Assembly (NCBI GenBank): GCA_031422435.1 | Contig: JANPLU010000082.1 | Coordinates: 1-43,154, forward strand | Source: Acaryochloridaceae cyanobacterium VAR_48_metabat_390 | Lineage (GTDB): Bacteria > Cyanobacteriota > Cyanobacteriia > Thermosynechococcales > Thermosynechococcaceae | DNA: 43,154 nt | Direction: 5' to 3' | In this document: positions 1 through 43,154 of the stretch, one piece after another | Layout: each line of letters starts with the position of its first letter | Numbering within the stretch: the first letter of the stretch is position 1 | The notes under the pieces: model-generated | Told to the model about the DNA's origin: nothing | What the model saw: the letters and a program-made list of their open reading frames with translations, nothing else | Database searches by the model: none | Program-made: the position numbers and the translations under genes

Positions 1-324
1 GTTGTAGAGCCACTCGTCTAAGGATGCGGCTTCCCAGATGGGGTAGAAATGAAGGCCAATGGCGTTAGAAGATGGGACAACTGCGCCAGAGATGATGTTG
101 TTTCCGTACATCAAGGAGCCGGCGACTGGCTCACGGATACCGTCGATGTCGACAGGAGGTGCTGCGATGAAGGCGATGATGAAGCAGATGGTGGCAGCAG
201 CTAGGGTGGGAATCATCAACACGCCGAACCAACCGATGTATAAACGGTTGTCGGTGCTGGTGATCCAGCTACAAAACTTTTCCCATGCGCTGGCGCTTTC
301 GCGTCTTTGCAATACTGTTGTCAT
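1..324 (-). CDS. psbA: Photosystem II D1 protein, 5' part (codons 1-108; runs off window start)
   Basis: Not in the ORF track. Manual minus-strand translation from ATG at 324 gives [40 protein letters not shown]...[54 protein letters not shown]. Confidence 0.99.
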
Positions 325-394
325 AGTTTTATAAGTGCGGTAAGGGTATGAGATTTATGTATGGAGGAGAAAGAAATTTCTCTTTCCTGAACAA

Positions 395-423
395 ACAATA
401 ACATCTTTGTTACAGATTGTTAA
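395..423 (-). promoter_or_regulatory. Putative psbA sigma70-type promoter overlapping an HLR1 (RpaB)-like direct repeat
   Basis: Minus strand TTAACA-N17-TATTGT with an extended TG. TTAACAAT-CT-GTAACAAA forms an 8-2-8 repeat resembling (G/T)TTACA(T/A)(T/A). Confidence 0.6.
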
Positions 424-468
424 TCTTTTTAGATTTCCTTAAGATTTGATCGGTTTTCCACCCTTTTC

Positions 469-828
<360 letters not shown>

Positions 829-1014
829 TTAAGAGAAGAGGACAACGAACTCTCTCAGAATGTCGTGTTCAGACTCTCCTTGGCAAGGATGCAGGCTTGG
901 GTCATCGGGCTGGTTGAAGTACCATGAGGAGTATTGCAGGCGTGGCGTGTAGCCCATTGTTTTGAGGCTTTACCGCCACCCCCTAAACCTTCAATTCTTA
1001 GGAAAACTTAAACT

Positions 1015-1764
1015 ATGATGCATCCGAGCCTACAGTCAGCATTTACAAATCGCTGCGCCCTCAAAATTATTAGCGGACTCCATAACTTCGATGCAGAGCG
1101 AGTCGCGTCTGTCGTGCGCGCTGCTGATCGTGGGGGTGCAACATTTGTAGACATTGCAGCAGACCCTAAACTCGTGGCGATCGCCAAAGCCAATACCACG
1201 CTCCCCATTTGCGTCTCGGCAGTTGACCCTCAGCTTTTTGTGACGGCAGTAGCAGCAGGTGCAGACCTGATTGAAATTGGCAACTTTGACAGCTTTTATA
1301 GCCAAGGCCGCGTCTTTAGCGCCGCCGAAGTTTTAGAACTCACGCGCCAGACTCGTGCTTTGCTCCCTGAAATCGCGCTCTCAGTGACCGTGCCTCACAC
1401 CCTAGAACTCGATCAGCAGGTTCAGCTTGCAATCGACCTGGTAGAAGCGGGTGCCGACATGATTCAGACCGAAGGCGGCACCAGCAGCCAGCCGACCCAT
1501 CCTGGCGTGCTTGGGCTAATTGAAAAGGCAGCACCTACCCTGGCTGCCGCCTATGAAATTGCGCGCGCTGTGTCTGTTCCGGTACTGTGCGCCTCTGGGT
1601 TGTCTGACGTAACCGCACCAATGGCGATCGCAGCGGGAGCCAGCGGCATCGGGGTTGGCTCTGCGGTCAATCAGCTCAACAGCGAAGTTGCCATGATTGC
1701 GGTAGTGCGTAGCTTGCTAGAAGCAATGACCGTCCAGAAATCTGCTGCGTATCAACCCAGCTAA
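1015..1764 (+). CDS. DUF561 / Ycf23 family TIM-barrel protein
   Basis: LKIISGL-NFD, GGATFVDIAAD, EIGNFDSFY and QTEGG motifs. Confidence 0.9.
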   Translation: MMHPSLQSAFTNRCALKIISGLHNFDAERVASVVRAADRGGATFVDIAADPKLVAIAKANTTLPICVSAVDPQLFVTAVAAGADLIEIGNFDSFYSQGRVFSAAEVLELTRQTRALLPEIALSVTVPHTLELDQQVQLAIDLVEAGADMIQTEGGTSSQPTHPGVLGLIEKAAPTLAAAYEIARAVSVPVLCASGLSDVTAPMAIAAGASGIGVGSAVNQLNSEVAMIAVVRSLLEAMTVQKSAAYQPS

Positions 1765-1780
1765 ACTCGTCCACATCCTC

Positions 1781-1845
1781 GTAGGGGTAGGTTTAGCCAA
1801 ACCCGATTGGCTCTAACCAAAAGGCAACAACAAAACCTACCCTCC
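1781..1845. repeat. GTAG-type REP-like palindrome / possible terminator
   Basis: Begins GTAG. GGGTAGGTTT (1785-1794) pairs with AAACCTACCC (1833-1842), just after the DUF561 stop. Confidence 0.5.
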
Positions 1846-1897
1846 ATTATTCCTCCCCTATTTCTGTTGAACCATCTGGGCAATCGCGGAGGGTTTT

Positions 1898-4444
1898 ATG
1901 AGAGCAGTGCTAATGGCAGGCGGCGAAGGCACACGCCTCAGGCCGCTCACCTGTGATTTGCCGAAGCCCATGGTGCCTATCCTCAATCGGCCCATTGCAG
2001 AACACATCATCCATCTGCTGAAGCGTCACGCCATCATAGATATAATTGCCACACTTTTTTACCTGCCGGACGTCTTTCGGGACTACTTTCAGGATGGGTC
2101 TGACTTTGGCGTCAAAATCACCTACGCCGTTGAAGAAGATCTAGCGCTTGGTACGGCAGGGTGTGTCAAAAACGTTGCGCCACTGCTCAACGATACGTTT
2201 TTGGTCATTAGCGCCGATAGCCTCACTGACTTTGACCTGAGTGCGGCGATCGCCTTTCACCATCAGCGCCAATCCAAAGCCACTCTTGTGCTAACACGGG
2301 TGCCCAACCCAACAGAATTTGGGGTCGTCATAACGGCTAGCGACGGACGCATTCAGCGATTTTTAGAGAAGCCTGCCTCCAGCGAAATTTTTTCAGATAC
2401 CGTCAATACTGGAATCTACATTCTGGAGCCAGACGTACTGAGCTATCTGTCTGCCCAGACCTCGGCAGATTTTTCTATAGACTTATTTCCGCTGCTGCTG
2501 GCACAGGGCTATCCGATGTATGGCTATGTTGCTGAAGGCTACTGGCGAGATATTGGCAGCCTCGACCACTACCGCGAAGCGCAATACGATGCTCTTTACG
2601 GAAAGATTTCTCTCAATATCAACTATCCTCAACCTCAGCATCGCCTTTGGATTGGGGAAAATACGCTCATTGATGCTGAAGCACAAATTTCTCCGCCTGT
2701 TTTGGTGGGCACAAACTGTCGTATTGGCGCACGCGCGATCCTTTCAGCGGGGACGGTGTTGGGCGATAACGTCATCGTCGGGGCAAAAGCCGACTTAGCG
2801 CGCGCTATTATCTGGGGCGGCTCCATCATTGGCGAAGAGGCGCAGCTACGAGCCTGCGTCACCGCGCGAGGCGTAAGGATCGATCGACGGGCGCGGGTGC
2901 AGGATGGAGCCATTATCGGTGCGCGCTCTATGGTTGGCGAAGAAGCGCAGGTTAGCGCTGGGGTGAGGGTTTGGCCCAGTAAACGGATTGAGGCCGGCGC
3001 AACGCTCAATATTAATTTGGTGTGGGGGACAACGGCTCAGCGTCACCTATTTGGGCAAAGAGGAGTGTCTGGTCTGGCTAACGTAGACATCACCGCAGAA
3101 TTTGCCGTGCGGTTAGGAGCTGCTTACGGCTCTACCCTGAGCGCCGGATCTCAGGTGATGGTGTCTCGCGACCAGCGCAGTATGTCCCGAATGGTGTCGC
3201 GATCGCTGGTTTCAGGGTTGATGTCAGTGGGCATTCAGGTGCAGAACTTGGGGGCGATCGCTCTCCCCATCTCCCGCTGTGCCGCTCGTACCCTAGGTGT
3301 CAGTGGCGGCATCCATGCTCGGATCCATCCTGAACGTTTTGATTTCGTTCTGATTGAGTTTTTTGACGATCAGGGGATCAATTTATCGAAAGCGAGAGAG
3401 AAAAAAATCGAAGGGGCATTTTTCAAAGAAGACTTTCGACGGGCAGCGGTTTCTGATATTGGAGACATTACCTACCCCAGTCAAAGCCTAAACGCCTATG
3501 CCTCAAATTTTGAGAAACTGCTCAACATTACCCACAGCAACCCCAAGCCATTCAAGGTAGTAGTGGATTACGTCTATGCTGTGTCGGGTGCTGTACTACC
3601 GCATCTACTCGGGAAGTTTGGCTGCGACGTGGTGGTGCTAAACGCCAGTTTGCGCCAGAGCATTCCCACCCTAGATGAACGAGAAGAACTGCTGGTTCAG
3701 CTTGGCGCAGTGGTCAAGGCGCTCAAGGCCAACCTTGGGGTACAGGTCACTGCCAATGGAGAGCGCTTTATTTTGGTAGATGAAGCAGGCAATGCGATTC
3801 AGGCAGAATCGCTAACGGCGCTCATGGTAGAAATGAGCCTACGCGTTAATCCGCACTCAATTGTGGTGGTGCCAGCCCATGTTTCGAGCGCCGTAGACGA
3901 GATTGCGCGTCGCTACGGTGCCCAAGTGATACGGACAAAACGAAACGCTACGGCATTAATGGAAACCTGCCGCAAAACCTTAGGGGTTGTTTTAGGTGGC
4001 AGTGCCGAAACAGGGTTTATTTTTTCGCAGCTTCACCCAGGGTTTGATGCCATGTTTGCGATCGCCAAGCTCATTGAAACCCTCACGCGCTACTCGCAAC
4101 CCCTCCAAGAACTCATGGCGGGGCTGCCAAACATTCATTATCAGACTCTTGCAGTACGCTGTCCCTGGAACCAAAAAGGGGCGCTGATGCGACATCTGGT
4201 CGAAACCTACCCCATAGAGCAGATTGAGCTAATTGACGGGGTAAAAATTAAGCACGCCTCACTCCCTGACCACTGGATTTTGGTGCTGCCCGATGCCGAC
4301 GAGCCGCTCATTCACCTGATTGGCAACGGTGAAAACCAGGGCTGGATTACACAAATTCTTCAGGAATGCTGCGATCGCATTCAAACCTTTGAGGCACTAG
4401 AAACAGCGATCACCAATGCCGACTCAGACACTGCCGAAATTTAG
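1898..4444 (+). CDS. Mannose-1-phosphate guanylyltransferase / hexapeptide / phosphoglucomutase-like fusion
   Basis: MAGGEGTRLRPLT-PKPM nucleotidyltransferase motif, hexapeptide repeats, then a PGM/PMM-like C-terminal half (LFGQRGVSG, IDGVKI). Confidence 0.92.
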   Translation: MRAVLMAGGEGTRLRPLTCDLPKPMVPILNRPIAEHIIHLLKRHAIIDIIATLFYLPDVFRDYFQDGSDFGVKITYAVEEDLALGTAGCVKNVAPLLNDTFLVISADSLTDFDLSAAIAFHHQRQSKATLVLTRVPNPTEFGVVITASDGRIQRFLEKPASSEIFSDTVNTGIYILEPDVLSYLSAQTSADFSIDLFPLLLAQGYPMYGYVAEGYWRDIGSLDHYREAQYDALYGKISLNINYPQPQHRLWIGENTLIDAEAQISPPVLVGTNCRIGARAILSAGTVLGDNVIVGAKADLARAIIWGGSIIGEEAQLRACVTARGVRIDRRARVQDGAIIGARSMVGEEAQVSAGVRVWPSKRIEAGATLNINLVWGTTAQRHLFGQRGVSGLANVDITAEFAVRLGAAYGSTLSAGSQVMVSRDQRSMSRMVSRSLVSGLMSVGIQVQNLGAIALPISRCAARTLGVSGGIHARIHPERFDFVLIEFFDDQGINLSKAREKKIEGAFFKEDFRRAAVSDIGDITYPSQSLNAYASNFEKLLNITHSNPKPFKVVVDYVYAVSGAVLPHLLGKFGCDVVVLNASLRQSIPTLDEREELLVQLGAVVKALKANLGVQVTANGERFILVDEAGNAIQAESLTALMVEMSLRVNPHSIVVVPAHVSSAVDEIARRYGAQVIRTKRNATALMETCRKTLGVVLGGSAETGFIFSQLHPGFDAMFAIAKLIETLTRYSQPLQELMAGLPNIHYQTLAVRCPWNQKGALMRHLVETYPIEQIELIDGVKIKHASLPDHWILVLPDADEPLIHLIGNGENQGWITQILQECCDRIQTFEALETAITNADSDTAEI

Positions 4445-4446
4445 AC

Positions 4447-5241
4447 CTAAATGTTGTAAACATTTTTCAGCGACAGCCAATTTTCATCTTCCGATGGGTT
4501 TTCGCTGGGCGCTTGCCAATATAGCATCGGCAAACTTTTGAAGGCTTCTTTCACAGACTGCTCCCAAGACTTACGAATGCTCTCCAGATACGGATCGCCC
4601 TTGAGCAGCTTACGGCGATACTGAATTTTGAGAGAATCCGCTTCGTACATCACAATATTGATGGGTGGCCCCACCGAAATATTAGACTTCATGGTGGAGT
4701 CTAAGGAAAGCAGCGCACACTTTGCCGCTTCTTCTAAGCCAGTCGTATGGTACTGAATTACTCGGTCTAAAATCGGCTTGCCGTACTTAATTTCACCCAC
4801 TTGAAGATAGGGCGTTTCTTTGGTGGCGCGCAGGAAGTTGCCTTGGCTATAGACCATATACAGTTCAGGTGCCTCACCCTTAACCTGTCCGCCAATTAAA
4901 AACGTGCATCCGGCGTCAATGCCGTCTTTTTTAAGCCAGACGCGATGTTCATCCAGCACCTGACGGGTTAGGTTGCCAATGTATTGCGCAACCTTGTAAA
5001 GCGTGGGAAGGGTATTGATATTGTCTGCCGCCCCTTGCTTTATATCCTGCGCCACCAGCGTTAGAATGTTTTGCGTCATGGACAGGTTCCCAGCGGTACT
5101 CATCAAAATGACGCGTTCTCCAGGCACCGAAAAGTCAAACAGCTTTTGTGAAATAGACACGTGGTCTACCCCCGCATTGGTGCGGGAGTCGGCTGCCATT
5201 ACTAGGCCAGCCTGGGTCAGAATTGCAAGGCAATAGGTCAT
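4447..5241 (-). CDS. Proteasome-type (Anbu) Ntn protease
   Basis: N-terminal MTYC (Thr nucleophile), ADSRTNAGVD, GE-KYGKPILDR, DSTMKSN-SVGPP. Confidence 0.92.
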   Translation of the reverse strand: MTYCLAILTQAGLVMAADSRTNAGVDHVSISQKLFDFSVPGERVILMSTAGNLSMTQNILTLVAQDIKQGAADNINTLPTLYKVAQYIGNLTRQVLDEHRVWLKKDGIDAGCTFLIGGQVKGEAPELYMVYSQGNFLRATKETPYLQVGEIKYGKPILDRVIQYHTTGLEEAAKCALLSLDSTMKSNISVGPPINIVMYEADSLKIQYRRKLLKGDPYLESIRKSWEQSVKEAFKSLPMLYWQAPSENPSEDENWLSLKNVYNI

Positions 5242-5347
5242 CGCGCAGGCTCTTTTGGGCAGGCTCTATTGTATGATGCTCACTCTTTGGACGCAATCGT
5301 TTGAGCTGGCTGCTTTGACTAAATCACAAAAATCATAGGGCCATCGG

Positions 5348-5376
5348 TTGACAAGCCCCTCTACTTCCGAGATACT
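5348..5376 (+). promoter_or_regulatory. Putative tRNA-Gly promoter
   Basis: TTGACA (5348-5353)-N17-GATACT (5371-5376), about 20 nt upstream of the tRNA. Confidence 0.6.
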
Positions 5377-5395
5377 AGTTAAGTACCAAATCAGT

Positions 5396-5467
5396 GCGGG
5401 CATAGCTCAGTGGTAGAGCGTCACCTTGCCAAGGTGAATGTCGCGCGTTCGAATCGCGTTGCCCGCT
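5396..5467 (+). tRNA. trnG: tRNA-Gly (anticodon GCC), CCA not encoded
   Basis: Acceptor stem GCGGGCA/TGCCCGC, D arm AGCTCAGTGGTAGAGC, anticodon arm TCACC-TTGCCAA-GGTGA, T loop GTTCGAATC. Confidence 0.98.
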
Positions 5468-5544
5468 TTCTTTAAAAATACTTGCAGGTTAAGCTGAACT
5501 GAGAGATGCGTTGATCTTGAAGTATTTTCGCTGGCTTAATCACC

Positions 5545-6318
5545 ATGGCTATTACCATTCATCAACTCAAGCAGTGGAAGCAAGATGCACGGCCTATCGT
5601 GGCGCTTACAGCTTGGGATTACCTGTTCGCCAAAACCTTAGATCAGGCGGGTGTGGATGTAATTTTGGTCGGTGATTCTTTGGCGATGGTGGCGTTAGGC
5701 TATGAAACGACGCTACCGCTGACCTTAGAAGAAATGCTGCACCATGCCAAGGCGGTTTCTCGCGGTGTTTCAAAAGCTTTGTTGGTGTGTGACTTACCGT
5801 TTCTGAGTTATCAAGAGAGTGTGCAGCAGGCGTTTAACACCGCAGGACGCTTTCTCAAAGAGACGGGTGCTCAGGCGGTGAAGTTAGAGGGTGGCTACCC
5901 TGCTATGGCGCAAACGGTAAAGTTTTTGACCCAGCGGGGCATCCCTGTGATGGGGCACATTGGCTTAACGCCGCAGTCTGTCCATCAGTTTGGTGGCTAT
6001 CGCAAACAGGGGAAAGATGAGCAGAACGCTGAACGGATTTTAGAAGAGGCGATCGCCCTAGAAGCAGCCGGAGCCTTTGCGATCGTGCTAGAGCATATCC
6101 CTGATGAACTGGCTGCGGCCATTACCCAAAAGCTCACCATCCCCACCATTGGCATTGGTGCAGGACCAGACTGCGATGGACAAATTTTAGTTACCGCCGA
6201 TTTACTCGGACTCTCAGACTGGCAGCCAACATTTGCGCGTTCTTACGCCAATCTTCGACAAAGCGTGACCGATGCGGTGCAGGCATTTAGCAATGAAGTC
6301 CGTACCCGCAAATACTGA
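5545..6318 (+). CDS. panB: 3-methyl-2-oxobutanoate hydroxymethyltransferase
   Basis: [35 protein letters not shown] motifs. Confidence 0.97.
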
Positions 6319-6395
6319 AGATTCCTCAGCTATTTTTTCTATTCTTCATGCTGCTTAATGTCCTCCTCGCCTTCTTTTGCCATTCTAGAAACAAA

Positions 6396-7051
6396 GCTCA
6401 CCACTTGCGCGAATTGCAGTTCATTCTAGAGCGCTCTGGGCAATGATGGGCTTATCAGCTTCTACTGCTGACAACGATTTTGTGCCAAGTCCAGACCGCC
6501 TCAGCGCCTGAGCAATATCATGCCTTTGAAGCGCAACATGCCGCAATTTTAAAGCAAGGATTTAAGGCCAATCCGATACCCATTCCTCTGGCGGATGTCT
6601 TTAGAATAAGAGGGCGTCCTAAGCGCTCTGTTCCCCACCACCTTTTGGAGCGGCTACGCCCTCAACAAGCTGCCGTGCTCGGTTTTATGGATGACTTTAA
6701 GGTGCCCTTCGATAACAACCAAGCCGAACGCGATCTACGCATAGTAAAACTCAAGCAGAAAATTTCTGGGTGCTTCCGCTCTGATGACAGGGGTGAGATG
6801 CTTTGTCGCATTCGGGGCTACGAGATCGACCTTACGCAAGAAAGACCGCAATCTCTTGAATTCGCTCATTGGCTTATTTTCGGGAAATTCCGACTCTCTC
6901 ATCCCTAGTTCTATAGGATTCCGTATGCAAATGTTTATGAAAAACATTTTGGAACTATATGAAAGGGCTGAAAGCCTTAAAAACACGTTTAAGCTCAGCA
7001 AACTAGCATGGTGAATCCTGAAGAGCCTCATCTCTCATCCTAAGTAGTTAC
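6396..7051 (+). mobile_element. IS66-family remnant (3' part of transposase pseudogene plus right end)
   Basis: AHHLRELQF from 6396; in-frame TGA at 6444; [26 protein letters not shown]; +1 frameshift near 6822 continuing STLRK; terminal CCTAAGTAGTTAC (7039-7051) matches IS66-type GTAAC... ends. Confidence 0.85.
6907..7027. mobile_element. 121-bp MITE, ISL3-like, nested in the IS66 end
   Basis: Imperfect terminal IR AGTTCTATAGGATTC vs reverse complement GGCTCTTCAGGATTC; 8-bp flanks TCATCCCT (6899-6906) / TCATCTCT (7028-7035). Confidence 0.65.
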
Positions 7052-7074
7052 CTTAATTCATTGATAGAGGACTT

Positions 7075-8517
7075 ATGGATTTTTTATCGAATACCGTTGC
7101 ACTGTCTCGAATGCAGTTTGCACTGACCGCTATTTTTCATATGCTCTGGCCTGTTCTGACCACAGGCATGTCAATCTACTTGGTCATTGTGGAAGGGCTG
7201 TGGCTAAAAACCCGTAACCCAGATTACTACCGTCATGCCCGCTTTTGGTCAAAACTCTATGTCCTCAACTTTGGCATTGGCGTTGCCTCCGGTTTGCCGA
7301 TGGAGTTTCAATTTGGTACCAACTGGGCACCCTTTTCCGAAGCCGTGGGGGACTTCTTTGGCAGCATTCTCGGCTTTGAAGGCGCAATGGCCTTCATGCT
7401 AGAAGCCGGATTTTTGGGCATTATGCTCTTTGGCTGGGGACGGGTGCATCCAGTGATCCACTATCTCGCCACTATCATGGTGTCCTTTGGTGCAAATCTC
7501 TCCACCTTCTGGATTTTAGTCGCCAATTCCTGGCTGCAAACCCCAGCGGGGGGCGAGATGGTCAACGGTAAGTTTATTGTCAGTGACTACTTTCAGGCCA
7601 TCGGGAATCCGTTCATGCTCAAGAGCGTGTCCCATATGTTTTTCGCCACCCTGGAAACCTCCTTATTTGTAATTGGCGGCATTAGCGCCTGGTATATCCT
7701 CAACAACCGTCATCAGGCGTTCTTTAGCCAGTCACTCAAGATTGTTTTGGCAGCTGCGATCGCCGTGACCCCGCTGCAAATCTATATCGGACACCTCAGC
7801 GCCGAGCAGGTGGCGCAATACCAGCCCACAAAACTCGCGGCAATGGAAGCCAAGTGGGACACCAGCCCCGCCGGACAGCCTGCTGACTGGAGCCTATTGG
7901 CCTTGCCCAATGAGACTGAGCAAAAAAACACCTTTGAGGTCACGATTCCCAACGGGTTGGGCTATGTACTGAACTTCCAGAAAAATCTAAGAGAACCCGT
8001 CCTGGGGTTGAAAGAATGGGCACCTGGCGATCGCCCTCGAATGGTAGGACTCATTTACTATTCCTTCCGCATCATGAGCGGCATCGGCTTCTTTCTGGCT
8101 GGATTAATGCTCTGGAGCGTATTGCAGTGGGTTATGGGAAACCTCTCCCCAGAAAAAATTACCCAACAAAAGGGGCTTCTGCGCACCTGGATTTTTGCAG
8201 CACCCTTGGGCTACATCGCTGTTGAATCGGGCTGGATTGTCCGCTGCGTGGGTCGTCAACCCTGGGCGATGTATGGGCAAATCCGCACCGCTGATGCTGC
8301 GTCCCATCTGCCAGCCAGCAATGTATTGACGTCTCTGAGTCTATTTGCAATTGTGTACTCTATCTTATTGGTTGCGACTCTGTACTTTGGGAGCCGCATT
8401 ATCCGCCACGGCCCAAACCTTGACCTACCGATTCCTGGACTCGATGACCAACCCGCCATGGAAACCGAACCCGCGACCTTTGTTCCCGATCAGCGTCCCG
8501 TAGAAGCACAGCAGTAG
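7075..8517 (+). CDS. cydA: Cytochrome bd-type quinol oxidase subunit I
   Basis: R-QFA-TA-FH, GV-SG-MEFQFGTNW, ANSWLQTP, PTKLAAME, GRQPW; short Q-loop. Confidence 0.97.
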   Translation: MDFLSNTVALSRMQFALTAIFHMLWPVLTTGMSIYLVIVEGLWLKTRNPDYYRHARFWSKLYVLNFGIGVASGLPMEFQFGTNWAPFSEAVGDFFGSILGFEGAMAFMLEAGFLGIMLFGWGRVHPVIHYLATIMVSFGANLSTFWILVANSWLQTPAGGEMVNGKFIVSDYFQAIGNPFMLKSVSHMFFATLETSLFVIGGISAWYILNNRHQAFFSQSLKIVLAAAIAVTPLQIYIGHLSAEQVAQYQPTKLAAMEAKWDTSPAGQPADWSLLALPNETEQKNTFEVTIPNGLGYVLNFQKNLREPVLGLKEWAPGDRPRMVGLIYYSFRIMSGIGFFLAGLMLWSVLQWVMGNLSPEKITQQKGLLRTWIFAAPLGYIAVESGWIVRCVGRQPWAMYGQIRTADAASHLPASNVLTSLSLFAIVYSILLVATLYFGSRIIRHGPNLDLPIPGLDDQPAMETEPATFVPDQRPVEAQQ

Positions 8518-8526
8518 GTCGAACGT

Positions 8527-9540
8527 ATGGAAGCTTTACGCTATTTTTTGCCTCAAGTTTGGTTTGTGATTCTCGCATTGTTTTTGTTTCTCTACGTCAT
8601 GCTCGATGGCTTTGATTTAGGGGTTGGCATTCTTTCGCTGACGAGTTCTGACGAAGACCGCCGCAGTATGCTGATGACCAGTTTAGGAAACATTTGGGAT
8701 GCTAATGAAACCTGGCTGGTGTTGATGGGGGGTGCTTTATTTGGTGCATTCCCCCTGGCCTACGGCACCATCCTAAGCGCCCTGTACATTCCCATCTTCA
8801 TGATGATTTTTGGGCTAATTTTTCGGGCAGTGGCCTTTGAATTTCGAGAGCATTCCAATCGCAAGGCAGTTTGGAACTTTGCCTTCGGAGCGGGCAGCTT
8901 TATGGCAGCGTTGGGACAGGGCTTTGCGCTGGGCAGCGTGATTGAAGGCATTGCGGTAGATGAAGCTGGTCACTTCATTGGCTCCACCTGGGACTGGCTG
9001 GACTGGCGATCTCTTTTAGTCGCCCTTACCCTCATTCAGGGCTATGTCCTGATTGGTTCTACTTATCTAATTTTGAAAACCGAAGGGGAACTGCAAAAAA
9101 CGCACTACCGCACCGCAAAACTCGCTGCCGTTACCACCTCAATTGGGGCAGTTTTGATCACCATTGCAACGCCTGTTTTTTATGAAGCAGCGCGCACTCG
9201 GCTGTTTAGCCCCCCGTTAGTGTACGTCTTTGCTCTCATTCCGGTATTGGGATTAGGGCTAGTGTGGCTGCTGCTGCAAAGTCTCAATCAAGAGGAAGAA
9301 GTCACTCCGTTTATCTGGACGATTTTGATTTTCTTACTCACCTTTATTGGACTAGGTTTGATTGTGTTTCCGTACATTATTCCTACCCAAATCACTATCT
9401 ATCAGGCGGCTGCGGCACCGAGTGCTCTGGTGTTTATGCTCACCTTTATTGGGGTTCTAATTCCGATCATGCTGTTCTACAACATCTATAACTACGTGGT
9501 GTTTCGCGGCAAAGTGGTGGGGGAGGCCTATAGCAAGTAA
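8527..9540 (+). CDS. cydB: Cytochrome bd-type quinol oxidase subunit II
   Basis: LDGFDLGVG, WDANETWLV-GG-LF-AFP, FRAVAFEFR, YVVFRGKV; 9 bp after cydA. Confidence 0.97.
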   Translation: MEALRYFLPQVWFVILALFLFLYVMLDGFDLGVGILSLTSSDEDRRSMLMTSLGNIWDANETWLVLMGGALFGAFPLAYGTILSALYIPIFMMIFGLIFRAVAFEFREHSNRKAVWNFAFGAGSFMAALGQGFALGSVIEGIAVDEAGHFIGSTWDWLDWRSLLVALTLIQGYVLIGSTYLILKTEGELQKTHYRTAKLAAVTTSIGAVLITIATPVFYEAARTRLFSPPLVYVFALIPVLGLGLVWLLLQSLNQEEEVTPFIWTILIFLLTFIGLGLIVFPYIIPTQITIYQAAAAPSALVFMLTFIGVLIPIMLFYNIYNYVVFRGKVVGEAYSK

Positions 9541-10031
9541 GCGATTCCGTCCTAAATATAGTACAGATTTAAACTTGCGAATCTCTAAATACAAGGCTTC
9601 CAGAATTCTCTTTGCACGTTTTGGGAGCCGTAATCGCCATACTAGATTTCCTGATTTTAACCTGACCCTTCAAAAGTTTCCGATTAAGGTCAAGGGCGGC
9701 AGTGGGGCATGATCGAGGGTTATTGGATTAGTACAAGTAAGCTAACAAGTTGATCAAGCAGACGAGTAATAAATTTTGGTGAGGTTTGGGTTTGGGGAGA
9801 AGTGGAACGTTAAAGGCATTTAAGGCTAAAGATTTATCCTCAGTCCGTGACACATTAAATCATCGTTCTGCCTCGGCAAGGGTTTTAACCGCTTCTGTGA
9901 TGGCGACTGTAATAGGAGTAATCGTGCAGAGTTGCACCTACATCGTCGAAATCTGACAGCGGCCTGAAAACTGCATTAGCACGACAGTAGAAGCAAGATA
10001 AAATAGAACCCGTCCTTGCTGGTTCCCCATC

Positions 10032-11135
10032 ATGCCCAAAGCCGCTGCCCCTTCTCGCCCTCAACCCAAGCCAGCCAAAGCACCCCATGAGCTGAGCGAA
10101 TGTACTCCACTGATGCAACTGCCGCCGCTCTTAGGCGCATCTAAAGGGCAACTGACAGAGTGGGTACAGACCCAGCAGCAGCCTGCCTATCGAGGGCAAC
10201 AGCTGCATCAGTGGATTTATCAAAAAGGTATTCGGTCTTTAAGCGAGGTGACGGTCTTTTCTAAACAGTGGCGAGAAAGCGCAGTCCATATCCCCATCGG
10301 TCGCTCCACGCTGCACTATCGTTCTGAAGCACAAGATGGCACTGTTAAGTACCTACTGCGCCTCACGGATGGACAAATCATAGAGGCTGTGGGCATTCCT
10401 TCTGATCGACGGCTGACGGTGTGCGTGTCTTCTCAGGTCGGCTGTGCAATGGCCTGTGATTTTTGTGCAACGGGCAAAGGTGGGTTTGTGCGCCATTTGG
10501 CCTGCCATGAAATTGTGGATCAGGTGCTGACGGTACAAGAAGACTTTCAAGAACGGGTCAGCAATATTGTGTTTATGGGCATGGGGGAGCCACTGCTGAA
10601 TATAGAGAATGTGCTTGCGGCCGTGCGATCGCTCAATGAAGACATCGGCATTGGGCAGCGCTCCATCACAGTTTCCACCGTAGGGGTACCCGGCCGGATC
10701 TCGCAGTTGGCAGACTATAGCCTACAGGTGACCCTGGCGGTTAGTCTTCATGCTTCTAACCAGGGACTCAGAGAACAGTTAGTCCCCAGTGCCAAGCACT
10801 ACCGCCTAGAGTCGCTGATGGCAGACTGTCGGCAATATGTGGCGCAGACTGGACGGCGCGTTACGTTTGAATACATTGTGCTCGCAGGGTTTAATGACAA
10901 GCCAGAACACGCGTTGGAACTGGCTCAGCTTTTGCGAGGATTCCAGTCCCACGTCAACTTGATTCCCTATAACCCCATCAACGAAGTGGATTATCAGCGA
11001 CCTTCACCTCAGCAGCTTCAGATCTTTCTGCAAATTCTACAGCGCCACAAAGTTGCAGCCAGCGTGCGTCAATCTCGCGGGTTAGACCGCGATGCTGCTT
11101 GCGGACAGCTTCGAGCCTCTCAACTGGAGCAATGA
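10032..11135 (+). CDS. rlmN: 23S rRNA (A2503-C2)/tRNA methyltransferase
   Basis: [25 protein letters not shown] and AACGQL motifs. Confidence 0.97.
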
Positions 11136-11272
11136 TGCTCCAACGCCGCAATAGCCCATTCAGTGAGCCTGTAACACTCCTATCTAAATCACTAGGGTGG
11201 TGGGGGTAACGGAGGGCAATTTTGGAGGCTGCGATCGCCCTTCCTGTCCTTACTGTTAGGCTTTAGCCTTTC

Positions 11273-11315
11273 GTAGTCGCAGATACAAAACCCGCTCAGA
11301 GCATCGCTTTACGCT
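11273..11315 (+). promoter_or_regulatory. NtcA-activated (class II) promoter of the Nit1C operon
   Basis: GTA-GTCGCAGA-TAC (11273-11286), 23-nt spacer, then -10 TACGCT (TAN3T; 11310-11315), 36 nt before the ATG. Confidence 0.8.
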
Positions 11316-11351
11316 TGCGTCATACCCGTTATTGCGAGCCAGAAACAAACG

Positions 11352-11834
11352 ATGCCTGAAGTGACTAAACCCGCCCACCAAGCAGGCGATTTTTTCGTCG
11401 ACTACGAAGAAAAAGTATTTCCTGATGTCCAGGCCGATCCTGGGGAAAAAGCGCTTGTTACGTTCCATACCGTCGCCTTTGAAGGCTCCATTGGTTTTGT
11501 GAACCTGTTGCAGGCCACGCGCCTACAGCGTAAAGGGTTTGAAACCTCCATTTTGCTCTATGGCCCTGGCGTTACCTTAGGGGTTCAGCGGGGATTTCCT
11601 AAACTTGGGGATGCAGCGTTCCCGGGACATCAAAACTTTAACGATCAGCTCACTAAATTTATGTCCGAAGGGGGCAAGGTTTATGCCTGTCGTTTTGCCC
11701 TGCAAGCGCTTTATGGTCACGGCGAACCGTCCCTTATCCCTGGCATTCGTCCCATTAGCCCCCTAGATGTGCTGGATTTAGTGCTGCTCCATCGCAAAGA
11801 TGGCGCCTTTATTCTCGATACCTGGACGCTCTAG
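11352..11834 (+). CDS. MSMEG_0572/Sll0783 family nitrogen starvation response protein (Nit1C NitB, DsrE-like)
   Basis: [30 protein letters not shown] and [12 protein letters not shown]; first gene of the Nit1C order. Confidence 0.93.
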
Positions 11835-11836
11835 TC

Positions 11837-12877
11837 ATGGATTACTCCCGTCGGGTGAGAGCCGCCGCCGTTCAGATGAGTCCTGTCTTATTTAGCCGAG
11901 AGGGTACCACGGCGAAAGTATTGGATGCGATCGCCGCTGCCGCCAAAGAAGGCGCTCAACTGGTAGTGTTTCCAGAAACGTTTGTGCCCTACTATCCGTA
12001 TTTTTCCTTCGTGCAGCCGCCCGTGTTAATGGGTAAAGCGCACATGCAGCTATACGAGGAATCGGTAGAAGTCCCTGGGGCTGTCACCGAGGCGGTAAGT
12101 CAGACCGCAAAAACCCACGGCATGGTTGTGGTCTTGGGCGTGAATGAGCGCGATCATGGGTCACTCTACAATACGCAGCTCATTTTTGATGCAGATGGCT
12201 CATTGCTGTGTAAACGGCGCAAGCTTACCCCTACCTATCATGAGCGCATGGTGTGGGGACAGGGGAATGGATCGGGTCTTAAGGTGACAGAGACTGCCGT
12301 GGGGAAATTAGGCGCGTTGGCCTGCTGGGAACATTACAATCCCCTGGCGCGGTATGCGCTGATGGCAGGGCATGAGCAGATCCACTGTGCCCAGTTTCCT
12401 GGGTCGCTCGTGGGTCAAATTTTTGCAGATCAAATGGAGGTGACGATTCGCCACCACGCCCTAGAATCAGGCTGTTTTGTGGTGAATTCCACAGGATGGC
12501 TTTCCCCTGATCAGGTGGCGCAAATCACCTCCGATGAGAGGCTCCAAAAGGCGCTCGTCGGGGGGTGCCATACCGCCATCATTGGGCCAGAGGGGAATCA
12601 TCTATGTGCGCCCATTACGGAGGGAGAAGGCATGGCGATCGCCGATCTTGACTTTTCCCTGATTACGAAGCGCAAGCGCATGATGGACTCCGTCGGTCAC
12701 TATGCCCGACCCGACCTGCTCCAGCTCCAGCTCAATACAGAGGCTCAGACCGTAATCCAGCCTTCCTCCTTCCTCGGCGGCAGTTCTGATATCAATGAAC
12801 CCTTCACCTTCAGACCTCAAGACTATGGAAAGCCGTCCTCCGCTCCCCCCGTTCACGCTGGAAACAGCGACAGCTAA
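11837..12877 (+). CDS. Nit6803/Sll0784 family nitrilase (Nit1C NitC)
   Basis: Catalytic E-K-C triad in [15 protein letters not shown] and [21 protein letters not shown]. Confidence 0.95.
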
Positions 12878-13256
12878 AGTTCAGGCTGCTGAAAATGCTT
12901 GGAATACGCGCGATCCAGACCGCGTTGCCTTAGCCTACACCGAAGACTCTCAGTGGCGAAACCGAGCCGAATTTTTTAGCGGCAGAGAGGCCATTCGCTC
13001 TTTTTTGCAGCGCAAGTGGGTCAAGGAACTCGACTATCGCCTTAAAAAAGAACTGTGGAGTTTTACCGAAAACCGGATTTCTGTGCGATTTGAGTACGAG
13101 TGGCACGATGACTCCGGCTTTTGGTACCGCGCCTACGGCAACGAACAGTGGGAGTTTGCCTCCAACGGACTAATGCAGCGCCGAGAAGCCAGCATTAACG
13201 ACGTACCCATTTTGGAATCGGATCGGAAGTTTCGCTGGGAGCGTCTTACCCCATGA
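12825..13256 (+). CDS. SnoaL-like/NTF2 family protein (DUF1348)
   Basis: [42 protein letters not shown]. Start placed at the ATG at 12825 (ORF track begins 12795). Confidence 0.9.
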
Positions 13257-14341
13257 ACCCAAGTCAGCTGATTACAGATCTCCAGTCCCACGGCCTTAGG
13301 CTGATTGACCCAGCGCTGAGTGCGGCAGGTCGTAAAGGCGGTGCAGGACCATCCGATCACAAAGCCATGACCGTGGGAAACACCACGGTCATGGTGCCAA
13401 TCTACACCAGTGCCGCAGCCGAGTCTCCCTATACTACCGTCTACAACGCAAAGACGGATCAGAGCGAGTTGAAGTGGAAAGGAGAGGCGATCGCCCCCAT
13501 CAGTTTCCCCCACCCGCCCAAGTTCTATGGGCTAAACACTGCAGAGGGCATTCCCTACTGGAAAATTGCGCTGCTGCACAGCCGCGATGTGCTGGCAACC
13601 ACGGTGATGCAAACCTGCATCCGCTATGGCGATCCAGCAACGTCCTGTCAGTTTTGCGCCATTGGTCAATCGTTGGAGAGCGATCGCACCATTGCCCGTA
13701 AAACCCCAGCCCAGCTTGCGGAAGTGGCTGAAGCCGCTGTGCGGCTGGATGGGGTGGAGCACATGATTATGACCACAGGGACGCCGAATATCAGCGATCG
13801 CGGTGCGGCCTATCTGACCGATTGTGCCAGAGCCGTCAAAGCTGCGGTGGATCTGCCCATTCAGGCGCAGTCTGAACCCCCAGACGATTTTGTATGGTTT
13901 GAGCGGATGAAAGCGGCAGGGGTAGACAGTTTAGGAATGCATTTAGAAGCCGTTGATCCACAAGTTCGTGCGCGGATTATGCCAGGGAAAGCCACGGTAC
14001 CCACAGATTACTACTACGAAGCCTTTGCCGCTGCTATAAAAGTCTTTGGGTGGGGGCAGGTCAGCACCTATTTACTTGCAGGGTTGGGGGATAGTGCTGA
14101 GACGTTGTTGGATGCCTGCGATCGCCTAATCTCCCTCGGCGTGTATCCCTTTGTTGTGCCCTTTGTGCCCATCACCGGAACGCCCTTAGCGAATTATCCT
14201 TCGCCCAGCAGCGCATTTATGTATCCGCTGTATGAGCAGATCGGCCAAAAGCTGCGGCAGGCAGGAATGTTTTCTCACGACATCAAGGCAGGCTGCGCCA
14301 AGTGTGGAGCCTGTTCTGCGCTTTCGACCTTTGAAAGATGA
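13253..14341 (+). CDS. MSMEG_0568/Sll0785 family radical SAM protein (Nit1C NitD)
   Basis: GGAGPSDH, extended Cx9Cx2C ([14 protein letters not shown]), C-terminal GCAKCGAC. Confidence 0.93.
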
Positions 14342-14350
14342 TCTCTAGCC

Positions 14351-14860
14351 ATGAAAAAGACTCAACCCTACCAGTTTCAGTTGGCAAAAACTCCCGCAGA
14401 ATGCCAAGCCTATTTTGCCCTCCGCCACTCTATTTTTGTGGAAGAACAGGGAGTATTTACGGGGAATGATGCGGACAATTTGGATGCGATTGCCTACCCC
14501 ATCATTGCCACCCAAGCATCTGAAGTCATCGGCATCGTTCGCATCTACGAATCAGCACCCAGACTTTGGTACGGCGGACGTTTAGGCGTGCATGTCGACC
14601 ACCGCCGCGCTGCCCAAGTGGGGAAGGGCTTAATTTATAAAGCTGTAACCACCGCTAATACCTGGGGCTGCGATCGCTTCTTAGCAACCGTACAGCTTCA
14701 GAACGTGCGCTTTTTCCAGCGACTGCACTGGAACTCCCTAGAAGAAATGAATCTCTGCGGCTTAACCCATCACCTCATGGAAGCAGAACTCAACCACTAT
14801 CCGCCCAATGCAGAAACTCGTCCCGCCGCCCTTCCCTTCTTGAACCAGCACGCTTCTTGA
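14351..14860 (+). CDS. MSMEG_0567/Sll0786 family GNAT acetyltransferase (Nit1C NitE)
   Basis: LR-IFVEEQ, WYGGRLGV, AV-TA-WGC-FLATVQ-QNVRFF. Confidence 0.9.
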   Translation: MKKTQPYQFQLAKTPAECQAYFALRHSIFVEEQGVFTGNDADNLDAIAYPIIATQASEVIGIVRIYESAPRLWYGGRLGVHVDHRRAAQVGKGLIYKAVTTANTWGCDRFLATVQLQNVRFFQRLHWNSLEEMNLCGLTHHLMEAELNHYPPNAETRPAALPFLNQHAS

Positions 14861-15831
14861 ACGCCATGCTGCTATCCGTCCTCGCCGCCCGCATCAAAGC
14901 ATCCCTTGGCCTCCAGTACAAGCAAGATATCCAGACGGCTGCCCGTCACCTCAAATCAAATGCCATCCAAGTCGGCGATGATTGCGCCGCGATTCCAGAC
15001 GGCAATGGCTATTTGCTGCTCGCTGCTGAAGGGCTTCTCCCTCAATTTGTCGAAACAGAGCCTTGGTTTGCGGGCTGGTGTGCGGTCATGGTAAACGTCA
15101 GCGATATCCATGCCATGGGCGGAAGGGCGATCGCGCTAGTCGACACCCTCTGGAGCCAGTCCGCCGAAGCCACTCAACCCATCTGGCAAGGAATGCTGGC
15201 GGCAGCTAAAGCCTATAACGTCCCCATTGTAGGAGGCCATACGAATTGCCATAGCCCCTATAACGCCCTATCTGTCGCAATTTTGGGAAGAGCCACCCAT
15301 CTCATTACCAGCTTTAGCGCCCAACCGAACGATGTAATCTTGGTCGCCATCGACTTTCGCGGTCAGCCTCACCCAACCTATCCATTCTGGAATGCCGCTA
15401 CGAAGACTGACCCAGAACGCCTACAAAGAGATTTAGAACTCTTGCCCAAAATCGCAGAACTAGGCTTGTGTAGTACAGGCAAAGACATCAGCATGGGGGG
15501 CATTATCGGCACATTGCTCATGCTGCTCGAAACTTCCGGCTGCGGTGCGGTGCTAAACCTCGATCAGGTTCCCTGCCCAGAAGAAATATCGCTAGAGAAG
15601 TGGCTGGTTAGTTTTCCGAGCTACGGATTTCTTTTGAGCGTCTGTCCAAACCATGTTGAGGCAGTTCAGTCCTACTTTCATCAGCGCAATTTAGTCTGTG
15701 AGGCCGTAGGAACAATGCAGGCTAAGCCTCAAATGATTTTGAAATACCAATCCGAGAATGCTGTATTTTGGGATTTTGATCAGCAGCCACTAACGGGGTT
15801 TACACCCCGTCCATCAACGGCGATGGGTTAA
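14857..15831 (+). CDS. Sll0787 family AIR synthase-like protein (Nit1C NitF)
   Basis: GDDCAAIP, VNVSDI-AMGG, VGGHTN, KDISMGG; start at TTG 14857 or ATG 14866. Confidence 0.92.
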   Translation: MNAMLLSVLAARIKASLGLQYKQDIQTAARHLKSNAIQVGDDCAAIPDGNGYLLLAAEGLLPQFVETEPWFAGWCAVMVNVSDIHAMGGRAIALVDTLWSQSAEATQPIWQGMLAAAKAYNVPIVGGHTNCHSPYNALSVAILGRATHLITSFSAQPNDVILVAIDFRGQPHPTYPFWNAATKTDPERLQRDLELLPKIAELGLCSTGKDISMGGIIGTLLMLLETSGCGAVLNLDQVPCPEEISLEKWLVSFPSYGFLLSVCPNHVEAVQSYFHQRNLVCEAVGTMQAKPQMILKYQSENAVFWDFDQQPLTGFTPRPSTAMG

Positions 15832-15956
15832 GCAGACGGCAGTATATTCTAAGCAGGGAAATAGCGTATCGCTCCGTTCTGTTGAAACTTTTATCAAAAC
15901 AAAAATTAAAATAGATGGAGCGAGCTTTGATTTCCAAAAAGTGAGTAGTTTTACCC

Positions 15957-16655
15957 ATGCCTAAAGCCCCTATCACCCAAGGAAAGCTTAAGAAAATGAT
16001 GGCGCATCTCAATCCTGAACGTTATCTTTCTAAGCCTCAAGTCAACAGAAGCGCTGGGCTATCAACAGATCAAAAAACAACTCAAAAGTTGAGGCATGGC
16101 TTTACCAATTGGAAAAACCGATTTCTCATTCCTCTTGAAATTCTCTGCATTCCCTGGGCGCAAGAGATTCTTGACACACTATTTTTTCAAGGACGGTGGA
16201 ATCTAGTCGTTTATCCCAGATCCGTCGAGGGAATCCCTGGTATTTTTCTATCAGCCTTCTCTCACTCCGGCTGGGGACACCTCATCGGCAACAGTATCGC
16301 CTTCACAATCTTTAGTTGGTTAATTCTTGTCAAAAGCGTAAAAGACTTTTGGATTACTTTTGTGCTGGGATGGATTGGCGGAGGCTTTGCCTGTTGGCTG
16401 CTTGGGCCACAGGCTGCTCATGGACTAAGCGGGGTCGTTTATACGCTGTTTGGCTATCTACTGGTGATTGGGTGGCTTGAAAAACAATTTCTGCCGCTGC
16501 TCATTTCAGCCTTTGTGATGGTCAATTTTAGCTATGTGGTCTGGGGCATTTTCCCGACGGATTCAAGAATTGCGTGGTGGGGACATCTGTTTGGCTTTTT
16601 GCTCGGCGTATTTTCGGCCTATGGCATTTATCGTGAGCCAAAAGCGCATACTTAA
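15957..16655 (+). CDS. Rhomboid family intramembrane serine protease
   Basis: H-GWGHLIGN, GLSG (GxSG), WWGHLFG. Confidence 0.9.
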   Translation: MPKAPITQGKLKKMMAHLNPERYLSKPQVNRSAGLSTDQKTTQKLRHGFTNWKNRFLIPLEILCIPWAQEILDTLFFQGRWNLVVYPRSVEGIPGIFLSAFSHSGWGHLIGNSIAFTIFSWLILVKSVKDFWITFVLGWIGGGFACWLLGPQAAHGLSGVVYTLFGYLLVIGWLEKQFLPLLISAFVMVNFSYVVWGIFPTDSRIAWWGHLFGFLLGVFSAYGIYREPKAHT

Positions 16656-18025
16656 TCAAATTGATGCTTAATGCTCGTCAGATCTGCATAAATAGTCGTG
16701 AATGAAGGCCGAAGAGCGGGAGTTGGGTTCATACAATTTTGCTGAATAAGGCGTAGCTGATCAATCGCCACTTGCTGAGACACGGAATCTTTTGCATCAT
16801 CATGATCTAGGTCGTAATGGTCTAGTAAGTCTTGCAACAAACAGCCAAAGGCTCTGACTTCGAGTTGTTCTAAGGCTTGTCCAGTCTCGATATCGTGTCG
16901 CTTATAAAAGGAGGCTGCGCCAAAATCACCTAACAAGCTGTCTCCCGCATCGTTGACCAGAATATTATGGGCATAGAGATCGCCATGCATAATGCCTTGA
17001 TGGTGTAGATGGGCAGCGGCGGCGGAAATCCCTAGCGCGATACGCAGGATAGAGACAAAGGAAAAGGAGGTATCAGGTGTGTAGGTATCTCGAATGCAGG
17101 TTTCAAGGTTAGGGGGATTGCCCAAATTTTTATAGTCTGGTGGAATTAAGGAAAGTAATAGCCCTGCTTTTTGCTCAGGGTGATTCTCGATCTTTCCTAA
17201 CACATTGACGAGATTGGGGTGCGCCCCCGCTGCGATGTACGCCTGCATTTCATCTTCAGGGCTTCCGTCACTCGTAATGTCACCCTTGAAAATTTTGACA
17301 GCAACCGTATTAGCTTGGGTGGATGTGACCTGCCATAATGCTTTAGAAATAACGCCAGATGCACCTTCTCCAAGGGTCTCTTCGAGGGCTAAATCAGCCC
17401 AATTAATGGGGGAAAGCGGCGATGGCTTCGCACCAAGAGTACGCAGTTCTGCGGTGCCTTCACAAAATGGATTACTCGCATAGGCCAGCCATGACAACCG
17501 AGGCAGCGCAAGCAACCAAGACGGTAGCGTAGTAAGGCGATTCGCTGAAAGCCTAATCAGCTCTAAACTTTGGCAATTCTCCATTTCTTGCGGCAAAGAT
17601 TTTAAACGATTCCCTGCTAACATCAGCTTCTGCAATTTGCTGAGATTGCCGATGGTTGGCGGAAGCTGCTCAATCTGGTTATTGGTGAGGATTAACCAGC
17701 GAAGCGTGGGAGATAATGCTTGATCGCTGATATGCCGAATTTGGTTAGATTTGAACCCAATGATGCTGAGTTGAGGACATTGGGCTAGAACCTCTGGAAT
17801 TTCTTCAAACTCATTATTGACAAAGAAAACGGCCTTTAGGTTTTTTAAGCGTCCAAAGTCATCGGGCAAAGACTTTAGAGCATTATTGGATAAATCTAAA
17901 ACTTCTAACGAATCTGCCAAATCTAAAACTTCTGCTGGGAGGTGAGTTAACCCGCAGTTGAGCGCAAGTTTTTGAGTACCCACTAGCTGACCCGTTTGCA
18001 GTAGGTTGAGCGTTTCTGTCGTCAA
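16652..18025 (-). CDS. Leucine-rich repeat protein kinase family protein
   Basis: About six LxxLxLxxNxL repeats, then LGEGASG, VAVK, HGDLYAHN and GDFG. Confidence 0.92.
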   Translation of the reverse strand: MTTETLNLLQTGQLVGTQKLALNCGLTHLPAEVLDLADSLEVLDLSNNALKSLPDDFGRLKNLKAVFFVNNEFEEIPEVLAQCPQLSIIGFKSNQIRHISDQALSPTLRWLILTNNQIEQLPPTIGNLSKLQKLMLAGNRLKSLPQEMENCQSLELIRLSANRLTTLPSWLLALPRLSWLAYASNPFCEGTAELRTLGAKPSPLSPINWADLALEETLGEGASGVISKALWQVTSTQANTVAVKIFKGDITSDGSPEDEMQAYIAAGAHPNLVNVLGKIENHPEQKAGLLLSLIPPDYKNLGNPPNLETCIRDTYTPDTSFSFVSILRIALGISAAAAHLHHQGIMHGDLYAHNILVNDAGDSLLGDFGAASFYKRHDIETGQALEQLEVRAFGCLLQDLLDHYDLDHDDAKDSVSQQVAIDQLRLIQQNCMNPTPALRPSFTTIYADLTSIKHQFD

Positions 18026-18080
18026 AAGAGTAAAGCCTTTGCAGAGTTAAGTTTGCATCGTGCGTGATTGAGATTAATCG

Positions 18081-18113
18081 CCCCCCCTCTTCTCCTACCG
18101 TAAAAGAAGGGGG
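18081..18113. repeat. GC-rich imperfect hairpin (short dispersed repeat / possible terminator)
   Basis: CCCCCTCTTCT...AGAAGGGGG between the Rieske and LRR-kinase genes; similar to the hairpins at 38603-38676. Confidence 0.35.
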
Positions 18114-18143
18114 AAGCGCTAGAGAAGTAGATTCAACGCGCCT

Positions 18144-18500
18144 CTATGCGCCCTCAACCTCAACCCAAACATTGCCATCTTCAATTCGCGTGGGGAAAAC
18201 GGCGATCGCCTTAGGCGAAGAGATCTTACCCAAAAGATTCCCAACCACCGGAGGAAAAGGCGTCCAATCTATAACTGCGCCTGTTTTTAGATCAAAACTG
18301 CTGCGATGTAACGGACAAATAATAGTACAGTCTTTTACCTTCCCTGACTTCATGGGAATCTTCATGTGAGGGCAAGTGTTCTCTACCGCGTAAAGTGAAC
18401 CCGCCTCATTGAGCACCAAGATTTTGCGATTGCCCACTTTTACAACCTGGCGATCGCCCGGTGCTAGAGCATCTACAGCACATGCCTTAGTCCAGCCCAT
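18144..18500 (-). CDS. Rieske (2Fe-2S) ferredoxin-like protein
   Basis: CPH...CPLH ligands, FDLKTG; soluble, 118 aa. Confidence 0.93.
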   Translation of the reverse strand: MGWTKACAVDALAPGDRQVVKVGNRKILVLNEAGSLYAVENTCPHMKIPMKSGKVKDCTIICPLHRSSFDLKTGAVIDWTPFPPVVGNLLGKISSPKAIAVFPTRIEDGNVWVEVEGA

Positions 18501-18638
18501 AAAACATCCTCATTGGTATGATTCTCCATAAGCATCATACTTTGAACCCTACAACAGAGGTTTTGGTTTTAATCTCAATTCAGAGTTTAGGCAGCGTCGC
18601 AGAGCAGTGAAGATAAGTTGAAATCTCTCATCACTGCC

Positions 18639-21293
18639 TCAGTGCCGCAAATGCTTAAGCCATTTTTCAGGCAGCGGGAGTCTGAATCGATCAGAAGAAT
18701 CCTGAACCGCCGTAGATTGACGGCGCTGCTCTAGCACCTGTAAGTGGTTTCGCAAAATTTCTTTCTGCTGCATGAGTTTGCGGCGCTGACCAATCAACGT
18801 TTCGTCTAAAAGACGCTTTCGCTCTTCTTCGTCTACAAGCTGCACTTCTAAACTCAGACGCTCATACTCGCTAGCAGCATGGCGATGATATTCACCAGCA
18901 GCATTAAGCTTTTCGTGCATTTCACGCACCGTTTGGGACTGTAGACTGAGTTCTTCTTCTTGTTCTCTGACCAAACGGGCAGATTTAATCCAGTCTTTCT
19001 GGAGGGTTTCGACCGTGCCCTGAAGCTGATCTAGGGGCATCTGTTCCAAGGCATCACTTTGATGGACTGGCGAAAGGTCAAAGTCTAGAGGAAGCGATGC
19101 CTCGAGGTAATGGGGAGAGGCCGACATCGCCGCGACCGGATCCTCTGGGGCAATATGGGGAGAGGCCGCAATGAAATAATAGGGATCCGGTTCATGAATA
19201 GGCTGCACCTGATTTAAAACCAGCCCTAGAAATGGTTTGCCAATTTGAGCTAGTACCTGCCGTGCAAAATCGGCGCTGTCCGTATCAAGTTTGCCAGGTT
19301 GTGCCACCAGAAGAACGCCATCTACAAGCTGGGCAAGACGCACCGTATCGGTGCCAGTTTTAAGAGCAGCCGTATCTAAAATTACGAAGTCGTAATGGTT
19401 GGATAGATTGGCAAGCAGAGCAACCATTTGATGAGAATCTAGGTTAGATATTGCCTCACTCTCAGGCTTACCTGAAAAAATTAAATCTAAGTTAGAGAAA
19501 ATGCGCTGGACAGCAGAGTGCCAAGGCTTTTGATTCGCCAAAATATCGCTTAGCCCCACCTCAGCCGACCAAGACCAAATATATTGCTGCACAGAATCTT
19601 GAAAATTTGCTTCTACTAAGATGACTGAGTGCCCATGGTGCGCTAAGGCGATCGCCAAATTTGCGGCAACGGTCGAAGTTCCTTCTTGCGCTAAGGTACT
19701 GGTTACAGCCAGCACCTTTTGCCCTTGACCCAAAGACTGTAGGTTGCTGCGCAGCAACCGATAGGCTTCGCTCACCTTATGGTGGGGAAAGTCTACCAAA
19801 TACAGACGTGGCACTGCGCCTTCAGCCGTTCTGCGATGAAACAGTGAAAACTGCTGCTGTCCAAACAAGGGAATTACGCCCACGATGGGCAAATTGAGCC
19901 GCCGTCGTACTTCATCTACCGTTCGCAGAGATTTATTGAAAGATTCAAGGCCGTACAGCGTCAGAAATGCCAGCACAGCTCCCAGAATAAATCCTGTGGC
20001 AGCGTAGAGAGATTTACGAGGCGCACTAGGCAGCTCGGGAATCACCGCTTCCGCAATAATTCTGGCGTTGCCTTGAGCTTGATTAGACGCCACCTGCGTT
20101 TCCTGAAGTTTTTTCAGAAGGGTGCCATAGGAATTTTGAGCCACGTCTAGCTGACGCTCCAGAGCATTCTGCTGCTGCTCTAGAGTGGGGAGCAGAGCCA
20201 CCTGCTGGCGGTAGGTCTTCAAGCTCTCTGATAGGGTCGAAATTTCTTGCTGAAGACCCTTTTGAGAGGCTTCGAGGCTCACCAGTTGCGCCGTAAGATC
20301 TTGTCGGAGTTTGCCAATCAGCGTATCTGAATCAATGGCGGTACTAGAACCTGAGATTTTGGCTGCTTTCTGGGCAAAGAGCTGTTTGAGATCCTCTAAA
20401 TTGCCCTTTAACGCCGCAACGCTAGGATGGGATTCTGTGAGGCGGTTCCGGTCTAACACCAGTTGAGACTGAGTCTGCTGAATTTTAGTGAGCAAATCCT
20501 GCACTTCTGGAGATTGACTCAACGAAGAAAGGGCAACAGCCTGCTGTGGACTAATGCCTAGCTTCGCCGTTATGACACCTTCTTGTGCTGAAGTATTGGC
20601 GAGCTGAGATTGGGCATCGGCAATTTGCTTCTGAAGTCCGTCAATGCGAGCTTGGGCAGACGTAACCTGCTCTTTTAGGGTGAGGATCTGATAGGTTTGC
20701 TTAAACTGACGCAGCTTACCCTCGGCAGTCTCGACCTGCTTTTTGGCAGTGGGGAGCTGATCGGCAATAAATTGGCGGGTGGCATTCACTTCTCCTTGGT
20801 TCGAGCGAACCCCGCTCTGCAAGTAAATCTGCATCAGGGTGTTAACCGCCTGTGCTGCCTTTTTAGGGTCGCGGTCTTTAAATTCAATCTGAAGAATATC
20901 CGCGTCTTTGACGTGGTTTACGCTTAAATTTTCTAGAAATTCTGCGGTGCCAAACGGTTTTCCATCCGGCAAAGTCCAGTGCAGCTGCTGGAGGGTTTTT
21001 TCAATAATGGGCTGAGACTGAATCACCTGGGTCTCCGTCAGCAGAGGATTGCTCGTCTCAGTGACCGAGTCCATTTGATCGATGCTTTTACCCAGATCGG
21101 TCAAGGATGAAACGGGGTTTTCTCGATTGAGCTTGAGCTTGCTTTCGGCGACAAATGTCGGGCTTTGGATGTAGGCAAGAACGATAGACAGCCCTAGAAC
21201 AGAGAAAAAAACGGCTCCAGCAGGTAGCCAATGATATTTTAAAAGCTTTCGATAATCGCTGAAGCCGACGGGTAGCGCACTTGGAGTTTCCAT
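18639..21293 (-). CDS. Wzc/GumC-type polysaccharide co-polymerase with degenerate BY-kinase domain and C-terminal coiled-coil extension
   Basis: Two TM segments around a periplasmic coiled coil; SEAYRLLRSNL; VTS-x4-EGTST (Walker A K>T); YDFVILDT; GLVLN; about 180 extra C-terminal residues. Confidence 0.9.
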   Translation of the reverse strand: METPSALPVGFSDYRKLLKYHWLPAGAVFFSVLGLSIVLAYIQSPTFVAESKLKLNRENPVSSLTDLGKSIDQMDSVTETSNPLLTETQVIQSQPIIEKTLQQLHWTLPDGKPFGTAEFLENLSVNHVKDADILQIEFKDRDPKKAAQAVNTLMQIYLQSGVRSNQGEVNATRQFIADQLPTAKKQVETAEGKLRQFKQTYQILTLKEQVTSAQARIDGLQKQIADAQSQLANTSAQEGVITAKLGISPQQAVALSSLSQSPEVQDLLTKIQQTQSQLVLDRNRLTESHPSVAALKGNLEDLKQLFAQKAAKISGSSTAIDSDTLIGKLRQDLTAQLVSLEASQKGLQQEISTLSESLKTYRQQVALLPTLEQQQNALERQLDVAQNSYGTLLKKLQETQVASNQAQGNARIIAEAVIPELPSAPRKSLYAATGFILGAVLAFLTLYGLESFNKSLRTVDEVRRRLNLPIVGVIPLFGQQQFSLFHRRTAEGAVPRLYLVDFPHHKVSEAYRLLRSNLQSLGQGQKVLAVTSTLAQEGTSTVAANLAIALAHHGHSVILVEANFQDSVQQYIWSWSAEVGLSDILANQKPWHSAVQRIFSNLDLIFSGKPESEAISNLDSHQMVALLANLSNHYDFVILDTAALKTGTDTVRLAQLVDGVLLVAQPGKLDTDSADFARQVLAQIGKPFLGLVLNQVQPIHEPDPYYFIAASPHIAPEDPVAAMSASPHYLEASLPLDFDLSPVHQSDALEQMPLDQLQGTVETLQKDWIKSARLVREQEEELSLQSQTVREMHEKLNAAGEYHRHAASEYERLSLEVQLVDEEERKRLLDETLIGQRRKLMQQKEILRNHLQVLEQRRQSTAVQDSSDRFRLPLPEKWLKHLRH

Positions 21294-21557
21294 TGAAGGG
21301 TCTATTCGGAAGGGTTAGATATTCTGGAAATAATGAGACTGAGCTGACGCTTACCCCCGCGCCCCACCCTAAGCGCGTAAGCACTTAATTCAACCCCTAA
21401 AATTGATGGGTTAGCTGTGGGCTTACTATTTGAATATTTAAAGGTGACACCATTCTACCGAAGCCGTCTAAGATTGTCGCTGAATTGTTGTAAAAATGCG
21501 ATTATGCTTTGCCTCAGTCAAGTCGGCTAACCCATTTAATACAGCAGCTTATCTAGA

Positions 21558-22697
21558 TTATTGCGCCTTCTTAAGAACATCGGTGTAGATATCATCATGC
21601 AGACGCAAAATGTGGGACACATCGTACTGCTGAACCTGTCGACGACCCTGAATTCCTAAGTTTTTACCGGCTTCAGGATGATCGATAATCCAGGCCATTT
21701 CTGCCGCAATTGCGGCACTATCACCCACGCTCACCAGTCTGCCTGCACCCTCTTTGAGAAGATCCTCAGTGCCGCGAATTTTGGTGCCAATGACAGGCAC
21801 GCCCATTGCCATGGCCTCCATCACGCTACGCGGGAGTCCCTCCTGCTCAGAAACGAGCAGTGTGGCGGCTGCGGCAAAGATCCAACGAGGAATATCGCTA
21901 CAAAACCCTAGAAAGTGTACCTGCTGGGCAATGCCAAGCTGAACCGCCAGGGTTTTAAGGGCTGGCGCTAGAGGGCCGTCCCCTGCCAAGACCAGATGAG
22001 CGTTGGGGCGCTGAAGCTGCGCTAAGGCCAGCAGCAAATCTTGATGGCGTTTACGGGGGATGAGTTCTGCGATCGCCAAAAACACCACATCTTCAGATAT
22101 CAGACCCAACTGCGCCCGAACCTGAAGGTGATCGGCTTCAGTGAAAGATAGGGCGCTGTAGTAGCTCAAATCTAGGCCAATACCAGGGGTGTAGCAAAGC
22201 TGGGGGGCTGGTACCAGACGATGCCTGAGGGCAGCATTTTTGTCTTCTTGGTTAATCACAATCAGGCGATCGCACCAGCGTCCAGCCCATTTTTCTAGGG
22301 TTAAAAACACGCGGTTTCGCAGCCATGAGCCATTGCGGTGAAAGTGAAACCCGTGGGCGGTATAGATCACCTTTAGCTTACCCTGGCGACGTAAAGCCCG
22401 CAGCGCAAAGCGAGTTACAAAGGCCGCAACGGGGGTATGGACATGAATTAGGTCGTAGGACGCGGCGATCGCCCGTAAGCGCTGGGGTGCCCCCACAAAA
22501 TTGAGGGGGCTGAGGGGGTTACGCGACCACTCCACATCCCAAACCTGGTGGAACGACGCAACGCAGGCAGGGCAACCTGAAATACCTTGCGCCATCGCGT
22601 CTACGGTCCAGCCCTGGGCGCGATAGTGGTCTGCCCAAGGCAGCAAGAAGCCACGAATGGTTTCAGAGACAGTAGCAACCACTAAAAGACGCGTCAT
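21558..22697 (-). CDS. Glycosyltransferase family 4 (EpsD/PglA-like)
   Basis: IHVHTPVA, IYTAHGFHF, EGLPRSVMEAMA (Ex7E). Confidence 0.93.
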   Translation of the reverse strand: MTRLLVVATVSETIRGFLLPWADHYRAQGWTVDAMAQGISGCPACVASFHQVWDVEWSRNPLSPLNFVGAPQRLRAIAASYDLIHVHTPVAAFVTRFALRALRRQGKLKVIYTAHGFHFHRNGSWLRNRVFLTLEKWAGRWCDRLIVINQEDKNAALRHRLVPAPQLCYTPGIGLDLSYYSALSFTEADHLQVRAQLGLISEDVVFLAIAELIPRKRHQDLLLALAQLQRPNAHLVLAGDGPLAPALKTLAVQLGIAQQVHFLGFCSDIPRWIFAAAATLLVSEQEGLPRSVMEAMAMGVPVIGTKIRGTEDLLKEGAGRLVSVGDSAAIAAEMAWIIDHPEAGKNLGIQGRRQVQQYDVSHILRLHDDIYTDVLKKAQ

Positions 22698-22736
22698 CGG
22701 GGTACAAAATCCTTGAGATTTGCTGCGTTTGCCATT

Positions 22737-23951
22737 TTAATTCCCGTGAACCGACGTTGGGTGCTGCAATAGCCAAGCTTCGGTTTGCTGCCGTAAAGCC
22801 TTATAAAAAGCCGTCCGTCGGCCTTGAATGCGGTCTTCTTGAAAGTCATGCGCTCGCGTTAGATTACGGGCAGACATCTGCGATAAACGGTCAGGATCTG
22901 TAACCATTTCCTGAATTTTAGTTGCCAAGGCCAAAGCATCTGCTGGCGGCACCAAATCCTCTGAAGGCAGCAGTTCTGGCATACCGCCAACGATAGAACC
23001 CAGACAAGGCAACCCCCGCGCCATAGCCTCTAGCATGGCGCGAGGTAGCCCTTCTTGACGAGACGGCAACACAAAGAGATCGGCCTGATCCAACTGCTGC
23101 CGCACCGCTGGTCCTGTGGTCAACTGCCCCAAAAAATGACAGCGATCGCCAATCCCAAGCCGAGCCGCTTGCCCCTCTAACATCGGTCGGTACCCCCCAT
23201 CTCCCACCAACACCAGCTTTAGGTCTAGTCCTTGACCCACGCAAAGGGCGATCGCCTCAATCAGAATATCCTGAGCCTTGTAGAGCTGAGACATTGCCCC
23301 CACCGTAATGAGCGTCCAAGCGCGCTGGTTAGCCACTGCCGTCCGTGGCTGCTGCACAAACACCGGATCGGGCAGCTCAGCCATTGAGTAATGGGTTGTA
23401 AAAGCCGTGGGCGAGGGCGGATACTGCTGCTGAAGCGCAGCCTCTGTAATGTAGGCCGCAGCACTGGCTCGTTGACAAAACGATCGCAACTGCCGCGGCG
23501 CAAGCCATCGAAAGAAGGGGCGGGTCCAACTGCGCACCGCTCCTGGCGAAAAGACGTCATAAGGGTTTGCAATTACATAGATTCCGTAGGGGTAGCCCAA
23601 CGGTCGCAATCTCTTTTCAATCGCCAAAGCCGTAGGAAAGGCAGAGTAAAACAGTACCGCATCCCCCACCTTAAAAGCATCCCGAGCCGCTGCCCGAACC
23701 TGTCGTTGCCGCTGAAAATACTCCCAAGGCCCCAGATAGTAGGGCAGCGGCTCCACCGAAATAGCGCCCGTATTGACCTGAACCCAGTCTGGCGATGCCT
23801 GCGCCACCGGACGCACCCGAGCTGCAACCTTGACCTGATCAAAAACCTCCAAATACCGACTCCAGTAAGAGGGCGTAAACATCGTTTGAGTCCAAATTGC
23901 GCCATCAGGGGTGCCATCAAAACGATGATCGGTTGTGACTAATACACGCAT
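22737..23951 (-). CDS. Glycosyltransferase family 4
   Basis: YKAQDILI, DLFVLPSRQEGLPRAMLEAMARGLP. Confidence 0.92.
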   Translation of the reverse strand: MRVLVTTDHRFDGTPDGAIWTQTMFTPSYWSRYLEVFDQVKVAARVRPVAQASPDWVQVNTGAISVEPLPYYLGPWEYFQRQRQVRAAARDAFKVGDAVLFYSAFPTALAIEKRLRPLGYPYGIYVIANPYDVFSPGAVRSWTRPFFRWLAPRQLRSFCQRASAAAYITEAALQQQYPPSPTAFTTHYSMAELPDPVFVQQPRTAVANQRAWTLITVGAMSQLYKAQDILIEAIALCVGQGLDLKLVLVGDGGYRPMLEGQAARLGIGDRCHFLGQLTTGPAVRQQLDQADLFVLPSRQEGLPRAMLEAMARGLPCLGSIVGGMPELLPSEDLVPPADALALATKIQEMVTDPDRLSQMSARNLTRAHDFQEDRIQGRRTAFYKALRQQTEAWLLQHPTSVHGN

Positions 23952-23954
23952 TAC

Positions 23955-25199
23955 TTATCTCAAGGCCTCATTAATCTCATAAATCTGAACCGCTTTAGGC
24001 GGTAAACTCAAGCGCAGCTTTACCCCAGAAAGCTGCTGAGCCACTGGCGTTTGGTACAGCGGCTGGATCGATTTGATCTGTATCCAAGACCCCTGAACAA
24101 ACGCGGGTTCACTTTGCTGAGTGGAGGTGTTGACCACCACTAATAAGTGGCGTTGATTCAAAGTCCAGATGCCGCCTTTAAGGTTCGTTCTTGGAAAGCT
24201 TAGAAATCGATAGCTTCCCTCTAAAAACCACGGGGCTAAAGATTTTACCTGCTGATTTAGGGTTTTAATCTCTTGCCATAGCTTCGGATGATCGGGCAGG
24301 TACCAGGTATCGTCATAGTAGGTATAGTACAAAATCCCCTTTGCTCCACCCAAAAGCGTCTGATAAGTCATATTGCGCATTTCAGACCCATCAGGCGCAC
24401 TTCCCTGCTGTCCTGGCTTAGCGGTAGACCAAGCAAAGGCCTGTAAATTAGCAAAGAGCACGCCTTGGGGGCGACCCAACACAGCCTTAGCAGTCTCAGC
24501 CATGTCTATAGAGACACTAGACAGCTCAGCGGTGGTGTGTCGGCGAATGGGATAAGATTGCCGACCCACAATATTGGCGCATTGGGCAAACTGCGATAGC
24601 CCCTTTGAGTAACCGCTGATATAGGTTGGGTGGTTGGGGTCAGCGGCGCGGATTTGCCGATGCAGGCTCAACACCTGGGCGGGAGTCCACCTGCCATTAT
24701 CCACATCATCGGCGAGATTCCAGGCCAAAATAGCCGGCTCATTCTTAAAGCGCTGCACAAAGGCTACGGGGTCAAAATGGTGTTCACTAATGACAGAAAC
24801 ACCCAAAGCGTTAGCCTGACGTAAAAATCTTGCGTAAGACTCCCAATCCTTCGCCGAGGCGTGAACCACATTAAAGCCTGCGGCGGCTATTTCTCGAAGA
24901 TGCTGGCGTTGAGTGGCGGGGGAAGCATCCCAAGAAACGTGGTACAGCCCCAAGGGGAAAAATGAACGTCGATTTTTGAGCAGTACACCATCAGACCGAA
25001 TAGATACCTTATGGAAAGGGGGTGACGCAGCACAGTTAAGCAGCGGGAAGAGCGGTAGACCTAGCCAGAGACCGCTGCCGAACATCAGGACTGCTGCAAT
25101 CTTGCGAACAATGGGTGGGACTACGGGTTGGATCATCTTTGGTCTGGTCATAAAGGTTCCCCTTGATTCAGTCGGCGTCGCTCCAAAGCAGTCACTCAC
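23955..25199 (-). CDS. Exported/anchored glycoside hydrolase-like TIM-barrel protein
   Basis: N-terminal hydrophobic segment; FFPLGLY, AAGFNVV, PAILAWNLADD, DPNHP, GAKGILYY. True start may be about 25151. Confidence 0.6.
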   Translation of the reverse strand: MSDCFGATPTESRGTFMTRPKMIQPVVPPIVRKIAAVLMFGSGLWLGLPLFPLLNCAASPPFHKVSIRSDGVLLKNRRSFFPLGLYHVSWDASPATQRQHLREIAAAGFNVVHASAKDWESYARFLRQANALGVSVISEHHFDPVAFVQRFKNEPAILAWNLADDVDNGRWTPAQVLSLHRQIRAADPNHPTYISGYSKGLSQFAQCANIVGRQSYPIRRHTTAELSSVSIDMAETAKAVLGRPQGVLFANLQAFAWSTAKPGQQGSAPDGSEMRNMTYQTLLGGAKGILYYTYYDDTWYLPDHPKLWQEIKTLNQQVKSLAPWFLEGSYRFLSFPRTNLKGGIWTLNQRHLLVVVNTSTQQSEPAFVQGSWIQIKSIQPLYQTPVAQQLSGVKLRLSLPPKAVQIYEINEALR

Positions 25200-26478
25200 G
25201 CGCTGGACGATACAGCATAATGCCCAGAGACAGCAGGTAAGCTACGGTCAACCCGCGCCCTAAAGAGCCAAACATGCTTTCTGCCATCGAAACAGTCCAA
25301 AACATCAGGCTAATGAGCAAGGGGGCGATCGCATAGGGATTCACCCCAGCCTGTGCCTGAAAGTAGCGATAGGCGGAATAAAGGCTTAGCAGCGCGATTA
25401 TCGTCATCAGATAAAAAGCGATTAAACCACTCTGACCTAAAATATCAATGAGCGAGTTATGTCCCCCCAGATCAAAATTTTTCAGAAAATAGTCATTACT
25501 GCCGTAGCCAAACAGCCGCGTGTCTTCAAAGGTTTTTTGCCAGATATAGCTGCGACCATTAAAGGCATCGCCCGCGTCTAGTTTATCGGCATACCCTCGT
25601 TCTAAACTGGCCCACGGGTCAACAGTCTGCACCCAATAGAGCGAAGTGACGCCGAGGAAACCCATCCCAAATAGCAGTGTCCGTGCCAAGGTGCGGGGAT
25701 ATTGAAATGCCCGAATCACAGGATAAAGTGCGAATAAAAGTCCCAGTAGGCTTCCTAATAAAGCTGTCCGAGAATTAGAAAATACGATCAGCACAAAGCT
25801 CACAACAATCAATCCACTAAGACCCATGATTTTAATAGCTCTAGAGGGTTTAGCAGGGTCTAGCAAGGTTTTATTAAGCAAAATCAGCAGGCCGCAATTA
25901 ATCGTTAAAATCGTCACGCCCAATTGATTAGAGTTACTAAAAATACCCGTGTAGGGAAAGGTCGTGGGGGGAGCCTGCACCACGGACAAAATCCCATAGG
26001 GTAAATGTCCTAAAACTAAACCCCAAGCCATAACGGCCTCAAGGGAACGTCCCATTGCTCGCGGCAGCACATAAAAAAAGAGGCAAGGCACCCCCAATAA
26101 AAACCAAACGCCATCAGAAAGCGCTTTTGCATTTTCATTCACCACCCCAGACAGCATGACCACAGTCCCAAACCCAAGCCACACCCACAGCAGCAGGGAA
26201 ATACTGTGCTGAGTGGAAGGGACAGGCCTTAGAAAGGCGATCGCCATCAAAACCACCAGGGGAAGACCCACTAGCCCATACCGCACCCGAAACCAGATCG
26301 GGTCAAGGGGGTGACTGGTACTCCCTAACGCCACAATAGACGCGCCGCCCATCAGCATTGCCATCAGCACGACTAACGCCATAAAGCCGAGACCAGAAGG
26401 CGGTTGAGGCAAAGAACGTTCGGTACTAGGGTACAAATTCTGCATCAGTAAAACCCTAAACGTGGGCAGCGCGGGCAT
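25192..26478 (-). CDS. Wzy polymerase / O-antigen ligase family membrane protein
   Basis: About 10-11 TM segments; GIFSNSNQLG, SNSRTA, GRSYIW, G-G, HNSLID-L-G. Confidence 0.85.
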   Translation of the reverse strand: MPALPTFRVLLMQNLYPSTERSLPQPPSGLGFMALVVLMAMLMGGASIVALGSTSHPLDPIWFRVRYGLVGLPLVVLMAIAFLRPVPSTQHSISLLLWVWLGFGTVVMLSGVVNENAKALSDGVWFLLGVPCLFFYVLPRAMGRSLEAVMAWGLVLGHLPYGILSVVQAPPTTFPYTGIFSNSNQLGVTILTINCGLLILLNKTLLDPAKPSRAIKIMGLSGLIVVSFVLIVFSNSRTALLGSLLGLLFALYPVIRAFQYPRTLARTLLFGMGFLGVTSLYWVQTVDPWASLERGYADKLDAGDAFNGRSYIWQKTFEDTRLFGYGSNDYFLKNFDLGGHNSLIDILGQSGLIAFYLMTIIALLSLYSAYRYFQAQAGVNPYAIAPLLISLMFWTVSMAESMFGSLGRGLTVAYLLSLGIMLYRPARE

Positions 26479-27643
26479 AAAGATCGGCGAGGAGCGGTAC
26501 GGAATTTTCCATGTTAAAGGGGCTTTGTCGAACCAACGCTAGGGTTGTTTCAACGGACTGACGAGGCGTACCTTGGGCGTGGGCGATCAAGGCATTGGCC
26601 CAGTCAGCGCTGGATTGCTCCAGCGATAAGCGTTTCACCAGGGTTGGAATCAGATCGGCTTCTGGCGGGACTGCCGTTGATATAACGCAGGGCAGCCCAG
26701 CGACCTGAGCCTCAAGCAGCGCTACGCCTAAACCCTCATGCCAAGACGGAAACAAGAATAGATCAAACGCGCCTAACAGCAGGGATGGGAGATCTGACTG
26801 TACGCCTGTAAAGATCACGCGATCGCCAATGCCTAACGCCTTAGCCTGCCGCTCAGTTTCAGAGCGCAGAGAACCGTCCCCCACCAGCATGAGATAGGTA
26901 TTAGGGCGTTGATGCATCACGATTGCCGCCACCTCAACCAAGAAACGATGATTTTTCTGGGGTTCAAAGCGACCCACATGTCCTATCACCCAAGCGTCAG
27001 CAGGAATATTCCAGGCTTGACGTATCGCACCAGGAGAGACGTTGGCTTCCAAAGGCGTTAAATCTAGCCCACAGTAAATTACCTGAATTTTGGGATTAGT
27101 GACCCATGCAGAGCCAAATAAATCTACGGCTGCCCTAGTACTGGTGGCTAACCCGTGGGTTGCCGCTTGCCTAACCCAATATTTCATCAGCTGACGATAC
27201 CTTTGCCGCAGCCAGCTTTTTTGAGACTCTACTTCACCGTGATCATTGTGGCTATGGGCGATGCGATAGGGAACTTGGGCTGATTGAGCCAGTTTGAGGA
27301 CGTATCCACTAAAAAAGTGAACGTGGGAATGCACGATATCATAAGGGCCTTGCTCTCGTAAAATTCGCTTAAACTCAGCCGCGTAGATCCAGGGTCGAGA
27401 CACATAGGGACAGGGAAAGATCCGACACCCCAAGGCGCTGACCTCTGCATCATAGGCTCCAGGTTCGAGAGCATGAACCAAAATATCAACCTGAAATCGT
27501 CTCAGGTCAAGGCGTTGCAGAACCCGAACAATCCAAGTTTCTAGCCCAGCGCAATCCATTCGTCCCACGACGTGCAGCACTCGAATGGGTTCTCGCGTTT
27601 CGTCATCATGAGGCATCTTTGCAAACGCTCCCAATCCCTGCAT
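26456..27643 (-). CDS. Glycosyltransferase family 4 (EpsF/CapH-like)
   Basis: IRVLHVVGRM-GLET, RIAHSHN, GHVGRF-QKNH-FL, FPSWHEGLG-LEAQ-AGLP; likely start about 27616. Confidence 0.92.
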   Translation of the reverse strand: MQGLGAFAKMPHDDETREPIRVLHVVGRMDCAGLETWIVRVLQRLDLRRFQVDILVHALEPGAYDAEVSALGCRIFPCPYVSRPWIYAAEFKRILREQGPYDIVHSHVHFFSGYVLKLAQSAQVPYRIAHSHNDHGEVESQKSWLRQRYRQLMKYWVRQAATHGLATSTRAAVDLFGSAWVTNPKIQVIYCGLDLTPLEANVSPGAIRQAWNIPADAWVIGHVGRFEPQKNHRFLVEVAAIVMHQRPNTYLMLVGDGSLRSETERQAKALGIGDRVIFTGVQSDLPSLLLGAFDLFLFPSWHEGLGVALLEAQVAGLPCVISTAVPPEADLIPTLVKRLSLEQSSADWANALIAHAQGTPRQSVETTLALVRQSPFNMENSVPLLADLYARAAHV

Positions 27644-28502
27644 CCTGGGCAGTCCGAATCTCTGGAAAGTATTGATGCATCAGTTCCTGACAATATTGAT
27701 GGGCTGTTTCCTCTAGAAAAGCTCGATCAATTTTAGACAGCAGATTAAATTTTTGAGTAGAATTTCTTACATTTTTATGAATATTTCTAGGAAGACTATT
27801 TTGAGGAATATTTATAAAATCTTCAACTTTAGACAAGTCCTGATCGAGATTTTGAGTCTTTATGATGAGAAGCCTATCTTTAGGTATGGTAGATATAACC
27901 TTTTGATTATGTTCAGCCCAATAGGAAAAGTATCCGTGTAGGGTATATAGGTAGTGATCTGAAAGTATCCTTTCTTCCTGAGTGTGCTGAAATTTATTTG
28001 CCTTAAAAATATGTTTATTGTATCGGATCCATTTTCTGTTCTGGAATTCTCTTCTATGGCCTAAGTCACGATAAATGGGAAGATAATGATTAATGAGAGA
28101 ATCTAACCATGAATAGCAGTCTCGTATTGTCAAAATAAATTTTGCATCTTCATATTCATTCAGCAGAATATCTAATAAAGGATAGTTAAGATGCGAAGTA
28201 TCCATCTCTAGGCCTAGTCTTCGGTCTCGATGTTTTAGATAATGGATCAGCGCATTCTGATGGCTCCTCCCTTCAAAAAAATCTAATATTTTTTCAAGGA
28301 GGAGACTCGCTTCTGGCTCATGTTTTGAGCGGTACTGCTGGCTAAAAATTGCCCCTATGGTCGTCGTCCCAGTCTTAGGCGCACCGACACAGTAAGCTCT
28401 AAACTTTAAATCTTTCGCTTTGAAAGTCCAAGGTGGCAAAGCATTTTGAAGTCTGGGGATGCCCCAGACAGCTACTTTATCAATTAACTCTGGGTAGTGC
28501 AT
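27606..28502 (-). CDS. PAPS-dependent sulfotransferase
   Basis: 5'-PSB loop VGAPKTGTTT and 3'-PB motif KFILTIRD-YSWLDS. Confidence 0.85.
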   Translation of the reverse strand: MHYPELIDKVAVWGIPRLQNALPPWTFKAKDLKFRAYCVGAPKTGTTTIGAIFSQQYRSKHEPEASLLLEKILDFFEGRSHQNALIHYLKHRDRRLGLEMDTSHLNYPLLDILLNEYEDAKFILTIRDCYSWLDSLINHYLPIYRDLGHRREFQNRKWIRYNKHIFKANKFQHTQEERILSDHYLYTLHGYFSYWAEHNQKVISTIPKDRLLIIKTQNLDQDLSKVEDFINIPQNSLPRNIHKNVRNSTQKFNLLSKIDRAFLEETAHQYCQELMHQYFPEIRTAQDAGIGSVCKDAS

Positions 28503-28516
28503 ACTTTAGAGGGCAG

Positions 28517-29821
28517 TTATTTACAACGCGATTGAACATCAAAAGCGGTTTTAGTTGGGTTATGCCACAGCGCATGAGCCAACACAACAAGGCATAGTAA
28601 AGTCCGAACGACATTCGCCAAAATTATGGCAAACGCAATGCCGTTAAGACCCCACAGGGGAATGCAGTAGAAACAGGCGATCGCCAATAGGCTAGCGGTA
28701 CAGATAAACAGCGGCACCTGGCTGCGAAAGTATCGAGCAGAGGTCATTGCGGTGCCTAAAAAGGATGCAACATAGTCTAAAGCCGCTGCGACCATAAGCC
28801 AAACCAGCAGGTCAGCATACTGGGCATACTCAGGCTTGTAGACTACCGTTAAGATTTGCGCTCCGGCAATCTGAGTAATGGCGATCGCCCCCAAACCCAG
28901 TCCAAGGGCAAGGCTAATGAGCTTGAGCAATAGGCTTGCAAATGCCCTACGGTTTCCCTCTGCATAGTATTTTGCCAGCCTGGGTGAGGCGGCTTGAGCC
29001 ATCGCTCCCTGGATAATAGAACCTACTAACATCAGGTAGGCGATTGCCGCAAAAATGCCGAGATCCCGAGGGCTAAGGTAATGCTCAATAAAATAGCGGG
29101 GAATGTTGGTATTGAGCGATACCAAAAACATTACAAACCCCAAGGGCAGCGTCAGCAAGATCAGCTTGCGCTGCGTCGGCCAATGATAGCGCGGAGACAG
29201 GTGCCGACGCGCATTACGCAAGCTACCCATCACACCCAGTCGGTGCACAGTCGGCAAGTCATAGCTAAACAGCAGTAATAGCCAAGCCAGCGTCAACCCA
29301 ATCATGCCCCCTAAAACTGTTTTTGAAATCACGACGCCCATCGACAGCATGACTAAAGACAGTAGTCCTTTCAAAATCAGAGAAATGGAGATAAAGTCCA
29401 TGCGCTCATGCTGCTGCGCTAGACCATAGCAAACATCGCTCACAGACTCAATGGCTTTAGCAAGCCCCATTAAAACTACCGCAAGGGCAATTGAAGGAGG
29501 GCTAAACAGCAGACCAGCCATCCCAATTAGCACCGCTAACGCAGCACCCGTTGAGGTTAACCGTAGCCCTAGGTAGTCATTAAAAGAGTATTGGGACTGG
29601 ACATCCGTTGCCTGTACAGATCGTAGCTGAAGATTGGTGAACATGAATACAGGAGCGGTCACCGCTAAGGCATAGGTAAACTCGCCAACCATTTCAGGAG
29701 TACCCAGTTTTGCTAGCACAATCAGCATTCCCCACTGGCAGGCCGAGTAAACAACATTGCCCGCCATCGTCCAGGAAAAATTTTGTAAAAGAGAAAAAGC
29801 AATCGGCGGCGGCGGCTTCAT
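28517..29821 (-). CDS. Wzx oligosaccharide flippase
   Basis: NFSW-GN-Y-CQW, about 12 TM segments, LNTNIPRYFI-LGIF; located in the EPS cluster. Confidence 0.9.
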   Translation of the reverse strand: MKPPPPIAFSLLQNFSWTMAGNVVYSACQWGMLIVLAKLGTPEMVGEFTYALAVTAPVFMFTNLQLRSVQATDVQSQYSFNDYLGLRLTSTGAALAVLIGMAGLLFSPPSIALAVVLMGLAKAIESVSDVCYGLAQQHERMDFISISLILKGLLSLVMLSMGVVISKTVLGGMIGLTLAWLLLLFSYDLPTVHRLGVMGSLRNARRHLSPRYHWPTQRKLILLTLPLGFVMFLVSLNTNIPRYFIEHYLSPRDLGIFAAIAYLMLVGSIIQGAMAQAASPRLAKYYAEGNRRAFASLLLKLISLALGLGLGAIAITQIAGAQILTVVYKPEYAQYADLLVWLMVAAALDYVASFLGTAMTSARYFRSQVPLFICTASLLAIACFYCIPLWGLNGIAFAIILANVVRTLLCLVVLAHALWHNPTKTAFDVQSRCK

Positions 29822-29824
29822 AAC

Positions 29825-32650
29825 CTAGTTTAAGCACTGGCTCTGCAGCAGCACTTCAGCCTGTTTTCCCTCAATCGGCCGCAAGAAGAAATATCCCTGA
29901 CCGTATTTGAACTTCAGGGTTTTTACTTGGGTAAGCTGCTCAGAAGACTCAATTCCTGTTGCAATCATGTCGAGTCCACAGGTTTCAGACAGGTGCACAG
30001 CCTTCTCAAAAAAGTCGAGGTTATCTAGCTCTTGAGACAGCTCATGAATCCGGGAGCGATCAATCTTAAACCCATCAAATACATGCACCCAGTCCATGAG
30101 AGGCGATAAGTGCGTCAATGGCGAAAGCCCAAAGTTATCGAGGAACAGCCGCACCCCAAGCCCCTTCATTTTTAAGAGCGTTGCGATCGCCCCCTCCGGA
30201 TGCTGAGCAACAAACTGTTCAGGAATCTCAAAACATAGCCGAGCCACATTGACTTGAGTGCTTTGAAAAATAGCGCTTAGGTTTGAAATAAAATCAGGAT
30301 GCAGAAGCTGAGACGTAGACCAGTTAACGCTAATAGTGAAGCTAGGGTGGAGATTAAGCGCTTCAAGCGTACACATCTGCACACAAACCTCACGCATTCC
30401 CCATAGACCAATAGCGTGAATGCGCTGCGTCTGATCTGCCGTTTTGATAAATTGGCTAGACGGCATCAGCCCGTGCCGTGGATGCTGCCAATGCAGAAGC
30501 GCCTCAAACCCCGTTACTACATACTCTTTCTGAAGCAGCAAGATGGGCTGATAGAGCACCTTAAAATCTCGAAGTACCTCAGCAGTAGAAAGCTCTTGCG
30601 CCAGTTTATGACCATCGATCAGACTTAAAGGTGGACTCAGCGGCATGGGGCGGCTTACATCTACCCGTCTTCTATGGCGCTTTGAGGGTTTAGTCTGGGC
30701 AAGATCAAGTGCCTGCTGCGTCGGAAAAATACTTGAAACAGAATCTGACTGGAACCCTGGGATCAAGCGCTTAACGCAAAAGCGAATCATAGCTTCGTTA
30801 TGATCTAACGCTGCCTTAAAGAGCGATCGCAGGCCCACCTCTAGATGGGGCGGTACTTGAGCATAGGCATCTTGAACCACAACCAAATTCTCGTTTGCCG
30901 TAGGCTCATAAAACTCATCGGCAAGAAATAGCTCTTCGTGGAGTTTTTCGCCAGGTCGTAGGCCAGTATAAACAATCTCAATCTCTGAATCCACCTCATA
31001 CCCAGACAGCCGAATTAGATCTTGAGCCAAGTCCACAATTTTAATGGGGTGGCCCATATTCAGCATAAAAATTTCGCCCCCCTGGCTCATCACCGTGGCC
31101 TGCAAAACCAGATGAACCGCCTCAGGAATCGTCATAAAATACCGTGTCACCTCAGGATGCGTAATCGTCACTGGTCCACCTCGCTCAATCTGGCCTTTCA
31201 AGGTGGGGACAACGCTTCCTCGGCTACCCAAAACATTCCCAAATCGCACCACGCAAAACTGCTTTTGCTTCTGCTGTGCCGCCTTGAGAACAATCAGCTC
31301 ACCCATCCGTTTGCTAGCCCCCATCAGGCTAGTCGGGTTTACCGCTTTGTCGGTTGAGATCATCACTAACTGGCTGATATTGTGCGCCAGCGCCACATCC
31401 ACCAAATTTTGGGTTCCCAAAACATTATTCATAATTGCTTCAGGTGGGTTTAGCTCCATCATCGGCACATGCTTATGCGCCGCCGCATGAAAAACCACTT
31501 CAGGCCTAAATCTCCGAAAGGCGTAGTCTAGACGAACATGATCTTTGAGATCTGCAATTAAAACGCTCAGGCGAATCGACAGGTGAGGCTGAGTCGTTTT
31601 CAGCACCTGCAGCACCTGGTTCAGCTCCTGCTGAATCAAGAACACAGAATTTTCGCCATGCCCCATCAGAATTAACTCTGCCGGATGGCACTGAAGCACC
31701 TGACGACAGATCTCACTACCAATAGACCCTCCCGCCCCCGTCACCAAAACCCGCCTAGACCGCAAATTCGGGGCAACGCCCTCTAAATCTGAGCAAATGG
31801 TGTCTCGGCGCAAAAGGTCTTCAATCTTGACGTCCCTCACGCTTCGGGGGTTAACGGTGCCGTTAATAATTTCATGAATGCTGGGTAGCGTGCTAGTCGC
31901 AATACCGTAACTTTGACACATCTGCACAATCTCACGAATGGCTGCTCCACCCGCCGAGGGAATCGCAATAATGACTCGTTTTATCTCAAGGCTCACCGCC
32001 AAATCAGGAAGCTGCGCACGAGAACCCCGTACCGAAATACCCCGAATCTTAAGGTCGAGCTTTTTAGGATCATCATCTACAAACGCGATTGGCTCTAGGG
32101 TAGAGCGTCCACCCTGTCGAATCGCCTCAACCAGAGCCACCCCAGCACTTCCTGCACCGTAGATAATCACCCGTTCACGAGCCTGTATTGAACGTCGCTG
32201 ATGCCGCGAATTTTCAAACGCTTTAACGCTAAAGCGCACTGCCCCAACGCCAATAAAGGTCAATAGCCCATCCAATAGAGGGAAAGACCGAGGCAGCAGA
32301 AAAATATCTGAAACGCTGAAAAGAGACATGACTGAGAGAATCATGCTCTCTAGCAAACTAATGGAAGCGCAGGCCGCAGCAATTTCGAGCAGATTTTCAG
32401 TACTCGCAAATCGCCAGCAGCCCCTATAGCACCCTAAGACAGCCAGACATACAATTTTTAAAAGTATGAATACAGACAGAGACAGAATAAGGCCATAAGC
32501 AAAACTTCTGATTAAAAGCCAGTCATCTAAGCGCAGCCACAGAGTCAAGAATGGCGTACAGGTAAATATACAAATATCGGCAATGAGAAAATTAAAATTT
32601 TTTAACTTTAAAGCGCTTTGACAAAGCTTAAGAAACATTGCTTTTAGCAT
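29825..32650 (-). CDS. CapD/PglF/WbpM-type UDP-N-acetylglucosamine 4,6-dehydratase fused to a degenerate EAL domain
   Basis: 4 TM segments, YGAGSAG, TGAGGSIGSE, HAAAHKHVP, STDKAVNP-MGASK, RFGNVLGSRGSV, GLRPGEKLHEEL; then YQPI...FEALLHW-HP...KIDR...GQGYFF. Confidence 0.93.
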   Translation of the reverse strand: MLKAMFLKLCQSALKLKNFNFLIADICIFTCTPFLTLWLRLDDWLLIRSFAYGLILSLSVFILLKIVCLAVLGCYRGCWRFASTENLLEIAAACASISLLESMILSVMSLFSVSDIFLLPRSFPLLDGLLTFIGVGAVRFSVKAFENSRHQRRSIQARERVIIYGAGSAGVALVEAIRQGGRSTLEPIAFVDDDPKKLDLKIRGISVRGSRAQLPDLAVSLEIKRVIIAIPSAGGAAIREIVQMCQSYGIATSTLPSIHEIINGTVNPRSVRDVKIEDLLRRDTICSDLEGVAPNLRSRRVLVTGAGGSIGSEICRQVLQCHPAELILMGHGENSVFLIQQELNQVLQVLKTTQPHLSIRLSVLIADLKDHVRLDYAFRRFRPEVVFHAAAHKHVPMMELNPPEAIMNNVLGTQNLVDVALAHNISQLVMISTDKAVNPTSLMGASKRMGELIVLKAAQQKQKQFCVVRFGNVLGSRGSVVPTLKGQIERGGPVTITHPEVTRYFMTIPEAVHLVLQATVMSQGGEIFMLNMGHPIKIVDLAQDLIRLSGYEVDSEIEIVYTGLRPGEKLHEELFLADEFYEPTANENLVVVQDAYAQVPPHLEVGLRSLFKAALDHNEAMIRFCVKRLIPGFQSDSVSSIFPTQQALDLAQTKPSKRHRRRVDVSRPMPLSPPLSLIDGHKLAQELSTAEVLRDFKVLYQPILLLQKEYVVTGFEALLHWQHPRHGLMPSSQFIKTADQTQRIHAIGLWGMREVCVQMCTLEALNLHPSFTISVNWSTSQLLHPDFISNLSAIFQSTQVNVARLCFEIPEQFVAQHPEGAIATLLKMKGLGVRLFLDNFGLSPLTHLSPLMDWVHVFDGFKIDRSRIHELSQELDNLDFFEKAVHLSETCGLDMIATGIESSEQLTQVKTLKFKYGQGYFFLRPIEGKQAEVLLQSQCLN

Positions 32651-33107
32651 AGAAACAAGACTCCTGTCTCATCATATTTCATTTTTTCTTGATGACAAGG
32701 TTTTGCTAGACAGCTTATTGAACCATAGCTGCAACTTCGGGGCTTGACAAAGTTCTATCTGTAAATTAAGAATAGGTTAACGCTGAAGACAAGTTCCTAA
32801 GTAATGTTCGCTGGCGACTTGAGAAAACGTAGAAGTTGTTTCTGTATAAGCGCGTGCTTACTTTTACTTAAGCTCAGTAGAAGCAAAGATTCATAGCCTA
32901 GGAAAATTCAACCATTGCTCGGGAAATTTCTGAGCCAGATTTTAATCTAGGGGCAAACAACCTTCAGATTCTAGATTTTGCTAAACAGCTACTTCTGCCG
33001 TCAAATTCGCAAATCTTAGCGCTAGGCCTTAACAATTTAAGGCTGTAAATCTACTAAAAGCCTAGGTCTCTCTAATTTATATGGGTAAGCTCATTGGTAT
33101 TTTTTAG

Positions 33108-33911
33108 ATGATAACTCTTTCAATTAAGCGAATTCAAAGTCTTCTGATCTTTGTTTTGATGGGTCTTTTTTTTGCCAGCTTGTTGAGCAACACCTACAAA
33201 TATCTGTTGGTCAGGGCAATAAATTTATCTTCCGTTGGCGATAGCCGAATTCGTGGTCTTGGAATTGCTCGTTGGTTTGACTTCGATGCCGAGAACAATA
33301 TACCAACCTATTACTCCGTTATTCTACTGTTTGGCAGCGCTGTAATTCTGGGAATCATTGCTGTCCAGCATGATCACCAAAATCGTTCCTTTGCACTGCA
33401 TTGGAAGGCTTTATCACTATTTTTCCTGCTGATGTCTTTAGATGAAGCCGTTGGATTTCATGAAAATTTGATTGAGCCGATGAAGGCAGTTTTACACCTG
33501 CGCGGCGTTTTTAGCTTCGTCTGGCTTATTCCAGCGCTATTTTTAGTATTGCTCATGGGGATTTACTACATTCCCTTTCTAAAATCTTTATCTCGCAAAA
33601 CTCGATCAGGGTTTCTGATCAGCGCCACAATATATTTCTTGGGTGTATTTGTGTTAGAAGCCATTGACGGCACCTACCTGAATTATTTTGGCACATCGAT
33701 CCAAACGGCAGGCGCAGGATGGTCCGGCATGACTTACGCAATTTTGACCTCTCTAGAGGAGTTGTGCGAGTTTTTAGGTGTCATCAGCTTTATTAGTGTG
33801 CTGCTACGGCATTTGAGAGAGTTGGGCAAAATTCAGCTCAGCTTTGCTGGAGACAAAGAGCCAGCTCGACGTTCATCTCACTTAGCCATGGATGCCTACA
33901 ATAAGCAGTAG
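33108..33911 (+). CDS. Hypothetical polytopic membrane protein divergent from the EPS locus
   Basis: About 6 TM segments; ENNIPTYYS, SLDE-x3-FHE, EELCE. Confidence 0.75.
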   Translation: MITLSIKRIQSLLIFVLMGLFFASLLSNTYKYLLVRAINLSSVGDSRIRGLGIARWFDFDAENNIPTYYSVILLFGSAVILGIIAVQHDHQNRSFALHWKALSLFFLLMSLDEAVGFHENLIEPMKAVLHLRGVFSFVWLIPALFLVLLMGIYYIPFLKSLSRKTRSGFLISATIYFLGVFVLEAIDGTYLNYFGTSIQTAGAGWSGMTYAILTSLEELCEFLGVISFISVLLRHLRELGKIQLSFAGDKEPARRSSHLAMDAYNKQ

Positions 33912-34133
33912 AAAGAGGCGATCGCATTTTTCCCCGTGAGTTCACAGATAGGCTTACAGCATGTATGCATGTATTTGCTGTTTTCGCAGAAGCACATCAG
34001 CTTCTGTCAGGAAATTAGCGTCCAGCCATACAATTTAGAGCGCTTCTAACAATAAGGGCTTAAAATTTTGTCAGAATAGAGTCAGGCTCCATGGGTCAAC
34101 GCTGAATTCATCATCGCCCTTTACAAAATCTGT

Positions 34134-35945
34134 ATGACTGAGGTTCCCGTTTCTCGCATTCGCAATTTTTCAATCATTGCCCATATTGACCACGGTAAGT
34201 CTACCCTGGCCGATCGCCTGCTCCAGGCAACGGGAACCGTTAGCTCACGGGATATGAAAGAACAGTTCCTCGACAACATGGAGCTAGAGCGCGAGCGCGG
34301 CATCACCATTAAGCTTCAGGCGGCGCGGATGAACTACACCGCCGCCGATGGACAAGCCTATGTCCTTAACCTAATCGACACGCCAGGACACGTTGACTTC
34401 ACTTATGAAGTTTCGCGCTCTCTTGCTGCCTGTGAAGGGGCGCTGCTGGTAGTAGATGCCTCCCAAGGGGTTGAGGCACAAACCCTTGCCAATGTCTATC
34501 TCGCCCTCGAAAACAATCTCGAAATTATCCCCGTCCTCAACAAAATTGACCTGCCTGGGGCAGAACCCGACCGCGTGGCGGGGGAAGTGGAGGAAATTAT
34601 TGGACTAGATTGCAGCGACGCGATTTTGGCCTCAGCGAAAGAGGGCATTGGCATTGCTGAGATTTTAGAGGCGATTGTCCAAAAGGTGCCGCCCCCTGCC
34701 GATACCGTAGACCAGCCCCTACGCGCCCTCATTTTTGACAGCTACTATGACCTGTATCGCGGCGTAGTAGTCTATTTTCGGGTCATGGATGGGAGTGTTA
34801 AACGGGGAGATCGCGTCCGTTTGATGGTCTCCGGCAAAGAATACGAAATTGATGAGCTGGGCGTATTAGCTCCCACCCAAAAGCCCGTAGACGAACTCCA
34901 CGCCGGAGAAGTGGGCTATTTTTCTGCCGCCATTAAAGCCGTTGCCGATGCCCGCGTGGGCGACACCATTACCCTTGCCGCCAAGCCCGCAGCAGAGCCA
35001 CTGCCAGGATACGTTGAAGCCAAGCCAATGGTCTTTTGCGGCATGTTCCCTATTGATGCGGCTCAGTTTCCTGAGCTGAGAGAGGCGCTAGAGCGACTCA
35101 GCCTCAATGATTCGGCGCTACGCTATGAACCCGAAACCTCTAGTGCGATGGGCTTTGGCTTCCGCTGTGGATTTTTGGGTCTACTGCACATGGAAATTGT
35201 GCAGGAGCGTCTAGAGCGAGAATACAACCTCGACCTTATTATTACCGCGCCCTCTGTGGTTTATCGCGTCACCAGCATTAAGGGTGAAGTAGAGCTAATC
35301 GACAACCCCAGCAAGCTTCCTGAACCTCAAGCCCGCGAAAAAATGGAGGAACCCTATGTCCAAGTGGACATGATTACCCCAGAAGAGTACGTGGGTTCTC
35401 TCATGGAGTTGGCGCAAAGCCGACGGGGAGAGTTTAAGGATATGAAGTATCTCACCCAGGGACGCACCACCGTCACCTATGAGCTGCCGCTAGCGGAAGT
35501 CGTGACGGACTTTTTTGACCAAATGAAATCGCGATCGCGCGGCTATGCCAGCATGGAATACCACATTATTGGCTACCGCGAAAATACGTTGGTAAAGATG
35601 GATATTTTGATTAATGGCGATCCGGTGGATGCTCTCGCGGCGATCGTGCATCGAGACAAAGCCTATTACATGGGTCGTGCTTTTGTCAGCAAGCTTAAGG
35701 AGCTGATACCGCGCCACCAGTTTAAGATCCCGATTCAGGCGTCGATTGGGTCTAAGGTGATTGCCAGCGAAAGTATTCCGGCATTGCGCAAAGACGTGCT
35801 AGCCAAGTGCTATGGCGGGGATATTTCCCGCAAGAAAAAGCTGCTAGAAAAGCAAAAGGCGGGGAAAAAACGGATGAAGTCTGTCGGGCGCGTGGATGTA
35901 CCCCAAGAGGCATTTATGGCGGTTCTGCGTCTGAAGGACGAATAG
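34134..35945 (+). CDS. lepA: Translation elongation factor 4
   Basis: [43 protein letters not shown]. Confidence 0.99.
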
Positions 35946-35972
35946 AGCGTCAGGTACAAACAACGCTTTGCT

Positions 35973-36836
35973 TTAAATTCCTGATTGAATCAAGGCTTCG
36001 GTTAAGAGATTCAAAATACCTAGGGTATCTGCCCAGTCTGTGAGGTAGCTATAGTCTAGGTTATTGCACTGAACCTTTAAGACTCCCAGCACGTCGCGCC
36101 ACTGCTTCTCAGACTGACTGGCTTTTCCCCAAACTAGCTTTTGGAGAATAATATCTTCTGGAGACACAATCCAGAATTGTGATAGACCATCAACCGAAAT
36201 GATTTGCCTGCGGGTCATTTTGGATTGGTCAAAGGGGGTATTGGCTGCGATCGCAATATCTACATTACCCAATGTTTCGGTATGAATGACGTTTAGGATC
36301 TTACCCGTGCCCCGCTGAATGTCTTCAACAGCCCCAGCAGGGCAATAAAATCCCTGTTGCTCTAGCGCAGCGACAAGATGGGCGATCGCCACCACGTTAA
36401 TTTGCACCACTAAATCTAAATCTCTGGTCGTGCGCGGTTCGCCGTAGGCCGTACTCGCAACGCCACCCGTGACGTAATAGGGCATCGCCAGCGATTCAAA
36501 AATGCGGTGCATTTGGGCGGCGAGTTCAATAGAATCTTGAATCCACAACTGTTCATTTCCTCCAGCGGAAAGGCATTCTAGGGTAAATTTTTCGCCGAGC
36601 AGAACTTGGGCAAATCGCAGCTTTAGCATTTGATTTGCCATATCTGGATTTGCCCGTTTAATACCCCAAAGAGATAAAGACCTAGCCCCTCTCGTGAGTT
36701 TGGCAGTATGCGCCAGTCTTTTTGAATTTGACCATTGGCGCAGCAAACTAAATTGCAGCGCATCCGCGTCAATACTCGTGTCCTCTGCTTGAGGACGGTA
36801 GCCCTGTTTTACGGTGGCCTGAGGCATCGGGGGCAT
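35973..36836 (-). CDS. Nucleotidyltransferase-fold protein (DUF6036/AbiEii-like) with N-terminal helical extension
   Basis: YYVTGGVAS-YGEPRTTRDLD, SPEDIILQKL-W, SEKQWRD. Confidence 0.75.
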   Translation of the reverse strand: MPPMPQATVKQGYRPQAEDTSIDADALQFSLLRQWSNSKRLAHTAKLTRGARSLSLWGIKRANPDMANQMLKLRFAQVLLGEKFTLECLSAGGNEQLWIQDSIELAAQMHRIFESLAMPYYVTGGVASTAYGEPRTTRDLDLVVQINVVAIAHLVAALEQQGFYCPAGAVEDIQRGTGKILNVIHTETLGNVDIAIAANTPFDQSKMTRRQIISVDGLSQFWIVSPEDIILQKLVWGKASQSEKQWRDVLGVLKVQCNNLDYSYLTDWADTLGILNLLTEALIQSGI

Positions 36837-36874
36837 TGGGCGATCGCTCCATTGCGTACTGAACCCTACTCTAT

Positions 36875-37561
36875 CTAAGTACGCTTCAAAATACTTAGCC
36901 CGTGGCTATCAGTCCCGCAGGTTTTGAGTAGCCCGTAGGCGTGGCTGAGTTCCACCACCATTCGCGTTTGAGCAGGACTTGGCTGCCAAGGATCCAGATG
37001 ACCGTAGCAGTAATATGCCTCAACACCATCAATTCCAAGGCGCACGGCAGCAGTAATAAGTTCGGTCGGCTGTTTTTTGTACCGAACCGGATGCGCTAAA
37101 ACAACCAGCCCACCTGCATCTTGGATTGCTCGAATAACCTGAACCGCCTTTGCGGCTTCTCCGACAGGGGATTGCCCTTGTAGATAAGGCTTAAGAGCCA
37201 AGTGCTCAGGGTCAAATCCATATCCTAAGAGGTGAACTTCTATATCTAATAATTGTGCGGTGATTTCAACCCCAGACCACAGGTATGGAAAGGCTTGACT
37301 TTGGGTGTTCTGTAGATTCCAGCGATCTAACCAACGCTGTGCCGCTCTATACCCTGCCACCGTATGGTGATCGGTAATTGCTAGCCCCTCTAATCCATAG
37401 GAAACAGCCTGCTGCACCAATTCCTCTGGATGCATTTGACCATCGGAGTAAATGGTATGAAGGTGGAAATTATAGGTTAATGGACAACTGTCAGGCGTAA
37501 TCGACTGAAAGACTGATTTAAGAGACGTTACAGCTCCCTGCAAACCTGGATTCACAACCAT
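36875..37561 (-). CDS. PHP domain metal-dependent phosphoesterase
   Basis: HLHTIYSDG, AITDHH, GVEI, LAHP, GTDSHG. Confidence 0.93.
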   Translation of the reverse strand: MVVNPGLQGAVTSLKSVFQSITPDSCPLTYNFHLHTIYSDGQMHPEELVQQAVSYGLEGLAITDHHTVAGYRAAQRWLDRWNLQNTQSQAFPYLWSGVEITAQLLDIEVHLLGYGFDPEHLALKPYLQGQSPVGEAAKAVQVIRAIQDAGGLVVLAHPVRYKKQPTELITAAVRLGIDGVEAYYCYGHLDPWQPSPAQTRMVVELSHAYGLLKTCGTDSHGLSILKRT

Positions 37562-37694
37562 TGTGGCGCTGTCCTATGTAGTGCCCAACAAGATCCTAAT
37601 ATTATTTTTAGAATGCCGCTAGGATTCTAGCAACCTTATTGAGTGGTAGGACAGCCTGCCGCCATGACAATAGTGGATTAGCTCAAATCTAAGG

Positions 37695-38504
37695 TTAAGC
37701 CTCAGGCTCTGGTGCTGAAGGTGAATTAAGAAAATAGCTTAAGAACGCACCTAAAAAGCCAATGCTAAACCCAGCAACATTACGGAAAATAGGGAGCCAT
37801 TCAGTCGTCCGAACCAAAACTGGACCTAGCCCAAAAGACAAAAACAACATGCCCCACAGTGGAGAGAATAGCAGCGCCCACTGCCAAGCAAAGACTTGAC
37901 CTTCTTTTCGCGGACGACCCGAGAAGCCACAGATAATTCCACCAATGACAGATGTCACCAGTGTTAGAATCCATTGCTCTTGAGGGAGACCGGGTACTAC
38001 ACTACATCCGCCTTTACGGAGACATCCTTCTACAGAAGCCAATGCCTGGGTGATTGCCTGGTCTTCGCCGTTATCACGCACAAAGTATTGGTTGCCAAAT
38101 CGGGTTTGCAGCTCAATCCAAAATGTGCGCGGCAGTAAAGGGTAAAAATCATCCCCAACAGCAAAACTGAGAATGTTGCCGCCTTTTCCATCTGCAACCA
38201 GCACTACACTTTTTTTGTCGAGTTTCCAGAAGTTGATGACGGCTCTGCCTGGGGTTTGCTCAAACTGGGTCAAGACCCGCAGTCTCCAGCCCGTTTCTGC
38301 CTCAAACGTCTCCAATTCTTTCACTAAATTCTCTTTCTGAAGGCTCGTGAAGGTTTTTGCTAAATCCACCACGGGCGTTGGCTCGGCGGGTAAAAGTTGG
38401 GGGTTGTCATAGGCTTTTGCCTCTGGCCCCATAGCCCACAAACTCAATACAACCATCAAGGCTAAACCCGCTCGAAGCCAACGCCGCACAAGAGAATGTT
38501 TCAT
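37695..38504 (-). CDS. TPM domain-containing thylakoid-type membrane protein
   Basis: Signal peptide from ATG 38504; PVVDLA, GWRLRVLTQ, FWIELQTRFGNQ, C-VVPGLP-EQW; C-terminal TM segments. Confidence 0.88.
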   Translation of the reverse strand: MKHSLVRRWLRAGLALMVVLSLWAMGPEAKAYDNPQLLPAEPTPVVDLAKTFTSLQKENLVKELETFEAETGWRLRVLTQFEQTPGRAVINFWKLDKKSVVLVADGKGGNILSFAVGDDFYPLLPRTFWIELQTRFGNQYFVRDNGEDQAITQALASVEGCLRKGGCSVVPGLPQEQWILTLVTSVIGGIICGFSGRPRKEGQVFAWQWALLFSPLWGMLFLSFGLGPVLVRTTEWLPIFRNVAGFSIGFLGAFLSYFLNSPSAPEPEA

Positions 38505-38563
38505 GAATTTATAAAAATATGTTAGAGAGCCGCTATTTATCGTCAGGCAAGTGTTGTTGAGCA

Positions 38564-38717
38564 AACGTGAGTTCGATGATGCATTAAGACCCTCCCCCCC
38601 AACCCCTCTCCCGCAGGAGAGGGGCTTAGCAGCCTTGATTCTTTATTGCTCCTCCTTCTCCCGTAAGAGAAGGAGGCTGGGAGGATGAGGGGAATTGGAT
38701 TCTGTCGAACTCACGTT
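38564..38717. mobile_element. 154-bp MITE-like element with internal hairpins
   Basis: Perfect 13-bp IR AACGTGAGTTCGA (38564-38576) / TCGAACTCACGTT (38705-38717); internal CCCCTCTCC-CGCA-GGAGAGGGG and CCTCCTTCTC-CCGTAA-GAGAAGGAGG. Confidence 0.75.
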
Positions 38718-38967
38718 AAGTAAGGTGGCAAGTCTTAACACTTGTTTACGTTTCTCTAATAATACTACGACTCAAGCTCAGCGTGCCCAACTCAAGCAGC
38801 GGATCAGATCTCCCCCTTTGAAAATTAAACGTAAGTGTTATTCGGGATGGCGATCGCAGTCTGATGCATTTTCGAGAACAGTTAGACTAACCTTGTAAAG
38901 GGGCAAACAGCAGCAGCAGTCGTGAAATAGCCTGTTTGCACTTAAAAACTTAGCGGGAGAAAATTCG

Positions 38968-39195
38968 GTGGCTCATACCATAGTGACCAATGTTTGTGAG
39001 GGCGTTGCAGATTGCGTCGATGCTTGTCCAGTGGCCTGTATCCATGAAGGGCCAGGCAAAAACACCAAGGGAACCGACTGGTACTGGATTGATTTCTCAA
39101 CCTGCATTGACTGCGGCATTTGTCTGCAAGTTTGCCCTGTAGAAGGCGCAATTGTGGCAGAAGAGCGCCCTGAACTGCAAAAAACGCCAGCCTAG
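38968..39195 (+). CDS. Bacterial-type 7Fe ([3Fe-4S][4Fe-4S]) ferredoxin, Ssr3184/Fed8-like
   Basis: CEGVADCVDACP and CIDCGICLQVCP; GTG start with GGGAG upstream. Confidence 0.93.
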   Translation: MAHTIVTNVCEGVADCVDACPVACIHEGPGKNTKGTDWYWIDFSTCIDCGICLQVCPVEGAIVAEERPELQKTPA

Positions 39196-39268
39196 GGCAG
39201 TCTCCCCTGTCTCCTGATTGGACAAGCCCTTGGTGATGTAGCAAAGTTACATCACCTATCACCTGACT

Positions 39269-40255
39269 CTAGTGACTGGTAGTTAGCCCTCTCTCTCGTA
39301 ACTGCTGAATAAAAAAGTCTTCGAGAGTAGGGCGCACCAAATCCATTTTGAGAAGCTGGGCTTGGCTCTCGTGTAGAGCGTGCATCAACTGTTCTGGCTC
39401 ACCGCGAAATTCACCATGCCAGCGATCGCCCTGAATCTCTAGACTGGGCACCCGTTGATGTAATGCTTCTGCATCGCCCCCGCGCCCCTGAATTTGGTAA
39501 ATCTCAGTATCCGTCCCCAATAGTTCATCTAGAGTGCCTTCACAAATAAGGTCGCCTTGGGCGAGAATGGCAACGCGATCGCAGATTACCTCTACATCTG
39601 ACAAGACGTGACTGTTGAAAAAAATAGTTTTGCCTTGGGCTTTGAGAGACAAAATAATCTCGCGCATCTGGTAGCGCCCCAATGGGTCTAGCCCTGACAT
39701 TGGCTCGTCTAAAAAAATCACATCTGGGTTATTAATGAGCGCCTGAGCCATGCCTACGCGCTGAAGCATCCCCTTAGAGTAGCGCCGCATCTGCTTTTTC
39801 TTAGCCGCAGACTGCGCCAACCCCACCAGATCTAGCAGTTCGGGAATGCGCTTGCGTTTCACTGAGGCCGGAAGCTGAAATAGACCTGCCGTAAAGTCTA
39901 AAAACTCCCAGCCTGTGAGGTAGTCGTAAAAGTAAGGGTTTTCTGGCAGGTACCCAATGCGCTGCTTGATACTGCGATCGCCCAAAGGCTGACCCAAAAT
40001 AAACCCGCGTCCTGCCGTAGGACGAATAATGCCCAGTAAGGTTTTGAGTAGCGTCGTTTTACCCGCCCCATTAGGACCCAATAAACCAAAAGTTTGACCT
40101 GCATACACCGACAGTGTGCATTGCTTCAGTGGCGTAACAACCTTGTTGAGCCAAAAGCCCGTGCGGTAAGACTTTTTAAGGCTAAACGTTTGTACCACCG
40201 GCTGCTCAGGCGACTCTAGCTGAAGGTCAGCCTCAGATAAACTCGCAACGCTCAT
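39269..40255 (-). CDS. ABC transporter ATP-binding protein
   Basis: GPNGAGKT, YSKGM signature, FLDEP, NSH. Confidence 0.95.
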   Translation of the reverse strand: MSVASLSEADLQLESPEQPVVQTFSLKKSYRTGFWLNKVVTPLKQCTLSVYAGQTFGLLGPNGAGKTTLLKTLLGIIRPTAGRGFILGQPLGDRSIKQRIGYLPENPYFYDYLTGWEFLDFTAGLFQLPASVKRKRIPELLDLVGLAQSAAKKKQMRRYSKGMLQRVGMAQALINNPDVIFLDEPMSGLDPLGRYQMREIILSLKAQGKTIFFNSHVLSDVEVICDRVAILAQGDLICEGTLDELLGTDTEIYQIQGRGGDAEALHQRVPSLEIQGDRWHGEFRGEPEQLMHALHESQAQLLKMDLVRPTLEDFFIQQLRERGLTTSH

Positions 40256-40280
40256 AGGCCGCTATTATTCCCCTAAAATA

Positions 40281-41510
40281 CTAACGAATCAGCAGTAGGG
40301 CAGACTGGAACAACCCAATGCCCAAGCCTAGGATACCCCCAAGGTTTACGATAGCCTGCAACTCACTTTTAACAATTCCCTGAATCGCGTCTTCTAGGGC
40401 TTCTGGCGCGGTTGCCTTAACGCGCTCCATAATGACCTGGTCTAAATTTAAGATTGGAATCGCCTGCTCCACAAGCTTTTCTAGATCTCGCTCTAGGTAA
40501 CGCTCTAAAATCAATGCCAATTCCTGACTCACCATATCCAAAGAAGCTACCACTGCCTCCGAAGACTGGAGTCGCCTTAAAATGACCGTTGCCGTATCTT
40601 CCCAATTCACCGTATCGCTTAGGCTTTGCAGCACGCTCTCGCCTTTAGTACGCAGATAGCTGCGAACACTTTCTCGAAAATTCCGCCGCAGTTGACGCAC
40701 GGTGCTTACGGGCAGATTTTGCAGCGACAGACTGCTCAGCCACTCGCCCAATCGCTGCTGAATGCCTAGCGAAACAACCATCTCCTGAATTCTGGCGTTG
40801 CACGCGCCTCGCTCTTCAATGCAGAAAGCGCGCAGCCGCACGAGAACATTTTTAGCCCCCAGTAAATTGGCGACGACCCAAAACGTTCCGCTGGTTTTTT
40901 CCCGCAGCCCTTCGTCCAAAATCGTAATGTTGCGGTCTGTCAGAAAGTTAATCAGCCCAAGGCGTAAGGCATCCGGAGGTAAGGCATCATCAATAATCCA
41001 ATCCGCTAGTTGAGCCGCCTGTGCGTCATCAAGATGATAGTCCAACAAGATTTGATCAAAAATTTGGTTGAACTGAACCTTCAAAAAATTATCTTGGCGT
41101 GCGAGTACCGCCGTGACGCGCGGCAAAGACTGTCCCACAAAATCTTTAAGAATGTTGGCTAAAATCTTGACGGTCTTTTGCTGCGTATCTGCCTTGACCT
41201 GATCGAGTGCCAGCTCAAGCAGCCACTGAATAGCAGACTGCATTCGCTCAGTTTGCAGCAGCCGCTGAGCCACCTTCTGCATCTCATCGGGGGTGAGCAG
41301 CGACGACATAATCGCATTAGAAACCCGCTGTGCAAGGCGATCTTGATTACGAGGGATTAGCCCCGGCGTAAAGGGAAGCACTCTATTGCCAATTTTGATA
41401 GCCCGATAGGGGCGAAACAGCATTTTAATCGCCAAGTCATTGGTGTAGTAGCCAATGATGCCGCCCGTAATGGGTGGCAATGCAATAACCCAGACAGAAG
41501 ACCAATCCAA
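40281..41510 (-). CDS. DUF445 family membrane protein
   Basis: [20 protein letters not shown] and [13 protein letters not shown]. Confidence 0.93.
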
Positions 41511-41714
41511 GATTTACGCTCAACTGAATAGCGATCAGTACAGTAAAAGTCTGAACCTAGATTAATCCTAGCAATTTCAACTTCCATTCCATCATTTAAA
41601 ACCTCAAATTATTGTCCGCGTTGCCCCTGAAAGTCCCTAAAGCAAGCCATCGTACCGATCAAGTTCGATAAATTGAGGTTACTATGGTAGATAAGTTAGC
41701 AAGCCTGTGCAGCA

Positions 41715-42047
41715 ATGCTTTTTTCCAATGTGCCTGACCCCGAACTTCTTAAAACGCTCTTAGAGCCACTCCTTGATGATTTTCAGTATTGGTTGAGTCG
41801 GGCAAAAGCGCTGCTCTTGACTGAAGACGTGATTTTTTTGAGTGCCGAAGCCCACGCAGATTTATTGGCGCGGGTAGAGCAAACGCTTCAGGAAGTGAAT
41901 GCAGCCCAGAGCTTATTTCGAGCCACAGGATGTCAGATCGGTGTAGAAGGCACCCTGATTATGAGCTGGCATACGCTGGTGTCAGAATGCTGGCAGGTGA
42001 TGATTCGGTACCGTCTAGGTCAAACGAATGCGATTGAACAATCGTAA
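41715..42047 (+). CDS. DUF2605 family protein
   Basis: LLK-LLEPLLDDFQYW and WH-LV-ECW. Confidence 0.85.
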   Translation: MLFSNVPDPELLKTLLEPLLDDFQYWLSRAKALLLTEDVIFLSAEAHADLLARVEQTLQEVNAAQSLFRATGCQIGVEGTLIMSWHTLVSECWQVMIRYRLGQTNAIEQS

Positions 42048-42166
42048 ACGTTTATGTCTTTCTATCTGAGAACCTGTCAGAATAAAGGTGCTGTTGCTGC
42101 CTTAGGGTTGGCGATCGCCCTGTTTAATTTATAGGCTAGTGCGCTAAGCACTGGAGAGTCGCAGAT

Positions 42167-42478
42167 ATGTTGCAATTGCTGTACATCATTGCGTTCATCA
42201 TTTTGGCAGTGTTGGCGATCGGAAATCTAGTCCGAAGTTTATTCACGCTGGGAGCCGACTCTCAACGCAGCTATGCATCTAGAGGGGTCGCAGAATCTCT
42301 CAGCAACGGCATCAGCAGCCGGAGCGGGGCTACACCGCATCCAGAGATGTTAGATGAGCGGGGGCGGGTGATTAATGAGCCGCTGCTAGTGATGCGTTCA
42401 ATGACGGTAGAAGATGCTAGAGAGCAGCTTGACGCACTCTACAATAGCTCTCCTGGATCCAGCAGCGATGAAGGGTAA
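42167..42478 (+). CDS. DUF2973 family protein
   Basis: LLYI-AF-ILA-LA-NL, PHPE-LD-G, EPLLVMRS, AREQLDALY. Confidence 0.85.
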   Translation: MLQLLYIIAFIILAVLAIGNLVRSLFTLGADSQRSYASRGVAESLSNGISSRSGATPHPEMLDERGRVINEPLLVMRSMTVEDAREQLDALYNSSPGSSSDEG

Positions 42479-42504
42479 AGCATCAGCATTTATCGGTTGC
42501 AGTT

Positions 42505-43154
42505 ATGCCCTCCAACGCTTCTCAAAATAAAGAGCCTTCTTCGATGCCAGAAGGCAAGGCAGAATTAAGCCACAGTCTTCAGGTTGTTCTAGAAGAACAG
42601 CCTAAAGAGAGATTTGTTGCCTCAAAGCCAGTTATGGGGGTAAAGCTAGATTTCATTCGCAAAACTGTTCAACATTCAATCCAGGCGGCAGTCCAAACCG
42701 TTCAGAAAGGAACACAGTGGTTTCAAGTCAGTGAAGCCGATCTCCAGCAGCTTTTAGAACAGGTTCGTCAAAGTTTGCCCATCACAGAAGTGATTTTGAT
42801 TGGCAAAGCCCAAACCGGAAAAAGCTCGATTATTCAGGCCATGACGGGCGCTTCAGCAGAGATAATTGGTCAGGGGTTTCGCCCCCATACGGCTCATACT
42901 CAGCGCTATGCTTACCCCACCGAAGACCTCACGCTGCTGAATTTTATTGATACGGTAGGTTTGGGCGAAGGACTGAAGCATCCGACGGCGGCTATTCAAG
43001 AACTTCAGGGCGTACTTAAAGGCGGCGATAGCGGCGCAGTCCGCCCAGACGATCCTCAGATAGCCGCTCAAGTTTTGGTTGTAACCCTTAAAATTTCGGA
43101 CTTTGCGGTAGATGCCATTCACAATCTTCTTCAGGCACTCCGTCAAGAACATCC
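42505..43154 (+). CDS. GTPase (YcjF/MMR_HSR1-like) family protein, 5' part (runs off window end)
   Basis: Not in the ORF track. Manual translation from ATG 42505 gives LIGKAQTGKSS (G1), GQGFRPHT (G2), FIDTVGLG (G3). Confidence 0.88.
   Translation, partial: MPSNASQNKEPSSMPEGKAELSHSLQVVLEEQPKERFVASKPVMGVKLDFIRKTVQHSIQAAVQTVQKGTQWFQVSEADLQQLLEQVRQSLPITEVILIGKAQTGKSSIIQAMTGASAEIIGQGFRPHTAHTQRYAYPTEDLTLLNFIDTVGLGEGLKHPTAAIQELQGVLKGGDSGAVRPDDPQIAAQVLVVTLKISDFAVDAIHNLLQALRQEH

Follow-up and report, generated by a model that had tools for sequence, protein, structure and literature searches.

The window, meaning the whole stretch of 43,154 nucleotides that was analysed, carries on its minus strand a Wzx/Wzy-type exopolysaccharide cluster, of which the last gene is a wzc of unusual length. 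It encodes, in a single open frame of 884 residues, a Wzc/GumC-like polysaccharide co-polymerase (PCP-2a type) with a C-terminal tail matching the core of the cyanobacterial protein HmpF. The genes of the cluster, assigned through a Pfam scan, are the following:

21558..32650, minus strand: Wzx/Wzy-type exopolysaccharide cluster upstream of the fused wzc
29825-32650, minus strand: CapD/PglF-like dehydratase fused to an EAL domain
28517-29821, minus strand: Wzx flippase
27606-28502, minus strand: sulfotransferase
26456-27643, minus strand: GT4 glycosyltransferase
25192-26478, minus strand: Wzy-like protein
23955-25199, minus strand: unknown 414-aa protein
22737-23951 and 21558-22697, minus strand: two further GT4 genes

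The fused gene itself is divided as follows:

18639..21293, minus strand: fused wzc, co-polymerase with HmpF-core tail, single open frame
21168..21224, minus strand: membrane segment 1, residues 24-42 (Kyte-Doolittle window 19, score 2.04; model helix 9-42)
20004..21167, minus strand: periplasmic co-polymerase domain, residues 43-430, between the hydrophobic segments (long model helices; GNVR at its end)
19947..20003, minus strand: membrane segment 2, residues 431-449 (hydropathy score 1.93)
19176..19769, minus strand: BY-kinase-like P-loop domain in the cytoplasm, residues 509-706, its catalytic motifs degenerate (TIGR01007; alignment to E. coli Wzc)
19677..19679, minus strand: codon of T539, at the Walker A lysine position (alignment, column counts)
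19059..19175, minus strand: Pro/Ala/Ser-rich disordered linker, residues 707-745, following the remnant tyrosine motif Y705, Y706 (pLDDT, poor conservation)
18693..19058, minus strand: HmpF-core module, residues 746-867 (NF038350 profile; BLASTP to the genome's own HmpF; model)
18876..18890, minus strand: hairpin turn YHRHA, residues 802-806, within the motif YHRHAASEY (BLASTP gap; consensus; model turn)
18642..18692, minus strand: disordered C-terminal end, residues 868-884 (pLDDT < 50 for 863-884)
18639-18641, minus strand: stop codon TGA

In three genomes of the genus, the genes flanking the fused wzc come in the same order. The genome's sole Wza gene lies on another contig, and PilB and PilT are encoded in the genome; no pilus or hmp gene was found beside the cluster in the window.

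The body of the protein has the features of a Wzc. Between two membrane segments lies a large helical periplasmic domain bearing the GNVR signature (Pfam scan, E 4.4e-13, residues 373-445; the Wzz match is weak, E 0.054, residues 27-104), the TIGR01007 tyrosine-autokinase profile matches residues 509-706 with 123.7 bits against a cut-off of 108.05, and the best PDB relatives are E. coli Wzc chains (E about 1e-26). The cytoplasmic domain aligns to chains of E. coli Wzc and S. aureus CapB, that is, to the BY-kinase family. With hydrophobic segments at residues 24-42 and 431-449, the tail is predicted to lie in the cytoplasm. Alignment to the solved E. coli Wzc chains showed a Walker A motif reading EGTST, with T539 where lysine is expected, and a Walker A' motif reading E561-A-N563-F-Q565 against the expected D-x-D-x-R, with both aspartates lost; the Walker B aspartate (D640) is retained. 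The tyrosine cluster is down to Y705-Y706. Among 45 non-fused homologues, 44 end 18-36 residues past the equivalent of residue 700, mostly in a Tyr-rich cluster (for example SYGGYYYSKGYYG), and one ends at that position. Because of the losses in Walker A, Walker A' and the tyrosines, autokinase activity is predicted to be absent or very weak, and the window's protein shows the pseudokinase trait of a BY-kinase fold without catalytic residues and most of the tyrosines. Across 41 fused relatives, position 539 is lysine in 26, threonine in 14 and isoleucine in one.

The original prediction had placed a coiled coil resembling HmpF at 18718-19055, which corresponds to residues 747-858 of the fused Wzc. 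All of the strings it quoted from this tail were found in the frame (LEQMPLDQLQGTVETLQKD, VREQEEELSLQSQTV, ASEYERLSLEVQLVDEEE, LDETLIGQRRKL and ILRNHLQVLEQRR), and the Pro/Ala-rich linker that it described before the tail is present as well, residues 701-745 being rich in Pro, Ala and Ser and predicted to be disordered (pLDDT < 50 for 702-744). HmpF associates with and activates type IV pilus motors, with PilB among its reported contacts. Homologues of the Nostoc punctiforme protein include Slr1301 of Synechocystis and Synpcc7942_1139, and the NCBIfam model NF038350 (taxis_HmpF) describes a pilus motility taxis protein. Searched on its own, the tail matched this model with an E-value of 1.6e-32 and 112.6 bits, over profile positions 332-445 of 553 only; within the whole fused Wzc the match covered residues 746-867 (E 6.5e-31, 107.3 bits). 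The next-best family reached E 0.011 and an SMC coiled coil E 0.11. BLASTP with composition adjustment aligned the tail to residues 324-427 of the genome's own HmpF with 42 of 112 identities (38%, E 1e-18), so that profile and pairwise searches agree on a likeness specific to HmpF. The intact hmpF gene to which this comparison refers was located on contig C8 and scores 502 bits with NF038350, above the equivalog cut-off of 200 bits.

The tail does not reach that cut-off, as it lacks a full-length HmpF match. Together with a Pfam scan of the tail that gave no significant match (best E 0.035, in a collection without PF28019), this could be taken to mean that the likeness arose by chance, since spurious matches are frequent among coiled coils. 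The HmpF and SMC E-values (1.6e-32 and 0.11) argue against such a reading, and a score under the cut-off is what is expected when the match spans one fifth of the model. Precomputed domain lists assign Pfam PF28019 to tail-matching proteins. By these searches, the tail and the corresponding part of HmpF are genuine homologues.

The tail was modelled as a short helix (746-750), a helix at 754-801, a turn and a helix at 807-864, with pLDDT of about 78-88. The earlier description of a C-terminal coiled coil thus holds for an HmpF-like helical tail; it does not hold for a generic long coiled coil, the model being a helix-turn-helix unit. In the model of the genome's own HmpF, the core helices (331-375 and 378-426) are bounded by non-helical breaks at 314-330 and 427-437. 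Conservation across 58 stand-alone HmpFs, in an alignment that excludes five DevB-type fusions without the N-terminal domain, was 2.94 bits for positions 325-428, 3.06 for 17-120 and 2.2 for positions outside 324-427. The core is therefore not the single most conserved HmpF block, the N-terminal block 17-120 being slightly higher. As modelled and aligned, the copied piece is a discrete two-helix unit, with only one other block of HmpF conserved to a similar degree, and the fusion delimits this module inside HmpF. The tail lacks block 17-120, with its N-terminal beta domain and its conserved first helix. The turn of the tail has an insertion of eight residues relative to HmpF, seen as a gap in the BLASTP alignment; the motif YHRHAASEY is retained at the level of at least 70% in the consensus of 37 distinct sequences among 41 Wzc tails, and the insertion is absent from one aligned protein, P0058. 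The protein ends in a basic motif, WLKHLRH, common to its closest relatives only.

The same tail recurs in other Wzc homologues, as the original prediction had proposed surveying: of the 48 genomes of the family, 15, from four genera, have it inside a Wzc-sized frame, and it occurs in many metagenome proteins. This count was obtained at a threshold of 1e-3; at 1e-25 the fusion appeared in one genus only, and restriction to a single genus was rejected on the wider survey. The fusion is also present in the named strains Stanieria sp. NIES-3757 and Altericista sp. CCNU0014. Wzc-sized proteins with GNVR and P-loop domains made up 32 of 58 tail matches. Among the best 150 representatives, 16 were Wzc-sized with the core match at the C-terminal end, and P-loop domains were found in all 13 of these that were scanned (three were not). 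An assembly artefact was rejected, the frame being continuous in several genomes, one of which is a single contig. Full-length HmpF was found in 10 of 10 genomes of the genus, and HmpF in 48 of 48 genomes of the family, whether the fusion was present or absent; because all 48 have HmpF, co-occurrence is no test of a Wzc-HmpF link. One genome of the genus, 100% complete, is without the fusion.

The tail had been pictured as a segment captured from HmpF, and capture from the genome's own HmpF is not borne out by the trees, on which the Wzc tails do not nest in the HmpF clade of the genus. A recent capture of this kind was also rejected on identities, the tail being 46-52% identical to the HmpFs of other families as against 38% to its own. 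The Wzc tails fall outside all sampled HmpF cores, and in a more fully sampled tree a branch with weak support has all 54 on the same side. This grouping suggests one old fusion that may have founded a Wzc subfamily.

The tail is also better kept than the protein that carries it. In comparisons with six relatives, amino acid identities of tail, body and linker were 89/80/46, 80/71/26, 60/59/22, 58/41/22, 61/41/27 and 59/40/29%; the tail was thus conserved above the Wzc body in six of six, while the linker drifted (22-46%, against 58-89% for the tail). Since synonymous sites were saturated (pS 0.65-1.0), identities and pN are given and no numerical dN/dS. A neutral leftover of fusion would hardly behave in this way, nor would it be expected to persist in 54 Wzc proteins from at least two cyanobacterial orders. 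Read from these alignments, a functionless tail, whether leftover or chance likeness, appears already contradicted by the conservation data, and we regard it as highly improbable.

The HmpF core is not confined to Wzc. It was found at the N-terminus of 10 of 10 DevB/HlyD/RND-adaptor proteins tested (E 3.5e-24 to 3.1e-43), and in nine of the ten it precedes a single hydrophobic segment. On the core tree these adaptor heads require at least two origins. The core of the DevB/HlyD-type membrane-fusion proteins is thereby predicted to be on the cytoplasmic side too, and the HmpF module has been reused on two or more types of exporter.

In cyanobacteria, Myxococcus and Pseudomonas, cells that move over surfaces by means of pili need secreted polysaccharide to do so. 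How pilus and polysaccharide are coordinated is an acknowledged open question, and in the Nostoc model an unidentified protein connects active pili to the secretion of polysaccharide (PMC9239167). A co-polymerase fused to a piece of HmpF is a concrete and testable candidate for a direct link; in keeping with the original prediction, no described Wzc-HmpF fusion was found in the literature searched. HmpF is reported to bind Hfq and PilT and to be required for pilus assembly (PMC12288463), and HmpF homologues cross-interact, for which the authors point to the conserved region (PMC7002697).

We propose, with a probability of roughly 45%, that the gene encodes a Wzc-type co-polymerase with an HmpF-core docking module that ties polysaccharide export to active pili. 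The tail would act as a cytoplasmic protein-docking device on a flexible linker. It might pair with the matching core of unattached HmpF, or else bind the partner that HmpF contacts through this core at the base of the pilus. In either case, the polymerisation and export of polysaccharide would be positioned at active pili or switched in time with them. Since the Walker A lysine, both Walker A' aspartates and most tyrosines are lost, the tail may have taken over, in the window's protein, the control normally exerted by cycles of phosphorylation. When the tail was folded as a complex with the core of the genome's own HmpF, the score was 0.50 (runs of 0.50, 0.56 and 0.34, with contacts that disagree), and the best of three controls scored 0.00. 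Contact agreement among the runs was at least 0%, and partner pLDDT at least 72. Of 157 solved complexes, 116 attained the mark applied to such folds, as did 2 of 215 mismatches; those attaining it with a score of 0.60 or under were just 18 of the 157 solved complexes and both of these mismatches. The modelled complex thus weakly favours pairing of the tail with the HmpF core, and with it the putative recruitment of polysaccharide synthesis to the pilus-active pole that the original prediction put forward. HmpF may locate the pilus base through its N-terminal beta domain, which the tail lacks. It may also be that the Wzc tails have diverged to a different partner, as they lie outside the sampled HmpF cores and have a turn insertion of their own.

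Wzc and the DevB-type adaptors both belong to families of ring-forming oligomers, a property that would suit a tail serving self-association only. Eight tails of a Wzc ring, or six DevB-type heads, would bundle and gate or stabilise the oligomer with no link to HmpF or the pilus, and bundling would stand in for the tyrosine-phosphorylation cycle. The window's protein, with no Walker A lysine and two tyrosines left, is in keeping with this. Wzc is described as needing its oligomer to assemble in cycles, and there are PCP-2 systems that contain pseudokinases and work independently of phosphorylation (PMC12004946); two-hybrid data on HmpF homologues report both self- and cross-interaction (PMC7002697). 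However, the 26 of 41 fused relatives with the Walker A lysine keep the tail equally well, so the tail cannot be explained simply as making up for an inactive kinase, and a generic bundling helix would need no HmpF-specific motifs (QEEEL, ETLxGQRR) over such distance. A core capable of self-pairing should, moreover, also recognise its homologue in free HmpF, and self-association therefore shades into docking. On its own terms, we consider it somewhat unlikely.

The attachment of one core to two or three unrelated exporter types would suit a common input module, and the core is among the two conserved blocks of HmpF. Both points could mean that it is a receiver for an Hmp/Tax3-type chemotaxis-like system or another diffusible signal, such that the signal moving HmpF on and off the pilus motors also acts on exporters, with no contact between Wzc and HmpF. 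No chemotaxis-like gene was found in the window, and the clade-specific turn insertion of the Wzc tails may give them a binding surface that differs from that of HmpF; a receiver role seems distinctly unlikely to us.

Taking the docking proposal beyond Wzc, the HmpF core could be a portable cyanobacterial address-or-switch module that plugs envelope exporters into the HmpF/type IV pilus polarity system, a generalisation we put forward as tentative and rather doubtful. If it is true, the Wzc subfamily would serve exopolysaccharide, and the DevB/HlyD-type adaptors would serve ABC and other pumps. Slime and other cargo would be secreted at the pole and time of pilus extension, which for gliding cyanobacteria would supply the physical connection still missing between active pili and the secretion of polysaccharide, and a function would be assigned to the conserved centre of HmpF.

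The fused protein can be set beside four known systems. Like E. coli Wzc, for which solved octamers are available (e.g. 7NHR, 9I2Q), it has the membrane segments, the GNVR periplasmic domain and the P-loop domain, and it is encoded in a Wzx/Wzy locus. Unlike E. coli Wzc, it has threonine for the Walker A lysine, an altered Walker A' and only YY of the tyrosines, with about 180 extra C-terminal residues made up of linker and HmpF core. With HmpF it shares the central conserved two-helix block, the motifs QEEEL and ETLxGQRR, and the predicted helix-turn-helix shape. Only one fifth of HmpF is present, however, and both its N-terminal beta domain and the long helices that flank the core are missing; the host of the core is here a membrane protein, and the tail turn carries its eight-residue insertion. 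EcpK of Myxococcus xanthus, named with EpsV, is a BY pseudokinase of phosphorylation-independent PCP-2 systems, and it has a BY-kinase-like fold without catalytic residues and most tyrosines and is proposed to act in protein-protein contacts (PMC12004946). EcpK stands alone and has no HmpF-like module, whereas in the fused Wzc the PCP and the degenerate domain form one protein, and the lysine is lost in just 15 of 41 members of the subfamily. Finally, the DnaK1/DnaJ3 link of Nostoc punctiforme ties hormogonium polysaccharide secretion to active pili downstream of HmpF, as the docking proposal would; in that link a chaperone acts on an unidentified client (PMC9239167), whereas here the exporter itself bears a piece of HmpF.

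The protein encoded by the Wzc gene of the window is, over residues 1-706, a polysaccharide co-polymerase of the Wzc/GumC type. A Pfam scan placed the GNVR motif region in its body (E 4.4e-13), its cytoplasmic P-loop domain scored 123.7 bits against the tyrosine-autokinase family TIGR01007 (cut-off 108.05), and E. coli Wzc chains were the top solved relatives (E ~1e-26). The layout of the gene and its product is as follows:

18639-21293, minus strand: open frame of 884 residues (translation of the window)
residues 24-42 and 431-449: hydrophobic segments (hydropathy)
after residue 706: linker of about 40 Pro/Ala/Ser-rich residues, disordered by prediction (pLDDT <50 for 702-744)
residues 746-867: tail, modelled as a short helix (746-750) and a pair of long helices (754-801 and 807-864) with a turn of five residues between them; the end of the protein beyond is disordered

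The original prediction had likened this tail to HmpF, and profile and pairwise searches bear the likeness out. The NCBIfam HmpF profile NF038350 matched the tail with E 1.6e-32 (112.6 bits), only over profile positions 332-445 of 553; in the same search the runner-up family reached E 0.011, with the SMC coiled coil at E 0.11. An intact hmpF is present separately on another contig (502 bits against a cut-off of 200), and BLASTP aligned the tail with residues 324-427 of its product (42/112 identities, E 1e-18). No family in the local Pfam copy matched the tail; the newer family PF28019 is assigned to HmpFs and tailed Wzc proteins alike in precomputed domain lists. AlphaFold models the HmpF of this genome (mean pLDDT 83, alignment of 60 rows) with these parts:

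residues 1-70: N-terminal beta domain
residues 72-177 and 207-313: long helices, followed by a break
residues 331-375 and 378-426: compact helix pair, followed by a second break
residues 438-569: final long helix

Judged against this model, the tail is the counterpart of the helix pair alone and of no other part of HmpF. Among 58 stand-alone HmpFs (five proteins without the N-terminal domain were excluded), two blocks are conserved, one N-terminal (best window 17-120, 3.06 bits) and the other the helix pair (325-428, 2.94 bits); the mean over positions outside 324-427 is 2.2 bits. The motifs QEEEL-x-LQ and ETL-x-GQRR are common to the consensus of HmpFs and that of Wzc tails, while an 8-residue insertion at the turn, within the well-kept motif YHRHAASEY, sets the Wzc tails apart. 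The hairpin turn corresponds to residues 802-806 (18876-18890, minus strand), the motif holds two tyrosines and two histidines, and the insertion is absent both from HmpF and from Stanieria-type tails. Within the genome's own HmpF (locus L001:1405-3120, minus strand), a helix start of the form QEEE[IL]...Q..[IL]...EL occurs in the N-terminal block (~92-110) and again in the core (~352-370), which may point to an internal repeat or to a pair of helices with similar binding partners.

Tailed frames of Wzc size recur across genomes and protein collections, so the fusion is no artefact. Using the tail as query recovered 58 proteins: 32 of 646-924 residues with GNVR and P-loop domains, 21 of HmpF size, and 5 exporter adaptors carrying the core. 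Among 1.84 billion representative proteins there were 168 matches at E <=0.001; the best 150 of these included 16 of Wzc size (789-920 aa) matched at the C-terminal end, and a domain scan of 13 of the 16 found the P-loop in all 13 and GNVR in 10. In a phylum sample of 401 genomes, 139 had a match, and only the window's own genome had it in a Wzc-sized frame. Within the window's order, a single family of 48 genomes in this set, all 48 had an HmpF-sized match, and in 15 the tail lay in a frame of Wzc size or on a contig-end fragment. By genus, the fusion was found in 9/10 genomes of the window's genus, 4/9 of a second, 1/1 in each of two more and 0/27 across ten others; full-length HmpF was retained in 10/10 genomes of the window's genus. 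Named carriers are Altericista sp. CCNU0014, Stanieria sp. NIES-3757 and a metagenome genome of Thermosynechococcaceae. Three genomes had further matches in frames that fit neither HmpF nor Wzc clearly (G421, C58:2776-3138 and C96:36491-36808; G432, C228:9012-9359; G425, C79:3060-3470; frames of 236 aa with one TAA, 503, 665, and 849 aa with one TGA); these could be disrupted copies or different domain arrangements.

The genome has four Wzc paralogues, with the tail only on that of the window. Against six relatives, identities of tail/body/linker were 89/80/46, 80/71/26, 60/59/22, 58/41/22, 61/41/27 and 59/40/29%; in every one of the six the tail was thus better conserved than the Wzc body, and the linker drifts. 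No dN/dS value is given, since synonymous sites are saturated between the window's gene and these relatives. The tail is under selection, and these conservation data contradict the view that it is a functionless remnant.

The same core was found at the N-terminus of ten proteins of 561-654 residues outside the window, mostly metagenomic (P0035, P0037, P0039, P0041, P0044, P0136, P0181, P0193, P0194 and P0203), with NF038350 matching over profile positions ~288-463 at E 3.5e-24 to 3.1e-43. By family cut-offs, 8/10 pass as DevB (membrane-fusion proteins of ABC exporters), one passes as an RND adaptor and one falls just under that cut-off. The topology of such membrane-fusion adaptors is known; together with the single hydrophobic segment after the core in 9/10, it indicates that the adaptor core is cytoplasmic. 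In both host families, then, the module is attached to the cytoplasmic end of an inner-membrane component of machinery that exports across the envelope. In the phylum sample, no adaptor fusion was among the second tail matches, which occurred in two genomes only (in the window's genome its HmpF; in G214 both matches were HmpF-sized), so adaptor fusions seem rare in cultured lineages.

In a large core tree (125 rows, 125 columns, quick method), 54/54 Wzc tails fell on one side of a branch with an SH-aLRT of 80, which is not strong, and on this tree the adaptor heads must have arisen at least twice. A smaller core tree separated 40/41 tails from all HmpFs (SH-aLRT 98), and the tails were not nested inside the genus's own HmpF clade. 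In the Wzc-body tree, 27/28 fused proteins and one non-fused protein grouped together (support 85) as two groups of support 99 each, one with the window's protein and the other with the Stanieria protein; the remaining fused protein lay elsewhere on a long branch. Non-fused homologues mostly end in a Tyr-rich cluster, with 44/45 stopping 18-36 residues past the kinase-like domain and one stopping where that domain ends. The simplest reading of these trees, from a short alignment, would be a single ancient fusion from which a Wzc subfamily arose, with adaptors capturing the core separately. The tailed proteins form a Wzc subfamily that has borrowed its extra module from HmpF. Consistent with the original prediction, no description of a Wzc-HmpF fusion was found in the non-subscription literature searched; within that scope there was likewise no description of an HmpF-HlyD fusion, no co-mention of HmpF with 'tyrosine kinase' and no mention of PF28019. 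A Pfam family covering the core evidently exists, so databases do show the architecture, even if no paper describes it.

The Wzc gene is the last of a same-strand cluster that also encodes a CapD/PglF-like dehydratase fused to EAL, Wzx, a sulfotransferase, three GT4 enzymes, a Wzy-like protein and an unknown protein; gene order is conserved in three other genomes of the genus. Features of the surroundings are:

29825-32650, minus strand: first EPS-cluster gene, Polysacc_synt_2 (E 4e-115) with C-terminal EAL (E 5e-44) (Pfam scan)
27606-28502: sulfotransferase, without a match in the loci of the six relatives compared
16652-18025, minus strand: two genes downstream of Wzc, 457-aa protein that combines leucine-rich repeats at the N-terminus with a protein kinase domain of the Ser/Thr/Tyr type
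6480-6908, plus strand: fragment of 142 aa that corresponds to just the C-terminus of an IS66-family transposase

The dehydratase-EAL fusion, present in two relatives too, suggests c-di-GMP input into precursor synthesis. The leucine-rich-repeat kinase is, by its domains, an unusual, eukaryote-like combination for a cyanobacterium, and the IS66-type fragment is probably a remnant. In one relative of the genus (L062:6621-10788), four extra genes just upstream of Wzc, by domain scan a Bac_transf priming sugar transferase, a GT47-like protein, a FemAB/GNAT-like protein and a DegT aminotransferase, are without counterpart at 21294-21557 of the window; at the corresponding position of a second relative there is a gap of comparable size. 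The window's genome carries four Bac_transf genes at other sites, and any of the other extra functions that it has are likewise encoded elsewhere. A single Wza gene, on a different contig, and genes for PilB and PilT are also present in the genome.

Pilus assembly requires HmpF, which moves to the leading pole and binds Hfq and PilT (PMC12288463); PilB co-precipitates with HmpF, and HmpF homologues cross-interact between species, which the authors credit to the conserved region (PMC7002697). The relay from pilus activity to polysaccharide secretion is ascribed to an unidentified protein (PMC9239167). Most simply, the extra core that the co-polymerase carries on its cytoplasmic side would be a docking module, either for the core of free HmpF or for whatever that core binds. 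When the tail was folded with the HmpF core, as the original prediction had proposed, the score was 0.50 (runs 0.50, 0.56 and 0.34) against 0.00 for the best of three controls. The mark was reached by 116/157 solved complexes and 2/215 mismatches, and the range at <=0.60 held only 18 of the 157 complexes and both passing mismatches. This fold supports the pairing weakly, with contacts agreeing between runs in at least 0% and a partner pLDDT of at least 72. Alternatively, the tails might only self-associate within the Wzc ring, or the tail might be an input site, shared with HmpF, for the Hmp chemotaxis-like system.

The kinase-like domain of the window's protein is degenerate. In an alignment to solved E. 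coli Wzc, T539 occupies the Walker A lysine position, Walker A' reads E-A-N-F-Q against the expected D-x-D-x-R, and the Walker B aspartate is retained; the deposited E. coli chains have Met at that lysine, presumably the K540M variant. Across 41 fused proteins, 26 have Lys at this position, 14 have Thr and 1 has Ile, and in 33 Asn replaces the second aspartate of Walker A'; fused members that keep the lysine conserve the tail just as well. The tyrosine cluster of the window's protein is down to two residues. With both catalytic motifs and tyrosine cluster degenerate, the protein looks like a pseudokinase of the type described for EcpK of Myxococcus (PMC12004946).

Follow-up and report, generated by a model that had tools for sequence, protein, structure and literature searches.

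One gene in the DNA of Acaryochloridaceae cyanobacterium VAR_48_metabat_390 joins a membrane dehydratase of the PglF/CapD type to a degenerate EAL domain, and this fusion is not an assembly artefact. Comparison with related sequences supports a fusion that is real, conserved and under selection, as well as old and widespread. The EAL domain is a candidate non-cleaving sensor of c-di-GMP that would tune the dehydratase, and the dehydratase itself likely makes the first-sugar precursor of a Wzy-type surface polysaccharide; we hold this reading with about even confidence.

The fusion gene and its putative polysaccharide operon

The window is the whole stretch of DNA analysed, 43,154 nucleotides in length. 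The genes around the fusion, the domains that it encodes and a promoter-like site are as follows.

18639..21293, minus strand: Wzc-like co-polymerase/tyrosine kinase with an HmpF-like C-terminal tail (domain search)
21558..22697, minus strand: GT4 glycosyltransferase (domain search)
22737..23951, minus strand: GT4 glycosyltransferase (domain search)
23955..25199, minus strand: 414-aa open reading frame with no Pfam or NCBIfam match; homologues in several related operons
25192..26478, minus strand: Wzy/O-antigen-ligase-like membrane protein, likely the polymerase (PF04932, weak EpaQ match)
26456..27643, minus strand: GT4 glycosyltransferase (domain search)
27606..28502, minus strand: sulfotransferase (PF17784, PF00685)
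28517..29821, minus strand: Wzx-type flippase (PF01943), starting 3 nt past the stop of the fusion gene
29825..32650, minus strand: fusion gene P0001, PglF/CapD-type dehydratase plus degenerate EAL domain, 941 aa
29840..30607, minus strand: degenerate EAL domain, aa 682–937 (residue alignment)
30608..30745, minus strand: variable, low-confidence linker, aa 636–681 (pLDDT <50 at 653–676)
30746..31837, minus strand: SDR 4,6-dehydratase domain, aa 272–635 (Pfam, PDB match, fold)
31886..32182, minus strand: CoA-binding-like Rossmann domain, about aa 157–255 (PF13727; 3nkl match 157–296)
32195..32596, minus strand: N-terminal membrane domain, aa 19–152, four predicted helices (AlphaFold2, hydropathy)
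32671..32698, minus strand: sigma-70-like site, 10/12 matches, just upstream of the start of the fusion gene

The first-pass annotation, made from the letters alone, had described a dehydratase that continues in frame into an EAL domain. This was borne out: a single open frame without internal stops spans 29825–32650, and Pfam searches of its 941-aa product returned CoA_binding_3 at 72–247, Polysacc_synt_2 at 301–592 (E 4e-115) and EAL at 686–925 (E 5e-44). The predicted helices of the membrane domain lie at 19–40, 44–71, 84–111 and 123–152, with hydropathy peaks within aa 21–120. A stop codon between the two domains, raised in the same annotation as the fusion's possible undoing, was not seen. 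A contig from sequencing run X1, possibly this DNA's own source, covers the entire gene with 0 differences, a contig from run X2 (another sample in the same study) crosses the linker with 0 differences, and no indels within the gene were listed across the four sequencing runs compared.

The gene order supports placing the fusion gene at the head of a Wzy-type polysaccharide pathway operon. All 15 fused loci examined adjoin wzx, wzc or GT4 genes, and many of the EAL-less orthologues (27 of 41 orthologues are unfused) also head an operon of this kind. Homologues of the transferase and the aminotransferase of the G009 operon were found on G000:C34 (66% and 77% identical, respectively). The sigma-70-like site is weak evidence of a promoter because such sites occur in the window at the rate expected by chance (17 found versus 16.1 expected); promoter and terminator scans of the window gave matches at chance rate only. 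No riboswitch was detected in the window by Rfam, whose sole match was a tRNA at 5396–5467. Among the sequencing runs listed as containing this DNA, none was an RNA run.

The dehydratase domain has the catalytic residues of PglF

The best PDB match by sequence is PglF of Campylobacter jejuni (5bju, E 5e-80), and Foldseek aligned the AlphaFold2 model to PglF with a TM score of 0.91–0.92 (target-normalised) and an rmsd of 2.5–2.7. By this sequence match and fold, T433, D434, K435 and M443 correspond to T395, D396, K397 and M405 of PglF, in line with the earlier description of a CapD/PglF/WbpM-type enzyme with STDKA (aa 432–436) and MGASK (443–447) intact. These four residues and K447 are invariant or nearly so across 62 fused, 27 unfused and 15 outgroup sequences. 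The protein shares with PglF and the CapD/WbpM-type UDP-GlcNAc 4,6-dehydratases the order of a membrane domain, a CoA-binding-like domain (PF13727) and an SDR domain, the last with a Gly-rich NAD motif, Thr-Asp-Lys and a Met replacing the catalytic Tyr. Judged by these residues and the modelled fold, it is a membrane dehydratase of the PglF/CapD type whose catalytic residues are intact, and it is predicted to be active. Inverting dehydratases of the PseB and FnlA (CapE) types were rejected, at 200 bits versus an NCBIfam cut-off of 408 and 142 bits versus 730, respectively. Related loci have PglC-, PglD- and PglE-type neighbours, as PglF does; unlike PglF, however, the window's protein adds a C-terminal EAL domain and sits in an operon for a Wzy/Wzc polysaccharide, not in a locus for protein glycosylation.

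The fusion is widespread among cyanobacteria

The first-pass annotation had allowed that the architecture might be unique to this assembly. It is not: both PF02719 and PF00563 were present in 120/120 homologues (the best 120 of 8000 scored, 43–92% identity), and every organism name shown among these 120 is that of a cyanobacterium. In 401 class-wide genomes, 41 orthologues were found, of which 14 are fused and 27 lack the EAL domain. A scan of contigs for the dehydratase pattern, from which the outgroup was drawn, gave at least 600 stretches, of which 80 were kept and 1 was fused. The fusion form with Arg in the ExLxR motif occurs in the cultured strains Gloeocapsa sp. PCC 7428 (P0077) and Stanieria cyanosphaera PCC 7437 (P0103).

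A careful tree of EAL domains placed 16 fused rows on one side, with weak support (73/59) and with the long-branch degenerate EAL L237 outside; in another EAL tree, L237 fell inside the fused clade.

The EAL domain is predicted to be inactive but keeps most of the nucleotide pocket

The motifs earlier read from the letters, EALLH (aa 716–720, nt 30491–30505), DNFGLS (aa 838–843, including nt 30134) and TGIE (aa 898–901, including nt 29957), are present in the window's EAL domain, as are SVN, FEIPE, KID and GQGY. With metal-1 and metal-2 ligands assigned according to PMC5301497, the four metal-1 ligands of an active phosphodiesterase (E, N, E/D and D) are kept as E716, N776, E808 and D838, together with Q701, K862, D864, E901 and QGY. 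The second Asp of DDFG (D839N), the first Glu of EGVE (E898T) and an intact loop 6 have been lost.

This pattern runs through the family, in which loop 6 is degenerate. Neither Asp at 839 nor Glu at 898 occurs in any of the 121 aligned fused sequences, and Q701, E716, E901, Q918 and G919 are kept in all of them (D838 in 120/121, N776 and E808 in 119/121 each, K862 in 112/121, R720 in 99/121). In a subsample of 67 fused EALs, all 67 lack both acids, 62 have all four metal-1 ligands and 61 have the Arg of ExLxR; of 71 other cyanobacterial EALs, a comparison set biased to top Pfam scorers, 67 are canonical. The family's EAL is accordingly predicted to be catalytically dead.

Like FimX and LapD (and also FilP and Erwinia CsrD), the fused EALs have the fold without the catalytic acids. 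ExLxR, the binding motif given for FimX, LapD and Erwinia CsrD, is present in 99/121, and YQP and QG are retained. By spacing, FimX E653/F654 correspond to positions 898/899, so that the position of the lost Glu898 is that of E653, which contacts the ligand in Xanthomonas citri FimX; Q701, L718, L719, Q918, G919 and P925, placed at other FimX contacts by motif order and spacing rather than a computed alignment, are conserved. The family differs from FimX and LapD in that it lacks a GGDEF domain, has a biosynthetic enzyme as its fusion partner, retains the full set of four metal-1 ligands and branches among canonical cyanobacterial EALs, and the window's EAL scores far closer to active enzymes (E 9e-42) than to the LapD model (1e-9). 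A LapD or FimX orthologue was rejected on the absence of the GGDEF domain and a score of 37 bits versus 1020 for the LapD model.

The window's copy belongs to a sub-clade in which R720H, E739D/N/S/A and P731S occur in 22/22 members (R720H, E739D and P731S in the window's copy). EALLH, earlier taken as part of the degeneracy, is present here, but it is a quirk of this sub-clade (His in 22/121), and 99/121 relatives keep Arg. The substitution removes the Arg of ExLxR and therefore counts against c-di-GMP binding by the window's copy, which is a weaker receptor candidate than the family at large. From these residues, the sub-clade may be a weak binder or a binder of another nucleotide.

The EAL might instead be a protein-interaction or assembly module independent of c-di-GMP, linking Wzc, the priming transferase or a regulator to the dehydratase, or might read pGpG, another nucleotide or a metal ion. 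The EAL domains of BluF and RflP are interaction modules that work without c-di-GMP. The three substitutions of the His720 sub-clade suit such a role, since its EAL is conserved nonetheless (70% identity to the query versus 76% for the catalytic domain), as do the family-wide degeneracy of loop 6 and the loss of the Glu equivalent to FimX E653. EGVE Glu loss alone is no receptor signature, because BluF, RflP and CsrD also lack this Glu. The pocket speaks against this alternative: of 20 canonical pocket residues, 34 fused EALs keep 13–18 (mode 18; 15 in the window's copy), far above Escherichia coli BluF (9), RflP (7) and CsrD (7), with PdeL at 20. The polar pocket residues Q701, E716, E901, Q918, E808, D838, E811 and N776 rank in the top 20 of 256 positions by conservation, and few family-specific conserved positions (five) were found outside the pocket. 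This alternative is rather unlikely for the family and is most likely for the His720 sub-clade.

A proposed mechanism and the link between the domains

Under the c-di-GMP sensor reading, the SDR domain would turn UDP-GlcNAc into a 4-keto-6-deoxy sugar, as its sequence and fold predict. Gene neighbours suggest that a DegT aminotransferase, a FemAB/GNAT or PglD-like acyltransferase and a small phosphoglycosyl transferase would act next, giving a lipid-linked 4-amino-4,6-dideoxy sugar to prime the repeat unit, after which GT4 enzymes, Wzx, Wzy and Wzc would build and export the polymer. The EAL would hold its ligand as a receptor, because metal site 1 and the nucleotide pocket are kept and the second-metal and general-base residues are lost. 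On its flexible tether, the ligand-bound domain would alter the dehydratase's activity, its oligomeric state or its binding to partners. c-di-GMP drives aggregation and motility in cyanobacteria. By analogy with other EPS systems, high c-di-GMP would likelier be activating.

The linker measures 15–77 aa, with a net charge of −9 to +8, in 118 aligned proteins. The basic linker SKRHRRRV noted earlier is present (aa 656–663) but is specific to this copy, a basic run of six occurring in 2/118. A functional role for the basic linker, or for a PilZ-like RxxxR (found in 10/118), was rejected. No dehydratase surface marking the fused forms was found beyond conservative swaps among 62 fused, 27 unfused and 15 outgroup sequences. 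Sequence thus gives no support to an interface, since the linker is variable and no dehydratase position marks fused forms. A complex prediction of dehydratase aa 150–640 with EAL aa 676–941 carries no weight either way (score 0.03, mark 0.32).

A long, variable tether, modelled at low confidence, and the missing fused-specific patch would also suit an EAL that binds c-di-GMP with the dehydratase not as its output but as a membrane anchor, either for a c-di-GMP buffer or for a site where a cyclase or effector docks at the polysaccharide machine; similar modules on unrelated pathway enzymes point the same way. We consider this fairly improbable. No free-standing EAL of the fused clade was found among the matches listed in the 401 genomes (six candidates per genome scored), and the 16 best unfused EAL matches examined keep DD and the EGVE Glu. 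Retention of the clade seems tied to the fusion, as would suit a domain that acts in cis.

That the domain slowly degrades c-di-GMP in its vicinity, as a one-metal phosphodiesterase, is very improbable. The kept E716, N776, E808, D838, K862 and D864 and the match of the predicted structure to the EAL of the active enzyme MucR (TM 0.90) would allow it, but neither the second Asp nor the EGVE first Glu occurs in any of the 121 sequences, loop 6 is degenerate, and mutating that Glu abolished the activity of TBD1265 (PMC12943098).

The EAL domain is under purifying selection

Neutral evolution of the EAL part had been raised earlier as a reason for doubt. The dN/dS of the EAL domain is 0.03–0.17 (6/8 pairs with an estimate), with bootstrap intervals far below 1, versus 0.04–0.09 for the catalytic domain; the pairs were drawn from two triplets of kin, and for the pair that includes the window's copy dS is saturated. 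The linker gave 0.15–0.48. Over long distances, the EAL is no better conserved than the membrane domain (entropy 1.83 and 1.78, respectively; 0.98 for the catalytic domain). A tree of CapD sequences forces at least four changes of fused state, and the trees favour one ancient fusion with repeated loss. This repeated loss and the extra erosion in some lineages (L132–L135) might suggest a decaying EAL, left over from an old fusion and now without a role, but that reading is very improbable and largely refuted by dN/dS, the full-length domain (mean identity 37%) and the loss of the same two residues throughout while others stay.

Relation to known c-di-GMP control and to other EAL fusions

A literature search found no paper on a CapD/PglF dehydratase-EAL fusion. 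The main text of a review of EPS control (PMC8461298), in which the word "dehydratase" is absent, covers c-di-GMP-gated machines such as BcsA and Alg44 (PilZ), PelD and BcsE (degenerate GGDEF), PgaCD and BgsA. Like these, the fusion would couple c-di-GMP to polysaccharide synthesis post-translationally; unlike these, in which synthase-type polymerase complexes are targeted, it would target the nucleotide-sugar step of a Wzy pathway through an EAL domain. Few c-di-GMP receptors are known in cyanobacteria; PMC10124867 mentions the PilZ cellulose synthase XcsA and raises the question of receptors. The CapD step is a known control point, since Staphylococcus aureus CapD is inhibited by cell-wall metabolites (PMC6441080). 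If the c-di-GMP sensor reading is true, a receptor on the first committed nucleotide-sugar enzyme of the Wzy pathway would add a new point of control where the routes to cell wall and polysaccharide part. Orthologues without the EAL offer natural controls, and assays on the soluble part should be feasible, as for PglF.

Separate EAL lineages without the same Glu are fused to GT26 (in the same genome as the window) and HpsE glycosyltransferases. The EAL-GT26, HpsE-EAL and GT4-EAL-receiver proteins resemble the CapD fusion in having lost the EGVE Glu, kept ExLxR and taken a polysaccharide enzyme as partner, and the GT26 and GT4 forms also share the change of DD to DN; the enzymes themselves are different from CapD. 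We suggest, tentatively and with somewhat less than even confidence, that cyanobacteria have repeatedly and independently attached dead one-metal EALs to early lipid-linked polysaccharide enzymes (CapD/PglF, GT26, HpsE and a GT4). Together they would make up a class of c-di-GMP effectors not described before, gating Wzy-type EPS at precursor supply and priming, with the CapD form controlling diversion of UDP-GlcNAc from the cell wall and the His720 sub-clade perhaps using another ligand. A common origin of the CapD-fused EAL with the GT26 form was rejected (p-AU 0.002), whereas one with the GT4 form was not (p-AU 0.52), and the HpsE-fused EAL lies on a distant branch of the EAL tree. In other CapD proteins (P0256 and P0260), a receiver domain is found at the C terminus.

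The CapD-EAL fusion gene

A CapD-type dehydratase and an EAL domain are genuinely joined here, in an old fusion that is under selection. The fusion is encoded by a single open reading frame, and translation together with Pfam searches confirmed every motif and coordinate reported for it by the first-pass annotation.

29825-32650, minus strand, fusion gene, 941 amino acids
amino acids 72-247, CoA_binding_3 (Pfam)
amino acids 301-592, Polysacc_synt_2 (Pfam)
amino acids 686-925, EAL (Pfam)

An assembly artefact was dismissed because a contig of sequencing run X1, possibly the source of the window's DNA, covers the whole gene and a contig from a second sample of the same study covers the linker, both with 0 differences. 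No insertion or deletion within the gene was listed among the four sequencing runs compared. An AlphaFold2 model built on a 118-row alignment (mean pLDDT 84.6, pTM 0.58, with domain packing unreadable without an error map) places four helices at the N terminus and gives the linker, amino acids 653-676, a pLDDT of <50.

The dehydratase and its operon

The closest solved relative of the dehydratase was C. jejuni PglF, both by sequence (E 5e-80) and by fold (TM 0.91-0.92, target-normalised); unlike PglF, the fusion protein has an EAL domain attached. Residues T433, D434, K435 and M443 correspond to PglF T395, D396, K397 and M405, which are named in variant structures, and are invariant or nearly so across 62 fused, 27 unfused and 15 outgroup sequences. 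Identity as PseB or FnlA was rejected, the scores falling below both model cut-offs. The fusion dehydratase is the sole strong PF02719 match of its genome (E 3e-116; runner-up E 3e-15).

A wzx gene begins 3 nt past the fusion gene stop and is followed on the same strand by genes for a sulfotransferase, a GT4, a Wzy-like protein, an unknown ORF, two further GT4 enzymes and a Wzc-like kinase; a priming transferase and an aminotransferase are absent from the window's operon. The operon of a related genome, G009, runs on into a small phosphoglycosyl transferase, a GT47-like protein, a FemAB/GNAT protein and a DegT aminotransferase, and homologues of these four (66, 51, 42 and 77% identical, respectively) are grouped elsewhere in the window's own genome (G000:C34:28685-33170, equivalent to L224:4664-9179), where the transferase points the opposite way to the remaining three. 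Transferase, DegT or PglD-like genes were also found at other fused loci (56 of 107 unassigned listed ORFs scanned), and wzx, wzc or GT4 genes adjoin all 15 fused loci examined. The same kind of operon is headed by fused and unfused genes alike. Given these neighbours in the window, G009, G000:C34 and other fused loci, that the dehydratase takes the first step of a polysaccharide, as first proposed, is a reasonable inference rather than a result. Its predicted activity would supply a capsule or EPS of the Wzy/Wzc type, perhaps sulfated, with a 4-amino-4,6-dideoxy sugar as the first of its sugars.

Three genes in or below the operon have additional features.

18639-21293, minus strand, Wzc-like protein
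23955-25199, minus strand, 414-aa ORF in the operon
16652-18025, minus strand, leucine-rich-repeat and protein-kinase gene, below the operon

The C-terminal tail of the Wzc-like protein (amino acids 746-867) matches the model for HmpF, a pilus taxis protein, at E 6.5e-31, below the cut-off, and may tie pilus motility to polysaccharide export. The 414-aa ORF has no Pfam or NCBIfam match, has homologues in several related operons (34-55% identity) and may encode a secreted carbohydrate-active protein. A gene 83% identical to the kinase gene lies near the fused locus of genome G003.

Residues and selection in the EAL domain

PA3825 coordinates metal 1 through Glu39, Asn98, Asp130 and Asp160, and metal 2 through Asp161 together with Asp183 or Glu217 (excerpt of PMC5301497), and mutation of the first Glu of ExxE abolished the activity of TBD1265 (excerpt of PMC12943098). 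Among 121 aligned sequences of the family, none has Asp at position 839 (Asn in 99, His in 12, Gln in 7) and none has Glu at position 898 (Thr in 69, Ala in 26, Met in 14), and the domain is degenerate, in agreement with the first-pass annotation, and predicted to be catalytically dead. Q701, E716, E901, Q918 and G919 do not vary, and 119-120 of the 121 retain N776, E808 and D838. Both acids are missing from each of 67 fused domains (48 drawn from the 121 proteins, 14 from loci and 5 from representatives), 62 of which keep all four metal-1 ligands. The 71 other EALs, a sample biased to canonical forms (60 top-scoring loci from 10 genomes, together with the window's genome), include 67 canonical domains and a single one lacking both acids.

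A comparison over 20 canonical pocket residues showed that 34 fused domains retain 13-18 of them (mode 18; 15 in the window's copy), with PdeL retaining 20, BluF 9, RflP 7 and CsrD 7. BluF and RflP are not known to bind c-di-GMP. Mean entropy at 18 pocket positions was 0.63 versus 1.83 for the whole EAL (a value that none of 10000 random sets reached), to which structural constraint could contribute. The EAL part is not evolving neutrally: dN/dS was 0.033, 0.036, 0.041, 0.064, 0.12 and 0.17 in the six of eight pairs with an estimate, taken from two triplets of kin; the catalytic domain gave 0.04-0.09 and the linker 0.15-0.48. Between the window and G009, dN was 0.14 and dS saturated. Such a pattern would be expected if the domain bound a ligand without hydrolysing it and were under selection.

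At position 836, in the numbering of the window's protein (P0001; window ~30143-30145) and two residues before D838, the family has a specific Gln (85% of fused domains versus 1% of others) that may take up the room left by the lost Glu; in the window's sub-clade this residue is Phe or Leu.

Distribution and history of the family

Both domains were present in all of the best 120 of 8000 scored homologues (43-92% identity), and the fusion is not unique to the window's assembly. The organism names shown among these 120 are cyanobacterial, the closest named being Altericista (P0005, 78%), with Moorena, Microcoleus, Gloeocapsa, Stanieria and Pleurocapsa as further genera; many carry the automatic JGI label 'NDP-sugar epimerase/EAL domain-containing protein'. 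When 1.84 billion representatives were searched with a profile, both domains were spanned by 6 of the best 150 matches.

A dehydratase match at E 1e-60 or better was found in 99 of 401 genomes of the class, and 41 of these matches form a closer orthologue group (E <1e-160) comprising 14 fused members from five coded families and 27 unfused (25 examined as loci, 2 by frame length). Dehydratase trees interleave the two forms, with five changes over 104 rows and seven over 32 rows, at least four of the latter forced by starred branches, and monophyly of the fused forms was rejected (p-AU 8e-6). Fused EAL domains lie on one side of a branch (support 96 and 91 in two trees, but only 73/59 in a careful tree), except that one further tree put a long-branch outsider inside this clade, and they branch among canonical cyanobacterial EALs. 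DD and the EGVE Glu are present in the best 16 unfused EAL matches examined, 12 of which show a GGDEF motif within the stretch examined. Read most simply, an EAL derived from an enzyme was fused once, long ago, and then lost repeatedly; domain exchange between lineages is a possible alternative.

In a scan of 23 proteins from the homologue and profile searches, other CapD partners were receiver domains, sugar transferases and GT4/MraY domains. Two dehydratases, P0256 and P0260, carry a response-regulator receiver domain at the C terminus in place of the EAL, which suggests that this end is a recurring site for regulatory domains. A three-part fusion of ~1450 aa joins a flavin amine-oxidoreductase to CapD and a degenerate EAL (P0112; L136:13254-17621, genome G022).

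Prediction of c-di-GMP control

ExLxR is described as the motif through which FimX, LapD and Erwinia CsrD bind (excerpts of PMC12564702 and PMC9276943). Position 720 is His in the window's copy and in 21 relatives, all of which also lack E739, P731 and Gln836, and the lost Glu898 matches by spacing a ligand contact of X. citri FimX (excerpt of PMC7288161). The proposal of a c-di-GMP receptor is favoured by the residue pattern of the family and weakened by the lost Glu898 and, for the window's copy, by His720 in place of the Arg. Members with Arg at 720 would probably bind c-di-GMP, and binding by the window's His720 copy is somewhat less likely than not. The fusion would work like a FimX or LapD receptor attached to a PglF-type enzyme, yet it belongs to neither family and the window's copy departs from ExLxR.

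Control of the dehydratase by the bound ligand is a further step. Against it, two thirds of orthologues have no EAL, and no fused-specific patch on the dehydratase surface was found in aligned fused and unfused sequences. The linker varies in length and charge across relatives, and its basic character, singled out at first, does not hold as a feature. The whole chain, from c-di-GMP binding to control of the dehydratase step, is evenly balanced. Control at the dehydratase step has a precedent in S. aureus CapD, which UDP-MurNAc-pentapeptide and lipid II inhibit (excerpt of PMC6441080), although that precedent does not involve c-di-GMP.

The fusion is annotated automatically and was not found described in the literature searched by title and abstract, a search lying mostly outside subscription journals and supplementary domain-architecture tables, which could list it. 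'CapD' is absent from the main text of PMC4284465, PMC3747582 and PMC10124867, as is 'dehydratase' from that of PMC8461298 and PMC12564702.

Other degenerate EAL fusions

Twenty chosen low-scoring EAL loci, which are no census, yielded further fusions to polysaccharide enzymes.

G000:C115:4380-5834, minus strand (L225), second degenerate EAL of the window's genome, fused N-terminally to a GT26 (WecG/TagA) glycosyltransferase
L226:5671-7140 and L227:5217-6650, GT26-EAL counterparts in genomes G349 and G022
L238:4629-6470, HpsE-type GT2 and EAL, genome G092 (HpsE model 478 bits, cut-off 300)
L239:5093-7612, GT4-EAL-receiver protein, genome G153

The EALs of the GT26, HpsE and GT4 fusions lack the EGVE Glu and keep ExLxR, with DD changed to DN in the GT26 and GT4 forms. 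A common origin with the CapD module was rejected for the GT26 module (p-AU 0.002) and is compatible with the tree test for the GT4 module (p-AU 0.52). Because dead EALs have been recruited repeatedly to polysaccharide enzymes, the odds of their predicted regulatory role are raised.

Other features of the window

11352-15831, plus strand, compact nitrilase, DUF1348/SnoaL, radical SAM, GNAT and AIR-synthase-like cluster
6480-6908, plus strand, IS66 transposase fragment
5396-5467, plus strand, tRNA gene

The first of these presumably resembles the MSMEG_0565-0572 cluster.
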